Shown: positions 1-64,000 of the stretch, piece by piece
How the letters are laid out: the number at the start of each line of letters is the position of its first letter
Position numbering within the stretch: the stretch's first letter is position 1
IMG/VR virus record: IMGVR_UViG_2595698685_000001
Location: 58,025 to 122,024 of that record
Reading direction: 5' to 3' (one strand)
Length of the DNA: 64,000 bases
From: a virus
Taxonomy: Duplodnaviria > Caudoviricetes
Translations under genes and position numbers: made by a program
Notes under the pieces: generated by a model
What the model saw: only the letters and a program-made list of their open reading frames with translations
Database searches by the model: none
Told to the model about the DNA's origin: nothing

Positions 1-171
1 AACCGTATCCTACATCCAGAAGGTTTTGCATTAGCTAGAGATACTGGTACAGGCTTTTCTCCAGGAGCCTTGTTTGTAGAAGGTGACACATGGGAGTACG
101 ATGAGTACGACTTAGATGTGGCCGCTGCACGTCTTGAAACCAATGGTTTTGATGTAGAACTAATTCGATAA
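1..171 (+). CDS. 3' end of hypothetical protein (truncated by window start)
   Basis: Frame 1 is open from base 1 (NRILHPEGFALARD...FDVELIR) to TAA at 169-171 and is followed by a terminator. Confidence 0.7.
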   Translation, partial: NRILHPEGFALARDTGTGFSPGALFVEGDTWEYDEYDLDVAAARLETNGFDVELIR

Positions 172-187
172 TTGTTGGCACACCCCT

Positions 188-216
188 AAGTCCGAGTCAT
201 TATGACTCGGACTTTT
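188..216 (+). terminator. Intrinsic terminator
   Basis: 12-bp stem AAGTCCGAGTCA/TGACTCGGACTT ending in a T tract, just after the stop codon. Confidence 0.8.
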
Positions 217-258
217 GTGCATTTGAAAGGTCTGCCTGTCCGGATTCAAAAAATGCAC

Positions 259-287
259 TTGCCATTTGCCATCGGACTTGTTATAAT
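259..287 (+). promoter_or_regulatory. Sigma70-type early promoter
   Basis: TTGCCA-17-TATAAT with an A-rich upstream tract. Confidence 0.85.
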
Positions 288-386
288 AGATGCATCAATT
301 GAGAGTACTTCGTTAAGACACAAGTTTTACCGAATTGCTTTTTGCTAATTGGGATACGGAACAGTTCGGCTGCCCCATCACCTTTT

Positions 387-705
387 GGTTATTATATAAC
401 TTTGCAATTACTAATAAATAGGATACAGACTAGCTACACTTCGTAAACCGGCTGAAAGACCCGGATATAGCGGCATAGATTAAGGTTGCCGACCACTATA
501 GCGAAAGGGGTGAGATTCCCTGAGAAGTGTTGCACAACCTCAATTACAGTGTTGGGCGGGACAGGATCTACGCGACACAGATACGGGACGACTTAGCGGT
601 CTCCTTAGCTCGTATTGATTGAGGCATAAGCCAGTGTAGGGTCGATAAGGGGGTTGCCATCCCTTACGGTATCTGATAAAAGTATTTGTAGGTTATATAA
701 TAACC
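387..705 (+). ncRNA. Candidate large structured RNA / leader of obp
   Basis: Nested long-range helices 387-412/681-705, 421-426/669-674, 428-440/633-643, 538-546/616-624, 549-554/573-578, 581-587/609-615 plus local hairpins; no ORF on +; promoter upstream. Confidence 0.65.
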
Positions 706-761
706 CTCTCTCTAATGAGTTGGGCATGTAGCAATAGTATAAACTAACAGAAGGACTGTAA

Positions 762-3572
762 ATGTTTTCTATCTTAGAAGGCCATGAGGGTTTCACCCGA
801 GATCTCTCTACTGGTACGTGGAAAAGTGTTAAGTCCACAGACCATGTCTTTGCAAAAGAATTTAGCTCTAGTAATCCCAAGGGTAAACCCTCTGCCCTAC
901 CATATAAATTTAATGTGGTGGACGAAGTGTACCCGGAAACCCTACGTGACGCACTACTTATGCTGGAGAAGCTAACAAATACTCCACATACTGTAGCAGT
1001 TAGGGGTAAGTGCGTAGTCGCTAGAACTGGAATACGTAGACGTAGAGCTAATTTTGATATATCTATCCCAAGTAAGATTATAGCCTTAGACGTTGATGGG
1101 CTAGACATTGGTGCGGACATTCCCTTCTGGGATCTAGAAGCGCAGGGTAGGTATGTAATAAAACTACTTAATAGTATCAGTGAGGATATGTTCCCACTAA
1201 ATGCAGGGTTTGTAGCTCATGCATCATCTTCTGCTGGCCTTAAAACGGGTATACGTATGCACTTGGTATTGCAGAGTAATATACCTGTGACACAAGGTCA
1301 ATTAAAGTTCCTGTTCACTACTGTTAATGATAGTAGTCGACAAAAGTCCTACGGAGAAATAGCTGACTTAGCTTATTATTCATCCGTACAGGCCCACTAT
1401 TTTGCAGACCCCTTATTCCGTGATGGTATTGAAGATCCGTTTAAAGCGGAGAATAAGTCTCGTCTAGTATATGTTAAGGGCCCGGCAATAAACTTACCGA
1501 ATAATCTTCCTGACTTTGAGGCAACAAGAGGTGAGTTCAAAGAGGAGTTTTTGTCCTTACTTGACCAGATTCAAGGTATTGCAGAACCAACGGATAAAGT
1601 AGAGGATACCATTGCAGAATTAGAAGAGGCTGACGATGGTGTATATCTTCGTATTATACCGAAGCTTTACCACAGAGCTTTGGAGGATGGAGTTGACTTC
1701 TCATGGCTTGAGAAAGAGATAACCCCCGCTCTGACAGAGTACATTATGACCAAGGATAACTCTAGGACAATCAATGATTACTTTGTTAATGGTAGACGTC
1801 AAGCACTGAAAGCATTTGTTAATAACTCCAAACGAGAAATACCTTCCGGCAACCTAAAAGGTATTCCACTCAAGGAGTTAACCTCAGATAATGTACCACA
1901 TAACAACTATCTTGTTATGACTAAAGTCCCACCAGAAGGCACACTTACTTTTGTAAAGGCTAGTCTAGGTACAGGTAAAACAACTGCGGTAGTTCGTTGG
2001 TTAGAGGCAGGAGTTCTCCCTGGGAAGTTCCTAGCTATCACAAATACTAGAGCTTTAGTATCTTCCAATGCTAAGAAGTTTGATGCAGGTCAGTACAATC
2101 AGTCTATTGACATGTTAAACTTCAAACGTGGTACCACCCAACGCATGTCCTCTACTATTCACTCCATACATCGTTTTAAAAACTTTGTCGGAGAGATTGA
2201 TACTATCTTTATAGATGAGTGCGATGCAGTGATGAATGATTTATTGTTTGCCCCTGTTGTTCGCCAACGTAGAGAGTGTATTAACGTGCTAAGAGAACTA
2301 CTGCTTAGTGCAAAACGGGTGATTTTATCAGATGGTGACATTAGCGGAGAAACTATTGAGGCTTATGGGGCTTTAATAGACTTTGATAAACCAGTGAACT
2401 ATTATGTTCATCATCGGAAGATGTTGTCAGGAGCTAATGCATATGAATTCCCTGATGAAAAGAGTATTTGGGTTGCATTGCAAACTAGCTTAGAGCTAGG
2501 GGAGAAGTGTATCTTAGTTTCAGACTGTGGCCCTGACGAACTCAATGAGAAAGGCATGGCTCTTAGGAGAAACACAGATTGTATTGTCAAGGAGATTCAT
2601 TCTAACTCTACTTCTGATATAGATATACGAAGAATCCTAGACTATACTACTGAAGAGCTAACAACTCAACAAATAGATGGGCTATTATGTAGTCCATCTG
2701 TGACAAGTGGAGTAGACTTTAACTACTTTGATAGTGTATTCGTTATAACTCGAACATCCAATCAAGCGCCAAACATGCGCTTTCAGGCAATTAGGCGCGA
2801 CCGTGGAGCTAAGAATATCTACTATTTCATTGATAAATCAACTAGTGGATTTTCCGCAGGTTCTGAGCAATATAATGCGGATGAAGGATGGTTTGAATTT
2901 GCACAGCAGTTGTTTGCTAAACGTAGGGAGTTAGAGTCTAGGAACTATATCAGCACTTTGAGGTATTATTTGCTTGACCAAGGCGCTAGAATAACTATAT
3001 TCAGTGAGAGTTGGGGTAGCATAGATAGTGCTTCCGAGGAGTATACTCAGGAAAGGATAAGAGCAATACTCCACAGTACTCAGGAATACTGTATGCCTAG
3101 ACATGCGGATGCTTATGAAGCCAAGCTAATGCTAGTGCATTACTATCATTTAGAGAGCGTCAAGGATGTTACAGAAGAACTGGTTGCACAGTATATTAGT
3201 GATAAACCAGATCAAAGAGCAGCATTCTTCCACAAGTTACAGGATGTGTTCTGGGAATCTATTAAGAAGTGCAATAATGTAACTATCTCGCCTTTTATAG
3301 AAGCATTGAAAAAGCATAAGAAAGACTTCTTTATTCGTACAGGTCAAAGCTCTAACCCCAAATATGCCAGAATGTACCTAGGTATGATGGGAATTAAATC
3401 TGACTTTGATTTTGACAAGGTTGTGGATTGGTATAGAACCTTTTGTAGACTAGAAGGGATTCCTATTCCAGGCAAGTTCATGACCAGAGAAGAACAGATT
3501 ATGAGAGAAGAGCAACAGTCTGAACTAGGAGTTAGAGCTAATGACAGACCCTCGATGGAAGACGAGACGTAA
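762..3572 (+). CDS. obp: Replication origin-binding protein (N-terminal primase-polymerase-like domain + SF2 helicase)
   Basis: 936 aa; LDVD and RMHL primpol-like motifs; Walker A ASLGTGKT, DECD, TSGVDF, QAIRRDR; T5 synteny upstream of D2. Confidence 0.9.
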   Translation: MFSILEGHEGFTRDLSTGTWKSVKSTDHVFAKEFSSSNPKGKPSALPYKFNVVDEVYPETLRDALLMLEKLTNTPHTVAVRGKCVVARTGIRRRRANFDISIPSKIIALDVDGLDIGADIPFWDLEAQGRYVIKLLNSISEDMFPLNAGFVAHASSSAGLKTGIRMHLVLQSNIPVTQGQLKFLFTTVNDSSRQKSYGEIADLAYYSSVQAHYFADPLFRDGIEDPFKAENKSRLVYVKGPAINLPNNLPDFEATRGEFKEEFLSLLDQIQGIAEPTDKVEDTIAELEEADDGVYLRIIPKLYHRALEDGVDFSWLEKEITPALTEYIMTKDNSRTINDYFVNGRRQALKAFVNNSKREIPSGNLKGIPLKELTSDNVPHNNYLVMTKVPPEGTLTFVKASLGTGKTTAVVRWLEAGVLPGKFLAITNTRALVSSNAKKFDAGQYNQSIDMLNFKRGTTQRMSSTIHSIHRFKNFVGEIDTIFIDECDAVMNDLLFAPVVRQRRECINVLRELLLSAKRVILSDGDISGETIEAYGALIDFDKPVNYYVHHRKMLSGANAYEFPDEKSIWVALQTSLELGEKCILVSDCGPDELNEKGMALRRNTDCIVKEIHSNSTSDIDIRRILDYTTEELTTQQIDGLLCSPSVTSGVDFNYFDSVFVITRTSNQAPNMRFQAIRRDRGAKNIYYFIDKSTSGFSAGSEQYNADEGWFEFAQQLFAKRRELESRNYISTLRYYLLDQGARITIFSESWGSIDSASEEYTQERIRAILHSTQEYCMPRHADAYEAKLMLVHYYHLESVKDVTEELVAQYISDKPDQRAAFFHKLQDVFWESIKKCNNVTISPFIEALKKHKKDFFIRTGQSSNPKYARMYLGMMGIKSDFDFDKVVDWYRTFCRLEGIPIPGKFMTREEQIMREEQQSELGVRANDRPSMEDET

Positions 3573-3780
3573 TCCTAGAAAGAAAGTGGCTCCTAAACCT
3601 GAGGTAGAACTTTGTAGGGTTCTACCTCATAGGTTAGCCCACATACCGGGAGCTGTAGAATGGTTAGTGAGCAAGCCTAAAAGACGGCTAGATACTAGGG
3701 TAAGTTTTGAACTGAGAAAACTTTATGCAGAGTTGGCCAGTCTAGTGAAAAATTCACTTGCAAAAGAACACAATATTTGA
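3541..3780 (+). CDS. Hypothetical basic protein
   Basis: 79-aa ORF with GGAG SD, between obp and D2 as in T5-like phages. Confidence 0.7.
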   Translation: MTDPRWKTRRNPRKKVAPKPEVELCRVLPHRLAHIPGAVEWLVSKPKRRLDTRVSFELRKLYAELASLVKNSLAKEHNI

Positions 3781-3786
3781 TATAAT
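3758..3786 (+). promoter_or_regulatory. Sigma70-type promoter
   Basis: TTGCAA-17-TATAAT. Confidence 0.85.
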
Positions 3787-3817
3787 GTGTTTAATAAATT
3801 GATAAAGGAATTTAGAC

Positions 3818-4507
3818 ATGTCTATTCGCAGAAAGAAAAGCATACACGATATTAGTGATGATACCTTTAAAGCTGTTATAGAACACTTAGAAAACGGTGG
3901 AACTAAAAAGCGCGCCTGTGAAATGCTTAACGTAAGCTCTAATACTACTATGGAACGTATGGTACTAGAGTGGCAGGAAAATCAGGTAGTCATTGCTGAA
4001 ATGAAGAAAAAGAAGCGTGGCACACCAATAGAGGGTATTGAGCTTGCAAATATCATTGAATCCTATCTGCAAGGCGATTCCTTTGATGAGATAGCAACTC
4101 GTAACTATCGCTCAACAAGCATGGTTAAAGCATCTTTGGAAAGAGCGGGAGCGTTACTCCGTATTCAAGGTACTCCAGATCCACTTCACCCACCAATGAT
4201 TCCAGACGAGGCTGTTGCAGAATCTTTTGAAATTGGAGAGCACGTATGGGTTCCTGGGTACCAAATGATTGGTGAAATTATTACACCGATAACTAATCCA
4301 GTAGGAGGATATAGGGTATACCTGTTAGGGGAATCCACTCAACAATACATTCATGTAATGTACTACGAATTAGCATCCGTACGTCACCTAGAGAAGTTAG
4401 GTGTCAACATTAAGTCTCTAGGGTTTAAATGGACAAAAGAGGATTCTTACACACTTCTCAATGAGGCTGTGAGATCTGCTCTAAAACGTGAGAAGTCTAC
4501 CAAGTAA
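3818..4507 (+). CDS. D2: D2 DNA-binding protein
   Basis: 229 aa with HTH-like segments; size and position match T5 D2. Confidence 0.8.
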   Translation: MSIRRKKSIHDISDDTFKAVIEHLENGGTKKRACEMLNVSSNTTMERMVLEWQENQVVIAEMKKKKRGTPIEGIELANIIESYLQGDSFDEIATRNYRSTSMVKASLERAGALLRIQGTPDPLHPPMIPDEAVAESFEIGEHVWVPGYQMIGEIITPITNPVGGYRVYLLGESTQQYIHVMYYELASVRHLEKLGVNIKSLGFKWTKEDSYTLLNEAVRSALKREKSTK

Positions 4508-4520
4508 CCATAAATTGTAC

Positions 4521-4549
4521 TTGCTCAATACCACTTTTTGTTTTATACT
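4521..4549 (+). promoter_or_regulatory. Sigma70-type promoter
   Basis: TTGCTC-17-TATACT. Confidence 0.8.
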
Positions 4550-4588
4550 AGATGTATAAATTAATTAACCAACCGAGGAAATAAAAAC

Positions 4589-4993
4589 ATGGCAGCAGTA
4601 ACCCAATGGACCGAAGAACTTTTCAACGAACTGGCCTCTGAATACCAATCAAAGATCAATGCGTATCCAGAAGACGAGCGTGGAACAGTTAGTATGGAAA
4701 TCGTTAACGAAGTAGCAAAAGCTGCTGGTGTAACAGCTAACGGACTTCGTATTAAACTTACCAATGCTGGTCTGTATGTTCGTAAAACTACAGTAACTAA
4801 ACCTGCCGCAACTAAAGGCGAAAGCAAATCTGGTGGAGCACGCACATCTAAAGCAGATGCACACAGTGCACTACGTGGAGCATTCTCTGATGCAGGTCTG
4901 GAAGATGGATTCTTAGATGATGAAATCATTGATAAGTTAACTGGTAAAGCCGCACTGCACCTTGCAGAAGCTGTTCGTAAAATCACTAAATAA
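4589..4993 (+). CDS. D3: D3 DNA-binding protein
   Basis: 134 aa; WTEELF...GLRIKLTNAGLYV...IIDKLTGKAA pattern; position matches T5 D3. Confidence 0.8.
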   Translation: MAAVTQWTEELFNELASEYQSKINAYPEDERGTVSMEIVNEVAKAAGVTANGLRIKLTNAGLYVRKTTVTKPAATKGESKSGGARTSKADAHSALRGAFSDAGLEDGFLDDEIIDKLTGKAALHLAEAVRKITK

Positions 4994-5002
4994 GGATAGT
5001 CT

Positions 5003-5317
5003 ATGACTAAATCAGATATTGTAGCCCAATGCACTGAGTTTGGCGAGTTCTATATTCAGTATGAATATTTGAAGCCTAAGTCTGAGGGCGGCAAGCAAAG
5101 TCGCAAAACAACTTATCTACAGGGAACTATGGAGTTCTCTCCAGAACAAGATAAGTATGTCGCAGCACGATACAAAGCAGAACGTATTAAGCCTGCCGAT
5201 AAAGACCACATCCTAGTATTTAGTCGCACAGGGAATGTATTTCGGTATATCCCAGTATCCAAAGTCCGTAGAGTAACCAGCTTACAATACGAACTGGATA
5301 AAGCCAAAAAGTTCTAG
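5003..5317 (+). CDS. Hypothetical protein (conserved T5-like position)
   Basis: 104-aa ORF with AAGGA SD, between D3 and the PC4-like gene. Confidence 0.75.
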   Translation: MTKSDIVAQCTEFGEFYIQYEYLKPKSEGGKQSRKTTYLQGTMEFSPEQDKYVAARYKAERIKPADKDHILVFSRTGNVFRYIPVSKVRRVTSLQYELDKAKKF

Positions 5318-5318
5318 A

Positions 5319-5618
5319 ATGTCAGAAGTTAATCAGGATTACTCTGGTCATGAAGATGACCAGAGTTTCATCATATTTGAAAGAGAAGGAACAGAAATAC
5401 GACTAACCGTTTCTGAATTTAGAGATAACCTTTACCTAGGGTTTAGACTATGGCTCCAAGATATTAATGGAGAATGGTTCCCTACAAAATCAGGCTTTTC
5501 TTTTCCATACTCTATTGAAACCACATCGAGAATATTCAGAGCTTTCACTAAAATTCTAAGTGAGTCTGAAGTACTTTATGAAGTAGCTCAAAGAGCAAAA
5601 GAAAAGGCTGAAGAATGA
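5319..5618 (+). CDS. PC4/p15-like ssDNA-binding protein
   Basis: RLTVSEFRDNLYLGFRLW...GEWFPTKSGFSF is the PC4-fold signature. Confidence 0.85.
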   Translation: MSEVNQDYSGHEDDQSFIIFEREGTEIRLTVSEFRDNLYLGFRLWLQDINGEWFPTKSGFSFPYSIETTSRIFRAFTKILSESEVLYEVAQRAKEKAEE

Positions 5619-5636
5619 TTCTCTTCAGCCTTTTTT
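5602..5636 (+). terminator. Intrinsic terminator overlapping the PC4-like stop
   Basis: 13-bp stem AAAAGGCTGAAGA/TCTTCAGCCTTTT plus T6. Confidence 0.75.
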
Positions 5637-5671
5637 ATTTCATAAAGTATTTCTATAACCGGAGAACTAAA

Positions 5672-5992
5672 ATGAGTAAAGAAGTAATATACAATCAGAT
5701 AACAGCAGAACGAGATAGACAAGATGCCAAATGGGGTGTTCAGGATAATCATCCTCTTATGTGGAACACTATCCTGATGGAAGAAGTTGGTGAGGCTGCG
5801 GAAGCCACCCTAGACTGGCACTGGTCACATTGCACTGAAAATGGTTGCACAGAAGAAGAGAAGTTCAATAAACTTAGACATCTTCGTGAAGAACTTATTC
5901 AGATTGCAGCAGTAGCTGTTGCACACATTGAAAACTTAGATGGCTTTGCAGAGGAGAATTTCAGTGAGCTATTACGCAGGAATCGGGTCTAG
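5672..5992 (+). CDS. MazG-like nucleotide pyrophosphohydrolase
   Basis: ERDRQDAKWG, ILMEEVGEAAEA, LREELIQIAAVAVAHIE motifs; ATG 5672 has a GGAG SD. Confidence 0.8.
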   Translation: MSKEVIYNQITAERDRQDAKWGVQDNHPLMWNTILMEEVGEAAEATLDWHWSHCTENGCTEEEKFNKLRHLREELIQIAAVAVAHIENLDGFAEENFSELLRRNRV

Positions 5993-6533
5993 AGAGACTC
6001 CTGAGGCTATTACAGACCATATGTCTGATATGGCAGTAGAATTGTATTACTTAGGACTAACTCTGCTAAGCGGTAGAGCAGAAGGCCCAGATTGGGCATT
6101 CCAACGTGGTGCTGAGTATGCAATGACTGAATCTGGTGGCATAGTTAGACAGCAAATCTATCTTCCAAAGGATAGCTTCAATAGGAAGTTTGGTAATATT
6201 GGGGCTAGAAATCCGCAACACTGGAGTAACTATTCTGACGCTGAAGATATCATGGAAACCCTACACCCTAAAGGGCAGTACTTAACAGGATTTTCTAGAC
6301 AAGCACATACTAGAAACGTGTACCAAATTTTAGGAGATGATTTGGCTACTCCAGTATCTTTTGTTATTTGCTACGCGAAACCCCTAGGTAAAGTACGAGT
6401 TAGCGGAGGTACTGCAACTGCGGTAGCTTTAGCGCATAGACTAGGTATTCCAGTATACAATTTGTATGATGAAAAGAATATTGAAGCTGTGTACGACCTG
6501 ATTAAGGAACTAAAAGATGAAGCAAGTAATTAA
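5964..6533 (+). CDS. SLOG-superfamily (DprA/Smf-like) nucleotide-binding protein
   Basis: YAGIGSRETP, SGRAEGPD, RNVYQILG, GGTATAV..A..LGIPVYNL motifs; GTG start with GAGGAG SD. Confidence 0.7.
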   Translation: MSYYAGIGSRETPEAITDHMSDMAVELYYLGLTLLSGRAEGPDWAFQRGAEYAMTESGGIVRQQIYLPKDSFNRKFGNIGARNPQHWSNYSDAEDIMETLHPKGQYLTGFSRQAHTRNVYQILGDDLATPVSFVICYAKPLGKVRVSGGTATAVALAHRLGIPVYNLYDEKNIEAVYDLIKELKDEASN

Positions 6534-7497
6534 AGATTTTATACTACAGTGCCAAGAAGCCTACTATGAGGGTAAACCAATCATATCTAATGAGGAGTAT
6601 GACGCTTTAGTATTAAGGAATCCTCAAGAAGAGGAAGGCATAGGGGTGGAAGGTGACCAACCCCATCTATACCGAATGTATTCTCTTCAAAAGGTTTACC
6701 CAAATAGAGGGGACAGTACAGATATTCTAGAAGGCAATATGCTTATAGAAACCCCTAAAATTGATGGCTGTGCTATTTCTCTCCTGTATATTAAGGGAAA
6801 ATTAGTTCAGGCGTTAACTCGTGGAAATGGTACTAAAGGTAAAGATGTTACCCTTAATGCGCGTCAACTAAATATTCCACGAACTATTAGTAGACTTCAG
6901 CCTACACAGATCACTGGAGAAGTTGTAGTAACAAAAGAAGTGGAAAACATGCGTAACTATGCTTCAGGGGCTATGGGATTAAAGGACTATGACGCTTTCT
7001 TAGGCAAGATCATGGAAGGGGGACTAGTATTCGTAGCGTATGGAGTACAGGAAAGCACTTCTTATGTAGGTATTACTGATTCTTATCGCTGGGACTTAAG
7101 ACTTCTAGTAGAAGAAGGGTTTCTTACTGTAGGGGATATTGATCTGCATTTTAATTGGTATCCTACGGATGGTACGGTGGTTAGAGTAGACTACAATGAA
7201 GACTTCTTTAATTTAGGGTGGACTAACAAGTTCCCTAGGGCTGCATTTGCAATTAAAGAAGACGAGGAAGGGGTAGAAACTATCCTTCGCAGAGTGGAAT
7301 GGGCTACTGGTGCATCTGGTAAAGTAACTCCGGTAGGACATTTTGATCCTATAGTCATAGATGACGCTACTATCTCAAAAGCCACACTAAACAACGTAGG
7401 GTATATTAATATGCTTGACTTAGAGATAGGATGCAAGATATCAGTTATTCGTGCTGGGGGTATTATACCCAAGGTCATAGAGCGCGTGTATGACTGA
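6517..7497 (+). CDS. ligA: NAD-dependent DNA ligase subunit A (adenylation + OB domains)
   Basis: KIDG adenylation motif, TRGNG, RNYASG, PTDG, ATLNN, GGIIP. Confidence 0.93.
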   Translation: MKQVIKDFILQCQEAYYEGKPIISNEEYDALVLRNPQEEEGIGVEGDQPHLYRMYSLQKVYPNRGDSTDILEGNMLIETPKIDGCAISLLYIKGKLVQALTRGNGTKGKDVTLNARQLNIPRTISRLQPTQITGEVVVTKEVENMRNYASGAMGLKDYDAFLGKIMEGGLVFVAYGVQESTSYVGITDSYRWDLRLLVEEGFLTVGDIDLHFNWYPTDGTVVRVDYNEDFFNLGWTNKFPRAAFAIKEDEEGVETILRRVEWATGASGKVTPVGHFDPIVIDDATISKATLNNVGYINMLDLEIGCKISVIRAGGIIPKVIERVYD

Positions 7498-7541
7498 AAA
7501 CCCGTTTAAACGATTTCCTTTAGTGAATTAATAAAACATCG

Positions 7542-7570
7542 TTGACATTTACGCCGACACACTGTATACT
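7542..7570 (+). promoter_or_regulatory. Sigma70-type promoter
   Basis: TTGACA-17-TATACT. Confidence 0.85.
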
Positions 7571-7629
7571 ATTATTCATTGATTCGGGAAGGACAACTTA
7601 AGAGCGAGCAAATACAGGAAAAATTGTAT

Positions 7630-7658
7630 TTGCTTTCAAAGCTAAGAGTTGTTATAAT
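7630..7658 (+). promoter_or_regulatory. Sigma70-type promoter
   Basis: TTGCTT-17-TATAAT. Confidence 0.85.
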
Positions 7659-7688
7659 ATATGTATAGTGATTAGTAAGGAACCTCAA

Positions 7689-8438
7689 TTGAAAATTGAA
7701 ATACCAACACACTGTCCTTCCTGCGGAGGTAAACTTGAACTAGTTGAGGCTCAATTGTTTTGTAGAAACAAAGATGCCTGCCCCGCACAATCCTCAAAAC
7801 TTCTAGAACAGTTTTGCAAGAAACTAAAGCTAAAAGGTTTTGGGCCACAAACACTAGCTAAGCTAGGGATTAGTTCTATATCAGAACTGTGGTTTTTAAC
7901 AAAGGAAGATCTAACACTAGCAGTAGGAGCAAAAGTAGCAGCTAAACTAGAAATAGAGTTAGCAACTAAACTTAAAACTGCTGTTATGTTTCAGGATGTT
8001 TTAGCTGCATTAGGCATACCTTTATTGGGTGATGTTGCAGCAAGGAAGTTAGCCACGGAATTTAATTCTTTCAAAGGAATTAAGGCGGAAGGTAAACTAG
8101 GTGAGAATCTACAGAAGTGGTTAGAATCTACATCAGGTAAAGAAATAGTTGCTCTGCCATGGACATTTGTTCATAAATCCAGCTCTATAGCTTCCAAGCA
8201 ACTTGGAATAGAAGTATGCATTACAGGTTCATTACGTGACTATAAAAATCGTAATGATGCCATCGAATATTTAACAGGTTTAGGAGTTGTAGTCAAGGCT
8301 ACAGTGACTAAATCAGTCAAGTATCTAATCTGTGAAGATGATAGCAAAAAAGCTTCATCCTCGTACAAAAAAGCCCAACAGAACGGGATAGAAATCCTGT
8401 CAATCAAAGAACTCTTGGAGAAAATTTATAATGTCTAA
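7689..8438 (+). CDS. ligB: NAD-dependent DNA ligase subunit B (Zn finger, HhH, BRCT)
   Basis: CPSC...C...C zinc finger, LGIPLLG HhH, VCITGSL/KAQQNGIEI BRCT; likely TTG start at 7689 after AAGGA. Confidence 0.9.
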   Translation: MKIEIPTHCPSCGGKLELVEAQLFCRNKDACPAQSSKLLEQFCKKLKLKGFGPQTLAKLGISSISELWFLTKEDLTLAVGAKVAAKLEIELATKLKTAVMFQDVLAALGIPLLGDVAARKLATEFNSFKGIKAEGKLGENLQKWLESTSGKEIVALPWTFVHKSSSIASKQLGIEVCITGSLRDYKNRNDAIEYLTGLGVVVKATVTKSVKYLICEDDSKKASSSYKKAQQNGIEILSIKELLEKIYNV

Positions 8439-9189
8439 ATTAGTATGGAACGAAGAAAACACTAACACCCTTATTGCCAAAGCTCAAAACCTGTCTGCTG
8501 ATGTAATCAGTCAAGAACATACAGCAACAATTGCTACTGAGCTGGCCAATGAAACTGGCAAGGACGTGTCTGCTCGTTCAGTAGGTTCTAAGCTGCGTAA
8601 GCTAGGATTCTCTGTTCAGAAGGCTAACGAAGCTGTCAAGTCTGCATGGGGTGAAGATCAGGTTGCTGAACTGGAAGATTTCCTAGCTAAGTACCCAGGC
8701 GCGTATACCTACGCTGAAATTGCTGCTGCTGTTGCAGGTGGTGCATTCAGTCCTAAGCAGGTTCAAGGTAAGATTCTGAGTCTGGAACTGACTGGTGCTG
8801 TTAAGCCAACTGAACGTGCTGCTCCTGCTCGTACCTTCTCTGTTGAAGAAGAAGCTAAGTTCATTTCTCTGGTTGCTCAGGGCAAATCTATTGAGCAGAT
8901 TGCAGAAGTATTCGGCAAGAATATCAAGCAGGTTCGTGGTAAGGCTCTGTCTCTGCTACGTGAAGAACGTATCGCTGCTATCCCAGCTCAGGAAACTTCT
9001 GCTGCTAAGGCTCGTGAAGATGTTCTCGGTGATCTGGATATCGCTTCCCTGACTGTTGCGGAAATCGCTACTGCAACTGGTAAGTCAGAACGTGGTGTTA
9101 AGTCTATGCTGTCACGTCGTGGTGTTACTGCGAAGGATTATGATGGTGCTGCTAAGCGTCAGAAGTTGGACGACAAAGCTGCTAAGTAA
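8431..9189 (+). CDS. D5: D5 DNA-binding transcription regulator
   Basis: 252 aa with repeated HTH-like units; follows ligB as in T5. Confidence 0.88.
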   Translation: MSKLVWNEENTNTLIAKAQNLSADVISQEHTATIATELANETGKDVSARSVGSKLRKLGFSVQKANEAVKSAWGEDQVAELEDFLAKYPGAYTYAEIAAAVAGGAFSPKQVQGKILSLELTGAVKPTERAAPARTFSVEEEAKFISLVAQGKSIEQIAEVFGKNIKQVRGKALSLLREERIAAIPAQETSAAKAREDVLGDLDIASLTVAEIATATGKSERGVKSMLSRRGVTAKDYDGAAKRQKLDDKAAK

Positions 9190-9210
9190 TTAGTAACTAA
9201 ATAACCTTAT

Positions 9211-9246
9211 AAGGGGATGGGCTTTTTGTCCCATCCCCTTTTCTTT
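9211..9246 (+). terminator. Intrinsic terminator
   Basis: AAGGGGATGGG/CCCATCCCCTT stem + T tract. Confidence 0.85.
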
Positions 9247-9282
9247 GCACCCAAAAGGCGGAAACCGCATAAGAGATTAGGT

Positions 9283-10740
9283 ATGATAAATGTCCAGTCT
9301 GTAGTGCTGAAAATGCTCTTAACTACAACACATAAAGACTTAGCCTTAGAGACTTTTTCAACTCTACACAAAGACCACTTCAATGATGCCTTCTCTAGTA
9401 TATATCAAGCTATACAGAACTATTACACCAAGCATAGAGAAATGCCTACGTTAGACGCCTTAGTATTAGACTCAACGAGAAATGCTAGGCTATCACAGTC
9501 ATTAACAGTATTAAAAAGTACTGAAATACCTGACGTAGACCTTGAACACGCTATTGAAGTGTTACAAACTGAGTATACTCAGGAAACCTTTCTAAAACTT
9601 TTAGAGTCTGATGTGCTTAATGATATAAACTACTTAGACCGAGGGGAGATTCTAGATAGGGTAGCTGCCCTGCACCTTAAGTTGGAAGAGAAGGTAGGAG
9701 TTAGTGGTAAAGTATTTAACGCTAACGATATAAGATTATTTAGTAAAGAAGAAGATGTTCAACTCAACTTTATAGCCCTAGGTATTAGTAACGAATTGGA
9801 TGCACTACTTAAAGGTATTGGTAGAGGAGAAACCCTACTTATTGGTGGATGGAGAGGTACAGGTAAATCTATTATCTGTTCTAATGCTCAAGTCAATCAG
9901 TATAATAATGGAGATATAGCCCCATATCTATCTATTGAGATGAACGAAGTTGAAGTATTTAGACGTAATCTAGCAATCATGGCTGGAGTTTCAGCACTAG
10001 GCATTAGAAATAATAGTCTGGAGGGAGCAGACCTTATAAAGCTTGCTAGAGCTAGAGCAGGTATGTTCAATGGTGGGATAGATTTATTGAATGAGTACCT
10101 TAGAAAGTATACTCTTAATAAAATGGGAGACTACTTTGATTTAGAGAGTCAATTGATGAAGGAGTACGAATTACATACTCCTATGATAATAATTCATGAC
10201 CCTGAATTAAGTACAGCCACCATTGACGTAGAGCTAAATAAGCTTAGATCTAAATACGGGGATAAACTTACTATGTGTATCCTAGACTACCTTAACCAAA
10301 CTAGACTGCCTAATACTACTATGCTTGACGCATACGATTGGAAACAGCAGATGGTAGTCAGCTCAACATTCAAGAGCCTATGTCAGAAGTATGATGTAGC
10401 AGGGTTAGCCCCTTTCCAGATTGATAAAGATGGTAGAGCTAGACTCTCTCAGGGTATCCTAGACTCCTGTGACATGGCAGCTAATCTTAACGCTGCTAAA
10501 GCTGAAAATGGTTTTGGTGGTATTATGCTTAACTTTGTTAAGACAAGGTCATCTGATGCAGGAATCTTTATCCCTGAAATAGATTGGACTAGCTTAAGAA
10601 TTAATGGGGCTACTAATCTATCTGTTCAGGATTTAGAATCAGGTAATGCACAGTTTGTAATCCCTCTCGAAACACCTAAGAAACCTAAGAAATCCGCAGC
10701 TAAAGCAGATTCTAGTGGTGAGGAGACTAGAGATCTATGA
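9283..10740 (+). CDS. D6: DnaB-like replicative helicase (D6)
   Basis: GWRGTGKS Walker A, SIEM, LDYL motifs; start moved to ATG 9283 because the longer start overlaps the terminator. Confidence 0.88.
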   Translation: MINVQSVVLKMLLTTTHKDLALETFSTLHKDHFNDAFSSIYQAIQNYYTKHREMPTLDALVLDSTRNARLSQSLTVLKSTEIPDVDLEHAIEVLQTEYTQETFLKLLESDVLNDINYLDRGEILDRVAALHLKLEEKVGVSGKVFNANDIRLFSKEEDVQLNFIALGISNELDALLKGIGRGETLLIGGWRGTGKSIICSNAQVNQYNNGDIAPYLSIEMNEVEVFRRNLAIMAGVSALGIRNNSLEGADLIKLARARAGMFNGGIDLLNEYLRKYTLNKMGDYFDLESQLMKEYELHTPMIIIHDPELSTATIDVELNKLRSKYGDKLTMCILDYLNQTRLPNTTMLDAYDWKQQMVVSSTFKSLCQKYDVAGLAPFQIDKDGRARLSQGILDSCDMAANLNAAKAENGFGGIMLNFVKTRSSDAGIFIPEIDWTSLRINGATNLSVQDLESGNAQFVIPLETPKKPKKSAAKADSSGEETRDL

Positions 10741-11612
10741 GTAGAATACTAGACCTTCTAAATGCAAAACATATCCCCTTCAAAGATACTGGAGGGGATA
10801 TTATAATTCAGTGCTTAAATCCAGAGCATAATGATGCCACCCCAAGTTTAAGGGTAGACCCTGCATCAGGAGCTATGCATTGTCTTAGTTGTGGATTTGG
10901 AAAAGGTATACCTAGCATATACCATTACTTTAACGAAAGTATTAATGAGGCTTCGGCAGCACTGTTACGAGTGCGTAAAAGAATAGGAGAACTCAGGGGA
11001 GTAACTTCCTCTTTAAGTATACCAGAAGACGCAGTATTAGTTACTGAGGATTACAGAGATATATCTAAGGAAACCCTAAGTAAATATTACGCCTTTAATC
11101 ATGTAGATTGGCCAGATAGAATAGTATTTCCTATAACGGATGCTGTAGGTAGAATTCTCTTCTTTCTAGGGAGAAGGATGAATGGTACCAACTCAATGAA
11201 GTACGTTGTTAAACCTAGAGGTATTCCGCCCCCAGTATTCCCATTAAGACATAATACTCCTGTGTTAGTATTAGTAGAGGGAATATTTGACATGTTAAAC
11301 CTTGAAGATAAAGGTATGCCCAATACCTCTTGTTGCTTCGGGACGCACCAATTTACTGCTAACAATATTCAAGATAAGTTAGCCCCTTTTATAATCTCAG
11401 GAACAAAGACAGTAGTAATACTGTTGGATAATGATGAATCTGGTCTAAAGGCATCGGAAGTACTATATAAGCTTATTAGAGATAAAACTAACTTACGTCC
11501 GGTTATAGCCTCAGAACTACTACCAGCAGGTAAAGACCCTGGTGGGTTGTCTAGAGAAGAAGTCGAACAGTTAGCCAAATATATAGAAATTCTTCTTGCA
11601 GAAGATGCTTAA
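10737..11612 (+). CDS. pri: DNA primase (Zn-binding + TOPRIM)
   Basis: C..PEH.D..PS...C..CG zinc domain, VEGIFD, LDNDESG, KDPG. Confidence 0.92.
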   Translation: MSRILDLLNAKHIPFKDTGGDIIIQCLNPEHNDATPSLRVDPASGAMHCLSCGFGKGIPSIYHYFNESINEASAALLRVRKRIGELRGVTSSLSIPEDAVLVTEDYRDISKETLSKYYAFNHVDWPDRIVFPITDAVGRILFFLGRRMNGTNSMKYVVKPRGIPPPVFPLRHNTPVLVLVEGIFDMLNLEDKGMPNTSCCFGTHQFTANNIQDKLAPFIISGTKTVVILLDNDESGLKASEVLYKLIRDKTNLRPVIASELLPAGKDPGGLSREEVEQLAKYIEILLAEDA

Positions 11613-11624
11613 TTCTAGTATAAT
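11596..11624 (+). promoter_or_regulatory. Sigma70-type promoter
   Basis: TTGCAG-17-TATAAT upstream of pol. Confidence 0.8.
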
Positions 11625-11677
11625 ATAATCTGAAATTGAGAAAGCCCTGATAGGCAGGTATTCAAATAGGAGAGGCA

Positions 11678-14233
11678 ATGCAAATTGCGATAGTTGATAA
11701 ATCACTTAATAACACCAAGTACCAAAAACATTACAAACTAGAGCAGCATGATGTAGATGTATTTCATATGTCTAGTGAAAAGGTAACAGGACGTCTGCTC
11801 AAAAAACATATTGATATAGGAACAGATGAAAACCCTTTCGACCCTAAAGATTACGATGCAGTAATACTAGTAGGTGCGGAGCCTTTCCTATACTTTGCAG
11901 GTAAAAAGGGTATAGCAGACTATTCAGGAAAGCGTGTAGAACATAATGGGTATACTAAGTTTATTGCTAGTATAAGCCCTGCACAATTACACTTTAAACC
12001 TGAGATGAAACCTGTATTTGATGCTACTGTTGACGAGATTCACCAGATATTAGCTGGGAATGAGAAGGTAGCAAAACCGGGGGATTACCGTCCTATAACT
12101 AATGAGTCAGAGGCAGAAGATTACATCAAGATGGTGTATACTATGTGCGCTGGCCCAATAGCGTTTGACTCCGAATCCTCAGCACTATACGCTAGAGATG
12201 GTTATATGCTGGGATTGTCAATGAGTCATCAGGAGTACCAAGGCGTTTATATCGAATCAGATGTGCTGAGTGAAGTATGCGTGCATTATCTGCAAAAGAT
12301 CTTGGATAGTGATGACCACCAGATAGTATTCCATAACCTTAAGTTTGATATGCACTTTTATTCATATCACCTAGGGTTAAGTTTTGTTAAAGCATTTAAA
12401 GACCGAAGACTTCATGATACAATGTTACAGCACTATGTTCTGGACGAACGTAGAGGTACTCATGGTTTGAAAGGTCTAGCAATGAAGTATACAGATATGG
12501 GGGATTACGATTTTGAACTAGATCAGTTCAAGGATCAGTATTGTAAAACCCATAAGATGAAGAAAGAAGATTTCACATATGATCTAATACCTTTTGATGT
12601 TATGTGGCCGTATGCTGCTAAGGATACAGATGCCACAATACGTCTACATAACTTCTTCCTACCAAAAATTGAGGCAAATAACAGACTAGCTAGCTTGTAC
12701 TATGATGTGCTGATGCCGGGCTGTGTATTCCTACAAAGGGTCGAAGATAGAGGAGTTCCTGTAAGTAAGGAAAGGTTAAAAGCTTCCTTGCAGTACTTAA
12801 CTGATAAGTTAAATGTTAAGACCAAGGAACTGTACACTTTCGAAGAAGTCATGGCTTTAGAGAAAGACCAAGGAAGTCCATTCAATTCTAACTCAGTGCC
12901 TCAACTCAGAAAACTACTGTTTGATTACATAGGTTTGGAACCTACAGGTAAGCTAACTGATACAGGTGCAGATTCCACAGACGCAGACGTTCTGATGGAA
13001 TTAGCAAGTCAACACCCAATAGCTGGTGTTCTACTAGAAATGAGGAAAACTACTAAGCTGCTATCAACTTATGTTAATAAGATGCTGCTTAACATAGACT
13101 CAGATGGGTGTATTAGAACAGGTTTCCACGAGCATATGACTACTTCTGGTAGACTTAGCTCATCTGGTAAGCTGAACTTACAGCAGCTTCCTAGAGATGA
13201 ATCTATTATTAAGGGGTGCATTGTTGCTCCAGAAGGTTACCGAGTAATTTCTTGGGACTTAACAACTGCGGAAGTATATTATGCTGCCGTATTATCTGGA
13301 GATAGAGAGCTTCAACAAGTCTTTATTAACATGCAGAATGACCCTGAAAACTACTCGGACTTCCACGGTAGTATAGCGCACTCAGTATTTGGTCTAACAT
13401 GTAAGCCAACTGATGTTAAGAAGCTATTCCCTGCCTTACGTCAAGCAGCTAAAGCTATCTCCTTTGGTATCCTGTACGGTTCAGGTAAGGCTAAAGTTGC
13501 AGCTTCTGTAAACGAAGCTCTACTAGAACAGAGTATTAAAACAGGTGAGCCTTATAAAGAGTGTACTCCTGCTGATGCTCAAGGGTATATTGATACTTAC
13601 TTTACGAGATTCCCACGCCTTAAGAAGTGGATTGCACAATCTCACGACCAGATTAAAGATTTTGGGTTTATCTATAGTCACTTTGGTCGTAAACGCAGAC
13701 TGCACAATATCAACTCTGAGGATAGAGGAGTTCAGGGAGAAGAAATTCGTTCTGGATTCAATGCTATTATTCAGTCCGCCTCATCAGACTCCCTCTTACT
13801 AGGAGCTATTGATGCTGATGATGAGATTATCGGATTAGGTCTAGAAGAACATATGAAGATTGTTATGCTAGTCCATGACTCCGTAGTTGCAATAGTTAGG
13901 GAAGATCTTGTAGACCAATATAACGAAATCTTGATTCGTAATATCCAAAAAGATAGGGGAGTTAGTATTCCTGGCTGTCCAATTGGATTAGAGTCAGATT
14001 CAGAAAAGGGCGGGTCTAGAGATTACTCTTGTGGTAAGATTAAGGTTCAGCATCCTGATGTTGCCTGTATCGAGGATCCAGCGTTCGCTAGATATGTAGA
14101 TACACTACTAGCGTCCAATGATAGGGAATATCTAACTGTAGTGGCTGGAGATAAGAATCATCCTGAGCACAACAGCTTAAGCAAAGTAGATAAAGCAATC
14201 TATCTATTTGATTGGCATAAGAAAGCAGCATGA
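11678..14233 (+). CDS. pol: Family A DNA polymerase with 3'-5' exonuclease
   Basis: FDSE, HNLKFD, YAAKD exonuclease motifs; SGRLSS, DLTTAE, RQAAKAISFGILYG, VHDS polymerase motifs. Confidence 0.96.
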   Translation: MQIAIVDKSLNNTKYQKHYKLEQHDVDVFHMSSEKVTGRLLKKHIDIGTDENPFDPKDYDAVILVGAEPFLYFAGKKGIADYSGKRVEHNGYTKFIASISPAQLHFKPEMKPVFDATVDEIHQILAGNEKVAKPGDYRPITNESEAEDYIKMVYTMCAGPIAFDSESSALYARDGYMLGLSMSHQEYQGVYIESDVLSEVCVHYLQKILDSDDHQIVFHNLKFDMHFYSYHLGLSFVKAFKDRRLHDTMLQHYVLDERRGTHGLKGLAMKYTDMGDYDFELDQFKDQYCKTHKMKKEDFTYDLIPFDVMWPYAAKDTDATIRLHNFFLPKIEANNRLASLYYDVLMPGCVFLQRVEDRGVPVSKERLKASLQYLTDKLNVKTKELYTFEEVMALEKDQGSPFNSNSVPQLRKLLFDYIGLEPTGKLTDTGADSTDADVLMELASQHPIAGVLLEMRKTTKLLSTYVNKMLLNIDSDGCIRTGFHEHMTTSGRLSSSGKLNLQQLPRDESIIKGCIVAPEGYRVISWDLTTAEVYYAAVLSGDRELQQVFINMQNDPENYSDFHGSIAHSVFGLTCKPTDVKKLFPALRQAAKAISFGILYGSGKAKVAASVNEALLEQSIKTGEPYKECTPADAQGYIDTYFTRFPRLKKWIAQSHDQIKDFGFIYSHFGRKRRLHNINSEDRGVQGEEIRSGFNAIIQSASSDSLLLGAIDADDEIIGLGLEEHMKIVMLVHDSVVAIVREDLVDQYNEILIRNIQKDRGVSIPGCPIGLESDSEKGGSRDYSCGKIKVQHPDVACIEDPAFARYVDTLLASNDREYLTVVAGDKNHPEHNSLSKVDKAIYLFDWHKKAA

Positions 14234-14730
14234 TAGATGCTGTACTGCCAATCTATGCTCTAAGACAGTACGAGGAAATGGTCAAAGAAGGAGACTACTT
14301 AGTTGTAGTCTCCAGATTTGATAAGTATATTTTGGATAACCCAAGTTTGGAGGGTAATTTTAGACAGAGAAGATTAAAACTGGCTATCACTCCTAAGGGG
14401 GAGTTACCTTACAAATTATACAAATTAAAGAAAGAATTCAGTACTCTTTCCCAGATAGTGTTATCTAAGTCTAAAGTATTTATTGATTCTTCAGGAAAGG
14501 TCTTTAATAGGCTTAAAGCAAAGTACTATCAGATAGAGGTTAAGAGAGTATTATCAGGTTCCCGACTATTTAATGGCAAATACCAGTGCTTTGTAAGAGG
14601 AATAAATACTCCGTTTATACTGCACCATATACCTAAATGGGTTTCTGTGATTAAGTACAAGAATAGTTTTGTGTTATTTGACGTACACGAGGAGAGACCT
14701 GAGTCTCCTAGACTACGGATTAAGATATGA
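14230..14730 (+). CDS. Hypothetical protein (conserved between pol and D10)
   Basis: 166-aa ORF with ATGA overlaps on both sides. Confidence 0.8.
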   Translation: MIDAVLPIYALRQYEEMVKEGDYLVVVSRFDKYILDNPSLEGNFRQRRLKLAITPKGELPYKLYKLKKEFSTLSQIVLSKSKVFIDSSGKVFNRLKAKYYQIEVKRVLSGSRLFNGKYQCFVRGINTPFILHHIPKWVSVIKYKNSFVLFDVHEERPESPRLRIKI

Positions 14731-16082
14731 AAGTAGTTATATCTAACAAGGCTTATTTTAAGCCAGGGGAAGAGTTATGGGAGTATTGTAGTCAGCAAAC
14801 TACTTATCATATACAGCAGCCAGGAGCTAAGTATCCTAAAGCGTATAAGAATAGTGGTAGTATTGGTCCAGAAATAAAATGGATGCCTGTATCTAGATTA
14901 GATCTACTAGAAGCTAAAGGTATAAAAGCTGAGATCGTAGATAAAAGAGTTAGAGTGCCAGTAAATCTGCCAGAACCTGTAGTACCTATGCGTCTAGATC
15001 AGAAGGAGATTTATGATGAGTGCATAGATACCTGTTTGATAAACGGTAAGCCTGGGTTCGGAAAGACTATCCTAGCCTTATGGATAGCGTATAAACTAGG
15101 GCAGAAGACTTTAGTTATATGTACCAATACATCCATACGAGCTCAATGGGAAAAAGAAGTTTATAAGTTATTTGGTTTTTACCCTGGAGTAATAGGTTCT
15201 GGAAAATTCAATATAGAGCCTATGATAGTAGTAAGTAATATACAAACCCTCAATAAACATGGAGAAGCTCTAGCCAAAGAATTTGGGTTAGTGATTGTAG
15301 ATGAAGTGCATCACTGCGTAGCAACCACATTTACTAAGTTCTTGGAAGCTAGTCACGCGCGTTATAAGATAGGTCTATCTGGTACATTAAAACGGAAGGA
15401 CGGTCTTAATGTAATGTTTAAAGACTACTTTGGCTTCACTATATTTTCCCCAGCAGTAGCTAATACTTTGGAACCTACTATTCATAGGTATGATGTGCCT
15501 TTAGAAGTGTCAGGTAACTTAGTAGTACCTTGGGCAGATAGGGCTACAGCAGTGTATACTCACCCAATTTTCCTAAGAACATTAACAGCGCTATCATCCC
15601 TGTATTATAATCTAGGACATAGAGTCTTGTTAGTAGCGGAGAGGACAAACGTTCTGCTCTCTATTAGAGAGTCTTTGGAAGAGATGGGGATATTTGCTTA
15701 TATTATCACAGGAAGTACTCCACTAGAGGACAGAGACTCTATACTAGAGGCTGTAGCATTAGATGATAGAGCCGTGTTATTAGCTGCTCAGTCTATATTT
15801 GCGGAAGGGATATCATTAAATGAGTTATCTTGTTTAGTTTTAGGTAGTCTCATAAATAATGAATCCTTAATAGAGCAACTAGCAGGTAGAGTACAACGAA
15901 TAGTACCTGGGGATAGGAAGTTACCTCCCATAGTAGTGGACTTGGCTCTGAAAGGAGGCACAGGATTTAACCAAGCTAAAGGAAGAGTAGGGGTCTACTA
16001 TGCCAACGGTTGGGAAGTTAAGTACATGAAAGATGCGGATGCAGCTGAATTAGCAAAAATTGCATTTGGCAAAGAGTTATAA
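14727..16082 (+). CDS. D10: D10 SF2 helicase
   Basis: GKPGFGKT, DEVH, SGT, QLAGRVQR. Confidence 0.92.
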   Translation: MKVVISNKAYFKPGEELWEYCSQQTTYHIQQPGAKYPKAYKNSGSIGPEIKWMPVSRLDLLEAKGIKAEIVDKRVRVPVNLPEPVVPMRLDQKEIYDECIDTCLINGKPGFGKTILALWIAYKLGQKTLVICTNTSIRAQWEKEVYKLFGFYPGVIGSGKFNIEPMIVVSNIQTLNKHGEALAKEFGLVIVDEVHHCVATTFTKFLEASHARYKIGLSGTLKRKDGLNVMFKDYFGFTIFSPAVANTLEPTIHRYDVPLEVSGNLVVPWADRATAVYTHPIFLRTLTALSSLYYNLGHRVLLVAERTNVLLSIRESLEEMGIFAYIITGSTPLEDRDSILEAVALDDRAVLLAAQSIFAEGISLNELSCLVLGSLINNESLIEQLAGRVQRIVPGDRKLPPIVVDLALKGGTGFNQAKGRVGVYYANGWEVKYMKDADAAELAKIAFGKEL

Positions 16083-16094
16083 TTGTTATATAAT
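16066..16094 (+). promoter_or_regulatory. Sigma70-type promoter
   Basis: TTGGCA-17-TATAAT. Confidence 0.75.
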
Positions 16095-16120
16095 ATTTGT
16101 ATTGATTAGCGAGGGAAAGA

Positions 16121-16483
16121 GTGATATTTTTCGATTATGAAAAGATTTACATCTTGTCTAAAGGAAACCCCAAGTTAATCGTTCAATGTCTTGAAAATCT
16201 TGTGCTTGAGCCAGAGGCTAATAAACTTTTGGTGGGACACTCATTCATTATAAATGAGAACATAATTACTTATAATCCCTTTAAGTTACCCTATCTGATG
16301 TTAGCAGAGTATCTAGGAGTTCTTTCTTTTAGAAGTTATTCTGACTATACCTTAACAGGTAGCTCTAGCCTTGATATTCAGTCAGTTCCACTCTGGATAC
16401 CTAAACAGGTTATTACAACCAACAAACTGATCACAATCGATCGAGATAAATTAATCTTTAATGAGGAAATAAAATATGGCTAA
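16121..16483 (+). CDS. Hypothetical protein (conserved upstream of D11)
   Basis: 120-aa ORF, GTG start with GAGG SD. Confidence 0.75.
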   Translation: MIFFDYEKIYILSKGNPKLIVQCLENLVLEPEANKLLVGHSFIINENIITYNPFKLPYLMLAEYLGVLSFRSYSDYTLTGSSSLDIQSVPLWIPKQVITTNKLITIDRDKLIFNEEIKYG

Positions 16484-17240
16484 GTCATGGGGCGATACTA
16501 CTGGCGGTTCTAACGATAAAGTTGACTTTCTGAAATTTAACAACGGTGTTACTAAGGTACGTATTGTATCTGGGGTTCTACCTCGTTATGTTTACTGGGT
16601 AAATAACAACGACGGTAAGCCAGCACCGTTTGAATGCCTACGTTTCAACCGTACTAAGGAACAGTTTGTTCGTGGTAAGGCTGACCCAATTCACGATATG
16701 GGATTCTTCGAGAAAGAACTCGATAAGAAGACCCAAGAGAAGGTTCCATTGAAGCCTAAGAAGAACTACATTGCTTTTGTTATTGACCGTTCCGATAACA
16801 AGCTGAAAGTAATGGAAGTTAAGGCTACTATCCTGAAAGGTATTCAGTCTACAATGAAGCAATTGGATCTGGATAACCCATACGATATCGATATCGAAAT
16901 CGAGAAGAAGGGTACCGGTTTTGATACTGAGTATGAAGTTCGTCAGATTTCTGCCATGAAGTTCCAGCAGGCACTCACTAACCCAGCAAGTGCAGAATCC
17001 AAGCGTTATGAGCAGGATACTAATGATATCCTTGGTGAAGCGCTTACTGATGAAAACGGTGACTTCTTGAAGTTTGAGAAAGTTCCATCTCTTGATGAAC
17101 TGTACCCAGTTCCTTCTTACGAAGAACTGAAAGAAGCAGTTACTTCTTGGATTGAAGGCAACCAATCCGATGGTAATGGAGAAGGTACTAAAACTTCTTC
17201 AAAACCCATTGATCAGGAAGCAGTAAACGAACTGGATTAA
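16476..17240 (+). CDS. D11: D11 ssDNA-binding protein
   Basis: MAKSWG start, acidic C-terminal tail, T5 synteny. Confidence 0.85.
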   Translation: MAKSWGDTTGGSNDKVDFLKFNNGVTKVRIVSGVLPRYVYWVNNNDGKPAPFECLRFNRTKEQFVRGKADPIHDMGFFEKELDKKTQEKVPLKPKKNYIAFVIDRSDNKLKVMEVKATILKGIQSTMKQLDLDNPYDIDIEIEKKGTGFDTEYEVRQISAMKFQQALTNPASAESKRYEQDTNDILGEALTDENGDFLKFEKVPSLDELYPVPSYEELKEAVTSWIEGNQSDGNGEGTKTSSKPIDQEAVNELD

Positions 17241-17247
17241 CAATACC

Positions 17248-17278
17248 AAAGGGAGCCTAATAAGCTCCCTTTCTTTTT
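17248..17278 (+). terminator. Intrinsic terminator
   Basis: AAAGGGAGC/GCTCCCTTT + T tract. Confidence 0.8.
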
Positions 17279-17287
17279 AGGATAAAA

Positions 17288-18277
17288 ATGCGAATACTAT
17301 TCTCAGCTGACCATCACATCAAATTAAAAGCAAAAAATGTACCTGTTGACTGGCAGATAAATAGATTTATTTTGCTAGGAGAGAGACTGTCCAGTATTTT
17401 TGTAGATAAGAAGTGTGACCTGCACATTATAGGTGGGGATCTACTAGACGTTGCAACACCTTCTTCTGCGGAAGTGGGGCTAATGCATCACTTCCTTAAA
17501 CTGCTAGACCACACTGGATTAATTTACTCAGGTAATCATGAGGCTTTAAATAAGAAAGAGTCCTGCTTGTATAACTTAGCAGAAGTTATATATGAATCTA
17601 CAGGGCATAATTGGAGTGTAGTTAGATCTCCATATCGTAGTAAAGAGTTTGATATTATAGACTTTATAGAGCTGCATAAAAAGGAATGGGTTCCCGCACA
17701 AAGTGAACTCTGCTTTACACATGTAAGGGGTACTATAGAACCTCACGTGTCGCCCGAAATAGACTTAATGAGATTTGTAGAGCACGGGTATGCTAGAGTT
17801 ATAGCAGGTGATCTACATAGCGTATCTAATACTCAGCTGATTATGGACGGGGTGGGTTTAATGTATCCGGGGTCTCCAATGACTACATCTTTCCACAGAG
17901 AAAGACCCACATATACTAACGGCTGCTATATTATAGATACTGATACAAAAGAAGTTGAATGGGTAGACTTAGGTGACTTACCTCAACTTATACGAAAAAC
18001 AGTTAAGAGTAAAGATGAGATGGTGAAAACTGAATATGACCATACCATCTATGAAATAGAGGGGGATATCCTAGATCTTAAAGGTTTGAATGTAGATTCA
18101 GAGTTATTTGATAAGAAGATAAATAATAACATAACTTCTGAAGCTAAATTAAACCTAGAGGGGTTATCTATTACTGAAGAGGCCGCTCTTTACCTTGAAA
18201 AAATACAGAACCTAGACTCTGATAAGATATCTAGAGTAGTGGGGAGGATACAGAAGTATGTCAAAGATAGTAATTGA
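17288..18277 (+). CDS. D12: D12 SbcD/Mre11-like nuclease
   Basis: ADHH, GGDLLD, GNHE, GDLH, YPGSP metallophosphoesterase motifs. Confidence 0.92.
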   Translation: MRILFSADHHIKLKAKNVPVDWQINRFILLGERLSSIFVDKKCDLHIIGGDLLDVATPSSAEVGLMHHFLKLLDHTGLIYSGNHEALNKKESCLYNLAEVIYESTGHNWSVVRSPYRSKEFDIIDFIELHKKEWVPAQSELCFTHVRGTIEPHVSPEIDLMRFVEHGYARVIAGDLHSVSNTQLIMDGVGLMYPGSPMTTSFHRERPTYTNGCYIIDTDTKEVEWVDLGDLPQLIRKTVKSKDEMVKTEYDHTIYEIEGDILDLKGLNVDSELFDKKINNNITSEAKLNLEGLSITEEAALYLEKIQNLDSDKISRVVGRIQKYVKDSN

Positions 18278-20102
18278 ATCCCTAGTATTCAGCAATGTGA
18301 TGTCTTATGGGGATAATGTTAAGATTTCTTTCAATAACCACGCAGTTACTCAATTAGTAGGTGCCAATGGTGTAGGTAAGTCTACTATAGCCACTATTCT
18401 GGAAGAAGTGTTATATAACAAGAATAGTAGAGGTATAAAGAAAGAAGATCTACATGCATGGAATTCTGCTAAGAAAGAGTATTCTATAGAACTAAAGTTT
18501 TCTAAAGGTCAAGACAAATACGTCCTAACTAAAATAGTTAAATCCACCGCTAAAGTAACTCTGCTACAAAACGGAGTTGATATTAGTGGACATACGGCTA
18601 CCCAAACGTATAAGCTACTTGAGCAGGATATTCTATGCGCTGACTTCCAGACTATGACTAAACTGATATACCAATCAGTGGGTTCAAGTATGGACTTTCT
18701 AAAGACTACGGATGCAGCGAGAAAAACTTTTCTAGTGGGACTACTAGACCTACACGTCTACTCCGAAATTTCGGATAAATTAAAAGAAGAAAAGAAAGCC
18801 ATTTCAAATAGGCTTAACTTCTTATCTGGTCAGGAAGACGTACTACAGAATACACTACGTAGCTGTAAAGATATCCCTGAGTATCTAGATAGTATACCTG
18901 AGCAAGATAATTCTGAGTTTCTTTCAGAGCTACAAGAAGAACTAGCAAAGACTAACTTAGCTTTGAATAACAGAGGCAAAAACTTAGATCTACAAAGAAA
19001 GTATCAACACCTATTACGAAACGTTATAGATGCTGAGAAACCTTTAATGAATATACAGCCTACAGTTTTTAACTTAGAGCACTACTCTAGTGTTTATAAA
19101 GAGTACACCAAGATTCTGGCTCTGTCTGAGGATACAAAGGCTAAGTACAAGAGGTTTAAATCTGATGTGGAAAATTCAGTTTGCCCAACTTGTGGTACTA
19201 ACTTAGACAAGAGTGCCTCTGAACAAGCTATGGCAGAATTAAAAACTCTATTTGTACAGCAGGCAGCAACAAGAGATGCTCTTAAAGTAGAGTTAGATCA
19301 GTTAACACTAGATAAAGATGCTCATGAGGCATATAATACTGGTAAGAATAAACTTAACAGGGCTATAGAAGAGGTTAAGTCTTTTGAGTCATCTGTTGAT
19401 TTAGAAGCTATAGGACAGCTAGAGGATGAAAGTTTTCTACAAAATAGAAAGACTAGCTTAGAAACACAAATATCCGTAGCTAAGAGAGATTCTGAAAAAG
19501 TACGAAAAGAGAACCAGCGTATAGCGGCTAGTAATGCTAAGCGAGAAGTTCTTCTGGAACAGAAAGTACAAACTGAGTCATCCTTAGAAAGTATAATGGA
19601 TGAGTTAGTAGAGTTAGAAAGTGGTAGTGCAGAATTAGATGTAGCGATATTGACTATGAAAGACCTTATATCCTATAAGATAGAGTATAGTATAAAGTCT
19701 TTTGAGGGGCTTATTAACCATTACTTAGGGATAATGACTAGTGGAGAGTTTGCGCTAGGATTTGAATTGGAAGATACTAAACTGAAAGTAGTTATCTTCA
19801 AGGACGGTAATAAAACCAACATGGAAAACTGTTCAACTGGGCAGCAATCTAGGATAAGCATTGCTACCCTACTTGCTATACGTGTAATGCTCAGTAAGCT
19901 TAGTAAAGTGGAAGTTAACCTCCTATTCTTAGATGAGGTAGTAAGTTTCATAGACCCTAAAGGATTGGAGACCTTAGTAGAGCTTCTCATAGAAGAGCAT
20001 GAACTTAACTCAGTGATAGTATCTCATGGCAGAACGCACCCATTAGCTCACAAAGTATCCGTTGAGCAAGACCAGTTTGGTAAATCGTATATAGAACAAT
20101 GA
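18258..20102 (+). CDS. D13: D13 SbcC/Rad50-like ATPase
   Basis: GANGVGKS, CPTCG hook, CSTGQ signature, LFLDE. Confidence 0.93.
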   Translation: MSKIVIESLVFSNVMSYGDNVKISFNNHAVTQLVGANGVGKSTIATILEEVLYNKNSRGIKKEDLHAWNSAKKEYSIELKFSKGQDKYVLTKIVKSTAKVTLLQNGVDISGHTATQTYKLLEQDILCADFQTMTKLIYQSVGSSMDFLKTTDAARKTFLVGLLDLHVYSEISDKLKEEKKAISNRLNFLSGQEDVLQNTLRSCKDIPEYLDSIPEQDNSEFLSELQEELAKTNLALNNRGKNLDLQRKYQHLLRNVIDAEKPLMNIQPTVFNLEHYSSVYKEYTKILALSEDTKAKYKRFKSDVENSVCPTCGTNLDKSASEQAMAELKTLFVQQAATRDALKVELDQLTLDKDAHEAYNTGKNKLNRAIEEVKSFESSVDLEAIGQLEDESFLQNRKTSLETQISVAKRDSEKVRKENQRIAASNAKREVLLEQKVQTESSLESIMDELVELESGSAELDVAILTMKDLISYKIEYSIKSFEGLINHYLGIMTSGEFALGFELEDTKLKVVIFKDGNKTNMENCSTGQQSRISIATLLAIRVMLSKLSKVEVNLLFLDEVVSFIDPKGLETLVELLIEEHELNSVIVSHGRTHPLAHKVSVEQDQFGKSYIEQ

Positions 20103-20584
20103 CAGATAGCAGAGAAAAAGGGAAAAGAGGGGAGTATCAAGTAAGAGATAAACTCCGTCAAGTAACAGGGCTTTCAGAGTGGGAACGAGTTCCTGGCTCT
20201 GGAGCCTTTGGACAAAACCACGGATTGAAAGGAGATGTGTACCTTCCTGCAACCTGTGAGTATAGAAGTAAGTACTGCATAGAGGTTAAATGGTATGCCG
20301 GAGATAACATTTCTAGCAATCTACTTAACGCTACAGAATCTATACTAGAGAAGTGGTGGTCTCAAACAGTCCGAGAAGCTGAACAGATGCACATGAGACC
20401 TCTTCTAGTCTTTAAAAAAGACAGAGGGGACTGGTTAATAGCCTTAAGTACTGATGATCCTTTAGTGGATATACTATTCGTGAGTCCGCATATCATATTA
20501 GGTAAGGGCGGATTTGAAATCGTAATTGGAAACTTTGATAAGTGGGTAGGTTTCAACCGTTCCCTCATGCTGGAGAAGAAATAA
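20099..20584 (+). CDS. D14: D14 PD-(D/E)xK endonuclease / Holliday-junction resolvase-like
   Basis: KGKRGE...GDV...IEVK. Confidence 0.88.
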   Translation: MTDSREKGKRGEYQVRDKLRQVTGLSEWERVPGSGAFGQNHGLKGDVYLPATCEYRSKYCIEVKWYAGDNISSNLLNATESILEKWWSQTVREAEQMHMRPLLVFKKDRGDWLIALSTDDPLVDILFVSPHIILGKGGFEIVIGNFDKWVGFNRSLMLEKK

Positions 20585-20586
20585 TA

Positions 20587-21471
20587 GTGAAATCTTGGAA
20601 AACTATGGCCGAAGAGGCCGAAGCAGAAGTAAAAGCCCGCCGTAATCTAGTAATTATTGATGGAACTAACTTAGCATTTCGTTTTAACGGAAACAAGGGA
20701 GAGTCCTTTTCCACAAGCTATACTAAGACTATCAATTCTTTTGCTAAGTCGTATAGTGCTAGGCATACTATTGTACTAGGAGATAAGGGCAAATCAATAT
20801 TCAGAACAGAGATAGATCCTGAGTACAAGGCGAACAGGGATGCTAAGTATGATAGCCAATCTGAGCAGGAGAAAGAAGAAAGTAGAGCATTCTTCGAATG
20901 TGTAGCAGAAGCATTTGAGCTATGTGCTGCAATCCTACCCACTATACGAATTAGAGGTATAGAAGCAGATGACATAGCAGCGTATATTAAGGCTAGGATT
21001 GGTCATTTATACGACCATATCTGGCTTATATCTACAGATGGAGACTGGGATATTCTACTGGATGAGAAAACATCTAGATTCTCCTTCCAGACTCGAAAAG
21101 AGTATAGAATAGAAACTATGTATGATCACCATGGGGTTGATACTGTAGACCAGTTTATCTCATTGAAAGCAATTATGGGGGATACAGGAGATAACATTAT
21201 TGGTGTAGAGGGCATAGGAATCAAAAGAGGATATAATATTATTAAAGAGTACGGGAGTGCCCTAGATATTATAGACCAGATTCCACTTCCAGGTAAACAA
21301 AAGTTTATTCAAAACTTAAATGCATCAGGAGACTTAATTATGAGGAATTTAAGTCTAGTAGATTTAAATAGCTTCTGTGTGGACGCTATTATGGCAGTGG
21401 GGCAAGACGCAATGGATTCTATTAACAAAGTACTGGATACCCTAGCAGAGGAGATTACTAATGGAAATTAA
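20587..21471 (+). CDS. D15: D15 flap endonuclease / 5'-3' exonuclease
   Basis: IDGTNL, YKANR, EADD, STDGDW, GDTGDNIIGVEGIG; GTG start giving MKSW like T5 D15. Confidence 0.93.
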   Translation: MKSWKTMAEEAEAEVKARRNLVIIDGTNLAFRFNGNKGESFSTSYTKTINSFAKSYSARHTIVLGDKGKSIFRTEIDPEYKANRDAKYDSQSEQEKEESRAFFECVAEAFELCAAILPTIRIRGIEADDIAAYIKARIGHLYDHIWLISTDGDWDILLDEKTSRFSFQTRKEYRIETMYDHHGVDTVDQFISLKAIMGDTGDNIIGVEGIGIKRGYNIIKEYGSALDIIDQIPLPGKQKFIQNLNASGDLIMRNLSLVDLNSFCVDAIMAVGQDAMDSINKVLDTLAEEITNGN

Positions 21472-21904
21472 GTTAGCATATTTAGAATGCATGCCTCATG
21501 TAGGAAGTGAAGAAGCAGCAGGAATGGATTTACGATTATATCTAGGAAATAAATCAACTGATATAATGACGGTGATCCCCCCAGGAGAAACAAAACGGTA
21601 TAGAACAGGGGTTAGTGTAGCGATTCCTAAGGGATGGGTAGGACTAATAGCCCCTAGAAGCTCTACTGGCAGACTAAAGTGTAGACTTGCTAACACGTTA
21701 GGAGTTATAGATTCTGATTATCGTGGAGAATTAGCTATGGAAATAACTAATGATGGTACAGAAGATGTAATTCTTGAAAACTTCCAAAGAATTGTGCAAA
21801 TGGTGATAGTACCACACTACAACCCACACTCTTTCACTGTAGTTGATGAGCTTTCAGAGACTAATCGTGGGGAGAAAGGATGGGGATCTTCAGGAAAAGT
21901 ATAA
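21461..21904 (+). CDS. dut: dUTPase
   Basis: AGMDL, PRSS, GVIDSDYRGE, RGEKGWGSSG. Confidence 0.95.
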   Translation: MEIKLAYLECMPHVGSEEAAGMDLRLYLGNKSTDIMTVIPPGETKRYRTGVSVAIPKGWVGLIAPRSSTGRLKCRLANTLGVIDSDYRGELAMEITNDGTEDVILENFQRIVQMVIVPHYNPHSFTVVDELSETNRGEKGWGSSGKV

Positions 21905-21917
21905 TAGATAATAAAAG

Positions 21918-21947
21918 AAAAGCCAACCCTCGCAGGTTGGCTTTTTT
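21918..21947. terminator. Bidirectional terminator between convergent early and late operons
   Basis: AAAAGCCAACC/GGTTGGCTTTT with A tract on the left and T tract on the right. Confidence 0.85.
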
Positions 21948-21957
21948 GCTTATAAAT

Positions 21958-24900
21958 TTACGCAGTTCTTGTAGGAATACCCCATATTAAAACACGATAG
22001 TTGTCACTACCATACGGAGTAATAGTCATAGTAAATTGCATGCAGTTATTTTGGGTTATACCTTCCTTAATATGCATAGTACAAACGTGAGAGTCCACAT
22101 TAGCACCTTCTATATTAAATACTTCAAAGGATGGGGTATCTACCGTAATCATTGCTCCAGCTATACTTCTACCAATAGTGGATATAGATCCTTCTGATGA
22201 CGGAGTACTCTGTCTAGTATATATAATATCCATACTAGCTGGAGCACTAGGAGCAGGGGAAGAACCTACTCTCTGTAGAGAACACGTCACAGTATCCGTA
22301 GATTTTGTAACAACCCATTTTAAACTGAGAGTTAAACCTCCCCCTACCATAGAAAACGGTAGTTCTACCGTATCACTAGACTCTTCTAAGAAATCTAGCA
22401 CAGAAATAGGTTCGAACCCACCACCGCTTATATTAGCATCTACGTATGCTTTAGTAGCTGCATCATTAGGATTAATAGGATCTGTAACATTTATTAGGCG
22501 TCTAGTAGGCACCTTAGTAGTACCTACACCCCCACCAAATGAAACAACAGGAGCGTCATCATAGTTGTCTCCAGAAGCATAAGTACCTGCTGTGGAGTAA
22601 CTACCTATAGCTACAGAATAATTACCATACGCATTTGCACAAAATCCTAGTGCTATAGCCTGTGCATTGTAGTCAACCTTTTTGGTTCTAGCGTGGGAAT
22701 TAGTCCCTATAGCAATACTATTATGGTAAGCTACAGTCTCTCCGTAATCAAATGGGTAATCTGCAGTAGCATAGTCGCTACCAGAGGCACCTATAGCGAT
22801 ACCATAAGAAATATAGTCTTGTAGTCCACCACTAGGGTCTGTACCATCCTCATTATTCTTATATGTCACGTTAGCCTGATTACCAATAGATATAGACTGA
22901 CCATACCCGTGTTGGTTAGCACCTATAACAATACCTTTAGGTCCGTAAGCTCTAACATTATTACCTATAGCTGTACCACCGTAGCTGTTACTTCCAGAAC
23001 CTATAATAATACCGTCAGGAGCATTGTTAGTAAAAGAGTTATTACCTATAATGATGCTGTTAGGTACGTAGGCCCCAGAATATGCACCTACTACAGTTGT
23101 ATTAGCTTCATCAGCGTATGTTCCAGCTCCTATAGAAACTCCTGTATCTACTGCATTAGCACCATCCCCCATAGCAACACCATTACCTGTTGAAACTGAG
23201 GAAGTACCGAATGCTAGGCTAGTACCACCTGACTTAGCATTGTTACCTATGGCAACTCCTGTATCTGTAGATTCCGCAGTATCTCCTAGGGACACGCCTC
23301 CAACAGACTTAGCGTTATTACCTATTGATGTACCTGCTCCCGCGCTGCTTGTGTTACCAATAGTAACCCCCGTACTTGTAACAGATCCTCTACCTATTGT
23401 AATACCTGTTCCTGTAACAGAAGCTTGGTAACCAATAGCAGTACCTTGTAGGGATATTGACTTGTAACCAAATGCTACACCAGTATTACCCGTAACTTTA
23501 GCACCGTATCCGGAAGCTACCCCACTATCTGTAGCTGCTGTAGGAGCTTCGAATGTAGATACATCTAGAATCTGACTAATAGGGTATCTTGTCCCAGCAA
23601 TAATAGCACTGTTAGCTGCACTAGCTGCCGCTTCTTCCGCAGCCTCTTGCGCCGCCTGAGCTGCCACTTTACTAGAGTCTGATGCTTGAGCTCCTAGAGT
23701 AGCAGTATTGGCACTAGCTAACGCTTCTGCAGCTTTGGTGGTTGCAGTATCTGCAGAAGTCTGAGCACTAGTAGCACTGTCACTAGAGTTGTTGGAGTAC
23801 TCTAGAGAGTCTGCTGCTGCTTCTGTAGCCACATTTGATGCTGCCGCTGCCGCTGTTGCGGAGTTAGTAGCTGCTGTAGCACTAGTAGAAGCTGAAGTTG
23901 CAGAGGCTTGAGCAGCGTTAGCAGAAGCTAAGGCATTTGATGCACTAGAGCTAGCCTCTGTAGCTTTAGTAGTAGCAGTAGTTGCTCCAGTTGTAGCTGT
24001 CACAGCGCTAGCACTTGCCTCTGTAGCTTTAGTGGTTGCTGTAGTTGCAGACGTTTGTGCTGATGTTGCACTATTAGCTGCTTGTTGACTACTTGCAGTA
24101 GCAGATGTTGCAGCTTCTGTTGCTTCTGTTGCTTTTGCTGTTGCGTTAGTAGAAGCATTAACCGCCGCTGTACTTGCACTGGAAGCTGTTGTTGATGCAG
24201 CCACGGCTGCTTCTTCACTATCCTTAGCGTTATCTTCGGACTCTTTAGCTGCTGTTGCAGAATTAGTGGCCTCAGATGCTCCTGTAGTAGCAGTTGTAGC
24301 AGCATCAGACGCGGTAGTAGCAGACTCTGTAGCACTTGTTGCACTAGCTAAAGCCTCAGCAGCTTTAGTAGTTGCTGTAGTTGCAGCAGTAGTTGCAGCA
24401 GTAGCTGAAGTCTGTGCACTAGTGGCACTTTCAGCAGCAGTAGTAGCATCTTCATCAGCACTGGCAGCTGATACTGCAGCTGAAGTTTCACTAGTTTTGG
24501 CTGCTAATTCACTAGCTTTAGCATTTAACTCTGATGTATGCGCTGCTAACTCACTAGCCTTAGAGTTTACTTCCGAAGCTGCTGCTTGTGTTGCGTATTC
24601 TTCTACATCTTCCGCTGCTGTAGCGACGCTTGCTGCCGCTGTTTGTGCAGAAGTTGCTGCCTCTGTAGCTGCATTTTGAGAAGCTAGGGCAGCTGTTGCA
24701 GAGTTAGCCGCTGCTGTAGCTCTACCAGTGGCTGTAGTAGCTGCCGTAGTAGCTTCTGTAGCTTTAGTAGTAGCCGTAGCTGCACCTGTTGACGCAGTAG
24801 TAGCACTTGCTGAAGCCTCATTAGCTTTAGTAGTAGCTGTAGTTGCACCGGTTGTAGCTGTAGTAGCTGCAGACTGAGCACTAGTAGCACTTGCTGAAGC

Positions 24901-25674
24901 AGAGGTAGAAGCTGTAGTTGCAGTAGTTGCAGCAGTACTAGCTGTTGTTGCAGATGTACTTGCTTCTGCAGCTTTAGTGGTTGCAGTAGTTGCACCTGTT
25001 GAGGCTGTAGTAGCACTGGCTAAGGCTTCTCCTGCTTTAGTAGTTGCAGTAGTTGCAGCTGTAGTTGCAGTAGTTGCAGCTGTAGTTGCTTCGCTGGCTT
25101 TAGTAGTCGCAGTGTTAGCACCTGTAGTTGCTGTAGTTGCGGAAGTCTGAGCACTTGTAGCACTATTCTGCGCTATTGTTCTACTATTTGATGCAGATAT
25201 AGCAGAGGAGCTAGCTTCAGCAGCTTTAGTAGTTGCTGTAGTTGCACTAGCTAATGCTGATGCAGCAGCGTTCTGGGCTACAGTTACTGATTCCCCTACC
25301 TGTTCAATGATATCTTCAGCAGCATCGTTAACTGCTGCTATAGCATCATCTTTGATCGCAACAACTTCGTCTCTAGCATCTGATGCTGAAGAAGCCGCCG
25401 AAGCTGCATCAACAGCATTAACCGCCGCTGTACTTGCACTGGAAGCTGCTTGTGTAGCGCTAGTAGAGGCACTGTTAGCAAATCCTTGGGCAGTATTAGC
25501 TGAGCTATCAGCTTGTTCTGCCGCTGTTTGGGCTTGCTCTACGTATCCTGCCATTTCAGCAGCGGTTAAACCTCCAATACTAGTAGCTAGCTGAATAGTA
25601 TATTTAGGATACTTAGATACTGTTAGGGAATCTTCGTAAGGTAAAACTTGTTGAACAATTATCTTAGTTGCCAT
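21958..25674 (-). CDS. ltf: Lateral (L-shaped) tail fibre with Ala/Thr-rich coiled coil and YadA-like head/neck repeats
   Basis: Position of T5 pb1; long Ala/Thr/Ser repeat shaft; repeated (A/S)IG motifs; VVSFG..RRLINVTDP..NDAATKAYVD neck/stalk motif. Confidence 0.85.
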   Translation of the reverse strand: MATKIIVQQVLPYEDSLTVSKYPKYTIQLATSIGGLTAAEMAGYVEQAQTAAEQADSSANTAQGFANSASTSATQAASSASTAAVNAVDAASAASSASDARDEVVAIKDDAIAAVNDAAEDIIEQVGESVTVAQNAAASALASATTATTKAAEASSSAISASNSRTIAQNSATSAQTSATTATTGANTATTKASEATTAATTATTAATTATTKAGEALASATTASTGATTATTKAAEASTSATTASTAATTATTASTSASASATSAQSAATTATTGATTATTKANEASASATTASTGAATATTKATEATTAATTATGRATAAANSATAALASQNAATEAATSAQTAAASVATAAEDVEEYATQAAASEVNSKASELAAHTSELNAKASELAAKTSETSAAVSAASADEDATTAAESATSAQTSATAATTAATTATTKAAEALASATSATESATTASDAATTATTGASEATNSATAAKESEDNAKDSEEAAVAASTTASSASTAAVNASTNATAKATEATEAATSATASSQQAANSATSAQTSATTATTKATEASASAVTATTGATTATTKATEASSSASNALASANAAQASATSASTSATAATNSATAAAAASNVATEAAADSLEYSNNSSDSATSAQTSADTATTKAAEALASANTATLGAQASDSSKVAAQAAQEAAEEAAASAANSAIIAGTRYPISQILDVSTFEAPTAATDSGVASGYGAKVTGNTGVAFGYKSISLQGTAIGYQASVTGTGITIGRGSVTSTGVTIGNTSSAGAGTSIGNNAKSVGGVSLGDTAESTDTGVAIGNNAKSGGTSLAFGTSSVSTGNGVAMGDGANAVDTGVSIGAGTYADEANTTVVGAYSGAYVPNSIIIGNNSFTNNAPDGIIIGSGSNSYGGTAIGNNVRAYGPKGIVIGANQHGYGQSISIGNQANVTYKNNEDGTDPSGGLQDYISYGIAIGASGSDYATADYPFDYGETVAYHNSIAIGTNSHARTKKVDYNAQAIALGFCANAYGNYSVAIGSYSTAGTYASGDNYDDAPVVSFGGGVGTTKVPTRRLINVTDPINPNDAATKAYVDANISGGGFEPISVLDFLEESSDTVELPFSMVGGGLTLSLKWVVTKSTDTVTCSLQRVGSSPAPSAPASMDIIYTRQSTPSSEGSISTIGRSIAGAMITVDTPSFEVFNIEGANVDSHVCTMHIKEGITQNNCMQFTMTITPYGSDNYRVLIWGIPTRTA

Positions 25675-26053
25675 CTGTTACTCCTAGGCTTATAATAACT
25701 CTGCCCTGCATGATTCGGAAAGATTTGGTACCATTAACTAGCAGAAGGTCGTAATAGCCGACCATTCTCTGACGTATATCGTATGCACTCAAGGGCTTGT
25801 CACTCATATTATCAACTAGAATTTGCACAGAAGCCTTAGATAGAAGTATAGATGCTAGTCCTCCAGTGGCAGAAGTTATTTCCGTATCAAAATCTGTAAG
25901 TGTTGAGGCATCTTCTAGTTCTTTTTTAATACTGCCTCTTAAAGTAAACCCTGTTAAATCTGAAACCGTACCGTCATCTTCTTGAAACTGAAGTACAAGA
26001 CCAAAAGGCACGTTTTGGTCTACTATTAAGTCTAACGTTTTATTCTCTGTCAT
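25664..26053 (-). CDS. Tail collar protein (p132-like)
   Basis: 129 aa between central-fibre region and ltf; GYYDLL..RIMQG.V motif. Confidence 0.75.
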   Translation of the reverse strand: MTENKTLDLIVDQNVPFGLVLQFQEDDGTVSDLTGFTLRGSIKKELEDASTLTDFDTEITSATGGLASILLSKASVQILVDNMSDKPLSAYDIRQRMVGYYDLLLVNGTKSFRIMQGRVIISLGVTDGN

Positions 26054-26063
26054 TTAGTTTTCC

Positions 26064-26358
26064 TTAAAAGTTAAAGTAATTATCTGCGTCTATGAAAATA
26101 CTCTGAGCGAAGTCTAGGGTCATAAAAGGCGACGCGTACCCCCAGTTAACTCCGTTAGCTGTTAATTGGTTGCCCTTACTGGCTCTCCAATATTCAACAG
26201 GGCCATTCTTAGCACAACGTTCTGGTAAAAAACATAGGTCTATTAATACCAGGTATACTAAAAGTAAATGTATCCGAAGGGTTTGTTATAATCTTACCTG
26301 TACCTACCTGCATGTCTGAAGAGTTAAATACTACATCACCATTCTTAGCCCATATATT
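26064..26358 (-). pseudogene. Duplicated 3' fragment of the 314-aa tip gene
   Basis: Copy of 26527-26820 with no start codon and a 1-nt insertion. Confidence 0.75.
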
Positions 26359-26516
26359 GTAAGTGTTGAGGCATCTTCTAGTTCTTTTTTAATACTGCCT
26401 CTTAAAGTAAACCCTGTTAAATCTGAAACCGTACCGTCATCTTCTTGAAACTGAAGTACAAGACCAAAAGGCACGTTTTGGTCTACTATTAAGTCTAACG
26501 TTTTATTCTCTGTCAT
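26331..26516 (-). pseudogene. Truncated duplicate of the collar gene
   Basis: First 53 aa identical to 25664-26053, then 8 unrelated residues and a stop. Confidence 0.8.
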
Positions 26517-26526
26517 TTAGTTTTCC

Positions 26527-27471
26527 TTAAAAGTTAAAGTAATTATCTGCGTCTATGAAAATACTCTGAGCGAAGTCTAGGGTCATAAAAGGCGACGCGT
26601 ACCCCCAGTTAACTCCGTTAGCTGTTAATTGGTTGCCCTTACTGGCTCTCCAATATTCAACAGGGCCATTCTTAGCACAACGTTCTGGTAAAAACATAGG
26701 TCTATTAATACCAGGTATACTAAAAGTAAATGTATCCGAAGGGTTTGTTATAATCTTACCTGTACCTACCTGCATGTCTGAAGAGTTAAATACTACATCA
26801 CCATTCTTAGCCCATATATTAATACCAGAACTAGTAGCTCTTAATGTAGTTCTTGATAGTATTACTACCTTTGCAGGCCAGCTCCTACCATGGTTATAGT
26901 AACCATTCCAATCCATAAATCGTAAACTACCATTATCTGTTCCTATCATTGCGTAGTCACCTTCATAGTAGTAAAAACACAAGTGCGTACTATCATTAAA
27001 ACTTGGTAATACATTCCTAGGGTGCCATCCAGTGTACACTGTTACATCTCCATAGTATACACAAGTAGTTACCTTGGTTCCATCAGATAATTCTGTGTAG
27101 CGATTACCTCCTAATATACTTATACCATAAGACGATGTTTTTACATCTAACTTAGGTACCAATAGGATATACCAGTAAGTACCCCTAAGAATATAAGTAT
27201 TCCTAATATAGTCTGGTATAATATGTAGTACCACTTGTCCTGCGTTATTTATGTAGTGAGTTATATAAGAAGAAGGAGTATCCGGTGTATGAGATAAGGA
27301 AGTAGGAACTATAACAACAATATCGTACCCCGGTGGGGGTACGTATCCTGTATTATAATGCTGACCTATACTGTTCGTTTGCCCAGCAGCTGCTAAGTAT
27401 ACAAACATTGTATCTTCCGTAAAAGTATAAGGTTTACCCGTACTAGGAGTTATTTGAACACCGTATGCCAT
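26527..27471 (-). CDS. Putative tail-tip / receptor-binding protein
   Basis: 314 aa directly after the central fibre; three repeats of a YGI.I-type motif (MAYGVQI, SYGISI, SSGINIW..NG.VVFNS), as in small proteins downstream of gpJ-like fibres. Confidence 0.6.
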   Translation of the reverse strand: MAYGVQITPSTGKPYTFTEDTMFVYLAAAGQTNSIGQHYNTGYVPPPGYDIVVIVPTSLSHTPDTPSSYITHYINNAGQVVLHIIPDYIRNTYILRGTYWYILLVPKLDVKTSSYGISILGGNRYTELSDGTKVTTCVYYGDVTVYTGWHPRNVLPSFNDSTHLCFYYYEGDYAMIGTDNGSLRFMDWNGYYNHGRSWPAKVVILSRTTLRATSSGINIWAKNGDVVFNSSDMQVGTGKIITNPSDTFTFSIPGINRPMFLPERCAKNGPVEYWRASKGNQLTANGVNWGYASPFMTLDFAQSIFIDADNYFNF

Positions 27472-30400
27472 TATAGTTTTCCTATTCTAACTCTGAGTCT
27501 GTTATTCTCGTCATAAATATCTATCCTCTCATTGGTTATGGTCATTCTACCCCCTGCCCCTGTACTATTCATCTGGATTTGCCCTGTAGCAAAATTTATA
27601 GACGTACCGGTAGAGTTGTTAACAAAGTTATCAGACTCTAGAGTAGTAGATATCTTAGCCCTAGTAATAGCAGCATCCTGAATCTTAGCATTAGTGATAG
27701 TACCATTAGCTATCTTAGCATTAGTAATAGCCGCATCCTGAATCTTGGCACTAGTAATAGACGCATCGATAATCTTAGCACTTGGTATAGTACCATTTAC
27801 TATCATATCCCCATGAACCACCAATGCTGCGGCTGTCCAAGCTGCTCCATTCCAGTACCTTGTAAATGCTATGTTAGGAGCACCTGTTCTATATTGAGTT
27901 AATACATCACCAGCTACAGGCCCAGACCCGAAATTACTTATAAAGAAATTCCAAGCAATAGTAGTGTCAAAGTTTGCTAAGCCAGCTACTGCTTGAGTAT
28001 ATGTACCAACCCCTCTAGTACCCGCAGGCCCTGTTATAGAGTCCCCTTTAGCACCAGTCTCCCCAGTAAGTTTAACTGGTACAGACCAAGCAGATAATAG
28101 AAAACCGGTATCCCCTGTTTTCGTGGCACTACTCATCCATACAACACCACTAGAAGGAGGTGAGTCAGTCCATCCAGGGGGATTCTGTCCTAGAGGCTGA
28201 GGAGGTCGGGTAGTAGAGGCTCTGAAGATAAATGATACATAAGTTCCTGCAGTACCGTTTGTACCGTCTTCCCCTACTACTTTTGCAGCTGGACCCCAAG
28301 CTCCAGAAACTTGTTGTCTCATGTACTTATCCCCAGCAACATAAGTATCGTGCCAGTTATTAACTCCATTTACAGACCATTGAACAAGAACACTGGTACC
28401 ATCATTACCGTCGGTCCCATCTATACCCTTCATAGATAAATCTTCAAAGGATATATCAGTAACCCTAGAGTACCCATTAGCAGTACCATGCGGCCCACTT
28501 CTCTGTATCCATGGTATTATATACGCGACACCATTAGGTATTGTAAGCGTACCTTGTATAACACCCCACCCAGGAGTAGGTGCCCTACCAGCTCCATCTG
28601 CGATAGCCCATGTGACGTGTTCTTTCTCAGCATTTAATAGCCTAGCACCTAGGTATACCGTCTGCTGTGATGCTTCTGTGTTGATCAGTGCTCTAACCTT
28701 ATACTTTTCTCCAGCTACTACTGATACAATATTATTAGCCTCTAGGGTGTCCCTTTCATAGCAAGGCATGTACTTTGTAAAGCCTAAAGGTACAAGTGCA
28801 GAATCATCTTGTATAGGAGAACCATTCCAAGAACCTCGTGAACTGTTTTCAAAGTTAGTAGTGTATATTACATTGTACCCTCTACCAGCTAAAGACTTAG
28901 AAATACTTAGTCTTTTGGTTATGGAACCATAAGTAGGATGGGTAGCAGTCAAATCAGAATACCCTTGAGTTACTCCTACCCCGGGAGCCATTGCAGTAGT
29001 GCTATACAGCCCTGCAGAGTTAATGCTAGTTGTTAAGTTAGATGGGTTAGACACTGAAAAGGTACACTGAGACGTTATATCTGCTGTGCCAAAATATACC
29101 TTAAAATACCCTGTAGCCGAAGTATACACTTGTACGTAGCCGTCTGAGTTAGAATCTAAAACTACAGCTTCGTTAGTTAAGTACCCACTCATAACGTTAG
29201 AACCATCAGTAAGCAGTACTATAGTTATCTTATCAGACATCCCATCACATGTTGCAGTTACAGTAACCCAAGCAAAACCCCCTTGGTTAGCTGAAGTAAG
29301 AGTAGCACCTGTATTACTAACAGATGTTAAAGCTACAGTAGCTCCCGTATTGGACACCGCTGACCAGGTAACGTTTGCAGTAGTACTCTGTCTAAGGGCT
29401 GTGAACACTATACTAGGGGCAGATTTAAGAGTACCGATACCCGTATATACAAAACTTTGAGCGGTAGAAGTAATACTGAACCCTTTAGCAGCAGTACCTG
29501 CAATACCTTCCACACCTGCTATAGATTTAGAGATGCTAAAGATTTTCTCTACAGTACCATAAGTAGGATGAGATGCTCTAAGAGTAATACTACCTAAATT
29601 GGCTGACATTGCAGATATATTATATGTTCCGGAAGCACTACCTATTGCACCAGTAGCAGCGCTAGAAGCTACTAGTGAGAACGTACATGCGGAAGACACA
29701 TCCCAAGTCCCATAAAATACCTTAAACTGTCCTGTAGCAGCAGAAAAACTAGAAACCACTCCAGTAGAACTTGCAGGTACAGACACGGACTCGTTAGTTA
29801 GGTACCCAGTCAGTGCGTTAGATCCGTCAATCAGTCTTACTATAGTTATAACATCGGATATTCCATCGCAAGTTGCAGTAACTGTAACAAACAAGGAAGC
29901 ACCAAAGTTAGCTACAGATAGAGTAGCAGTATCTCCTGTTATACTTAAAGGTACTATAGCACTAGAGTTATTACGTGCAGTCCACGTTATAGTACCCGCG
30001 GCATTTGATCTATTACCTGTGAAGGTAATAGTACTAGCACTCTTAACTGCACCTTCCCCTGTGAAAGAGAAAGACTGAGCTGTACTACTAATACTGAAAT
30101 TTTTAGCAGAAGTACCGTCAGCACCCCTTACTCCTGTCCACATAGAAGGATTACTCCAGACCTCTCCGTCTACTAGTTTGTTTGTTATAGGGTTTAAAAG
30201 ACCTGTAGAAACGTATATAGACTGAAGGCTAGAAGTTCTCGCAGGAGGGGTAGTTGACCAACCTTCTGGAGGGTAATCAGGACTAGCTGGTGGAGATGTA
30301 ATAACAGGGGGAGCTAACCTATATATAAATACTGTCTGTTTACCTTGTAAACCAGTGCTAATATCTATATCCCCACTAGGGGTTCCTATTACTGTATCCC

Positions 30401-31778
30401 CTGAAATCCTAAGAGTATCCCCATCATAGCGTATAAACTGAGTGGAGTTACCTAATTCGAACTTAGGCTTTAGGGTAGTATTATCCATACCCATCCAGAT
30501 TCCTGAGTTATTATCACCCCAATTCTTTCCCTGACTAAATATTGCTGGGTTATCTTCTCCAGTAAGATTAGTAAGAATAAAGTTAGCGGAGTATATACTC
30601 TTGGTTATAACGGAACCATCCACGTTAACAGTTCTACTTAGAGGGTCAAAAGATATTGGTGCTCTACCTTCGGAATCCAGTGCCCCTAAGCTTACAGCAC
30701 CAGTAGCAGCATCTATAAGGAAAGACTGTCTCCATATAGTTCCATCCTTAAAACTACCCTTTATATGTGCATAGTTAACTTCTATACCAGTTTCATTAGT
30801 AAAGCTTGAATCAAGTATAGTATCCTCAGTAAGGATGTACTCTACAGAAGGTGCCTCAGTTATAGCTTGAGTATCTGGCCCCCATGCTATAGAAGAGACT
30901 TTGAATTTGTATCGTCTGTTGAATGGGAACGAAGTTATAGTTGCTGCTCTAGCTGCACCCACGTTAATTACCTGAGCTTTTTCCCACCCACTTACTGCAA
31001 ACTCATCGAACTCTACATAGTGGAGAGAGAACTCTCTTACATTGGCACCTATATCTTTTTCCCAATCCCACTCTACCCTAACATCATAACGTTCTTTACC
31101 GTCTTGAATACGCGCAGCTTTAAATTGTATATTCTTTGGAGCACTAGGAGGTATGAAGTTATATAAAACTGTCAGTACCTGTGGGAATTCAAATGGAGTG
31201 GATGCTTCTGTAGTAGATCCATCAGGAAGAGTTATAAACCCCACTATACGAACATTATACTCACCAATAGGAACACCACTAAAGGTTATGGTAGGAGCTA
31301 GAGCACCTGTGTAATAACGTCTCCATGTTGATGCCCCTACTTCTTTAAACTCTAGAATGCAGTAATCAGCGTCACCAAGAGTACTAATACTGACTCTTGG
31401 TGGGCCTACCCCTACGTCTACAGACTCTGCTATAGATTGAACTGAGGTAATGGTAGGCATTTGTTTTGTTGTAAAAGAGGTGGCATCTGACAGGTTAATA
31501 CCAATTTGGGCCTCTAAAAGTTCGGCATCAACCATGGCGTCAAAGAATGCTCCTCTTAAGGAATATTCAGTGCTAGAATTAAATCCTGATAGTGTTGCAA
31601 AGTTTATTGATGTATCTGTTATGTCTCTACGCTCAGAAGCTACTCCAGATCCGTACGTCCAGAAAGACCTACCAACTACGTCATAGTCTCTGTATATACT
31701 ATGTAGAACATAAAGTTTTGTGTAAGAAGGGGCTAGTGACTGAATCACTAGCTTTTCCGTAGCGTTATTTATTATCAT
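27471..31778 (-). CDS. Central straight tail fibre (pb4-like, extended)
   Basis: Follows pb3; FnIII-like N-terminus; internal 206-aa duplication; collagen-like linkers; C-terminal ITNAKI repeats and RVRIGKL end like gpJ tails. Confidence 0.82.
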   Translation of the reverse strand: MIINNATEKLVIQSLAPSYTKLYVLHSIYRDYDVVGRSFWTYGSGVASERRDITDTSINFATLSGFNSSTEYSLRGAFFDAMVDAELLEAQIGINLSDATSFTTKQMPTITSVQSIAESVDVGVGPPRVSISTLGDADYCILEFKEVGASTWRRYYTGALAPTITFSGVPIGEYNVRIVGFITLPDGSTTEASTPFEFPQVLTVLYNFIPPSAPKNIQFKAARIQDGKERYDVRVEWDWEKDIGANVREFSLHYVEFDEFAVSGWEKAQVINVGAARAATITSFPFNRRYKFKVSSIAWGPDTQAITEAPSVEYILTEDTILDSSFTNETGIEVNYAHIKGSFKDGTIWRQSFLIDAATGAVSLGALDSEGRAPISFDPLSRTVNVDGSVITKSIYSANFILTNLTGEDNPAIFSQGKNWGDNNSGIWMGMDNTTLKPKFELGNSTQFIRYDGDTLRISGDTVIGTPSGDIDISTGLQGKQTVFIYRLAPPVITSPPASPDYPPEGWSTTPPARTSSLQSIYVSTGLLNPITNKLVDGEVWSNPSMWTGVRGADGTSAKNFSISSTAQSFSFTGEGAVKSASTITFTGNRSNAAGTITWTARNNSSAIVPLSITGDTATLSVANFGASLFVTVTATCDGISDVITIVRLIDGSNALTGYLTNESVSVPASSTGVVSSFSAATGQFKVFYGTWDVSSACTFSLVASSAATGAIGSASGTYNISAMSANLGSITLRASHPTYGTVEKIFSISKSIAGVEGIAGTAAKGFSITSTAQSFVYTGIGTLKSAPSIVFTALRQSTTANVTWSAVSNTGATVALTSVSNTGATLTSANQGGFAWVTVTATCDGMSDKITIVLLTDGSNVMSGYLTNEAVVLDSNSDGYVQVYTSATGYFKVYFGTADITSQCTFSVSNPSNLTTSINSAGLYSTTAMAPGVGVTQGYSDLTATHPTYGSITKRLSISKSLAGRGYNVIYTTNFENSSRGSWNGSPIQDDSALVPLGFTKYMPCYERDTLEANNIVSVVAGEKYKVRALINTEASQQTVYLGARLLNAEKEHVTWAIADGAGRAPTPGWGVIQGTLTIPNGVAYIIPWIQRSGPHGTANGYSRVTDISFEDLSMKGIDGTDGNDGTSVLVQWSVNGVNNWHDTYVAGDKYMRQQVSGAWGPAAKVVGEDGTNGTAGTYVSFIFRASTTRPPQPLGQNPPGWTDSPPSSGVVWMSSATKTGDTGFLLSAWSVPVKLTGETGAKGDSITGPAGTRGVGTYTQAVAGLANFDTTIAWNFFISNFGSGPVAGDVLTQYRTGAPNIAFTRYWNGAAWTAAALVVHGDMIVNGTIPSAKIIDASITSAKIQDAAITNAKIANGTITNAKIQDAAITRAKISTTLESDNFVNNSTGTSINFATGQIQMNSTGAGGRMTITNERIDIYDENNRLRVRIGKL

Positions 31779-34600
31779 ATATCAGTCCATCCCACTGATT
31801 GCTCTCCTTTAGCACCCTCCGCTCGGATTCTAAAGTTGAGGCTTCTATTTATACCTAGAATCTGATTTTCAGCAAAATAATCTTGCTTATTAAGGGGTAG
31901 GGTATATGTGTACCCTAAAGCGTTAACAAGTACTTCTCTAACCATAGTACCTAGAGCATATACTTGTATCCTATATGATATATCAGGAGTGATACCAGCC
32001 TCTGGTATAGCATCCCACCTTAGAATAACGTCTGGGCCAAAAAATTCATCTGTACCTGCAACTCTATTCACGAGGACAAAGTTACTGACCACGGATAAAT
32101 TAGTAGCAGCGTTAAGAGTAAAGGATAAGGTAACAGGAGAACTTCTCTTACCTGTAACATCTACAGCTCTTACTTCCACTGTTACAATACCTTCAGGTTG
32201 TTCTTTTATAGGTAAACTCATCCTAGTATTAGGACTAGAATCTACAGCATTTACAGTAAAGCTATCTATAGAGTAGGAGGTTCTAACAGTATAGTGAGTA
32301 ACACTATTTGTCAGACTTGGTAACCAAGTTATAGCACCATTTACTCCTGGGTCTGCTGAACCTACTATGGCAGGTTCATATACCACATCTCTAGGAGGTA
32401 GTATAGTGTTAGTCTCTATAGGTACTTGATCATCATTCTGTACTTGCTGGGAGTTAAGAAATACATCCCCACCATATTCTTGCAGCGTAAGCTCTATAGA
32501 GCCATCTGATTTATTCTCAACCTCATCCACTAAAAAGTACTTATCAACCCAATTGTACCTTTCATATGTAAAAGCTACAGCATCGTTAGGCTCTATTCCT
32601 ATATACTTATATGGGATAGTGAATGTTAGAGTTCTACTGTACCTAGACTTTTTAAGCTCCCTAGCAGCAAAAGATCTTGCAGTGTAGTAGTTAGTTATAG
32701 AGTCAAACGATAACTGTAACTTTTTCTCAACGCCTAGATCTTGTTTAGTAAAGTTAGAGTCAAAGAAGGTTATAGCATTAGCCTTCCATGCTAGAGCAGG
32801 GTCAGATATTGAAGCCTGCACACAGTTGTATTTGTTTCTGCCCGTAGTATCAGATAACTCAACATTACCATATGTATCTAGAAAATGAATCTTCCTAGGG
32901 TTAGTATCCCATTTTTCTATAGTTATTCTATACTGGCCGGATATTGTGTTTATAGCACCACTAAAAGAACTTAGCACACTCTGTACGTTTTTAAATACCG
33001 ACTCTGCGCTGTCTATTATAGTATTAAGCTGTACTATCTGCCTGTTTTCCGCAGAAAGATCTTTCCACCCTGTGTATCTCCAGTATGTATTCCAAGAACC
33101 CTCGTAACTAGTGTCTACTAAGTCTAATAAGGCAGCCTGCTCTATTAGATTAGGCATACTTAACATATCTAGAGGTAGACCTGCGCCATATCTGTAAGAA
33201 GTTAAGTAGTCTAGACTCTGCCAAATACCATTAAGAGAGGTGGAGTCATTTGATACAAGACCATTAGGGCCGTATACATTGATCATTTTGCCGGAGACAT
33301 CAGCGTTAATAGAAGGAATGTCTGTGCGGTCTTCAGTTATAGTAAATCTAGCTACTACATATGCGGTATCAAGCAGTTGGAATCTACTATCCCAGTACTC
33401 CGGGCCCTCTCCATTACTATTCTGTAAGAAAAATCCACCAGATGCAGCTAGATCTACAAGTACCTGTGCAGCAGACTGATCTTCTTTACCATGAAAAGTC
33501 CAGAACCTGATATCCCCATTACCATCATTGTATCTGTATTCCTGTCCATGTACGCTCGGGGAGGAAGTAGTTGTTCCAGAAGCCAATCTATGCATTGTGT
33601 CACCAACAACACGTTTCCTACCGAAACATGTACGTTCTTTAGAGTCAGCATCATCATAGCAGATTATAGGAGCATCTCCTACCTGTATATCCAGAAAGCC
33701 CTCTATCTCTCCTTCACAGAACGCGTACACAACGTATACTATATTTGGGTTATTTAATTCCGTATCCGCAAATACTGGTATACCAGGTATATTTTGTACC
33801 CCGTATACTACAGGTAAGAATTTAGCGGCTAAGTTAAAGTCTATATCCACTGTTTTAGTAACAGTTTCGTAGTATTCTTCCATAGAGAAGCTAGAGGACA
33901 AACCAAATAGCTTCTTCTTAGATTTAAGTCTGTATCTTAATTCTTGTACTTGATACTTAGCTAAGATGTTGACAGATTTATTAGCATGATAAAAGCCTAA
34001 ATCGTTTTTGTATTCGTTGCGTTTAACAGCATCAGAAGGCACCAGAACTCCGTTAACTACTTCTAGGGCTCTATGGGAAGAGTCATCAGTAAATCTACCG
34101 TTAACTCTATCAAAGTCATAAAATTGGTTAGAGCATGACCATGTAATAGTTGTTGTGCCAGCACCTGTTGTTGCTGTGTCGTCTTTTATACTTGCGCTAG
34201 TAACTTTACCAGAGAAGTAAAGGAATGGTTCATTATCTTCAGTGAAAGGAACAATTTCCCCGTTAGCATCTATAACTGCCTGATATATTCTAACAGTTCT
34301 TTCTAGAAAAGATACGCCATCTTTAACGACTTTTATTACTTCAACATCGTCTGTACCAGTAACAGTAAATGTCATGGTACCAATAGTAAGGTTTCTATTC
34401 TGTTTATGAGTTCCTAGGGTTTTAACTTTACCTGTCTGGAATAACATTCCCTTGAACTCTATGTTTTTATAGTAGTTAGTTAGGTAAGCATACTCAGTCT
34501 GGCTGCTGGAAGACGGCAGTTCTAAGACTATTAAGTATGCCATGTCTATTCTACTAGTGGTATCTAAATAGTTTATAGCACTGTCTAGTATCTTCTTCAT
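31775..34600 (-). CDS. pb3: Baseplate hub protein (pb3)
   Basis: 941 aa, MKKILDSA start, LPVVYG motif; between Dit and central fibre. Confidence 0.88.
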   Translation of the reverse strand: MKKILDSAINYLDTTSRIDMAYLIVLELPSSSSQTEYAYLTNYYKNIEFKGMLFQTGKVKTLGTHKQNRNLTIGTMTFTVTGTDDVEVIKVVKDGVSFLERTVRIYQAVIDANGEIVPFTEDNEPFLYFSGKVTSASIKDDTATTGAGTTTITWSCSNQFYDFDRVNGRFTDDSSHRALEVVNGVLVPSDAVKRNEYKNDLGFYHANKSVNILAKYQVQELRYRLKSKKKLFGLSSSFSMEEYYETVTKTVDIDFNLAAKFLPVVYGVQNIPGIPVFADTELNNPNIVYVVYAFCEGEIEGFLDIQVGDAPIICYDDADSKERTCFGRKRVVGDTMHRLASGTTTSSPSVHGQEYRYNDGNGDIRFWTFHGKEDQSAAQVLVDLAASGGFFLQNSNGEGPEYWDSRFQLLDTAYVVARFTITEDRTDIPSINADVSGKMINVYGPNGLVSNDSTSLNGIWQSLDYLTSYRYGAGLPLDMLSMPNLIEQAALLDLVDTSYEGSWNTYWRYTGWKDLSAENRQIVQLNTIIDSAESVFKNVQSVLSSFSGAINTISGQYRITIEKWDTNPRKIHFLDTYGNVELSDTTGRNKYNCVQASISDPALAWKANAITFFDSNFTKQDLGVEKKLQLSFDSITNYYTARSFAARELKKSRYSRTLTFTIPYKYIGIEPNDAVAFTYERYNWVDKYFLVDEVENKSDGSIELTLQEYGGDVFLNSQQVQNDDQVPIETNTILPPRDVVYEPAIVGSADPGVNGAITWLPSLTNSVTHYTVRTSYSIDSFTVNAVDSSPNTRMSLPIKEQPEGIVTVEVRAVDVTGKRSSPVTLSFTLNAATNLSVVSNFVLVNRVAGTDEFFGPDVILRWDAIPEAGITPDISYRIQVYALGTMVREVLVNALGYTYTLPLNKQDYFAENQILGINRSLNFRIRAEGAKGEQSVGWTDI

Positions 34601-35220
34601 TATGAAATATGCTCTCTAAGCTGTAGGCTGAGACCTGTGTATACTCCATCGTGTGAAAGGCTCTCTCTAAAGGAATCACCATTCATTAACTTAGTGGTAA
34701 AAACAATACCAGTAAATACAGGTTTTTCAGCACCAGTCGTAGTTTTAAAGATGTCGGGATAAAGTCCTAATGTCCATTGGGTGCTAGAAGTTTTAGTGAA
34801 GGAGGTTATCTTGTATACCTTCGTGTGATTACTGAACTTAAATAGATCACCTACTTTAGGCTCCCCTTCTAAGCTGCCTACATTCCCCATAACTAACTTA
34901 TTACCTTTTTGCCCAGAGGCTATAGTAACTGCAGACGTAGTACCTCGTACTCTAAAGCTTTCGTATTGTGGGAGAACCACTTCTAGTGTAGTTCTCTGTG
35001 ATTTATACCCTAATAAAGTACTAGAGAGTATAGCATATTCATCCGGAAACATATCAGGATACTGTATATCAATGCCCCAATACTGAGCTGAATTTTTAAC
35101 CTCGGAAACCTTCCCATTAGGTAGCTCATCTCTGAGTACAGGGTCGTTGTCTATTAATGCAACACTATCAAATCCCAAACCTTCGTAGCCTGGGTGTGTA
35201 AATGGATCAGGTAATCTCAT
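34600..35220 (-). CDS. pb9: Distal tail protein (pb9)
   Basis: 206 aa, MRLPDP start, directly after TMP. Confidence 0.88.
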   Translation of the reverse strand: MRLPDPFTHPGYEGLGFDSVALIDNDPVLRDELPNGKVSEVKNSAQYWGIDIQYPDMFPDEYAILSSTLLGYKSQRTTLEVVLPQYESFRVRGTTSAVTIASGQKGNKLVMGNVGSLEGEPKVGDLFKFSNHTKVYKITSFTKTSSTQWTLGLYPDIFKTTTGAEKPVFTGIVFTTKLMNGDSFRESLSHDGVYTGLSLQLREHIS

Positions 35221-35243
35221 GAGTCCTCCTGTATTTAAGAATA

Positions 35244-35272
35244 ATTATAGCATCAAATAAAAAAATTTACAA
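35244..35272 (-). promoter_or_regulatory. Late promoter for tail-tip genes
   Basis: TTGTAA-17-TATAAT on the minus strand. Confidence 0.75.
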
Positions 35273-35295
35273 CATAATTTTTTTATTTATATAAG

Positions 35296-35322
35296 AAAAA
35301 AGGAGACACTAGGTCTCCTTTT
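35296..35322 (-). terminator. Intrinsic terminator after TMP
   Basis: AAGGAGAC/GTCTCCTT stem with U tract on minus. Confidence 0.8.
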
Positions 35323-35327
35323 GTGTA

Positions 35328-38300
35328 TTACTGACTGAGTCTACGTAGAGAAGCACCGTTTTCATTTAGTGCGTATTCTACAGCGTCTCTTAGTGCTCCG
35401 GAGTTACCTAGGGCAAAATCACGGAAACTTGCAGCGTCCATAGTGGATACGTAAAGATTTATACCTCCTGCGGAACTACCTGAGTTACCAGATGCAACCT
35501 CTTCAGCTGGTGTAACCTTCATAGGTACCATAGGAGTACCAACTTCCATGCCATTCTCACCAAAGGCATAGTTAACTCCTGGGTATATATTACCCCCTTC
35601 TGCTCTTGGAATGAAAGTACTAGCGTTACCTACCCCTTTCTCTCCTCGTACATAGGACAGTTCGCCTCTATTAGCAGACATAGATACATCAACGTTCTTT
35701 TGTCTTTCTCCTAGAGACAAAGATGCCGTTGTTCCTGCTCCACTATCCACGGATGACATACTAGAGGCATTACTAGCCTGTGATAGAGATAGGGCCCCCG
35801 CTAATCCTGCCGCAACCATTAGAGGAATGGACCATGGGTAAGGTATAGAAGTAGCTGCCTGCATAACTGCTACTGCAGTTTGTATGATGATTTGCTTCTT
35901 AGCTGCCGCTTGCTGTATCTTAACCTTTTCTGCTTCCAATTTCTTAATCTTAGCTTTGGATTCCTCAGACTTACCATCTCTCTTCTGTTCAGCAGAGATA
36001 GCTGCGTCTATCGCAGATATCTGGTTACTAGTGGAGAACTGTATCATAGTAGATACAGACTGCATACCCGCTGCAACCATAGATGTCATATCTAGGCTAC
36101 CTTGTGAGAACTGCATAACGGAGTTGGTAAGATTACCTAAACTCTGGCCTACTGCTGTAGCCTCAGAATTAAGTTCAGACATTTTAGCAATAGCCTGATC
36201 ATAGGAAGCTAGCTTGTTCTGCATGTCTGCAGTAGCCTTATCATCCCCCATAAGACCTGTAGTTGGAGTATATACTGCTCCTACAGAAGATCCCACACTT
36301 GCCTGCATTTGCTTATTTCTCTGGATCGCCAGTTGATTTTGAGCTGCTATAGTGTCCTGAATCTTAAGGTTAAGTTCTGCCTGAGCTTGTGCATTGCCAC
36401 GTACTTCAGCCTTTCTCTTATTGTAAAAGTCTAGCTGTTCCTGTAGGTTAGCAGACTGTCCTACACTATCTAGGCTAGTTTGTCCTCTAGATAATGCAGC
36501 TTCTTGAGCCTGAGTGGTAACATCCTGCATATTCTGACGTTCTTTCCATAGGTCCCTCTCTAACTGTACCGCTTTTTGTCTAGATTGTTCTGCTTCTACA
36601 TGTTTTTTTGCCTGTTTAGAGTACCATGCATACTTTTCCTTTTCAATAGCTAATTCAGTTTGTATTTGGGCAATGGTATATTGTTGATCCGTCATAGTTC
36701 TATTTCTAAGTAGAGCCATACGTTGCTCTACACCTATGATTTTATCAGATCTGTCTTTTACTTTCTCATCTGCCTTCATACCTTCATTCTTAACTTTTAG
36801 CTTCTTGGTTTCTAAAGCATAAAGAGTTTGTTGTATGCCTACGTTCTGCTTATCTATTTCTAGAATGCCTTTTAAAGCAGTTATATTTTCCTCTAGCTGC
36901 TTAGCTTCTAGTGCTCTACCTGCCTCTTCGGCTTTGCTCTTACTACCTGTCTTAGCATATACAGCAGCAATTTCTTTCTGAACGTTTAGCTCATTCTCTT
37001 TCTCTTTAGCAGCTACAGTAGAATAATCCTTATAGACTCTTGCAGCTTTTTCTAATTGGTCTAGGCTAGATACACCAATATTAAGAGATTTAGCTATTCT
37101 ATCAGCGTCTGTAGCTACACCTAAAGACAGGGACTTTACTAGGAGTAGGGTAGAGTTAAGAGCGGCAGAAGCTTTAGCAGCAGTGTTTGTATTAGAGCCT
37201 ACGTTAGCCATATCATTACTGATATCTCCTGAGGTGGCTTGTACCTGTTTCAAAGCTTTAGCCTGCTCTGCGTATCCTTCTATAGCCTTCTGGTTACTAG
37301 CCGCTATTCCTCCTGCCTCCCAACCTTCAGGCATTGCTAAATTAAGGCTCTTAGCTAGCTGAGGGTTAGTCTTAATTATCTCAGAAGTAACCCTGTTATA
37401 CTCAGCAGACCATGTTGTTACACTTTCCTTGCCTTCGTCAATCTCCTGATTTAAACGTTTCCACTGGTTTCCTAGAGCAGCTGTTTCTTCTAGATACTTG
37501 TTGGAGCCTAAGTTCTTAGCTAAGAAACCTCCTGCACCATCTGCACCTTGTAGACCTTCTACTAATTGTCTAGAGTACCAGTTAAGACCTTTCATCCTCT
37601 CATTATACTCTTTCATTACTACTTCCCTACGCTTTATAGAGTCCTTTTCTAGCTTTTCAGCCTTATCTAGACTATCCTTAGTAGCTTGTAATGCTTGGGC
37701 CTGAGTCTCTGGAGATCCACTACCAATCATGATATTATTAGTAAGCTTTTGAGACCCTGCTGCAGCTATACTTTGAGCAGCTTGAGTGGTATTAATGAAG
37801 GTGTTAAAAGTGTCTATCATAGGCTCTAAATACGTTGCAAAAGTTGTTTGCATAGAACGTATTGCTGAGTTAGCGTTAGCTCCGAAAGTCTCCCAAGGAG
37901 TGGCTTTCAATATAGAGTCTAAATAACCAAATCTACGAGTAGATTCTGCTACAACAGCATTAGCATACGCCTGCTGCTTCTGATATGAAGATAAAGATTG
38001 GGCGTTATACTTAATACCTGTGTTAGCCGCGTTTAAGGTATCAACATATTTACTAAATGCCTCATTAAGACGTATTGTTACACCCAGTTCGTCTAGAAGT
38101 TCTATTTCCTGCTTAGATACACCCTTGATTACACGGTTTAGTGCGTCAGTCATGTCTACACCAAGTACTGCTGCTGCACGTCTTGCTACTAAACCAAATT
38201 CATTTAACTGGTCTGAACTAAACCCGTATGCTGCCGCCATAGAGGCCTGTTTCATAGCTTCTTGGAAAGATATTGCCTGACCAGTTGCTTGTTGCAAAGA

Positions 38301-39005
38301 CAGGGCTAGAACCTGTACTGGGGTACCTGTCTGAGCACCGGTTATAGTACCGAATTTCTCTAATCTGTTAAGCTGATCACCTATCTTTAAGTTTTCAAAC
38401 GCCTGTTGAAGTACATAAACGTTTGATGCTATAAGTGCATACAGCCCCGGAATAGGACCACCTAGCTTAGCTATTGCGGCAAACTGTCTTGCTGCTCCTC
38501 TTGCTGCCCCTGAAGTGCCTCCTAAAGCTCTAGTGGCCCTGTTACCTGCGGCAGAGGTGTTGTTTAGAGAGGTATTAACTCTGTTTATATTAGTGTTAAC
38601 ATCTACTAGACTATCCCCTACTTTCTCTGTAGCCCTTACAATGGCATTACCCATATTTGTAGCTACTCTACCTGTGTCTCTGAAACCTGTCTCCATCCTA
38701 TCTGTCATAGACGTTATAGCAACAGCTATCTGGTCTAATTTAGTACTAAAAGATGTAAGCGTAGTGTTCATAGAGGCTAAACTTCTATTCATTCTAACAT
38801 TAGCCAGGCTCTTACCCGCTCTATCAGCAGATCTCTCTATAGCTTTTAGTGTAGAGGGCATCTTAGCTAGCTGCTGGTTTGTTAGCTCAGCCCCAGCAGC
38901 AGCATCTTCCAACTTAGTAGTTAGCTGCTCAACTACTTTTATAACCTGAGTCCCGCCTTTTTGTCTAACATTTATTAACAGGTCTCTTATCAACTTATCG
39001 GACAT
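35328..39005 (-). CDS. pb2: Tape measure protein (pb2)
   Basis: 1225 aa coiled coil with hydrophobic segments, MSDKLIRDLL start, T5 synteny. Confidence 0.92.
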   Translation of the reverse strand: MSDKLIRDLLINVRQKGGTQVIKVVEQLTTKLEDAAAGAELTNQQLAKMPSTLKAIERSADRAGKSLANVRMNRSLASMNTTLTSFSTKLDQIAVAITSMTDRMETGFRDTGRVATNMGNAIVRATEKVGDSLVDVNTNINRVNTSLNNTSAAGNRATRALGGTSGAARGAARQFAAIAKLGGPIPGLYALIASNVYVLQQAFENLKIGDQLNRLEKFGTITGAQTGTPVQVLALSLQQATGQAISFQEAMKQASMAAAYGFSSDQLNEFGLVARRAAAVLGVDMTDALNRVIKGVSKQEIELLDELGVTIRLNEAFSKYVDTLNAANTGIKYNAQSLSSYQKQQAYANAVVAESTRRFGYLDSILKATPWETFGANANSAIRSMQTTFATYLEPMIDTFNTFINTTQAAQSIAAAGSQKLTNNIMIGSGSPETQAQALQATKDSLDKAEKLEKDSIKRREVVMKEYNERMKGLNWYSRQLVEGLQGADGAGGFLAKNLGSNKYLEETAALGNQWKRLNQEIDEGKESVTTWSAEYNRVTSEIIKTNPQLAKSLNLAMPEGWEAGGIAASNQKAIEGYAEQAKALKQVQATSGDISNDMANVGSNTNTAAKASAALNSTLLLVKSLSLGVATDADRIAKSLNIGVSSLDQLEKAARVYKDYSTVAAKEKENELNVQKEIAAVYAKTGSKSKAEEAGRALEAKQLEENITALKGILEIDKQNVGIQQTLYALETKKLKVKNEGMKADEKVKDRSDKIIGVEQRMALLRNRTMTDQQYTIAQIQTELAIEKEKYAWYSKQAKKHVEAEQSRQKAVQLERDLWKERQNMQDVTTQAQEAALSRGQTSLDSVGQSANLQEQLDFYNKRKAEVRGNAQAQAELNLKIQDTIAAQNQLAIQRNKQMQASVGSSVGAVYTPTTGLMGDDKATADMQNKLASYDQAIAKMSELNSEATAVGQSLGNLTNSVMQFSQGSLDMTSMVAAGMQSVSTMIQFSTSNQISAIDAAISAEQKRDGKSEESKAKIKKLEAEKVKIQQAAAKKQIIIQTAVAVMQAATSIPYPWSIPLMVAAGLAGALSLSQASNASSMSSVDSGAGTTASLSLGERQKNVDVSMSANRGELSYVRGEKGVGNASTFIPRAEGGNIYPGVNYAFGENGMEVGTPMVPMKVTPAEEVASGNSGSSAGGINLYVSTMDAASFRDFALGNSGALRDAVEYALNENGASLRRLSQ

Positions 39006-39020
39006 TTTATTACCTCAAAT

Positions 39021-39050
39021 AAAAAAGCTCTGGGCGTTTAAGCCCAGAGC
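39021..39050 (-). terminator. Intrinsic terminator
   Basis: GCTCTGGGC/GCCCAGAGC stem + U6 on minus. Confidence 0.85.
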
Positions 39051-39096
39051 AAGCACCTCACTATGGAACGCCCTTGGAGGAAATTTTTAATACATG

Positions 39097-39459
39097 CTAT
39101 CGACTACCGGACTGTGAGTGACTAGGTCTAGGCCCTACTTTGGACTTTTTACCTAGTTTTTCCACTCTACGTCTTGATGCTTCTACAGCTTTAGTGTCGA
39201 ATATATTTATTATCTGTAAAACAAGTTCCTTTTCTGATTCAAGTACACCATATATATCAAACAGTACTTGTAAAGAGGACTTGTCTTTACCTATAAACAT
39301 AGGTATGTCACCTGGGATGTAACAGTCCATTAAGTTGTTATATATAGTAACAGCTATATGTACTATTTCAGGAAAGTCAGACATATCCATAGGCATAGCT
39401 CTAGGATCTGGAGTAGTACCTAGAGATTCACACATCAATAGATACTGCTCTTTAGTCAT
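39097..39459 (-). CDS. Tail assembly chaperone, downstream (gpT-like) part; probably made by frameshift
   Basis: Upstream of TMP; its frame stays open back to about 39546, overlapping the end of the upstream chaperone. Confidence 0.75.
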   Translation of the reverse strand: MTKEQYLLMCESLGTTPDPRAMPMDMSDFPEIVHIAVTIYNNLMDCYIPGDIPMFIGKDKSSLQVLFDIYGVLESEKELVLQIINIFDTKAVEASRRRVEKLGKKSKVGPRPSHSQSGSR

Positions 39460-39532
39460 CTTGGAACCAGACCCTTGTGCGCTTTTAGTAGCAAAGGAGG
39501 TTACTGCAGTTAGCAGTGTATTAGTAGATGAA

Positions 39533-39928
39533 TTAACGAAAGGAGTCTAACTGGAACACCACTGTGTTAATCCAGTTATCAAATGCTACGGATTCTTTCA
39601 TTAACTGAACTGCGTTATCTATACTAAATTCTACTTCAGTATCCAAGTCAAGATCCTGAGCATCAATAAGTAGTAGTTTGCTAACATCCCCTAAGGTTAA
39701 CCCTTTCCATCCTAAGATAGCTGACTTGACAAAGTTTTCTACAAACAAATCATCATCTTGTACACTAATAACAGCCCCGTTAACCATAACGTCTTTCTTA
39801 GAAGACTCTACAATCTTTCTGGAAGTGGCTCTGGATACATATCCAATGGTAACAACAAAGCCAGGGATACCTGGGTAGGCTACGTCTACTGATTTAGTCT
39901 GTACAACAACATTCTTTAAATTAATCAT
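39533..39928 (-). CDS. Tail assembly chaperone (gpG-like)
   Basis: 131 aa with ILGWKGL motif, between p140-like gene and TMP. Confidence 0.8.
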   Translation of the reverse strand: MINLKNVVVQTKSVDVAYPGIPGFVVTIGYVSRATSRKIVESSKKDVMVNGAVISVQDDDLFVENFVKSAILGWKGLTLGDVSKLLLIDAQDLDLDTEVEFSIDNAVQLMKESVAFDNWINTVVFQLDSFR

Positions 39929-40808
39929 TCCTATTTCTCCGTAAGGTTATAGTTACAGGGTCTGAATTTTCTGTAGGTATTATGTCATACTCTACTCTAA
40001 AGACTTCTGCGAACTCTAGGCGTTTTGTTATTCTTGCAAGTGGGAAATCCACTTGTATGTTATTATTTGTTATAGTTATTGGGGCGTATTCAGGTAGTAG
40101 TTCGTCTACTCCTGCGCTACCCTTAATATAGTATAGAGCAACTATAGCAGAACTATTAAGTTCATTTACATACGCTCTTTTCCTATTATAGATAGTACCT
40201 ATATCATGGATACTTCTATTATCTCTCCATGAACACTGCTGTTGAAGAGAAATTGCTGCTGAAATAAATCCAGGTAGTTGTCTGCCATTAGAGGAAGCAG
40301 AACCTGGGTAAAACGGTGCTACTCCACCCTGCAAGATGCTAGGATGGGGTGGGGAAGATGTTTCAGAAAATTTACCTGATTCAAATCCTGCAATTAAGAC
40401 AGGTATCTGCTTGTCCAAGGTAAAGTCTATTGAAGATAAGAAACAGTTATCAAACTGTACGCTCTCTCCACCTTCTGTAGTTATGTATATTGTTACCATC
40501 TTAGGTTCTATATTAGAGGAGAATTTTGGTAAAACAAATATTCCTGCCTCTTTTTCTAAACCTAACCAGTCAAACAGTATACTTTCAGAACCCAGATCAG
40601 TAAAGTTGATCTGTAAACTAATAGCGCTCACTTCTTGTGCTACTATATTGGAGTGAGAGTAGTTGGTTCTTTTATGAAGGGTACGTCTAGTAGTCTTGTA
40701 TTCTTCATACGCTATTGAAGTAGAGTAAGTAGATAGGGCATTAAAAGAAAACACCCTACCTCTATCTTCTACAACGACCCTAGACTCTCTGAGAATAGGG
40801 TAAATCAT
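39921..40808 (-). CDS. Baseplate tube protein (p140-like)
   Basis: 295 aa after the tail tube gene; synteny. Confidence 0.8.
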   Translation of the reverse strand: MIYPILRESRVVVEDRGRVFSFNALSTYSTSIAYEEYKTTRRTLHKRTNYSHSNIVAQEVSAISLQINFTDLGSESILFDWLGLEKEAGIFVLPKFSSNIEPKMVTIYITTEGGESVQFDNCFLSSIDFTLDKQIPVLIAGFESGKFSETSSPPHPSILQGGVAPFYPGSASSNGRQLPGFISAAISLQQQCSWRDNRSIHDIGTIYNRKRAYVNELNSSAIVALYYIKGSAGVDELLPEYAPITITNNNIQVDFPLARITKRLEFAEVFRVEYDIIPTENSDPVTITLRRNRND

Positions 40809-40810
40809 GA

Positions 40811-41941
40811 TTACTTACCGTCGCCTGTAGCAACAAGTTTAGTAATCTGAGTTGGGGTATATGTAGGAGAGAAACCTAAATACCCTTCATCACCCTGATC
40901 TAAGTCAGTTGGTATAGCTTTAAATTCAACACTAGTACCTAAAACATCGTCGGTTTCTATAGTAGGAATATTCACATGAGCCTGTTTAGCAACAAGTACT
41001 GCTGCTGGACGACCATCTGCGTATTCACCACCAAGAATAAGAGCAATTTCAAAACGGTTAACCACCTTCAGACCTTCAACAAGATCCTTATACAGCTCTA
41101 GGGAACCTAGAGGGTTATCATTAAGATATGCAGTTAGAGATCCTGTCAATTCAAATGTACCTGTGAAGGAACCAATAGGAATATTCACTCTAGACATGAT
41201 GTTTGGGGTCAGATATGTAACGTTGTTATTGATGGTAAAGGAACCGCCAGTAATAGGAATGTTATACTCCTTATTACTATCCATGTCTCTTAGCTTAAGA
41301 ATAGTTAACTTGTTCTTAATATAAGAGTTCTGTAGTGTTAGGTACAGAGCATCTGTCATACCGATAGTAGCCACATCAAATGGAGCATCATCTAAAGGTA
41401 CGATCTGAGTACCATTACCAGACCAAGTAACTCTACCAATGTCTTCTATATCAACGTTAACTTCTGCTTGGTTAATTTGGCACTTGTCAATACGACTCCA
41501 TGCACCATCAGTAAGAATATAAATGTATACCATAGCTAATTCGTGGTATGCATTGTTCTTAAAGTTAACTAGGAAGTTAATGTCGTTAGTGTGTGCTCCT
41601 GTAGTACCTGCTAAATCTACTGGAGCTCCGCTAGATAGGGAGTGCCACAGCAGGTAATCAGGCAACATCATAGTATCTGGGTCTGTTCCGTCACCCTCTA
41701 CTAGGTATGGAAGGATGTACGTTGAGAAACTCCACTCAGCAGCATTAAGGGAGTCGTTGAAGCGCTTAGTACCTCTAGTTGGTCTAGGGCCTGCTTCATT
41801 AACTGTTATGTCTGTTGAGTTTGTGTCTTGACCCCAAGAGATATCATCCTGTACCAGAATCTCCTGAGTATTTGCTGTTGTGAACCCAGTAGTTACTGTG
41901 GACACGAATATTCTAGTATTACGTAAAAGTTGTAAAGACAT
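40811..41941 (-). CDS. pb6: Major tail tube protein (pb6)
   Basis: MSLQLLRNTRIFVSTV start typical of T5 pb6; 376 aa. Confidence 0.92.
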   Translation of the reverse strand: MSLQLLRNTRIFVSTVTTGFTTANTQEILVQDDISWGQDTNSTDITVNEAGPRPTRGTKRFNDSLNAAEWSFSTYILPYLVEGDGTDPDTMMLPDYLLWHSLSSGAPVDLAGTTGAHTNDINFLVNFKNNAYHELAMVYIYILTDGAWSRIDKCQINQAEVNVDIEDIGRVTWSGNGTQIVPLDDAPFDVATIGMTDALYLTLQNSYIKNKLTILKLRDMDSNKEYNIPITGGSFTINNNVTYLTPNIMSRVNIPIGSFTGTFELTGSLTAYLNDNPLGSLELYKDLVEGLKVVNRFEIALILGGEYADGRPAAVLVAKQAHVNIPTIETDDVLGTSVEFKAIPTDLDQGDEGYLGFSPTYTPTQITKLVATGDGK

Positions 41942-41957
41942 GTTATGTATCTCCTAA

Positions 41958-42458
41958 TTAACGTCTTAATGCTAACCTTGGGGGGGCGTACTTAACAGAT
42001 ATAGATATTTGACCTAACCCATGAGGGGCTAGTAATCCCTCATCAGTATCTACTGATGCAATACGCCACTCGATGATTGACCACGGATAGGAAGAACCAT
42101 CTGGTGTATTAACAGTATACGATAAGTTTCCTCCCGTGTCAACAACAGTTTTTATATCCGAGATAATATTTTCTAACTCCGCTTGAACATTCACCTGTTC
42201 TCTTACAAAGGCATACACAAGTAATTCTAGCCAAACTTCTTGCTGTGCAGAAGGTAAGTAAGAGAACGTTTCAGACCCTAGAGCTATACCTACGTAAGGA
42301 AACTCATTTATCTCCTCAAACTTGTATATTCTAGTAGAAGCGTTCCCATATAAGTTAGTAAAATATAGTTCAGGTTTACTGCCATCTAACTCAGAAATTA
42401 TTCTATCTTTAAGAGCCACTGCAATACTGGCTCTATGGTTCATAACTGGTGTAGTCAT
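41958..42458 (-). CDS. Tail terminator (p142-like)
   Basis: 166 aa, TDEGLLAP motif, synteny. Confidence 0.8.
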   Translation of the reverse strand: MTTPVMNHRASIAVALKDRIISELDGSKPELYFTNLYGNASTRIYKFEEINEFPYVGIALGSETFSYLPSAQQEVWLELLVYAFVREQVNVQAELENIISDIKTVVDTGGNLSYTVNTPDGSSYPWSIIEWRIASVDTDEGLLAPHGLGQISISVKYAPPRLALRR

Positions 42459-42459
42459 T

Positions 42460-43224
42460 TTAAGTACCCTGTTTAACAGTGATTCTATATCTAGAGTGCA
42501 AGAGGTCTCTAGTAGCTTTAGCTATAGCTTCACCAATAAGTTTCTGTGGATTTCGTGCCCCTGCAAAAGGTCTTAGAGATAATCTCCTATAAGTGGACAC
42601 TGCAGGGTTAAATACTGAATAAGGTCTCAGTCTGTAGTTATATGCTACCTCAAGTTCAGGAGGTTTACGAACAGACGTAGGGCCTTTATCCAATAATGTA
42701 GCTCTTGTTATTTTCAAAGAGTTGGCAAACCTACCTGTTCTGTACTTTAAAGGCGCTCCCGCACGTTTCATTTCTTTGATTAGGTACTGTTTAGCCAGTA
42801 TCTCTAATAGTTGCTTCATATTACTATTAGATACTTGTCTACCGGATGCACCTTGTAATGAGCCATCAAAACCATTGGTATCCTCAGGATCTCCAAACTG
42901 CACACTTACCTTACCAGTTGACCTTTTTCTACCAATAGTGGACTTGTTACCCGCTACCCTTTGTAACATATTCTCTAGGGCAGGTAAATCTCCCTGCATA
43001 TCTAAGCTATTAGCTATTAGGCCTAGTATTTTAGACGACCTAACATCTAGTAAGTCTTGAGAAACAGGCTTAGTAAACCTGAAAGACATTGTAGCTACTA
43101 CTCCATCTCTAGCTTTGTCTAATAAGCCTGTCTCTACAGTGTAAACTACTGAGTTTTTACCTGCTTTTCCTCCAGCGTCTAATTCAGATCTAATTATCTT
43201 TTGAGCTGTTGTAGATAGAGCCAT
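42460..43224 (-). CDS. Tail completion protein (p143-like)
   Basis: 254 aa basic protein, YRTGRFANS motif, synteny. Confidence 0.8.
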   Translation of the reverse strand: MALSTTAQKIIRSELDAGGKAGKNSVVYTVETGLLDKARDGVVATMSFRFTKPVSQDLLDVRSSKILGLIANSLDMQGDLPALENMLQRVAGNKSTIGRKRSTGKVSVQFGDPEDTNGFDGSLQGASGRQVSNSNMKQLLEILAKQYLIKEMKRAGAPLKYRTGRFANSLKITRATLLDKGPTSVRKPPELEVAYNYRLRPYSVFNPAVSTYRRLSLRPFAGARNPQKLIGEAIAKATRDLLHSRYRITVKQGT

Positions 43225-43736
43225 TAGAGTCTCCTATATACACCAATAATAGCTCTAATATGTTCAGGTACTCCTGCTATATTAGAAGCAAAGTCTACTG
43301 TTTCACCCCCAAAGGTTCTACTAGAACGATAATCTTTCTTGTTCCAGTGCTCTACTAGTAAGCATGTAGCTACCTTTAGATCTTCAGGAATAGGGTTTAA
43401 ACCGCCTACTTCATACTGGACTTCCATATAGTCTTCATTCGGGCTGAAGTTAAGTAGTATTTTGCCCTCATCGTACAGCTTGTACTGAGTGGGCTGGATT
43501 TCGGTGCTTCCTATAGTCATCTTTGTTATAGCGGATGCCGTAGGGTCTGTCAAGAAGTACATGCGTCTAGCAGGTTTAGTGGGTAGAAGATCTACTTGAT
43601 CCTCGTTTAAGTTAAGACCTAGGAGAGAAGTAACTAAACTATTAGCAGCTTTTATTAAATGGGGAATATTAGCCTCTAGCTCAGGCCTTTTTAAACCTAA
43701 GTATTCTCTATAGTATGTTTCTGTTATAAATTCCAT
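43224..43736 (-). CDS. Head completion / head-tail adaptor (p144-like)
   Basis: 170 aa after MCP; PEDLKVA..LLVEHW, PEHIRAI..YR adaptor motifs. Confidence 0.82.
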   Translation of the reverse strand: MEFITETYYREYLGLKRPELEANIPHLIKAANSLVTSLLGLNLNEDQVDLLPTKPARRMYFLTDPTASAITKMTIGSTEIQPTQYKLYDEGKILLNFSPNEDYMEVQYEVGGLNPIPEDLKVATCLLVEHWNKKDYRSSRTFGGETVDFASNIAGVPEHIRAIIGVYRRL

Positions 43737-43749
43737 ATTTACTCCAAAT

Positions 43750-43774
43750 AAAAAGGGAGAGCCGAAGCTCTCCC
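43750..43774 (-). terminator. Intrinsic terminator after MCP
   Basis: GGGAGAGC-UUCG-GCTCTCCC + U5 on minus. Confidence 0.88.
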
Positions 43775-43793
43775 ATCTATCGGCTATTAGCCA

Positions 43794-45200
43794 TTAAGCT
43801 GCGTAGGTACCAGAAACAATACCGTTTTCAAAGTAACGCTGCAGGTTAACACGCTGAGTAACGTAGTATGCATCACGCTGTTCAGAAGCACGACGTTCTT
43901 TCTCAACAGTTACCGCACGCTGACGTGGAACAACGAAGTTTTCACGATAAGCGATGAAGCAATAAGGAGCTTCAGCAGCCTTATCTGGGAAGTACTCAGA
44001 AACAACAACCGGCATACCATAAATACGACCAACCTGACCTTGCAGTTTGATAGCATCAGCAGCAGCAACCTGAGATACGTCTTGGAATTCTTCGTCTTCA
44101 ATCAGATCGTAGTAAGCATCCATAGATACTACTAGAACCAGCTTGTTCAGACGCAGACCGTGACGACCTAAGTGACGACGCAGTTTGTGGATTTCTTTAG
44201 CAGTAACTAGAACTGTACCAGTAGCAGTAGCAGCAGTAGCGTGTGCCTGTCCATCTTCCTCAGCCATAGTCAGTAAGCCTTTAGGAGCTCCACCAACACC
44301 TGTACCAGTCATGAACGCTTTTTCAATTGCGATTGCATGAGCTTCGATCAGACGACGACGCATGATTGGAAGCAGAGTAAAGATAGCATCTTCTTCTGTT
44401 TCATCAGTCATGTAAGCCTTAGCAGCCAGTTTGAAAGTACGGAAAGTAATTTCAGACAGCTTGGTCTTATCTTCAGCACCTACAGTAGCAGGAGTACCGT
44501 AAGTTGATGCGTCAACCCAAGTAGCTTCACCAGCTTCTGGTTCAACCATCATTGTCAGCAACTTGCTGGACATTGGCAGTTCTTCGAACAGAGAACCAAC
44601 GATCAGTTCCTTCTGCAGATCACGCAGGATACGCAGGGAGAAAATTGTTTCGTAGTTTTCAGTTGAAACTTCGATAGAAGAAGATGCGTTTACAGCTTTA
44701 GCGTGAGCTTCACCACGTGCTGTTTCGAATACGCCCTTCTGCATAACGGAAGCTAGCAGAACCAGTTTTTCGATTTCTTCTTCTACAGCTTCTGCTGAAC
44801 CACCAAACAGAGCTTTCGAAACGCTGTCACCGATAAAGGTACGACCTTCTCGAGCAGCTAACAGACCTTTGATTTCATCTTTCAGAGCTAGAATGTTATC
44901 TTCCTGCTCTTTAATGGACTTAGTAAACGCTTCAGTAGAAGACTTAGAAGCGGTATCCATAGTTTGAATCAGTTCTAGAGCCTGGGCTAGTTGCTTCTGA
45001 CTTTCGCCAGTAGCCTTAGCTACCATATCTTCCATACGCTTCTGCTCTAGAGCTTCACGTTCTGCTTTTTCTTTCTTAGCAGCCTCTGCCTTTTGAGCAT
45101 CGGTCAAAGTTTTTACTGAACTAGCAAGCTCATCGATATTAAGACCCTTTTTAACAGCGTCTAGCAGAGCTTGAATATCAGGATTAGTTGGTGCTGGCAT
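43794..45200 (-). CDS. pb8: Major capsid protein precursor (HK97 fold with delta domain, pb8)
   Basis: 468 aa, coiled-coil N-terminus, GRIYGMPVVVS motif, high-expression codon bias. Confidence 0.95.
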   Translation of the reverse strand: MPAPTNPDIQALLDAVKKGLNIDELASSVKTLTDAQKAEAAKKEKAEREALEQKRMEDMVAKATGESQKQLAQALELIQTMDTASKSSTEAFTKSIKEQEDNILALKDEIKGLLAAREGRTFIGDSVSKALFGGSAEAVEEEIEKLVLLASVMQKGVFETARGEAHAKAVNASSSIEVSTENYETIFSLRILRDLQKELIVGSLFEELPMSSKLLTMMVEPEAGEATWVDASTYGTPATVGAEDKTKLSEITFRTFKLAAKAYMTDETEEDAIFTLLPIMRRRLIEAHAIAIEKAFMTGTGVGGAPKGLLTMAEEDGQAHATAATATGTVLVTAKEIHKLRRHLGRHGLRLNKLVLVVSMDAYYDLIEDEEFQDVSQVAAADAIKLQGQVGRIYGMPVVVSEYFPDKAAEAPYCFIAYRENFVVPRQRAVTVEKERRASEQRDAYYVTQRVNLQRYFENGIVSGTYAA

Positions 45201-45811
45201 TATATATTCTCCGTTTTCACAAAGCCATAGGCTAGTGCAATTTGTTCTAAAGTACCCAACTGCTTTTCAGAGGGCTGCTCAGTGATAAAGTGTTTTCTGA
45301 ACTCAAGATAATCTTGTCCGTTCATGCTCTTTGCAAGACTGAAAGTAGAGTCTTGGTTACAGGGTACTGCTACTACAGATATTTCGTAAAGCTCAAGTTT
45401 CTCAATAACGAATATTTCAGTAGCATCATCCCATCGCGCTTCTAAGCATCGGAACCCGATGCTAAACGTCTTAAGGATCTCATTTACTACAGCACTAAAG
45501 ATAGCAGGGTCAGATTCTTTAAAGATCTCTGCTCTGATATGTAGTCCATAAGCATCTGGTGTTAGTTCTAGGCATTTACCAATCGGTCTACGATGGTCAT
45601 GCCCGAATAAGATAATAGGGTTCTTCTGATAATTAGTAAGTGCGGCAACGTCATTCCAAGCGGAAGATGTAATCACATCACCTGCTCTATCTTTAACAAC
45701 AACGTTTGCATACCCTTCAATTATAACCGAAGTATCATCAGTACCCACAGCCTTAACATTTTTAATGCTCCAGTCTAAGTGCATTAAAGGGGCTTGGTCT
45801 ATACTTGGCAT
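45200..45811 (-). CDS. pb11: Prohead maturation protease (pb11)
   Basis: IEGYA, ILFGHD, FSIGF, LYEISVVAVPCN (HK97 protease motifs). Confidence 0.93.
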   Translation of the reverse strand: MPSIDQAPLMHLDWSIKNVKAVGTDDTSVIIEGYANVVVKDRAGDVITSSAWNDVAALTNYQKNPIILFGHDHRRPIGKCLELTPDAYGLHIRAEIFKESDPAIFSAVVNEILKTFSIGFRCLEARWDDATEIFVIEKLELYEISVVAVPCNQDSTFSLAKSMNGQDYLEFRKHFITEQPSEKQLGTLEQIALAYGFVKTENI

Positions 45812-45834
45812 TTTATTTCCTCATTAATCTTATG

Positions 45835-46584
45835 TTAGTCAGCCTCTGCCGTAGGATGGGCTATTTGTAGGCTACCTATTGTTGTCTGCCAAGCAGTTCT
45901 ATCTTGGAATAGGATAGCACCTGAGGTACTAGCAGATATAGACCCCGTAACTTTTCCTGTTTGGTAGTCAATAGTTACGTTATGCAACTCACTACTGCTA
46001 GGGGAGGAAGTAATATTGTATCTAGCCTCCGGAGGAGTTACAGCTATTTGTATTGTAGTATCAATAGAGTTATCTTCATTAGTGACAATTTGATTAGGTA
46101 CACACACTACGGAAGTAGCAGTAATTTTAGGCAACAGGTTCACAGATTCAGTGTGTGTGCTACTACCAATAGTAAATACAACCTCGGCAGTATCACCAGT
46201 CACACCGTCAAAGATAACATCCCATAGTCCTGCCCCGAAAGCAGATCTATCAATAACTATTGGGCCAGAAGCTGGAACAGTAGTTACTACAACTTCTCCG
46301 CCTGGATTATCAACTCTATATCGAGTTGTTGCACCATGTCTTGGTTGAACTGGAGTTACTTTAGTAATGCTAGTCTCTGGTTGTGGGCCAGGGCCTTGAT
46401 CATTATATTTAGCAACAAAGCGTTTCCAAACAGATCTGTTTGTGTGCGCAGTAGTTAGGCCTAAGTCTTTACGAATATCTTGATATCCGCGAACAAATGG
46501 CCTAGTAGCTACTGTTGCAAAGAAAATATGGGCTTCTGGAAGAGTATCTCCAAAGATAGCCTTTAATCCTGCGTAGTCAATCAT
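45835..46584 (-). CDS. Capsid decoration protein (pb10-like) with Ig-like C-terminal domains
   Basis: MIDYAGLKAIFG N-terminal capsid-binding domain; 249 aa; between portal and protease. Confidence 0.82.
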   Translation of the reverse strand: MIDYAGLKAIFGDTLPEAHIFFATVATRPFVRGYQDIRKDLGLTTAHTNRSVWKRFVAKYNDQGPGPQPETSITKVTPVQPRHGATTRYRVDNPGGEVVVTTVPASGPIVIDRSAFGAGLWDVIFDGVTGDTAEVVFTIGSSTHTESVNLLPKITATSVVCVPNQIVTNEDNSIDTTIQIAVTPPEARYNITSSPSSSELHNVTIDYQTGKVTGSISASTSGAILFQDRTAWQTTIGSLQIAHPTAEAD

Positions 46585-47798
46585 TCTTCTTCCTCATCGT
46601 TAGAACCATTAGGCCTTCCGCCTTCTTGACCACTAACTCCGGTAGCAGAACCAGCTATATTAGCAGGTATTCTAATCTTGTCCATTGCAGGGTCGTCTAG
46701 TTTTTCAAGATTAAGTTCTAATCTCGCCTCGTTACCTGTAATGATACCGTTGTTAACTAAGGAGCTCAAGTGTTTAGCTTCCTTTTCTTTATCAGGAGTA
46801 AGAGCAATAACATTCTTAATGTTAGGTCTTACTTCAAACCCGAAGAAAAAGGATATTGCACTAGTTAATTTATTTAACGTAGGTACAATAGTCATATAGT
46901 AAAACAGCTCAATGTTAGGTCTAATGTTAGCGTTGTTTCCACCGTCTATTAAGACCTGTGGTATACCTAGAGCTAACATTATGTTCTTTTCAAATCTCTG
47001 GATATCCTGTTCAAAGTCTAAATCTTTAAAGGATGAGATCTGTGAATATGGTTTGGCTTTAAGGCCAGCATCAAGGATTAGTACTGTAGACTGTCCCGTG
47101 CTAGGGTTGTAGTCTAGTTTAATCTCCTCCTGTTTACGTTCTCTTAGTTTTTTATTAAGTATTTCGTCAGTCTCTATAATAAGACCGATTACCGTACCGT
47201 TATCTAGGAACTTTTCCTTAAACAGAAGCATCTTCTCACGCTTAGATATAGAATCTATAGTGGAAGCTATTCGAGATTGACCAGTAATCTGTGAGTTTAC
47301 TCCACAAATGTAACTGTTATCCTTAATGAATATAATCTCATCAACACTATAGTTGATTTGATTATTAAATATATAGCGTTTGACAAATTTCTTATCGTCA
47401 GCTTCAACCTGCATAAGAGCAGCAGGTAAATGATACAGAGATGTACCGTCCCAATATATGTAAGCACAGCCTTCAAACAAAAGGTCTGTGAATAGAAGAC
47501 GTCTGAACGTACTGCTATCCATAAAGGGATTAGGCCTAACGTTAAGTAGAGAGTCCAAAGTCTTTGCCTTGATACCACTACCGTAGGCAATTGTCTTTAA
47601 GTTCTGACCGACTGTGTATCCACACTCTGCTGAACTGTCAATTACCATGTTAGCCGTTCTGTTTAAAATCTCTGTAGTACGATAGGCCCGAGACGTAGTT
47701 ATTGGTTTTATATTAGTACGGGAGCTTACCTGCTCCAAATCTCGTATGATTCTTTGGCCAGGGTTTAGCTTTGTAGAAATCCAACTTTTTAAACCCAT
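46581..47798 (-). CDS. pb7: Portal protein (pb7)
   Basis: 405 aa; LNVRPNPFM, GIITGNEAR..L HK97-type portal motifs. Confidence 0.93.
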   Translation of the reverse strand: MGLKSWISTKLNPGQRIIRDLEQVSSRTNIKPITTSRAYRTTEILNRTANMVIDSSAECGYTVGQNLKTIAYGSGIKAKTLDSLLNVRPNPFMDSSTFRRLLFTDLLFEGCAYIYWDGTSLYHLPAALMQVEADDKKFVKRYIFNNQINYSVDEIIFIKDNSYICGVNSQITGQSRIASTIDSISKREKMLLFKEKFLDNGTVIGLIIETDEILNKKLRERKQEEIKLDYNPSTGQSTVLILDAGLKAKPYSQISSFKDLDFEQDIQRFEKNIMLALGIPQVLIDGGNNANIRPNIELFYYMTIVPTLNKLTSAISFFFGFEVRPNIKNVIALTPDKEKEAKHLSSLVNNGIITGNEARLELNLEKLDDPAMDKIRIPANIAGSATGVSGQEGGRPNGSNDEEEE

Positions 47799-47836
47799 GA
47801 TTTATGTACCTTTTGAATTACTCTCTTAATAAGGAA

Positions 47837-47962
47837 ACAGCGTCTTAAAAACATTTGCACATAAATTTATTATTATCGACCTATCTATGTAAGTCTCTGT
47901 ATAAAGTGGGTCTATGCCCTCATGCAATATTATATCTAAGACGCTGTAGGACTATATTGTCC
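47837..47962 (-). ncRNA. Candidate branched RNA in the portal leader
   Basis: 11-bp perfect IR 47837-47847/47937-47947 enclosing two hairpins with identical CAUAGA loops; no ORF. Confidence 0.5.
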
Positions 47963-48006
47963 CTTAATTTTTTGAATTACATTCTTTGCTAATTGAATAT
48001 GTTTAT

Positions 48007-48035
48007 AGTATACATAATGTTGGCGAATTTGTAAA
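48007..48035 (-). promoter_or_regulatory. Late promoter upstream of portal
   Basis: TTTACA-17-TATACT on minus. Confidence 0.75.
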
Positions 48036-48085
48036 GTACATTTTAAAAATCGCACTCGGAAAATCAACCAAACTAGCAAATTCCC

Positions 48086-49399
48086 TTACTTTCCTCTAGT
48101 AATGGAGTACAATGCGTATCTTAGCGCATCCGCCATGTGAGAGTTCTTATCATGGACTGGCTTCTCTTTGGTCAGAATATTAGTATCTGGCATAGCCCAT
48201 GAGTAACCTTGCAATGCTTGTATAAGTCCATGACAGCTAGAGTCTATTATAATCTTATCCTGTTGGAATAGCGACTGTAATAATGCTATTCCGTCTAGAA
48301 CAGATTTCTTAGCAGCACTACTAGGGATTTCATGCTCATACGCTAAGTCCTGTCTGAACTGGGCCGCTGCAGCATCCACAAAGATACGATCTACTCCGTA
48401 CTTATCTACGGTTTTCTGAATATACGCAGCGTGCTGAGCTGTTGTTAGCTCTGCTTGCTGGTATTCTTCTAACACATAGTAAACATCTTGGTCATAGTGG
48501 TACTTAAGAGTTAAGATAGCAGTAGGGTCTCTATAACCTACGTCAATACCCATAAGAGTTTCGAATTCTTCAACGTTGAAGAAGTTAGTATACATACCAC
48601 TTAAATCACGAACGTGTTTATCAACACTAAAGGTATCGTAAATCTGCCCTTCGAATGTTGTAAAGTCAGCTTCATATTCTTGTTTGAAATAGGCTTCACT
48701 TACAGTTCTTCTTGCTTCTTCGATATCATCCAAGCTAGCTCTAGGGTTATCACGGTATGTTCCATGAATAGATACCCAGTTTCGTAATTGATCACTAAAC
48801 CCTTTTTCATAAAATACTTTAAACCAGTTATTACCGCGTGGAGTAGAAATAAACAGGGCCTTAGAGTTAGGCTTATCAAGAGTAGGACGTAATTGAATAT
48901 CGAATGCTGAACCACCGTCCATAGAGATTGCGGCTTCGTCAAATATAATCAAGTCATAAGAACGACCAACAGCACTATCTGGTTGTGCAGCAGAAGCAAT
49001 CTTAAACAGAGAACCATTCTCTAGTTCAATCTCTTTGTCTTTACTGTTCTCTCTAACTGTTTTTAATCCGTACTTATTGATAAGCTTCTTAATCTGATCC
49101 CAACCGATATTTGCTAGAGAATAGTTAGGAGCTACTACTAGTACTTTAACCCCAGGCTCTAGCAATTTCAGGAATCCTAGGGTGTACGCAATAAATGACT
49201 TACCTACACGTCTAGATACGCATGCTACTACAAATCTATGTTTAGGGTCTTCAAGTGCGTTGATAATTGCTATTTGAGGGGAGTTAGGTTCTATACCTTC
49301 TTTAGCAAGTAATCCAGATACTGGAAACTTGAAGAACCTATCCTGAACACCAAAGTCTACTATATCTTGGGTGTTCACGTAACGTCTAGATACTTGCAT
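48086..49399 (-). CDS. terL: Terminase large subunit
   Basis: SRRVGKS Walker A, IFDEAA Walker B, ISTP, GIDVG, HMADALRYA. Confidence 0.95.
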   Translation of the reverse strand: MQVSRRYVNTQDIVDFGVQDRFFKFPVSGLLAKEGIEPNSPQIAIINALEDPKHRFVVACVSRRVGKSFIAYTLGFLKLLEPGVKVLVVAPNYSLANIGWDQIKKLINKYGLKTVRENSKDKEIELENGSLFKIASAAQPDSAVGRSYDLIIFDEAAISMDGGSAFDIQLRPTLDKPNSKALFISTPRGNNWFKVFYEKGFSDQLRNWVSIHGTYRDNPRASLDDIEEARRTVSEAYFKQEYEADFTTFEGQIYDTFSVDKHVRDLSGMYTNFFNVEEFETLMGIDVGYRDPTAILTLKYHYDQDVYYVLEEYQQAELTTAQHAAYIQKTVDKYGVDRIFVDAAAAQFRQDLAYEHEIPSSAAKKSVLDGIALLQSLFQQDKIIIDSSCHGLIQALQGYSWAMPDTNILTKEKPVHDKNSHMADALRYALYSITRGK

Positions 49400-49878
49400 T
49401 ACTTCTTACCTCCTCTAGCAATAGACTCTATAAGATCTACGTAGTTAATATCGTTGCTACCTAGGATGATGTTATTTTGAGTATTATGCTGATTAGGTGT
49501 ATTCTTGCTCTTAGCTTCTTCAAGCTGAATCATCATCTTCATTTCTTCCATTTTCATCTTATGTGCTTTCCATAAAATATCCATGATATCTTGCTCTGAA
49601 CCTAGAGTAGGGTCAGTATTCATAGCATCAACTTTACGCTGTATGATGTCATCTAGTACTCCAAACAATTTCTCCTTGTTTCTAAAGCCACTCTCCATAA
49701 ATAGTACATTTAAGTAGTTCTTAATCTCAGGTTTCTGTAGCATCAATCTACAGTCAACTTCTTTAATACCTAGGAAACGTGCAGTCATAGCTACATCACT
49801 TCCATTCATTATATACGCATCTATAATCTCCATACCTTCAGGAGACATAAATTCAGGGACTAATACGTCGTTTGCCAT
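49399..49878 (-). CDS. terS: Terminase small subunit
   Basis: 159 aa directly upstream of terL; MSPEGM N-terminus like T5 TerS. Confidence 0.85.
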
Positions 49879-49904
49879 AATCGAATCCTTATTTAAAATC
49901 GTGT

Positions 49905-49959
49905 TTGCTTTTTAGTTATAAAAATAGTATAATATAATTATAAAAAAATGTAAATGCAA
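49905..49959. promoter_or_regulatory. Overlapping divergent promoters
   Basis: Plus TTGCTT-17-TATAAT (49905-49933); minus TTGCAT-17-TATATT (49931-49959). Confidence 0.7.
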
Positions 49960-49995
49960 TATTTTAAATCAAGCAATTCAAAAGAGGTGGTAATT

Positions 49996-50244
49996 ATGAA
50001 CAATCATATAAGCATGAAGGTTAAGCCGTATCACCCTCATCCGTATCGTTCCAAAGAGAACGGGTATCGTGAGTGTTCTGAAATATTAACCCCACCGTAC
50101 ACACGACTAGAGTACTGTAAATCAATATCTGATGGTAGCCCTTGTTTTCCACATGAGACAACATATGTTGACTACAGGTACAAAAATAAGAAAGGTAAGT
50201 GGGTTACTGTTACAGAATACCCTATCTTAGTTAAATGGCTATAA
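49996..50244 (+). CDS. Hypothetical protein
   Basis: ATG 49996 has a GAGGTG SD; first gene after the promoter. Confidence 0.7.
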   Translation: MNNHISMKVKPYHPHPYRSKENGYRECSEILTPPYTRLEYCKSISDGSPCFPHETTYVDYRYKNKKGKWVTVTEYPILVKWL

Positions 50245-50254
50245 GGATAATCAT

Positions 50255-50683
50255 ATGTCAACTCTTCTCACCCACAATATAGGTAGTCCGCTAGAGGCTC
50301 TGTACTTATCATCTGCTGTAATCAAACTATCTGATTACATCAAGCATACTAATCTGTACACAGGGCCATCTAACGGTGCAGTTATACCTTTTGTTCCTGC
50401 AAAGAGTATAACAATTACTATTGAAGACGCTGTTATAACTTCCTCGTTCTTATACGGCATGCTTAGAACTTGGTTCTGGTGCGTAGCGATTCAGTTCAAT
50501 ATTAGAGAACCTAAAGTATTAGAAGATTACGTTATGAACAACATAACGTTAATCCAACACAATAAAAATGGGGTAGCGTTTAGCCCTTTACCTGAGCTTC
50601 TACGAGCCGTTCGTAGATTTTGGGATACTGAGTCGCATAATCTTAATAGTGTCTATACAGTAAGGAATTTAGCATATGATTGA
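50255..50683 (+). CDS. Hypothetical protein (possibly STAS-like)
   Basis: 142 aa with AAGGA SD; ITITIEDAVITSSFLYG recalls STAS-like DUF4325 proteins. Confidence 0.6.
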   Translation: MSTLLTHNIGSPLEALYLSSAVIKLSDYIKHTNLYTGPSNGAVIPFVPAKSITITIEDAVITSSFLYGMLRTWFWCVAIQFNIREPKVLEDYVMNNITLIQHNKNGVAFSPLPELLRAVRRFWDTESHNLNSVYTVRNLAYD

Positions 50684-50987
50684 AGCACTGATAGTACTAA
50701 GTGTACTAGGGTTAATATGTGTGGTTATTCTTAGCATTACTATACACTCTGTCAATAGTAGAGTTAAAATGCTAGAGGAAGATTTACAAGCTAGGAGTAT
50801 AGAGATTCTTAAATTGCAGTCTAGTGTTAGAATTCTTAACACAGATATTGAATACGGGACTGAGTACGGTAAAGCAGTATACAGATATATGATGGACAAA
50901 GATTTGCAGTTTATGCGTCAAGAGCTGCGTTTTGAAAAGCGTATTAATCCTTCCAAAGGACTCGTGAGTACTGAGGGAGTAACGTGA
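50676..50987 (+). CDS. Hypothetical membrane-anchored coiled-coil protein
   Basis: N-terminal hydrophobic helix followed by a heptad-like segment. Confidence 0.7.
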   Translation: MIEALIVLSVLGLICVVILSITIHSVNSRVKMLEEDLQARSIEILKLQSSVRILNTDIEYGTEYGKAVYRYMMDKDLQFMRQELRFEKRINPSKGLVSTEGVT

Positions 50988-51014
50988 GTCTTGTGAGGTG
51001 GGAGGCCGTGCGTG

Positions 51015-51081
51015 AGTTTGCGTGAGATGAGAGAAGTTTGCGTGAGATGAGAGAAGTTTGCGTGAGATGAGAGAAGTTTGC
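51015..51081 (+). repeat. 20-bp tandem repeat AGTTTGCGTGAGATGAGAGA x3.3
   Basis: Exact units at 51015, 51035, 51055 and a partial unit at 51075. Confidence 0.95.
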
Positions 51082-51196
51082 ATGGGTTCCCCAACTGATT
51101 TATAAGAAGCCTTTCCTAGATTTTTGAAAGTTACACATGGATGGGGGTTCCCATATAGGCTAAATGAGAATAAGTCTCATTACCGCCCTATCTGGG

Positions 51197-51231
51197 TAGT
51201 AACGGGCTGTTACTGTTTCAGCCCGTTACTA
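51197..51231 (-). terminator. Strong hairpin downstream of dmp
   Basis: 13-bp perfect IR TAGTAACGGGCTG/CAGCCCGTTACTA; no clear U tract on minus. Confidence 0.5.
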
Positions 51232-51248
51232 TTTCAGAATCAAATCAT

Positions 51249-51956
51249 TTAACTTGCTAACAGTTGCATGATGTAATCAGTAGGGGAGCTATAATCACGC
51301 CGTTCCTCATCTGTCATGCTATGCCATGCTAAAGCGGTTCGCTCGGCTAGGTCTGCGTAGTCAGAATCTAAAACTAATTGTTCGTCTGCCATGTCCTCTA
51401 TGGTAGTACGAACACCCATACTCAAGACTTCATTCAACATAGTAGCGTCAACCGCATTAAATCCCATACTGCGAGCTACTTCGAGCACTCCCTTATGGTC
51501 ATCATACACGGTGATATCAGCCAGCGGGTACAGCTTGCGCAACTGCTCAAAGTAAAACGCCTTGTAATCTGCATCACGGCTATGATACAGGCGCGGCACT
51601 TCTGACAGGTGAGGCACGTAACGGTGTAGCGTATCGCGTGACATAAGGCGTACACGGTTTTCGCCACGTCCCCGTAATTGCTGCTTACGCAGGTAATAGT
51701 AATCACTACGGGTCATCAATCGAGCGGTAACGATAGCGTTAGCTGTAGTTTCCGACTCTAAAGACTTGAGCATGTATTCTGATAGCGGTAGCAGGGTGTC
51801 ACCCATGATTGCATCGTGAGTACAGGCTTCCCGCATGTACTGATTTAAATCTAAATCCCCGCTAGGGCTAAGGCAAGGGGCGACACGGTGAAATGAGTTT
51901 ATGACGGTTCCGTCTAAATCCCATACGTTAAGCTGTTTGACTTGATTCATAATCAC
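51249..51956 (-). CDS. dmp: Deoxynucleoside-5'-monophosphatase (HAD family)
   Basis: WDLDGTV, VTAR, YDD HAD motifs; first pre-early gene in T5 order. Confidence 0.9.
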   Translation of the reverse strand: MIMNQVKQLNVWDLDGTVINSFHRVAPCLSPSGDLDLNQYMREACTHDAIMGDTLLPLSEYMLKSLESETTANAIVTARLMTRSDYYYLRKQQLRGRGENRVRLMSRDTLHRYVPHLSEVPRLYHSRDADYKAFYFEQLRKLYPLADITVYDDHKGVLEVARSMGFNAVDATMLNEVLSMGVRTTIEDMADEQLVLDSDYADLAERTALAWHSMTDEERRDYSSPTDYIMQLLAS

Positions 51957-52231
51957 CCCTTGCTATGCGCAGATTTAAGGGTGATTTCAGCCACCAAATC
52001 AGGACGGACAATAAACGAGTCTACATCGTTAACGCCGTCTAACAACTGACAAGAATCCTCATAGCCCATCACGTCCCCGTCATCATCAATACGAATATAG
52101 CCGTCAACAGAATCACGCATAACGTATACTGAGCTATTGTAGGATGATTGATAAATCACACCCTCTACAAAATCGTCGATATTGACAATTTCCGGTGCTG
52201 AGGATTGCCCGATAATTATTTTAGCTTTCAT
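51953..52231 (-). CDS. Hypothetical pre-early protein
   Basis: 92 aa with GGAG SD. Confidence 0.75.
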   Translation of the reverse strand: MKAKIIIGQSSAPEIVNIDDFVEGVIYQSSYNSSVYVMRDSVDGYIRIDDDGDVMGYEDSCQLLDGVNDVDSFIVRPDLVAEITLKSAHSKG

Positions 52232-52258
52232 GAAATAGAGTCTCCAATTAAGGGATAG

Positions 52259-52285
52259 AAAAAGCGGGGAATAAAACCCCGCTTT
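52259..52285 (-). terminator. Intrinsic terminator
   Basis: AAAGCGGGG/CCCCGCTTT + U tract. Confidence 0.75.
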
Positions 52286-52293
52286 ATTTGTTA

Positions 52294-52686
52294 TTACTGA
52301 ACGCTGCTAATAGTGTCTACCAACACTAACGGGTCACGCTCAATAAAGGGAATATCGAGCATTTTTAACCCGTCCTGAATAACGTCAAGCGTCACATCAT
52401 CCAGTACCGGAATAATGGTGAACGCCGTGCCGTTTTTAGGTCGTGACATAATAGAGTCGTGGGCTTGTTCGCCCTTCTGACTAATAATGACAGCATAGGA
52501 TACTTGCGACTCTTTACAATCAATATTGTATTGATTGGTATCCGCTGTTACACCCGCGCCAATAGTGAGGCGTTCGGTGTTATAAGTCAGGTAGCCGATA
52601 GATTCAGGAGTAACCACAACTGAACACGGCACAACCTGAGACACAGAAAAACGTTTACCATTACGATAGAAGATAGCTAATTTCAT
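52294..52686 (-). CDS. Hypothetical pre-early protein
   Basis: 130 aa with GGAG SD. Confidence 0.78.
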   Translation of the reverse strand: MKLAIFYRNGKRFSVSQVVPCSVVVTPESIGYLTYNTERLTIGAGVTADTNQYNIDCKESQVSYAVIISQKGEQAHDSIMSRPKNGTAFTIIPVLDDVTLDVIQDGLKMLDIPFIERDPLVLVDTISSVQ

Positions 52687-52700
52687 GTTTTAGACTCCAA

Positions 52701-52964
52701 TCAAAGGGATTTAATGTTGATTTCAAGGCGTAACGACGTAGGCATGAAATAGTCTCCTAATTCCTGCTCAATTAACCAGTCGGCCAAAAATCTTACTACT
52801 TCATGCACTTCCTGAGTGGCGGTATTAATTACTATTGCGCCCTCATCCACCAGTTGAAATAAATATTTACCATTACGGTAAAGGATAGATTCATCCTTTA
52901 TCTGCGCAAACTGGATAGAATTATTATCGGGCATGTCATCAGGAAAATTGATAGTTAAGCCCAA
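52701..52964 (-). CDS. Hypothetical pre-early protein
   Basis: 87 aa overlapping the A1 stop. Confidence 0.65.
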   Translation of the reverse strand: MGLTINFPDDMPDNNSIQFAQIKDESILYRNGKYLFQLVDEGAIVINTATQEVHEVVRFLADWLIEQELGDYFMPTSLRLEINIKSL

Positions 52965-54628
52965 AATTTACCCCCTTTATAATCCAAAAGGGTACGAGCG
53001 CCATTAGCATAGGTAACAATATGCGTTTGGCACCAGCTAGACGCGCCGATGTTATAGCCCATATCCAGCGAACCAGTTACACCAGCCGTGTACACACCGC
53101 CATAAATGCTAGGCGTATGGGTATGGCCTGTATTGAGCTTGCCCAGCTTTTTATATTGCTTTGGAGCGCCCCTACTGCCGTTAATACCGTTGTGACCGTG
53201 TACGCCGCATTCAATCCCTGCAACTTTGAATGACTCATCGGTTTTCAGGAAAATTGCGCTGTAGTTACACTCCGCAATTTCACGCAAAGCATAATCAAGC
53301 ACATTGAATGAGGTATCACCGCTTTCGATAGCAGAATACACCGCTGCGTTAAGCTGGTGAAACAGTTTGGCGTTAGCGGGGTCATACGTGATATTGGCGT
53401 TTTTGTCATCCAGCCAGCGACTCAATGCTAAGTCATGGTTAGACTCAACAACAATCGTTTGGCACCATGCACGCTGGCACATTTCCAAGACCGCGCCAGT
53501 GTCTCGCAGGTCGTCAAGCACACGATCACGCCCCTCCGCATATTGTTGCGCTAAGAACACGCCACTATTGCGGTTATGGTGGTTACGGGATGTAAAATCA
53601 TGCACATCATGGATGAACTGGAATTGAGGCCGCAATTCATCTAACAGGCTATAACCTTCATCTAGGACTACAGACGGCCCGAATGATGCTACAGCACAAT
53701 CATCATCCAGCTTTTCGGCATGGATATCACCATACTGTAAAGCCAATACGCTATCGTCTACTTCATCGACGCTAGACGGTGTAACATACAGGGTTAAATC
53801 ATAAAATTCCCCGCTGTCATCCATCGCCTGCAACTGACGGCAATAATAATTACCTTCCTCGTCAAACTCAACGATTAGAGCGCCGTAACAGTGACGGGTT
53901 TCAGCCGCTTGCCCTGCTTTCTGCTGAATGTAGTTTTTCTGAGTAGCACACCCTGTAGAATATAACCGCTGGACTACTTCACCCTTCAATGCGGGAACGG
54001 CTTCACTAGTGATCTGAGCGTGCCCGATGGCAGCGCTAAAACCATTTAAAGATTCTGCGAAACCTGAAAGCGGATAATTTGCAGTAGGCAAAATGTTTAA
54101 TTGCGCTAGAAACGCAAAAGAAACATTATTCAAGAAGCAGTTAGCTTCCTGAATATACGGGCTAAAGATAGGGTCATAATGAATACCCTTTTCCCCAGCG
54201 CCATTCTGAAAGCCGTTTTTATTATACGTGAATTTAGAAACTAATAACTTAGCTCCCAAATACTCCGCATAACGTTTTAAGGAATTAAAGAAGTTAACGT
54301 GAGGTAGCGTGTTATTTTGAATGCTGGTAAGAATAAACTTACTCCCAGCAATAACAGGCCATGATTCCACCGCGCTAGAAATATTACCAGCCACTAAAGG
54401 GCGGGTATCTTCTTTTTTCGGTTTCTCCGCTTTTACTTTTGCGGGGCGGGCTGGCTTATTCGCTTCTAACCAGTTATGAATTTCAACCGATTTAGAGCAA
54501 TCGCCGAATAACTCTGTAGAAATTGTTTCCGCTACCGCTAGTTTAGTGGTGCGTAGACGCTTTCCATAAAAGTTTAAATCCTCCCCCCGCTGAATAATAA
54601 CGGGATGATGTTTTTCTGCTATAGACAT
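52955..54628 (-). CDS. A1: A1 protein (host DNA degradation / second-step transfer; metallophosphoesterase-like)
   Basis: GDIH, HD, SNHD, HGH, GHTH motifs; ATG 54628 with GGAG SD gives 557 aa, similar to T5 A1. Confidence 0.9.
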   Translation of the reverse strand: MSIAEKHHPVIIQRGEDLNFYGKRLRTTKLAVAETISTELFGDCSKSVEIHNWLEANKPARPAKVKAEKPKKEDTRPLVAGNISSAVESWPVIAGSKFILTSIQNNTLPHVNFFNSLKRYAEYLGAKLLVSKFTYNKNGFQNGAGEKGIHYDPIFSPYIQEANCFLNNVSFAFLAQLNILPTANYPLSGFAESLNGFSAAIGHAQITSEAVPALKGEVVQRLYSTGCATQKNYIQQKAGQAAETRHCYGALIVEFDEEGNYYCRQLQAMDDSGEFYDLTLYVTPSSVDEVDDSVLALQYGDIHAEKLDDDCAVASFGPSVVLDEGYSLLDELRPQFQFIHDVHDFTSRNHHNRNSGVFLAQQYAEGRDRVLDDLRDTGAVLEMCQRAWCQTIVVESNHDLALSRWLDDKNANITYDPANAKLFHQLNAAVYSAIESGDTSFNVLDYALREIAECNYSAIFLKTDESFKVAGIECGVHGHNGINGSRGAPKQYKKLGKLNTGHTHTPSIYGGVYTAGVTGSLDMGYNIGASSWCQTHIVTYANGARTLLDYKGGKFWA

Positions 54629-54716
54629 AGTAAAACACTCCAAATTAATTGGGAAATTGACAATTTGAATAATTGCCATTAATAGCCCCGCTGTATAAGC
54701 AGGACTATTAATTGCC

Positions 54717-54959
54717 TTATTCCAGTAGCGGGTACTGAGTAACATCAATAATACTTGACGCAATCCCTAACCCGATAGCTAGGATAGTGACCAGCCACGC
54801 CGCATAGTATGCTTTGCGTGAACGCTTGTACATCTTGCTATATTGGACACCTGCATTACGGTGGTCACATAGCGCCGTGAAGCGTCCGAATAGTTCCCAC
54901 AGAATAACAGCCAGAAAGAACATACCAAAAATAAAAGATTCAGAAGGGTAGAAAATCAT
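54717..54959 (-). CDS. Hypothetical membrane protein (2 TM)
   Basis: 80 aa with two hydrophobic helices; GAGG SD. Confidence 0.7.
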   Translation of the reverse strand: MIFYPSESFIFGMFFLAVILWELFGRFTALCDHRNAGVQYSKMYKRSRKAYYAAWLVTILAIGLGIASSIIDVTQYPLLE

Positions 54960-55198
54960 ATTTCATCCTCATCAGAATAGGTTTCTCGAATATCCATCGC
55001 ACTATACATAAAATTGCGCGGTGAACCTTTCTTATCAGTTGCAGAATGTCCGTAAAATTTAACGCCGCCGTCCTGCCATTCTCCTTCAATAGATGCACCA
55101 TTAATCATCAGTGCTTCCATAGCGGGATTTATGCCGTGATTTTCGTTTGTCACAGTATTGTCAGGATTTTTACGGGGGATAAGATTAACGATAGGCAT
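54956..55198 (-). CDS. Hypothetical pre-early protein
   Basis: 80 aa with GAGG SD. Confidence 0.75.
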   Translation of the reverse strand: MPIVNLIPRKNPDNTVTNENHGINPAMEALMINGASIEGEWQDGGVKFYGHSATDKKGSPRNFMYSAMDIRETYSDEDEI

Positions 55199-55220
55199 AG
55201 GATTAACCTCAACAAGAAAT

Positions 55221-55242
55221 AAAGCCCCTATTAGCTAGGGGC
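55221..55242 (-). terminator. Terminator after A2
   Basis: GCCCCTA/TAGGGGC stem + U tract on minus. Confidence 0.65.
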
Positions 55243-55252
55243 GCTATTAAGA

Positions 55253-55669
55253 TTAAACTTCCGCGCTTTCTTTAACCTCATCGAACACGCCTAGCAGCTT
55301 AGCCAGATTTTCTAGCGCGTCGAGCTTCACGCTTTCCAGACTGGAAAACTCATCAGTGTTTTCGATAAGCCCTTGCTCAATGGCATGTTTACCGAACACG
55401 CGCACGTAGTGAGCTTTGCGAACAGAGCTACCGCCACCGATTTTACGGGCTTTTTCCGCCTTCTGGTAAACGCCAGCGCTTACCAGCTTAGAACGAACCT
55501 TTACAGGACTACCCGCGCCAATTTCGTTAGAAATGGTAATCAGGCCGTCAGTGTTGGCTACGTCAATACCAGATTCCAGAAGAATAGACTCATAGCGAGA
55601 AACAGCAATGGCACTGTTATCATCGTTCCATGCGAATTTTTCATCTTTCTTTTCTTTAGCTTTAGACAT
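55253..55669 (-). CDS. A2: A2 DNA-binding protein (second-step transfer)
   Basis: 138 aa; FAWND, VRSKLVSAGVYQK, LESVKL; T5 synteny; related to D3. Confidence 0.88.
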   Translation of the reverse strand: MSKAKEKKDEKFAWNDDNSAIAVSRYESILLESGIDVANTDGLITISNEIGAGSPVKVRSKLVSAGVYQKAEKARKIGGGSSVRKAHYVRVFGKHAIEQGLIENTDEFSSLESVKLDALENLAKLLGVFDEVKESAEV

Positions 55670-55703
55670 GATTTAGACTCCAAATTATCAAATTATGGGA
55701 TAT

Positions 55704-56284
55704 GAATAACGGAAATGTTATTCCTAATAAGCTGGGCATATGTAAATAAATTAACGTTAGCCCAGCTTATACAGAGAACATTTTTATTTTATGCTCGTTT
55801 TCAGTTTGCCAATTAAGGCGGGGTAATACGATATAAAACCCCTTTTAGTATTTCCGTTCAGGCTAGGAAACGATATCCAAATAGCTCACAGTTGCCGCTT
55901 TAAGCATGATATGTCTTGTAAGTATACTGTAATAACTACTAAGCAGGGTCAAAGACCAAAAATAAAACCTGAATAACTAAATGTTATTCCTAATAACCCG
56001 TTAACACGCTTTAATCACCGGTTTAATGTCTAGAACAGGAAACTAGTGTGGTGTACGGGTTATTCAGAAAACACTTACTTAGAATAATCGTCTGATTATT
56101 TCCCACACTCTCACAGTGGGCGTGAAAACTCCTAATTGCCGCTTTAAGCGTGATATTTAATCCGAATGTAGGAGTATTAGCGCACCATAACATTGTTTGC
56201 GCTTACATGGACGGTACTACGAAAATCCAACATATAGGGTCATTCCCTGTTTCCGGTTAGCGGCGCACGCGATTGCAGCCGCTA
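55704..56284 (-). ncRNA. Candidate structured RNA array upstream of A2
   Basis: About 600 bp with no ORF of 60 aa or more; two degenerate units sharing AATGTTATTCCTAATAA and TTGCCGCTTTAAGC.TGATAT; many hairpins. Confidence 0.45.
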
Positions 56285-56290
56285 GGGTTA

Positions 56291-56557
56291 TTAATCAAGA
56301 GCTTCAAACAGGTAGATAGATTCATTCCACATGTCGCCGTCATCAGCTTCAACGCGAAATTCTTCCTTGTACTCACCTGAACCGTCATACTCGTTATCGA
56401 AGCTACCAGCTTCTACAGGATATTCTTTACCTACGGTAAATGAACCGTCACGATAATAATTACCCCATAACTCCGCGTTTTCAATCCCCTTTAACTCATT
56501 AGGGATTTCACCGATATAGCGCACACGGGTAGTTTCAGCCGTTGGAAGTTTACGCAT
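56291..56557 (-). CDS. Hypothetical pre-early protein
   Basis: ATG 56557 with GAGG SD; FTVGKEY motif common in small phage proteins. Confidence 0.72.
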   Translation of the reverse strand: MRKLPTAETTRVRYIGEIPNELKGIENAELWGNYYRDGSFTVGKEYPVEAGSFDNEYDGSGEYKEEFRVEADDGDMWNESIYLFEALD

Positions 56558-56901
56558 CAGGGGTAACCTCCTGAATGTCGCATTCATCCTGAGTGTATTC
56601 ACGAACTACAGAAATACACGGCTGGCAATGTACCGTTAAACACCATGCGCCTTCATCATCTTGAAACGCGATAGGGCGTGATGGAACATCATCCGGCTCT
56701 AACTGCATAGCCCCGATAAATTCAGGGTCAATGCCGTAGGTAACGCCGTAATAGGTTTTACCTAATTCACAGTCAGAAAAGCAAGGATCGTCCTTACTAA
56801 CAACCGTAAACTCGACACCGCTAGGCAGGGGGGGAGCAAAGAAGAAGCAGTTCAAACGGCAAGCACGCGAAAGGCAATGCTTTGATAGTTGGCTTAGTCA
56901 T
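56550..56901 (-). CDS. Hypothetical protein interrupted by a frameshift in a C7 tract
   Basis: SD+ATG at 56901 joins the 56550-56855 frame only if the G7 run at 56828-56834 were G6. Confidence 0.6.
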
Positions 56902-56950
56902 AGTAATGTATACCTCTTAACAAAATGGGATTATTTAAGCTACCGCCAGA

Positions 56951-57223
56951 TTAGCGGATAGCCTGCCATAACGTTTGTTTCTCGTTATGCTCTTTGAGCG
57001 TAACGTCTACACGGTCGCCAGATTTCAAACGAACCCCGTAGATTTTCACACCTTTTTTATTACTGGCGGTGTCATCGTAAACGGCCTCAATCTTATCAAA
57101 AGGAATAAGAGCACAGCCACCCTGATATTCAGCCTTGCCGGTAACTGCATCGGTAGCAGTAACGAAAGGCACATAAACAGATTGCCCGACTTTAGGCGCT
57201 ACTAATGCGGTGATTTCATTCAT
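56951..57223 (-). CDS. Hypothetical pre-early protein
   Basis: 90 aa with GGAG SD; APKVGQSVYVPF start. Confidence 0.8.
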   Translation of the reverse strand: MNEITALVAPKVGQSVYVPFVTATDAVTGKAEYQGGCALIPFDKIEAVYDDTASNKKGVKIYGVRLKSGDRVDVTLKEHNEKQTLWQAIR

Positions 57224-57505
57224 AATTTACTCCAGTTGTTTTAAGGGTATGTTATCCAGTGTGAGGACTAACTTAATCCACTAGTCTAAGCCCTACGCAG
57301 TTTCACTGTATTCAGCGTACATTGTTAGGCGTTGCCTAGCGTTTGGGATAATCCTCACACGAAAAACACACTCTAAAATTGGAGTCTATAGCTAATTCCA
57401 AATTTTTAAAGAGCTAAGGCGGGTAATTTGCTTTTCAGACTTCCCCGCGCTTTACTGTTTCGCTGGCTACTTAGCGTTTCCGCTTCACCGTTGAAACTGA
57501 ACATC

Positions 57506-57534
57506 ATCATAAAGCCTATTCGCTAGGCTGTCAA
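57506..57534 (-). promoter_or_regulatory. Strong pre-early promoter
   Basis: TTGACA-17-TATGAT on minus. Confidence 0.85.
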
Positions 57535-57674
57535 GCGTACTTTTTGCTGTAGTCGTAAAGAGTTTTTAGCTCTTTCATATCATCTTCCCAAATCCTAGCC
57601 TTTTGTTCGGTATTTAAGCTAGGGTTATTCTGAGTAGATTGAGCGAGTACCAAGTATTTATGGTAAAGACTCAT
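57531..57674 (-). CDS. 47-aa small protein (not in ORF track)
   Basis: GAGG SD; MSLYHKYLVLAQSTQNNPSLNTEQKARIWEDDMKELKTLYDYSKKYA. Confidence 0.7.
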   Translation of the reverse strand: MSLYHKYLVLAQSTQNNPSLNTEQKARIWEDDMKELKTLYDYSKKYA

Positions 57675-57688
57675 ATATTGGTATCCTC

Positions 57689-57829
57689 TCATTTGGTGGC
57701 CTCATATCGAGCTTGTAACTCTTTCATCATGTTGTCCCAAATCATCGGTAAGCCTTGTTGTAAGCCTTTCTTATAGCCTTTATAACGGCGGCGTACATCA
57801 ATCTGCATTAACGCTAATGTATTTTTCAT
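57689..57829 (-). CDS. 46-aa small protein (not in ORF track)
   Basis: GAGGT SD; MKNTLALMQIDVRRRYKGYKKGLQQGLPMIWDNMMKELQARYEATK. Confidence 0.7.
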   Translation of the reverse strand: MKNTLALMQIDVRRRYKGYKKGLQQGLPMIWDNMMKELQARYEATK

Positions 57830-57878
57830 TTAATGACCTCATTCACTAGGGAGCGAATGGGCTTTATTGATGATGTTC

Positions 57879-57894
57879 AAATTGTTAAAGAGCG
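57879..57894 (-). promoter_or_regulatory. boxA antitermination-like element
   Basis: CGCTCTTTAACAATTT on minus; further copies at 57401-57415, 58186-58198, 60596-60608. Confidence 0.75.
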
Positions 57895-57938
57895 AACTAG
57901 ATAGTAACCTGATAGGCTTGCTATTTGCAAGCCTTATT

Positions 57939-58136
57939 TTACCAGTTTTCTTCCTGAATTTCCGTAGCCTTCTTAATCTGTACGCGGTGAGGTTTAACAT
58001 CATGCTCTTGTTGCATTAGAGCAAGAGTGCCTTGAGCGTCTGTAGCGTCGTTAGTGTAGTAAGAAGCCTTACCAACATTTACACGATACTCATCATAAGA
58101 TTCACTAAAGATGATGGAAGATTTAACAGTTGACAT
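57939..58136 (-). CDS. Hypothetical pre-early protein
   Basis: 65 aa; YYTNDATDAQGT motif; enclosed by a 25-bp inverted repeat. Confidence 0.72.
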   Translation of the reverse strand: MSTVKSSIIFSESYDEYRVNVGKASYYTNDATDAQGTLALMQQEHDVKPHRVQIKKATEIQEENW

Positions 58137-58262
58137 GATAAGATTCCCTATTGGAGTAAGCCTATCAGGTCACTATCTAGTTAACTTGTTAAAGAGCGGT
58201 GTAGGTGAACAAGGGCTTAATGTTGCGCCTTTCAATGTTCTGTACTGCGTCCTACGGGATAA

Positions 58263-58291
58263 ATATTAGCAAGGCGCGTAGAAGCCTGCAA
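58263..58291 (-). promoter_or_regulatory. Pre-early promoter
   Basis: TTGCAG-17-TAATAT with TG extension on minus, followed by boxA. Confidence 0.7.
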
Positions 58292-58372
58292 CCTCATATT
58301 TGTAAAGATTTGTAAGCACGCTTACCCTGCTAGAGTATGGAACCGAGCACGCACGTTGCATAAGTAAATCAT

Positions 58373-58710
58373 AAAGTCAAGCTATTTCTAAACTACTGTA
58401 TATTTATACATGCCGCTAAAACGCTCTAAAACGCATTCTAAGCGGTTTTCTGTCTAACTGGTACATTCATACCGGAACAAAAAGATCTCACTAATGCGAG
58501 TAATTCTCATTTGGAACGAAAAGTTGGCACGCTGTTTGCTTATACTTGTAAATGCTTGTTTTACTGCGTGTTTTTGAAAGTCAAGTTATTTCTCAACTAC
58601 TGTATATTTGTACATGCCCCTAAAAGCTCCTAAAACGCATTCTAAGGCGTTTTTGCTCCTACCTATACCCTAGTACCAAAACAAATAGATCTCGATTTAG
58701 CACTTTTTGC
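58373..58710 (+). repeat. Two copies of a ~115-135 bp module (third copy at 63083-63213)
   Basis: GTCAAG..TACTGTA..CTAAAA..AGATCTC shared; 33-bp identity 58678-58710 = 63181-63213. Confidence 0.85.
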
Positions 58711-58919
58711 CACATAAAAGACTTGACACCTTGATTTTATTGAGGTTGAGCGTTTGCGTATATAGTGGGCTAATAGTGTAGCCCCGAAACTATTTTCTGG
58801 TAGCTGTCTAATAGTACCCTAACGTAATTATTTGCTAGGGTATTATATAATCACGACATGGGACTATTAATGAGGTAAGCAGTTAATGAGAAACACTATC
58901 ATTTGACTTACCCCCATAG

Positions 58920-59105
58920 TTATCCACACCCTGTATAAACATACATACCCCTAAAACTTCCTGAGACGAGTTATTAACAGGGTTATACACAGGTTATCCT
59001 ACTGTGTATTTATACAGTAGTTTCTGGTAGCAAGTTATTCTGATATACCCCTAGAACGCTCTAAACGGGACGTAGTGAGGGTTAATTTAAGGGAACATAC
59101 TAAGG
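58920..59105. repeat. Left arm of ~180-bp imperfect inverted repeat (right arm ~62865-63060), with DnaA-box and SOS-box matches
   Basis: CAGGTTATCCTACTG..TATACAGTAGTTTCTGGTAGCA is the reverse complement of 62938-62980 apart from a few central mismatches; similarity extends on both sides. Confidence 0.85.
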
Positions 59106-59128
59106 GTTAACTTTTTGGCTGGCGGCTT

Positions 59129-59160
59129 AAAAAGAAGGGCGCTTTATGATTGCGCCCCTT
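59129..59160 (-). terminator. Intrinsic terminator
   Basis: GGGCGC/GCGCCC stem + U-rich tail on minus. Confidence 0.7.
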
Positions 59161-59164
59161 GTTG

Positions 59165-59383
59165 TTAGTCCTGTAAATGGTAAGGTAATTCACTTTCAAG
59201 AATCAAGGTGATCCCCCCGATTGTGTCTGGCTTCTTAGAGCTAGGGTTATTAGCTATGATAGCCCGTATTGAGTCGTTATAGAATGGGTCACTAGTGTTC
59301 TGGCACTGTAGATACTCTAAGGTCTCATCGTCAATAATGACGTCTATCTCATTGATAACTTGTACTTTTAATAAGTTACACAT
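59165..59383 (-). CDS. Hypothetical protein
   Basis: 72 aa with GGAGG SD. Confidence 0.72.
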   Translation of the reverse strand: MCNLLKVQVINEIDVIIDDETLEYLQCQNTSDPFYNDSIRAIIANNPSSKKPDTIGGITLILESELPYHLQD

Positions 59384-59567
59384 CGCTTACCTCCCAACGA
59401 TCACACTCCCCATAACTATCGAACAGGTTTTTAAAATACCCATCATCATCTAACGTCAGCTTATCAAAATGCCCGCCTGCAACTAACGCTCTGTTTTCGT
59501 CAGTATCGGGAACCATAAACACGTTCACTTCTTCCCTTATCTGTTTGATTCTAATCATGTTAGACAT
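59376..59567 (-). CDS. Hypothetical protein
   Basis: ATG 59567 with GAGGT SD. Confidence 0.72.
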   Translation of the reverse strand: MSNMIRIKQIREEVNVFMVPDTDENRALVAGGHFDKLTLDDDGYFKNLFDSYGECDRWEVSDV

Positions 59568-59701
59568 ATCTGTTACCTCACACAAAAATTAAAAATAGGA
59601 TAAGTATTGCTACCACAACTAACAAGCTGGTGTTATGTCTGGACACCATACCCACACGGCGAACGTGTGGGTTATGCTTGCTGGTGGTCTGCCTTGCACC
59701 C

Positions 59702-60073
59702 CTAGCCATTACGAGCGCCTAGAGCGTGAACCGTACCCTTGTTTACATACATACTTTCCGTTCGTAGATTCTCAAACATGTCAAGTATTTGATCTTCCTG
59801 AACACAAACACATTCCCCTAACATATGGATGTGTGCCGTGCCGTGGTCTGCAAACTGATTTAACACGCTGTTAATAACTGCAACATTTACAACGTATGTT
59901 TCCCCAGCATAGCAGACTTTGATATGTTGGCAAGGGTAGGCGATAGCCATAGATAGCGCACGACCTAACAGGGGTACGGGAACCATGTTAATGAAGTCAT
60001 CGCCAGCGTATACACTAACGGGGCGTGGTACAGGTTTAGGTAAGCTATTGATAGATAGCATGGTTAGCTCCAT
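59702..60073 (-). CDS. Hypothetical protein
   Basis: 123-aa ORF in the leftward operon. Confidence 0.65.
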   Translation of the reverse strand: MELTMLSINSLPKPVPRPVSVYAGDDFINMVPVPLLGRALSMAIAYPCQHIKVCYAGETYVVNVAVINSVLNQFADHGTAHIHMLGECVCVQEDQILDMFENLRTESMYVNKGTVHALGARNG

Positions 60074-60582
60074 ACGATTTGGGTTACGCTACCATATGGG
60101 GCGCTAGGGATGTCGGAAATAGCAGCCTGTATAAAGCCGTCCACCAGCTTAATATTTTCCTTGCTATCGCCTGCCATAGCAAACCCTAACGCCTGCGTGT
60201 CAATGGTTAAAGTAACCCCGTCTAGTGTAGCAATGCCAGCCTCAATAAGCACGTCAAGCAATGCCGCCTCATCGCCACCGCCTGCCGTGTACCCCATATG
60301 ATAGCGTGGGTCAAAGTGGTAGGCTACGCCGCACACATTTTCGTTAGGTATCCATTCGCCGGTTTCTTCATCTTCTTCCCCGTCATAACCCCAGCTACTA
60401 GCGTGCTCCATAGCTAACTCGTGGAGGTCACGCAAAATGTCAGAACCTTCAAGGTAGTAGGTAAGCTCTGTGGAGTCGGAACCACAATAACCAGTACATA
60501 GGCTTTGCAAAACTATAACCGTATGTGTGGGGGTGTCCTCAATACAAACAGAACGTTCAGCATCTTTATAAGATAAACCCAT
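60064..60582 (-). CDS. Hypothetical acidic protein
   Basis: ATG 60582 with GAGGT SD, just after a boxA copy. Confidence 0.75.
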   Translation of the reverse strand: MGLSYKDAERSVCIEDTPTHTVIVLQSLCTGYCGSDSTELTYYLEGSDILRDLHELAMEHASSWGYDGEEDEETGEWIPNENVCGVAYHFDPRYHMGYTAGGGDEAALLDVLIEAGIATLDGVTLTIDTQALGFAMAGDSKENIKLVDGFIQAAISDIPSAPYGSVTQIVWS

Positions 60583-60614
60583 TGTAAACCTCACTTTATT
60601 AAAGAGCGGATAAG

Positions 60615-60638
60615 AAAAAAGCCCCAATTAGGGGCTTT
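60615..60638 (-). terminator. Intrinsic terminator
   Basis: AAAGCCCC/GGGGCTTT + U6 on minus. Confidence 0.78.
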
Positions 60639-60670
60639 AGTGTATCACAGCTAGACTACGCTATGCAAGA

Positions 60671-61633
60671 TTATTCTTCACCGCCAGAAAGCGCTTTCAG
60701 CTTGTCAGCGCCTACGCTGTTAATAGCTTCATTGATCATGCCTTCGATATCGAAAGACTGAATGATTTCGAGTGCCGCCGCCTGCATTGCTGCGTCAGAC
60801 AGCACGACCGCCGCGCGATTGCTGGAAGCGTACTGCGATACGGCGAACGCAAACAGGTTAGCGATAACCGCTTTACCTACAGGCGTATCGATGTAGCCCT
60901 TAATCACGAAAGGTGAACGGTTTTTAACCAGTGTAGTTACCTGATTCAGAACAACACGGCCAGCTTCCAGTTTAGCAGCGGTGATAGCAGCGGTTTTGTT
61001 TGCAGATACGATAGCGGTTACTTTAGACATAGTTTGATTTCCTGTTTCAGTTTGATTAGCGCCAGTAGTGGCGGTGGTGGTAGTTTGCGCCTGAGCGGTT
61101 ACAGTGTCAAGCGTTAATTTCAAATCAATTTCAGTATTATCTTGTCCAGAAGAATTACGGGTAAGACTGTATGCCTTTTCACCCTTGTATACCAGTACAT
61201 GCATAGAACCTGATACGCCAGACAATGCACAATCTTGGAATTGCGAGGTAGTATAAACACCGGCTTCACCGTCGCGGGTACTTGAGATTTCTAGCTTGCT
61301 ACCAGTATTGCGAATAATGATAGCGTCGTGCTTGTTGCCGCTATCATACGGCTTTATCAGCCAGCTTGACTCACTATAGGCGTACACGGCGCTACCTTCA
61401 CCAAATGTGTACGCTAGGGCTAACAGTACATCAGCATATCCGCCGTCACTGTAGACGGTGCGCAATTCTTCACTAGAGCGCAACATATCACTAAGTAGTG
61501 TACCGTTGCGTGCGGTTTCAGTGTTACGGTATTCGCGGGACGAACTAACGTCACCACGTAACAGATTAGTCACCGCACGCTTACCAACGGAACCGCCAGC
61601 GATATCATTTTCATAGACTCTTAACTTAGCCAT
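60671..61633 (-). CDS. Pre-early hypothetical protein (possible internal start at 61030)
   Basis: 320 aa; Thr-rich linker, then a helical C-terminal domain with its own SD. Confidence 0.8.
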   Translation of the reverse strand: MAKLRVYENDIAGGSVGKRAVTNLLRGDVSSSREYRNTETARNGTLLSDMLRSSEELRTVYSDGGYADVLLALAYTFGEGSAVYAYSESSWLIKPYDSGNKHDAIIIRNTGSKLEISSTRDGEAGVYTTSQFQDCALSGVSGSMHVLVYKGEKAYSLTRNSSGQDNTEIDLKLTLDTVTAQAQTTTTATTGANQTETGNQTMSKVTAIVSANKTAAITAAKLEAGRVVLNQVTTLVKNRSPFVIKGYIDTPVGKAVIANLFAFAVSQYASSNRAAVVLSDAAMQAAALEIIQSFDIEGMINEAINSVGADKLKALSGGEE

Positions 61634-61666
61634 TTTTTGATTACCTTGTGTTGTTTGGGAGTCGCT

Positions 61667-61695
61667 ATATTATTCGTACCAAATCACGAATGCAA
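61667..61695 (-). promoter_or_regulatory. Pre-early promoter
   Basis: TTGCAT-17-TAATAT on minus; divergent TGGTATGAT extended -10 at 61717-61725 on plus. Confidence 0.7.
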
Positions 61696-61745
61696 CTAGT
61701 TTTTTATATTGGTTATGGTATGATGTAGTCCTACTAACTGAGGAG

Positions 61746-62117
61746 GTGTCTAGCATGAAACGTTCAATTCTTGCAATAACCCTAGCGTTATCAACGTGTT
61801 CCGGCTTCCAGCCTGCATATGCTGGGGTAGATGGAATATCTGTAGTGTTTGAGTGTGAAGGTAAATCAAACGTTATGACAATCACCAAACACGGTAACAT
61901 GTTTATGGACGGTGACGGGGAAATTGTTATACCTAACTCCCCTGTAGGGTCTACCCTGAAACAGATAGACGGGGGAATAACCCTAGCTGTAGTAGGCGAT
62001 GGGTATCGCACCGTAGGGATAACGTTCAAGGCAGGCCGTAGCATGGTGTTACTGAATGATGATGGTGACGCTAAAGTATGTGTTATGAGAAAATTCCTTA
62101 CAGGGGTTGACAAATGA
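61746..62117 (+). CDS. Hypothetical exported protein
   Basis: MKRSILAITLALSTCSGFQPAYA signal-peptide-like N-terminus; GAGGAGGT SD (true start may be the ATG a few codons in). Confidence 0.75.
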   Translation: MSSMKRSILAITLALSTCSGFQPAYAGVDGISVVFECEGKSNVMTITKHGNMFMDGDGEIVIPNSPVGSTLKQIDGGITLAVVGDGYRTVGITFKAGRSMVLLNDDGDAKVCVMRKFLTGVDK

Positions 62118-62338
62118 AAACTTTATGTGACCACGTTGTAAGGGTAGAGAATAGGGAAGAAGCGTTTATGGCGGCATGTACCATGCTGGCTAAGATTACT
62201 CTCAGGGGTAATAAAGGTGAAGCTGAATGGCATTGGTCTTTTGACCTTGAGCGGCATGATCAATTTCCCTGCATCATCACATATTGCGCTAAGGGTTTAG
62301 GTCACGTAGACGAAAAACTCATATTTAACAAGGTGTAA
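62114..62338 (+). CDS. Hypothetical protein
   Basis: 74 aa, ATGA overlap with the previous gene. Confidence 0.72.
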   Translation: MKTLCDHVVRVENREEAFMAACTMLAKITLRGNKGEAEWHWSFDLERHDQFPCIITYCAKGLGHVDEKLIFNKV

Positions 62339-62342
62339 TGAT

Positions 62343-62441
62343 ATGTCTACCAGTGAAGCTATTGTGCTAGGATTGGTTACTGTGGTTTGCTGTGTTGGCG
62401 GGGTAGCGTTCTTCATTTACGGCATGGTATTACAGGGGTAA
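62343..62441 (+). CDS. 32-aa single-TM micropeptide
   Basis: MSTSEAIVLGLVTVVCCVGGVAFFIYGMVLQG; AAGGT SD. Confidence 0.6.
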   Translation: MSTSEAIVLGLVTVVCCVGGVAFFIYGMVLQG

Positions 62442-62443
62442 AC

Positions 62444-62578
62444 ATGAAAATATCCATCTATAGAATCATCGGGGCTGTGGTGTTAGGTTGTCTAGTGGCT
62501 GTGGGCGTGTTTCTAGGGGTATTAGCTTTCGTGGTATGCCTCAGTCTGATAGACGCAGGTATAAGGAGTATGTTTTGA
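62444..62578 (+). CDS. 44-aa single-TM micropeptide
   Basis: MKISIYRIIGAVVLGCLVAVGVFLGVLAFVVCLSLIDAGIRSMF; AGGGG SD. Confidence 0.65.
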   Translation: MKISIYRIIGAVVLGCLVAVGVFLGVLAFVVCLSLIDAGIRSMF

Positions 62579-62691
62579 AAAAACTTAAACAGCTTATTGA
62601 TTATTGGGGGTATCCTACGTTTAGTATATTTGTACTAGTATGGGTAGTAGGAATAAGCAGCATAGTAGCAAACATAAGGGGCATGTTTTGA
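62575..62691 (+). CDS. 38-aa single-TM micropeptide
   Basis: TTG start in a TTGA overlap with AAGGAG SD; MKKLKQLIDYWGYPTFSIFVLVWVVGISSIVANIRGMF. Confidence 0.62.
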   Translation: MKKLKQLIDYWGYPTFSIFVLVWVVGISSIVANIRGMF

Positions 62692-62813
62692 AACACTGGC
62701 TAGAAGTTGTTACTACCATATCGGGGTTTATGGCACTGGGTATAGTGTGTGCATCGATATCAGTAGGGGCGCTTATTTTTATTGTTATAAGTATGTTAAA
62801 GCTAATAGCTTAA
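62688..62813 (+). CDS. 41-aa single-TM micropeptide
   Basis: TTG start in a TTGA overlap with AAGGGG SD; MKHWLEVVTTISGFMALGIVCASISVGALIFIVISMLKLIA; terminator follows. Confidence 0.62.
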   Translation: MKHWLEVVTTISGFMALGIVCASISVGALIFIVISMLKLIA

Positions 62814-62816
62814 GTT

Positions 62817-62841
62817 AACCCGCTCAGGCGGGTTTTCTTTT
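62817..62841 (+). terminator. Intrinsic terminator
   Basis: AACCCGC/GCGGGTT + T tract. Confidence 0.8.
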
Positions 62842-63234
62842 GGCCTTACCTGCGTAACCCTACACTTTAGTATGCCCAATTAATTTAAACCTCACCACGG
62901 GCTTCCTAGAGCGTTTAAACGGTACTTTAGGACAACATGCTACCAGAAACTACTGTATATTTATCCAGTAGGATAACCTGTTGATAAGTCTGTTGATAAC
63001 TCGATACAGACTGTTTAATGCGTCAAGCTAATTTACAATTCTGTATAAGTCTGTGGATAAAAATTTTAGTAGAATTTTATACGTCAAGCATTATTTTCAT
63101 TACTGTACAAACATACATACCGCTAAAACGCTCTCAAACGCTCTGTACGGCGTTCTGTAGCTAGGCTGTACCCTAGTTCAAAAACAAATAGATCTCGATT
63201 TAGCACTTTTTGCTAAGACAGTAAATTATTTTTG

Positions 63235-63298
63235 TGATTCCACAAGAAAGCGCTTGACTATTTAGATTATTTATGATTCCACAAGAAAGCGCTTGACT
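63235..63298 (+). repeat. 25-bp direct repeat x2
   Basis: TGATTCCACAAGAAAGCGCTTGACT at 63235 and 63274. Confidence 0.9.
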
Positions 63299-63332
63299 TG
63301 CCCTGCGGGGCATGATAAGCGCGGCTTTAGTG

Positions 63333-63485
63333 AATGCGAATCGTTCTCATTCGCATTCCACTTTCTAAATGAGAATGACTATCATTCGTATTCCACTTTC
63401 TAAATGAGAATCATTACCGTTTGTAAATGCGAATGATTCTCATTCGTTTTCAACTTTCTAAATGAGAATGCTTATCATTCTCATT
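63333..63485. repeat. Array of 19-bp Fur-box-like palindromes
   Basis: AATG(A/C)GAAT-N-(A/G/C)(T/C)T(C/A)TCATT-like units at 63333, 63368, 63403, 63426, 63461 (overlapping copy at 63467). Confidence 0.8.
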
Positions 63486-63502
63486 CGTATTCGCGTATAC
63501 AT

Positions 63503-63649
63503 GTGCAAATCCGACATATGTGCAAATCCGACAGTTTTCAGAAGCAGTGGAAATCCGATAATAGTGCAAATCCGACAGTTTCCATGAATAGTGCAAATCC
63601 GATGATAAAATTTGAGGCTCCGGTCTCAGGACGTAGTGAAAATCCGACA
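63503..63649 (+). repeat. Six iteron-like GTGCAAATCCGA(C/T) repeats
   Basis: Starts at 63503, 63520, 63547, 63564, 63591, 63636. Confidence 0.9.
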
Positions 63650-64000
63650 GTATTTTCAAGAGAATACTAAGAACTCTAGCAGTCTTGAGCTGCGCTCAAA
63701 GCCTGTGTTATTTACTAGAATATTGCTAGGGTTATGAGCTGGTGGGCAAGGTATTTTCAAGAATATTTAGTTGACTTTTGAGTGAGGGTATGTGAATATA
63801 TTGCTAGAGATAGTGGAAGGGAGGCGATGTGTGGGAGTTTGGGAGGTAGTCTTGAGGGTGCAGAATTCTCTTCGGGGTGAAGAAGATTCTGCGGGTTTAT
63901 GGGAGAAAATTGTAGATTGGGGGAGATTGGTTGAGTTAATGAAATATTATTCGCTTTTTGGGGGCAAAAGGATTGACAAATGAAAAAGTTCGGGGGGCGG

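Follow-up and report, generated by a model that had tools for sequence, protein, structure and literature searches.

In phage lambda, phage T7 and rRNA precursors, long RNA stems are cut by RNase III, and the lambda N leader, the T7 early RNase III sites and the 16S/23S precursor stems have in common a long, near-continuous stem that joins the ends of a folded body. Other phage RNA elements lie in the leaders of replication genes: those of T4 genes 43 and 32, together with the CI RNA located 5′ of the P4 primase-helicase operon, are used for self-control and take the form of hairpins, pseudoknots or a cloverleaf of 20–70 nt. Promoter-driven folded transcripts beside replication functions are also represented by the ColE1 RNA II pre-primer and by T7 and T4 oriF/oriG. 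The families ROOL, GOLLD, OLE, raiA and HEARO, all of which are in Rfam, comprise large ornate RNAs of hundreds of nucleotides with many covarying helices, and they occur in phages.

The RNA described here, in the 5′ leader of the T5 D2 homologue obp, shares something with each of these systems. Like the stems of phage RNase III leaders, its closing stem lies between the promoter and the coding part of an early message; whereas the known RNase III sites are single irregular hairpins or enclose rRNA, this stem surrounds a body whose 15 helices covary, and cleavage of the stem is only predicted. The obp RNA resembles ROOL, GOLLD, OLE, raiA and HEARO in size and in its covarying helices but is always located in the leader of one gene and has no match in Rfam 15. 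Unlike ColE1 RNA II and the promoter-primed origins, it stands in front of an initiator gene, not of a mapped start of replication. Finally, it is a replication-gene leader element like those of T4 and P4, but at ~320 nt it is much larger, and its partner is hypothetical.

The stretch of DNA that we analyzed (64,000 nt, hereafter the window) belongs to a phage genome of 122 kb that has terminal repeats and whose closest named relative is Pectobacterium phage DU_PP_V of the family Demerecviridae. The stop codon of a small upstream gene (position 171) and the obp start codon (762) are separated by 590 bases without a credible ORF. Within 294–761, + strand ORFs are only 31–48 aa long and unsupported, and the gaps in the alignment of relatives are not multiples of three in length. 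An ORF-poor gap was likewise present 5′ of obp in all 12 representative loci listed. The initial annotation had described an ORF-free stretch behind a terminator and its own promoter, and our repeat, promoter and ORF analyses agree with that description. The repeat search detected the terminator hairpin as an inverted repeat with fully (100%) complementary 13-nt arms (188–200/202–214), and inspection by eye indicated that DU_PP_V retains its pairing via compensating changes. A rule-based terminator scan did not list this 188–214 hairpin. The −10 element of the promoter is preceded by TG, and the promoter is conserved in DU_PP_V; judging from promoter spacing, transcription probably starts at ~294–295. 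Between the element and obp, the terminator scan detected no terminator-like site.

We confirmed that positions 387–705 of the window correspond to a + strand RNA domain of ~320 nt in the obp 5′ leader (Table 1). A perfect closing repeat of 14 bp, extended to 387–412/681–705, had been noted in the initial annotation; the repeat search recovered it at 387–400/692–705, and duplex energies supported the extended helix, termed P1, which has 24 pairs in the window and a ΔG of −25.9 kcal/mol, compared with a mean of −7.7 (SD 2.4) for 200 shuffles. All 11 helices previously drawn by eye pair in the sequence as described, and all 11 recur in the RNAalifold consensus of seven sequences, which also added the apical hairpin of P10 and a small hairpin after P1. 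The five wobble positions listed earlier (404/689, 421/674, 545/617, 553/574 and 586/610) are each G-U or U-G on the + strand. The single-sequence fold is mildly unusual, with z scores of −2.46 for the + strand and −1.99 for the − strand. As this fold barely beats shuffles, the case for the structure rests on relatives. An alternative pairing in the single-sequence fold (433–442/524–533) was rejected, being absent by eye from loci L012 and L024. Two of the loops may be T-loop motifs, as the initial annotation proposed. The small hairpin after P1 is weak in the window and has 6 bp, with different paired letters, in L003 and in the T5 type. A promoter-like site, CTGATA-17-TATAAT (673–701, 10/12), overlaps the 3′ strand of P1.

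Table 1. Features of the obp leader and gene in the window (positions are those of the window).
Feature	Position	Strand	Remarks
Intrinsic terminator of upstream gene	188..219	+	12–13 bp hairpin, then T-run
Sigma-70 promoter TTGCCA(259–264)-17-TATAAT(282–287)	259..287	+	11/12 consensus positions
Leader 5′ of closing helix	295..386	+	Alignable to DU_PP_V and T5
Leader motif, near-invariant sequence	354..378	+	Outside P1; can form small hairpin CAG(U)/(G)CUG
P1, 5′ strand of long A+U-rich closing helix	387..412	+	Duplex with 681–705
P2, 5′ strand	421..426	+	Partner 669–674
P3 5′ strand (434–439) and P4 5′ strand (440–444)	434..444	+	Partners 634–639 and 501–505, respectively
Domain within/after P4: P5 (448–451/461–464), P6, P7 (507–510/518–521)	445..521	+	RNAalifold, both alignments
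P6	466–467/497–498 and 471–475/487–491	+	4/6 pairs change on both sides
Conserved single-stranded junction	522..537	+	G524, A525 and G529 invariant in 7 representatives
P8 (538–546/616–624), enclosing P9 (549–554/573–578) and P10 (581–587/609–615)	538..624	+	RNAalifold, both alignments
P10 apical hairpin	590..601	+	4-bp stem, UAGC loop; invariant block 592–599
P3, 3′ strand	634..639	+	RNAalifold, model-fitted alignment
P11 hairpin	645..666	+	7-nt loop 653–659 conserved outside T5-type core; 5/6 pairs change on both sides
P2, 3′ strand	669..674	+	RNAalifold, model-fitted alignment
P1, 3′ strand	681..705	+	Duplex with 387–412
Small hairpin directly 3′ of P1	707..722	+	RNAalifold helix 709–722
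Ribosome-binding site (750–756) and obp ATG (762)	750..764	+	ORF 762–3572
obp, T5 D2 homologue	762..3572	+	AEP/PrimPol-like aa 1–256, helical linker, UL9-type SF2 helicase

The initial annotation had called for an alignment of obp-upstream regions as a check for covariation. An Obp protein search of viral contigs returned 43 loci, two of which (L037 and L045) were dropped for having no upstream DNA; the leader motif was found in 31 of the remaining 41, and these together with the window amounted to 28 distinct sequences. From a MAFFT alignment of 10 sequences we built a covariance model, R1, with 265 positions and 80 pairs, covering 419–678 of the window. Searching 44 sources with R1 produced 18 full-length matches, every one on the + strand and directly 5′ of obp. 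The model scored 159 bits for the window, 166 bits for DU_PP_V and 302–314 bits for 12 loci of one T5-like type; scores fell to 36–37 bits (E ~1e-9) for L023 and L036, 22 bits (E = 6e-5) for T5 and 21 bits for L004. Another 14 T5-type loci showed only a local 9.4-bit match at P10, and 12 of the 44 sources gave no match at E ≤ 1.

In the alignment fitted to the model, 94.0% of pair cells hold standard pairs, versus 36–46% when the partners are slid by 1–3 columns, and 62 of the 80 pairs are changed on both sides. This alignment is biased towards the model; the MAFFT-only alignment, consisting of nine distinct rows with no model fitted, gave 95.3% versus 36–46%, with both-side changes in 35 of the 80 pairs. 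None of 500 shuffles matched the observed values on any of five measures in either alignment. At the level of aligned sequences, these analyses show that compensating changes maintain the helices in different phage genera.

Individual helices bear this out to different degrees. In the model-fitted alignment, all seven pairs of P2 change on both sides with 96.9% of cells paired, and P3 and P4 (helices 2 and 3) are paired in 100% of cells. The window, L006 and T5 all form P3 but use different letters, and P8, P9 and P10 likewise stay paired in the window, L003, L006 and T5 although the letters are wholly different. The weakest of the 11 helices is P5, with 88.9–90.6% of cells paired. P1 lies outside R1 and was assessed separately. 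It comprises 24–33 bp in seven of eight representatives, with ΔG values of −26 to −32 versus −8 to −11 for shuffles. Helices of different sequence form P1 in L003, L006, L012, L022, L005 (the T5 copy) and L004; its letters differ among the window, DU_PP_V and both T5-like types and, less clearly, L023, and a MAFFT alignment of 11 sequences contains both-side changes.

More distant obp loci (L026, L030, L042, L038, L041 and L044) reached at most 9.7 bits with R1 (filters off) and with a further model, R2, which is weak, having only seven base pairs and a poor underlying MAFFT alignment. By these searches, the equally long leaders of distant obp genes (L026, L030, L038 and their kin) appear not to be detectably related. 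We also considered a mobile insertion, given that blastn had first matched DU_PP_V only over 179–396; the full alignment revealed the whole element in diverged form.

The same alignments indicate which strand is folded. Pair cells include 171 G-U/U-G combinations, compared with 17 A-C/C-A combinations. The pairs come from a + strand model that rewards G-U, although an alignment cannot create letters. G-U is far above A-C, and therefore the + strand is the folded strand; a cruciform or a − strand RNA would give a symmetric or a reverse pattern. Together with the strand of the R1 matches, this count upholds the earlier proposal of a + strand RNA as opposed to a DNA cruciform.

Sequencing runs supplied information on transcription of the T5 copy. 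The stretch is contained in 13 runs labelled RNA, four of which, from four studies, were examined. Contigs from one study (X8) end at T5-copy position 1933 and restart at 2046, both with adapter ends, and contigs from a second study (X6) break at 1989 and 2064. The uncovered stretches are thus 1934–2045 in X8 and 1990–2063 in X6, and the contig gap spans the T5 terminator (1908–1931) and promoter (−10 at 1998–2003). The T5 hairpin equivalent to window positions 188–219 forms the end of an RNA-library contig that carries adapter sequence. After the restart, contigs from T5-infected cells cross the whole element to 2900, inside the gene, with no joint. In all four RNA runs, contigs span both P1 strands into obp. 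Coverage was complete in the other two runs (X1 and X5), possibly owing to DNA carry-over or read-through. Contigs of this kind reveal no RNA levels, true ends or RNase III cuts, and their breaks give a weak hint of transcript ends. They suggest a transcription start downstream of the promoter and a common RNA for the element and obp. They also argue against splicing, although rare spliced forms can be missed. The contigs that cross P1 indicate that an unprocessed RNA joining the element and obp exists.

Sequence constraint in the leader is concentrated at two spots, the leader motif and the tip of P10. Across seven representatives, 23 of 260 core columns are invariant, eight of them at the P10 tip, where 592–599 constitutes the only long invariant block of the core; invariant positions that are unpaired number only 10. 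A 13-nt core of the leader motif in which one position may be A or G is present in the window and in the 31 obp loci mentioned above, and blastn aligned 25–26 nt of the motif at 96% identity in T5-type loci. Both the element and the motif are single copy in the 122-kb genome. Scanning viral contigs for the motif yielded 80 loci, 70 of which had at least 700 nt downstream, 18 of these with an obp N-terminus, and R1 matched 10 of the 80 at E ≤ 0.01. The remaining motif loci comprised one unrelated family and scattered matches, as expected for 16 fixed bases. Neither the genome search nor the motif-bearing loci of viral contigs disclosed a second or free-standing copy of the element.

We also analyzed possible pairing between the leader motif and the start of obp. 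In the window this pairing has a ΔG of −18.5, a value reached by none of 300 shuffles; it is marginal in L003 and similar to shuffles in five other representatives. The motif matches the first obp codons at 8–10 of 11 positions with uncompensated changes, and only in T5 does it rank as the single best 11-mer. The unpaired probability of the ribosome-binding region ranges from 0.18 to 0.57 in seven representatives, with no consistent masking. In the distant locus L026, a consensus promoter lies between the long leader and obp, and obp therefore need not depend on its leader there.

The obp product is a protein of 936 aa that matches phrog_3712 ("replication origin binding") with an E value of 0. 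Residues ~390–535 belong to the UL9-type SF2 helicases, as judged from Pfam PF02399 (Herpes_ori_bp; 34.3 bits versus a cut-off of 20, aa 394–534), and UL9 chains in the PDB match Obp with E values of 4e-6 to 1e-5. In the front domain, a DxD motif (D110/D112) and H167 are invariant in 12 homologues. A structural model of residues 1–256 has a mean pLDDT of 81.4, and the top Foldseek rows are all AEP enzymes, with E values of 4e-3 or weaker. These residues aligned only to AEP primase-polymerases (human PrimPol, HSV primase, poxvirus D5/E5 and LigD polymerase), with VIA Z scores of 5.0–6.8 and rmsd values of 4.1–5.3 Å over 150–185 residues, the tool's safe Z being 8. RepB′ primase was among the weak fold-search matches. 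The earlier description of Obp as primpol-like DxD/H motifs fused to an SF2 helicase thus has support, with AEP fold scores that are modest, and the label "primase-helicase" is plausible as far as the structural model goes. According to the available portion of PMC3632103, purified T5 D2 is a bipolar SF2 helicase and a proposed initiator. That portion also cites multiple internal T5 origins seen by electron microscopy and names no mapped origin sequence.

Close relatives of T5 carry two very different cores within nearly identical flanks. The core type tracks the type of Obp residues 51–550: at 28 of 28 loci the nearest neighbour was of the same type. Identity across types is ~98% in the C-terminal 380 residues, which thus lack signal and provide no control. 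This co-occurrence may reflect co-adaptation or plain linkage. The initial annotation had offered an RNP partner, template or primer for Obp as one reading of the RNA; the core–Obp link is one circumstantial support for it, which plain linkage could explain. It is a decidedly doubtful idea, but the Obp front half might recognize its cognate core, the resulting RNA–protein initiator marking, opening or priming a T5-family origin, with core and front half exchanged as one specificity module. If true, a classic model phage would start replication in an RNA-guided or RNA-scaffolded manner.

Our best guess, held tentatively and with somewhat less than even confidence, is that the element serves in the leader as a protein-binding domain, linked to the expression of obp, and that RNase III could cut the stem closing it. 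We link its role to the obp message because of its position, its co-transcription and the lack of a terminator, and we favor a protein-binding platform because the body is elaborate and diverges freely around two invariant spots. The nascent leader would fold into a compact body closed by P1, and this folded body would act as a specific binding platform, with the P10 tip and the leader motif as likely contact sites. The partner would most likely be an early protein of the phage, perhaps Obp through its front half, and binding would couple how much Obp is made, or when, to the state of the replication machinery. RNase III leaders have a double-stranded stem of about two helical turns or more, and P1, with 24–33 pairs in the window and six other representatives, would be long enough as a substrate. 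Cleavage would detach the folded body, after which the obp message would start just 5′ of the small hairpin at 707–722. Several observations speak against this proposal: with its 15 helices, the body greatly exceeds in size the protein operators known from phage mRNAs; no regulatory switch was found, given the accessibility of the ribosome-binding site in the seven representatives; where the leader motif could pair with the first codons, changes are uncompensated; and L026 has its promoter between leader and obp. As for the complex cis-regulatory leader suggested in the initial annotation, position and co-transcription fit, but the missing terminator after the element and the inconsistent masking of the ribosome-binding site do not.

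The length of P1, which recalls the stems flanking rRNA precursors, could also serve a stand-alone RNA acting in trans: RNase III would cut P1 and free an RNA of ~270–300 nt, for example a scaffold or decoy for a protein of host or phage, for which the obp site only supplies a strong early promoter. A core G+C content of 0.50 versus 0.41 for the window and genome, a size and number of helices resembling large RNAs without assigned function, and the promoter directly before obp in L026 are in keeping with this possibility. We nevertheless consider it rather unlikely, as the element has no terminator behind it, contigs extend across both P1 strands into obp in every RNA run examined, the element directly precedes obp in 18 of 18 full-length model matches, and no free-standing copy was found. 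Also unlikely is that the region is or abuts a T5-family origin, where the RNA would open or prime the DNA via an R-loop or Obp recruitment, and core and Obp front half would form an initiator–origin specificity module. The element adjoins an initiator gene whose product joins an AEP-like fold with a UL9-type helicase, its core co-occurs with the Obp type, P1 is A+U-rich, and the available portion of PMC3632103 names no mapped T5 origin sequence. By contrast, positions 150–800 contain only two 10-nt two-copy families and no iteron-type direct repeats, selection acts on RNA pairing with G-U tolerance and not on duplex DNA sites, and the genome contains the leader motif only once.

A riboswitch through which a small molecule, for example one of the nucleotide pool, sets obp expression would suit the leader position, the multi-junction fold and the conserved unpaired junction bases. 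It is highly improbable: a P1 of 24–33 bp is too stable to switch, an expression platform is missing in that neither a terminator nor consistent sequestering of the ribosome-binding site was detected, invariant unpaired positions are few, the core is freely swapped between close relatives, and no Rfam riboswitch matched. We regard as close to negligible the chance that the structure operates in DNA, either as a cruciform or as a signal for initiation that the primase domain reads in single-stranded DNA. In its favor, the inverted repeat of 14 bp is perfect, G-T wobbles can also form in + strand single-stranded DNA, and the known substrates of RepB′ primase, one of the weak fold matches, are DNA hairpins. 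However, fifteen nested helices over 320 nt with the observed excess of G-U over A-C exclude a symmetric cruciform, the region is transcribed in T5, and unwinding 320 bp to fold as DNA is implausible. The protein-binding leader domain remains our preferred, if tentative, reading.

We compared the RNA with described families. Scanning positions 1–3000 of the window against Rfam 15 at E ≤ 10 gave five matches, none within 294–761; positions 340–765 gave a single match, to CRISPR-DR2, at 17.8 bits versus a gathering score of 37, and positions 1690–2505 of L026 gave six matches, all far below the gathering score. Consistent with the earlier statement that the RNA is unannotated and belongs to no named family, the T5 record has no feature at this stretch, and that of BF23 has only a predicted terminator and promoter. 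The Rfam scans lent no support to a resemblance to a conserved region of RNase P or to a loop of cobalamin riboswitches, and ROOL, GOLLD, OLE, raiA and HEARO gave no Rfam match. A tRNA or tmRNA was discounted, with ARAGORN reporting 0 genes in the window, as was a group I intron, given the lack of an Rfam match, the intergenic location of the element and the absence of a joint in contigs of the four T5 RNA runs.

The open literature searched contained no description of an obp-leader RNA, nor did the available portions of PMC10644984 and PMC3632103; a term search of preprint 10.64898/2026.10.21.760802 returned 0 matches. As far as Rfam 15 and the literature searched show, this is an undescribed RNA class, restricted within the scope of our search to T5-family phages, of a general kind that is known, namely large structured leader or non-coding RNAs. 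With the window, the class gains a diverged member, carried by a relative of a Pectobacterium phage, and the strand count of G-U versus A-C, the hint from T5 contig breaks, the AEP fold check and the test of the core–Obp link are also new here. For seventy years T5 has served as a model phage, and a covarying RNA of ~320 nt directly before the D2 homologue offers a concrete handle on its replication origin and on the control of D2. The class joins the few large structured RNAs listed for phages and is open to easy genetics in E. coli with T5 or BF23. The T5-type stretch was found by blastn in 442 phage records. In the window scan, weak Rfam matches at 135–236 correspond to the upstream terminator hairpin.

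Among the obp loci fetched from viral contigs by Obp protein search, the 28 T5-like loci (L004-L040) carry two types of RNA core, the core being the part of the element that lies inside the closing helix P1. Sixteen of these loci have the T5 type and 12 the L006 type, and the flanks around both types are near-identical. Across the 28 loci, the two core types are each linked to a distinct variant of the first 550 Obp residues (obp codons 51-550). Two loci, L033 and L022, carry letters of the opposite type at Obp residue 12 and in a short stretch preceding the gene, and the pairing of core type with protein type is retained in both despite these opposite-type letters nearby.

In a predicted structural model, the front domain of this 'origin binding protein', Obp residues 1-256 (window 762-1529), resembles an AEP/PrimPol fold, in which the DxD and His residues are invariant. 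The pRN1 primase has a helix-bundle domain with which the following Obp residues, 257-358, align in the model (Z 5.8). Passages of the paper on T5 D2, the homologue of obp, describe a helicase; a primase domain goes unmentioned in them (PMC3632103).

Within P1, the window contains a promoter-like site matching 10 of 12 positions. By eye, the equivalent position in Pectobacterium phage DU_PP_V reads TTGATG-17-TATAAT with a TG; no good equivalent was found in T5. The site may serve as a secondary obp promoter. The start of the near-invariant leader motif (window 353-362) recurs with one change as a direct repeat at 580-589, where it forms the 5′ strand of the inner helix P10. Because T5 does not repeat the start of its leader motif as the P10 5′ strand, this sequence resemblance is probably due to chance.

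The more distant locus L026, whose Obp shares 63% protein identity, has approximately 800 nt of non-coding sequence (1690-2505) downstream of a consensus promoter near 1705-1735, as does L027. A second consensus promoter is also present in L026. Neither of the two RNA covariance models of the element matched the L026 locus. A hairpin at 2081-2117 of L026 resembles the invariant P10 tip.

Promoter and promoter-like sites in the window and at locus L026
Feature	Sequence	Location	Position relative to other features
Promoter-like site (10/12)	CTGATA-17-TATAAT	window 673-701	inside P1 3′ strand
Second consensus promoter	TTGACA-18-TATAAT	L026 ~2435-2463	immediately 5′ of obp

Very long, promoter-driven non-coding leaders of about 800 nt also precede obp at the most distant loci (L038, L039, L041, L043, and L044; 43-44% identity). 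Homology of these leaders to the window element was not detected; many helices are predicted within them by RNAalifold from the five sequences.

Follow-up and report, generated by a model that had tools for sequence, protein, structure and literature searches.

A non-coding block in the middle of the terminal repeat

The window analysed here is the whole 64,000-nucleotide stretch presented above, and its nearest record is the T5-like phage DU_PP_V. The genome to which it belongs carries a direct terminal repeat of 12,854 bp (1-12854 = 109171-122024 of the genome), the length given for Pectobacterium phage My1, a Type 2 phage and one of 25 phages compared (10.1101/866236). In this T5-like Pectobacterium phage, positions 58300..59105 make up the central repeat region, already known, of the DNA that is injected first. 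The block as we delimit it, 58140-59165, occupies coordinates 6994-8019 of the repeat and is non-coding; the longest ORF overlapping it is only 52 amino acids (aa) long. A2 (phrog_1725, a DNA-binding protein family) lies to its left, at 55253-55669. An earlier, sequence-only reading had taken this for the first-step-transfer DNA of a T5-like phage and had called the block non-coding; the terminal repeat, A2 and the nearest record bear out the former, and the ORF lengths the latter. The elements of the block, and of its partner at the end of the repeat, are as follows.

58155..58192, unstranded: right arm of a 38-nt inverted repeat (left arm 57885-57922; 84% complementary)
58238..58291, minus strand: putative sigma70-type leftward promoter (−35 TTGCAG, 58291-58286; 17-nt spacer; −10 TAATAT, 58268-58263; leader TTATCCCGTAGGA)
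58302..58316, plus strand: GTAAA-N5-GTAAG direct repeat, CpxR-consensus-like, directly upstream of the −35 of the leftward promoter
58373..58500, plus strand: copy 1 of a ~130-bp unit (nhmmer E 9e-35), with LexA-like CTG-N10-CAT at 58394-58413
58493..58511, unstranded: inverted-repeat arm AATGCGAGTAATTCTCATT of the TGAGAAT / ATTCTCA repeat family (partner arm 58885-58903)
58525..58540, plus strand: exact sigma54 −24/−12 consensus match TGGCACgctgtTTGCT (TGGCAC-N5-TTGCT)
58574..58707, plus strand: copy 2 of the ~130-bp unit (E 3e-35), with LexA-like CTG-N10-CAT at 58598-58617
58842..58870, minus strand: second leftward promoter-like site, TTAATA-17-TATAAT (consensus match only, 10/12 positions)
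58882..59035, plus strand: counterpart of T5 IRC-spacer-IRD (alignment A1), containing Fur-like GTTAATGAGAAACACTATC at 58882, DnaA boxes at 58920-58928 and 58983-58991, a short unit-like piece at 58931-58968 and a LexA-type palindrome at 59000-59019
59036-59065, plus strand: truncated unit core, ending ..CCCCTAGAACGCTCTAAA (repeat analysis)
59064-59088 and 59089-59113, plus strand: tandem 25-nt direct repeat, directly after the truncated unit core
59129..59159, minus strand: predicted intrinsic terminator (8-bp G+C-rich stem, then UUCUUUUU; −15.9 kcal/mol, z −2.2)
62840..64000, unstranded: partner block, counterpart of T5 Repeat Region 3, the injection stop region (T5 annotation AY587007 and motif scans), containing a LexA-type box (62951-62970), DnaA-type boxes (63052, exact; 62979 and 62991, one mismatch each), unit copy 3 (63077-63210), a Fur-like array (63330-63490; best site 63464, three mismatches) and GTGCAAATCCGAC repeats (63500-63650)

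In order and sequence, the block corresponds to Repeat Regions 1 and 2 of T5 (inverted repeats A, A′, B, C, D and B′; AY587007; 10.1101/866236). Both are already described, DnaA boxes included, as the sequence-only reading had noted of the repeats and DnaA-box-like 9-mers in T5 first-step-transfer DNA. The T5 regions occupy the same place, rightward of the operon on the A2 side. In both phages the promoter leader is followed by the GTAAA repeat, the IRC word GAGAAACACTATCATT, the DnaA boxes, palindrome D and CCTAAAACGC, and the terminal block carries an inverted partner. An alignment of nine sequences (A1), which takes in T5, Slocum, phiR2-01, Kpn_3, Proteus phage 1 and Vibrio phi3, places the IRC word, the DnaA boxes and palindrome D in the T5 IRC-spacer-IRD order, and its invariant columns are concentrated in CTG..TA..TATACAG. 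This phage differs from T5 in having two extra full ~130-bp units between promoter and IRC, a weaker IRC side, and genes right of the block on the minus rather than the plus strand. It is these upstream minus-strand genes, from 59165 onwards, that the terminator at 59129..59159 is predicted to serve. The 38-nt inverted repeat is similar in position to T5 repeats A/A′ and brackets a 65-aa ORF (57939-58136, minus strand; phrog_7884). This ORF was considered as the homologue of the T5 ORF between A and A′, and rejected as dissimilar (E 1.6); the T5-like ORF is 57689-57829, also on the minus strand (45% identity, E 5e-12).

Positions 58967-59090 are an inverted copy of 63003-62880 (77.6% identity over 125 nt), 3.9 kb apart. 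The IRC side is poorly matched in this copy, in agreement with Type 2 phages lacking part of IRC (10.1101/866236). The sequence-only reading had offered the block as a possible injection stop, and here its position speaks against it: the block sits mid-repeat, 3.7 kb left of the terminal block at 62840-64000, and it is at the latter that the pause should be expected, by homology with T5 Repeat Region 3. Against Rfam, 57500-64000 yielded only three weak matches, all well short of their gathering scores and outside the block; a tRNA search of the window found none, nor did an A2-based search of viral contigs find related loci. A pattern scan of IMG/VR returned 42 loci, one an evident relative (a 106,185-bp contig) and the others, by estimate, at chance level.

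Host-type operator words

The palindrome TACTGTGTATTTATACAGTA at 59000-59019, earlier called a canonical SOS box, holds up well. It has two mismatches to the 20-mer LexA consensus and fits CTGT-N8-ACAG with an A+T-rich centre, close to TACTG(TA)5CAGTA, as does 62951-62970 (also two mismatches); it is ‘palindrome D’ of T5. Chance in the block was gauged with 500 dinucleotide shuffles of 58140-59165, and none gave either a best LexA match this good or three sites. CTG-N10-CAG sites with no more than three mismatches occur at all eight T5-like loci examined, and in six whole T5-like genomes all matches of this grade fall inside repeat blocks, the reversed-pattern control giving none. Escherichia coli K-12 has only five such sites, adjoining sulA, umuD, sbmC, dinD and istR/tisB; these five best K-12 sites have two or three mismatches and the phage sites one to three. 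Four of the five LexA matches in this genome (five mismatches or fewer) lie in the two non-coding repeat blocks, 2.2 kb of 109 kb, a count whose members are not independent, since one repeat family accounts for three of the four LexA-like sites; the best-match shuffle statistics are independent of copy number. By these measures, 59000-59019 is a candidate LexA site of operator grade. The supposed one-mismatch SOS boxes at 58394 and 58598 do occur at those positions but are words of the ~130-bp unit, with four and five mismatches to the 20-mer; they fail the CAG arm of the LexA box. CAT in place of the key CAG is kept in 12 of 13 unit copies, which argues for another reader at these two sites.

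Escherichia coli SOS operators (sulA, umuDC, sbmC, dinD, istR/tisB) resemble the phage sites in being 20-bp CTGT-N8-ACAG palindromes with an A+T centre. The phage sites differ in that they belong to a virulent phage, abut DnaA-type boxes, form an inverted pair 3.9 kb apart and overlap no promoter. No promoter-like site covers 59000-59019, the nearest being 58842-58870, and the T5 palindromes likewise overlap none, so that these are not classical operators.

The chromosomal loci oriC and datA are clusters of DnaA boxes. Several TTWTNCACA boxes are likewise found here, with pairs 3 bp apart in the partner block. The two in the block, TTATCCACA (58920) and TTATACACA (58983), are both exact, as the sequence-only reading had them, and above chance, two exact boxes arising in 2/500 shuffles. 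Unlike oriC and datA, they have no replication function here; the T5 origins are mid-genome, and the DnaA boxes of T5 repeat DNA are already published (10.1101/866236).

The Fur-like palindromes reported at 58493 and 58885 are present, each as one arm of an inverted repeat of 19 nt (58493-58511 with 58885-58903; 79% complementary), but they are weak as Fur boxes. The best match in the block, at 58882, has four mismatches to the 19-mer consensus GATAATGATAATCATTATC, a score reached by 4/500 shuffles, and the 58493 arm is not within five. The TGAGAAT / ATTCTCA family of that arm is Fur-box-like in the terminal block 62840-64000, where the best site has three mismatches (0/500 shuffles) and three sites have five or fewer. 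K-12 has 13 positions of the three-mismatch grade; the six that were checked adjoin fur, sodA, fhuF, ryhB, fepD-entS and sufA, which places the best partner-block site at the grade of these K-12 sites. The phage also shares a repeat word, AAATGAGAATCATT, with Fur boxes of Acinetobacter baumannii (PMC3055841). In contrast to such operators, the block's own matches have at least four mismatches, and the good sites are arrayed in the terminal block. The word at 58493-58511 is carried by phage FBKp34, too, beside its own ~130-bp unit.

The sigma54 consensus site at 58525-58540 is exact, as claimed, and was equalled in 1/500 shuffles; K-12 has 12 exact matches, versus four for the reversed control. 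At the same place after the ~130-bp unit, the match is exact in Vibrio phi3 and has one mismatch in DU_PP_V and FBKp34. There is no gene downstream of the match here: the sole nearby plus-strand ORF encodes 40 aa (58511-58633), and no RNA family was matched. Taking the motifs together, LexA, DnaA, Fur and sigma54 exceed the shuffled controls but the CpxR-like repeat does not, and conservation in relatives holds for the LexA box. The sigma54 match is absent in five of eight T5-like phages (T5, Slocum, phiR2-01, Kpn_3 and Proteus phage 1). The comparisons with shuffles and relatives support the view that the motif families are conserved rather than products of chance.

A predicted leftward promoter and a portable unit

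A consensus promoter scan missed the leftward promoter because its −35 scores 3/6. In alignment A3, −35 TTGC and −10 TAWTAT, with a variable spacer, are kept in 8 of 10 sequences (seven T5-like phages and FBKp34); in PBES02 and KP13-26 the −35 is shifted, and −10 and leader are common to all ten. The leader pattern, with 0–3 mismatches, was found in this phage and in 6 of 11 other loci scanned. Transcription from the predicted promoter would enter the pre-early operon, whose last genes are A2, A1 and dmp, and part of the block is, on this prediction, an ordinary conserved sigma70 promoter.

The GTAAA-N5-GTAAG repeat at 58302-58316 departs by one mismatch from GTAAA-N5-GTAAA, which is exact at the homologous place in the T5-like phages DU_PP_V, T5, Slocum, phiR2-01 and Kpn_3 and in FBKp34. 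Proteus phage 1 has it with one mismatch, and in Vibrio phi3 no homologous repeat was seen. The CpxR-like repeat was correctly placed and is kept in relatives, but in this phage alone it shows no significant excess over chance (127/500 shuffles), and it could simply be an UP-like element of the promoter. What appears to be new here, from the alignments, is the conserved leftward sigma70 promoter, whose −35 is directly preceded by the GTAAA repeat.

In copy 1, the ~130-bp unit runs from GTCAAG through 17 nt, CTGTATATTTATACATGCC and GCTAAAACGCTCTAAAACGCATTCTAAGCGGTTTT to AAGATCTC; copy 2 is 79% identical to it. A 34-nt core is 100% identical in Arno162 (Ounavirinae) and KPN4 (T5-like), and 33 nt in KP13-26 (Stephanstirmvirinae). 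The unit is present in 229 phage records from several families, and both the unit and the promoter module occur in phages of the Stephanstirmvirinae, Vequintavirinae and Ounavirinae as well; the unit, therefore, is not specific to the T5 family. Two scans of bacterial genomes, for the exact core patterns used, found none. The unit is multi-copy in Arno162, KP13-26 and FBKp34, stands in either orientation to the neighbouring promoter and, in most copies, has TATAAA or TATATT 17 nt after GTCAAR. As a sigma70 promoter it was considered and rejected, since its TTGAC words lack a −10 partner: none of the four TTGAC occurrences in the block (58723 and 58903, plus strand; 58380 and 58584, minus strand) has a −10-like hexamer 16–18 nt downstream, in line with the earlier remark that at least some of them lack one. 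No conserved RNA structure was found in 13 unit copies (consensus fold −1.76 kcal/mol; five predicted pairs, none compensatory). A unit common to a T5-like phage and unrelated myoviruses is, as far as sequence comparison goes, also apparently new.

T4-type phages have promoter-early stem-loop cassettes, short early-region regulatory modules apparently exchanged between phages. The ~130-bp unit differs in having no supported stem-loop and in spanning unrelated phage families, and it suggests that virulent phages share non-coding early-region modules, a layer that is hardly annotated.

What might read the block

T5 DNA stops after about 8% has entered, and papers of 2023 and 2026 call the cause untested or poorly understood. 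The pause occurs without phage protein synthesis (10.1101/866236), and the stop DNA must, then, be read by a pre-existing component of the host. The cis-elements of the block must likewise work before any phage protein exists, and so are most likely read by resident host proteins. From location, homology, conservation, promoter architecture and site quality, we infer that the block is a central non-coding control region, a mosaic of cis-elements most probably read by such proteins, and that the DNA is held or paused with the help of LexA and DnaA, joined by Fur chiefly in the partner block; we lean towards this reading, by a little.

The steps would be these. Host RNA polymerase would start pre-early transcription at the leftward sigma70 promoter, into the small ORFs, A2, A1 and dmp; next to the −35, on its upstream side, is a direct repeat of response-regulator type, or an UP-like element. 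Further upstream stand two copies of the portable ~130-bp unit and a sigma54-type site. IRC-spacer-IRD, with DnaA boxes abutting the LexA palindrome, is an inverted copy of the stop-block core 3.9 kb to the right. LexA and DnaA would load on the two inverted composites as DNA enters, and Fur would do so mainly in the partner block. The resulting nucleoprotein complex may help to keep the DNA in place, or to pause it, until the action of A1 and A2. The presence of unit and promoter module in other subfamilies argues for host factors rather than T5-specific proteins, and the lack of conserved RNA structure in the unit and of an Rfam family in the stretch argues for function at the DNA rather than the RNA level. 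The ratchet, nuclease shield and regulator decoy offered by the sequence-only reading are conjectural roles.

A bolder form of this proposal, which we regard as doubtful, would make the first-injected DNA of the T5 family a docking array for LexA, DnaA, Fur, sigma54 holoenzyme and an OmpR-family regulator. The inverted LexA and DnaA composites and the Fur array would arrest translocation until cleared by A1 and A2, and the ~130-bp unit would be a portable docking module that virulent Enterobacterales and Vibrio phages, though unrelated, exchange with one another. In either form, the candidate LexA sites joined to DnaA boxes, together with the arrays of Fur type and the sigma54-type sites, point to concrete candidates for the stop factor, and give a testable lead on the control of early DNA entry and gene expression in T5-like phages. 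As the earlier reading had supposed, no description of LexA, Fur or sigma54 sites in T5 first-step-transfer DNA was found in the searchable literature. The text of 10.1101/866236 has no LexA, SOS, sigma or promoter, and the matches shown to ‘Fur’ are all other words, such as ‘further’.

The palindrome and repeats might instead be sites for the phage's own A2 DNA-binding and A1 nuclease-like proteins, which are made from this DNA and restart transfer, with the likeness to host operators incidental, an alternative that we judge improbable. A2 belongs to a DNA-binding protein family, second-step transfer needs both A1 and A2 (10.1101/866236), and the centre and flanks of the palindrome are more conserved than LexA alone would need. 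Moreover, only T5-like phages have the full CTG-N10-CAG palindrome, which all four unit-sharing phages of other subfamilies lack; such restriction to the T5 family would be expected of a site for A1 or A2. Yet matches to 18–19 of the 20 LexA consensus positions, in several genera, are hard to reach by accident (the best in K-12 has two mismatches), the columns that do not vary are those of the CTG and CAG arms, read by LexA, and the T5 pause calls for a reader that precedes phage proteins. Both readings could hold, with A2 displacing LexA, for example.

Action by DNA structure alone, through cruciforms, bends or the pairing of inverted copies, is the classical reading of the T5 stop region, and secondary structure is still listed as a possibility (PMC13250531). 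The many inverted repeats and palindromes of the block, and its 125-nt inverted copy 3.9 kb away, would suit it. We think it unlikely: structure fails to explain why, in different genera, it is the sequence of the palindrome, and not just its symmetry, that adheres to the LexA consensus, or why repeats match Fur and DnaA consensus words, and the palindrome arms are short, about 7–9 bp. Equally hard to credit is that the ~130-bp units are mobile cassettes (a small transcription unit, a non-coding RNA gene or a promoter cassette) whose LexA-like word is part of a promoter or transcript. Their spread through 229 records, in either orientation and multiple copies, and the TATAAA or TATATT 17 nt after GTCAAR would be expected of such cassettes, but GTCAAR is a poor match to a −35, none of the five pairs covaries and no Rfam match reaches gathering score. 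That the matches arose by chance, from comparing a repetitive, A+T-rich spacer with many consensuses, as the non-significant CpxR-like match, the weak Fur matches in the block and other words readable by eye (NarL-like TACCCCT, TrpR-like CTAGTTAACT) might suggest, is very improbable, being opposed by the LexA, DnaA and sigma54 shuffles, by conservation at the homologous place in distant phages and by the natural-genome controls, and for LexA and DnaA it is largely refuted.

Within the favoured reading, that of resident host proteins, we also considered LexA self-cleavage, following A1-driven breakdown of host DNA, as the timer of the second transfer step. T5 grows on recA cloning strains. LexA cleavage cannot, therefore, be required for infection, and the idea was rejected on these grounds.

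Contigs from four DNA metagenome runs show 69 differences from the block in total. None of the 41 differences listed falls in 58302-58316, 58394-58413 or 58525-58540. Several of those at 58981-59010 derive from the inverted partner copy, and, with 41 of the 69 listed, the comparison is not counted as evidence. Among the same 41, one lies in 58598-58617 (58610 G>A) and eight are clustered in 58334-58351.

Location and identity of the block

The phage genome is linear, 122,024 bp in length with direct terminal repeats of 12,854 bp, and the window is its final 64 kb. The non-coding block discussed here (58140-59165) lies inside the right copy of the repeat, at repeat coordinates 6994-8019. It is flanked on both sides by minus-strand ORFs, and the gene for the A2 DNA-binding protein is situated 2.5 kb to its left. 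Within the phage collection, its nearest record belongs to DU_PP_V, a T5-like Pectobacterium phage, with 79.6% identity across 59% of the block. The terminal repeat has the same length, 12,854 bp, as that given for Pectobacterium phage My1 in Davison's preprint on T5 (10.1101/866236). The block is almost certainly the counterpart of T5 Repeat Regions 1 and 2; the non-coding block at the end of the genome (62840-64000) corresponds to the injection stop region of T5, Repeat Region 3. The block is a conserved control region of the first-injected DNA, its site families conserved among relatives, and is itself a known element. Repeats, palindromes and DnaA boxes of the T5-type repeat are already published, for a phage set that includes My1 (10.1101/866236; AY587007). 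Directly before the terminal block, where the neighbouring genes are all on the minus strand, 62488-62834 holds a pair of short ORFs on the plus strand (67 and 57 aa) and, after them, a terminator-like hairpin in the same orientation (62817-62834).

Leftward promoter and its upstream repeat

The minus strand carries TTGCAG (58291-58286) and, after a 17-nt spacer, TAATAT (58268-58263), with a conserved leader beyond. Alignment of ten phages shows the -35 TTGC and the -10 TAWTAT to be kept together in eight of them, and the spacer to vary; this is real promoter architecture. Immediately upstream of the -35 is CTTTAC-N5-CTTTAC, the reverse of GTAAA-N5-GTAAA; five T5-like phages and Klebsiella phage FBKp34 carry an exact copy of this repeat at the corresponding position. 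It agrees with the CpxR consensus, but could just as well serve another OmpR-family protein or be no more than an UP-like element, and we regard binding by an OmpR-family protein as rather doubtful. The first genes downstream of the promoter are a 65-aa ORF (phrog_7884) and, at 57689-57829 on the minus strand, a 46-aa ORF with 45% identity to a 67-aa ORF of T5 (4714-4917). Judged by its position, that T5 ORF would be hdi, the cell-division inhibitor gene described for T5 (bioRxiv 10.64898/2026.04.02.716235).

Candidate sites for host DNA-binding proteins

The sequence-only reading had described the block as packed with matches to sites of host proteins, and every motif it named was found where it placed it. 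Compared with 500 dinucleotide shuffles, the matches were above chance for LexA, DnaA, Fur and sigma54, but not for the CpxR-like repeat.

Shuffles of the block that equalled the observed match
LexA, best match: 0/500
DnaA, two exact boxes: 2/500
Fur, best match in the block: 4/500
Sigma54, exact match: 1/500
CpxR-like repeat: 127/500

Both the LexA and the DnaA words reach operator grade. Genome-wide, four of the five LexA matches at 5 mismatches or fewer fall in the repeat's two non-coding blocks, 2% of the sequence. The LexA-type box at 59000 is ‘palindrome D’ of T5, and all of the T5-like loci examined (8/8) have a CTG-N10-CAG site that departs from the LexA consensus at 3 positions at most. 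The columns that never vary in the alignment are those of the two arms, CTG and CAG, with the TA and TATA next to them. Across six whole genomes (T5, Slocum, phi3, phiR2-01, Proteus phage 1 and Kpn_3), every such site is within the repeat blocks, and a reversed-pattern control gives no match in any of them. The E. coli K-12 chromosome (4.64 Mb) contains only five sites of this grade, adjoining the LexA-regulated genes sulA, umuD, sbmC, dinD and istR/tisB. All five have at least 2 mismatches, whereas T5, phiR2-01 and Kpn_3 have 1-mismatch sites; this phage has two with 2. LexA would very probably bind the 59000 site in vitro; that this binding would matter during infection is conceivable, although we lean slightly against it. 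Neither our promoter scan nor the T5 annotation places a promoter over the LexA-type palindromes, which disfavours a classical operator role. Further SOS boxes had been read at 58394 and 58598, but these belong to a repeated unit of ~130 bp whose LexA-like word closes with CAT in all but one of 13 copies, and so are probably not LexA sites. The LexA-type box region is separated from the terminator by a tandem 25-nt direct repeat (76% identical) at 59064-59113.

Alignment of this phage with T5, Slocum, phiR2-01, Kpn_3, Proteus phage 1 and Vibrio phi3 reveals a common composite: GAGAAACACTATCATT, DnaA boxes and a CTTGAC-bearing spacer, followed by two or three DnaA-type boxes, a 20-bp palindrome, and CCTAAAACGC..TTCTAAGCG. 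Here, 58967-59090 is an inverted copy of 63003-62880. None of the four TTGAC words in the block has a -10 partner, as had been suspected for some. The stretch 63500-63650 holds six or more copies of GTGCAAATCCGAC(A), the ‘direct repeat D’ of T5; Vibrio phi3 carries a related GGTGCAAAACCGAT series (7510-7790 of its locus, L006).

Two Fur-like palindromes had been read in the block; the one at 58882 differs from the 19-mer consensus at no more than 5 positions, and the other does not come that close. Good matches are located instead in the terminal block, where one (63464) has 3 mismatches and three have no more than 5, matches equalled in 0/500 shuffles. K-12 has 13 positions with 3 mismatches or fewer, and the six of these checked adjoin fur, sodA, fhuF, ryhB, fepD-entS and sufA. 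The repeat word AAATGAGAATCATT is present in published Fur boxes (PMC3055841). Fur 19-mer matches also occur inside the 3' end of the pre-early gene dmp, with 1 mismatch in phiR2-01 (L007 144-162) and 3 in T5 (L002 228-252). The sigma54 consensus is matched exactly here and twice in Vibrio phi3, once at the same place after the unit, and with one mismatch in DU_PP_V and FBKp34; it is absent from 5/8 T5-like phages scanned, and our ORF survey found no gene downstream of it here. K-12 has 12 exact matches versus 4 for the reversed control. Binding by sigma54 holoenzyme is a tentative prediction that we would not favour.

At the level of sequence, the host-protein reading is well supported for LexA and DnaA and moderately for Fur, mainly through sites beyond the block, and for sigma54; for CpxR it is no more than possible. 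The sequence-only reading knew of no LexA, Fur or sigma54 sites described in such repeats, and we likewise found none among the papers that our searches listed or in the preprint's text (10.1101/866236). What the present analysis adds is the promoter and the repeat upstream of it, a unit that spans phage families, and the comparisons with K-12. Papers of 2023 and 2026 (the latter PMC13250531) call the injection-stop mechanism untested or poorly understood. We suggest that resident host proteins read the block, because no phage protein is yet present at DNA entry and the module set is partly shared with unrelated phages. Sigma70 polymerase would initiate the pre-early operon there, LexA and DnaA would load on the two inverted composites and Fur on the terminal array, and the loaded proteins might help in retaining the DNA until A1 and A2 come into play. 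That the block contributes to the injection pause seems unlikely.

The repeated unit across phage families

The ~130-bp unit occurs as two tandem copies in the block (58373-58500 and 58574-58707) and one in the terminal block (63077-63210). Full or partial copies are present in DU_PP_V, Slocum, Vibrio phi3 and Proteus phage 1, and the unit is found, too, in Klebsiella phages FBKp34 and KP13-26 (Stephanstirmvirinae) and Cronobacter phage PBES 02 (Vequintavirinae). Pectobacterium phage Arno162 (Ounavirinae) has three copies of the core only. Altogether, 229 phage records match; the two exact patterns scanned for in 185,579 bacterial species genomes gave no match. Orientation relative to the adjacent promoter varies among phages, and the thirteen unit copies share no conserved RNA fold or compensatory pair. 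Directly adjoining the unit in FBKp34 (L003 ~2700-2760) and PBES 02 (L010 ~2355-2400), in opposite orientations, is a G+C-rich element of ~45 nt (..ATGGCACCTGATGCAGGGGGAGACAAACACCG..) that this phage lacks. A GATC within ..ATAGATCTC.. (here at 58477-58483, 58681-58687 and 63184-63190) is retained by almost all full-length copies of the unit, in this phage and in others alike, and is a possible Dam or SeqA site.
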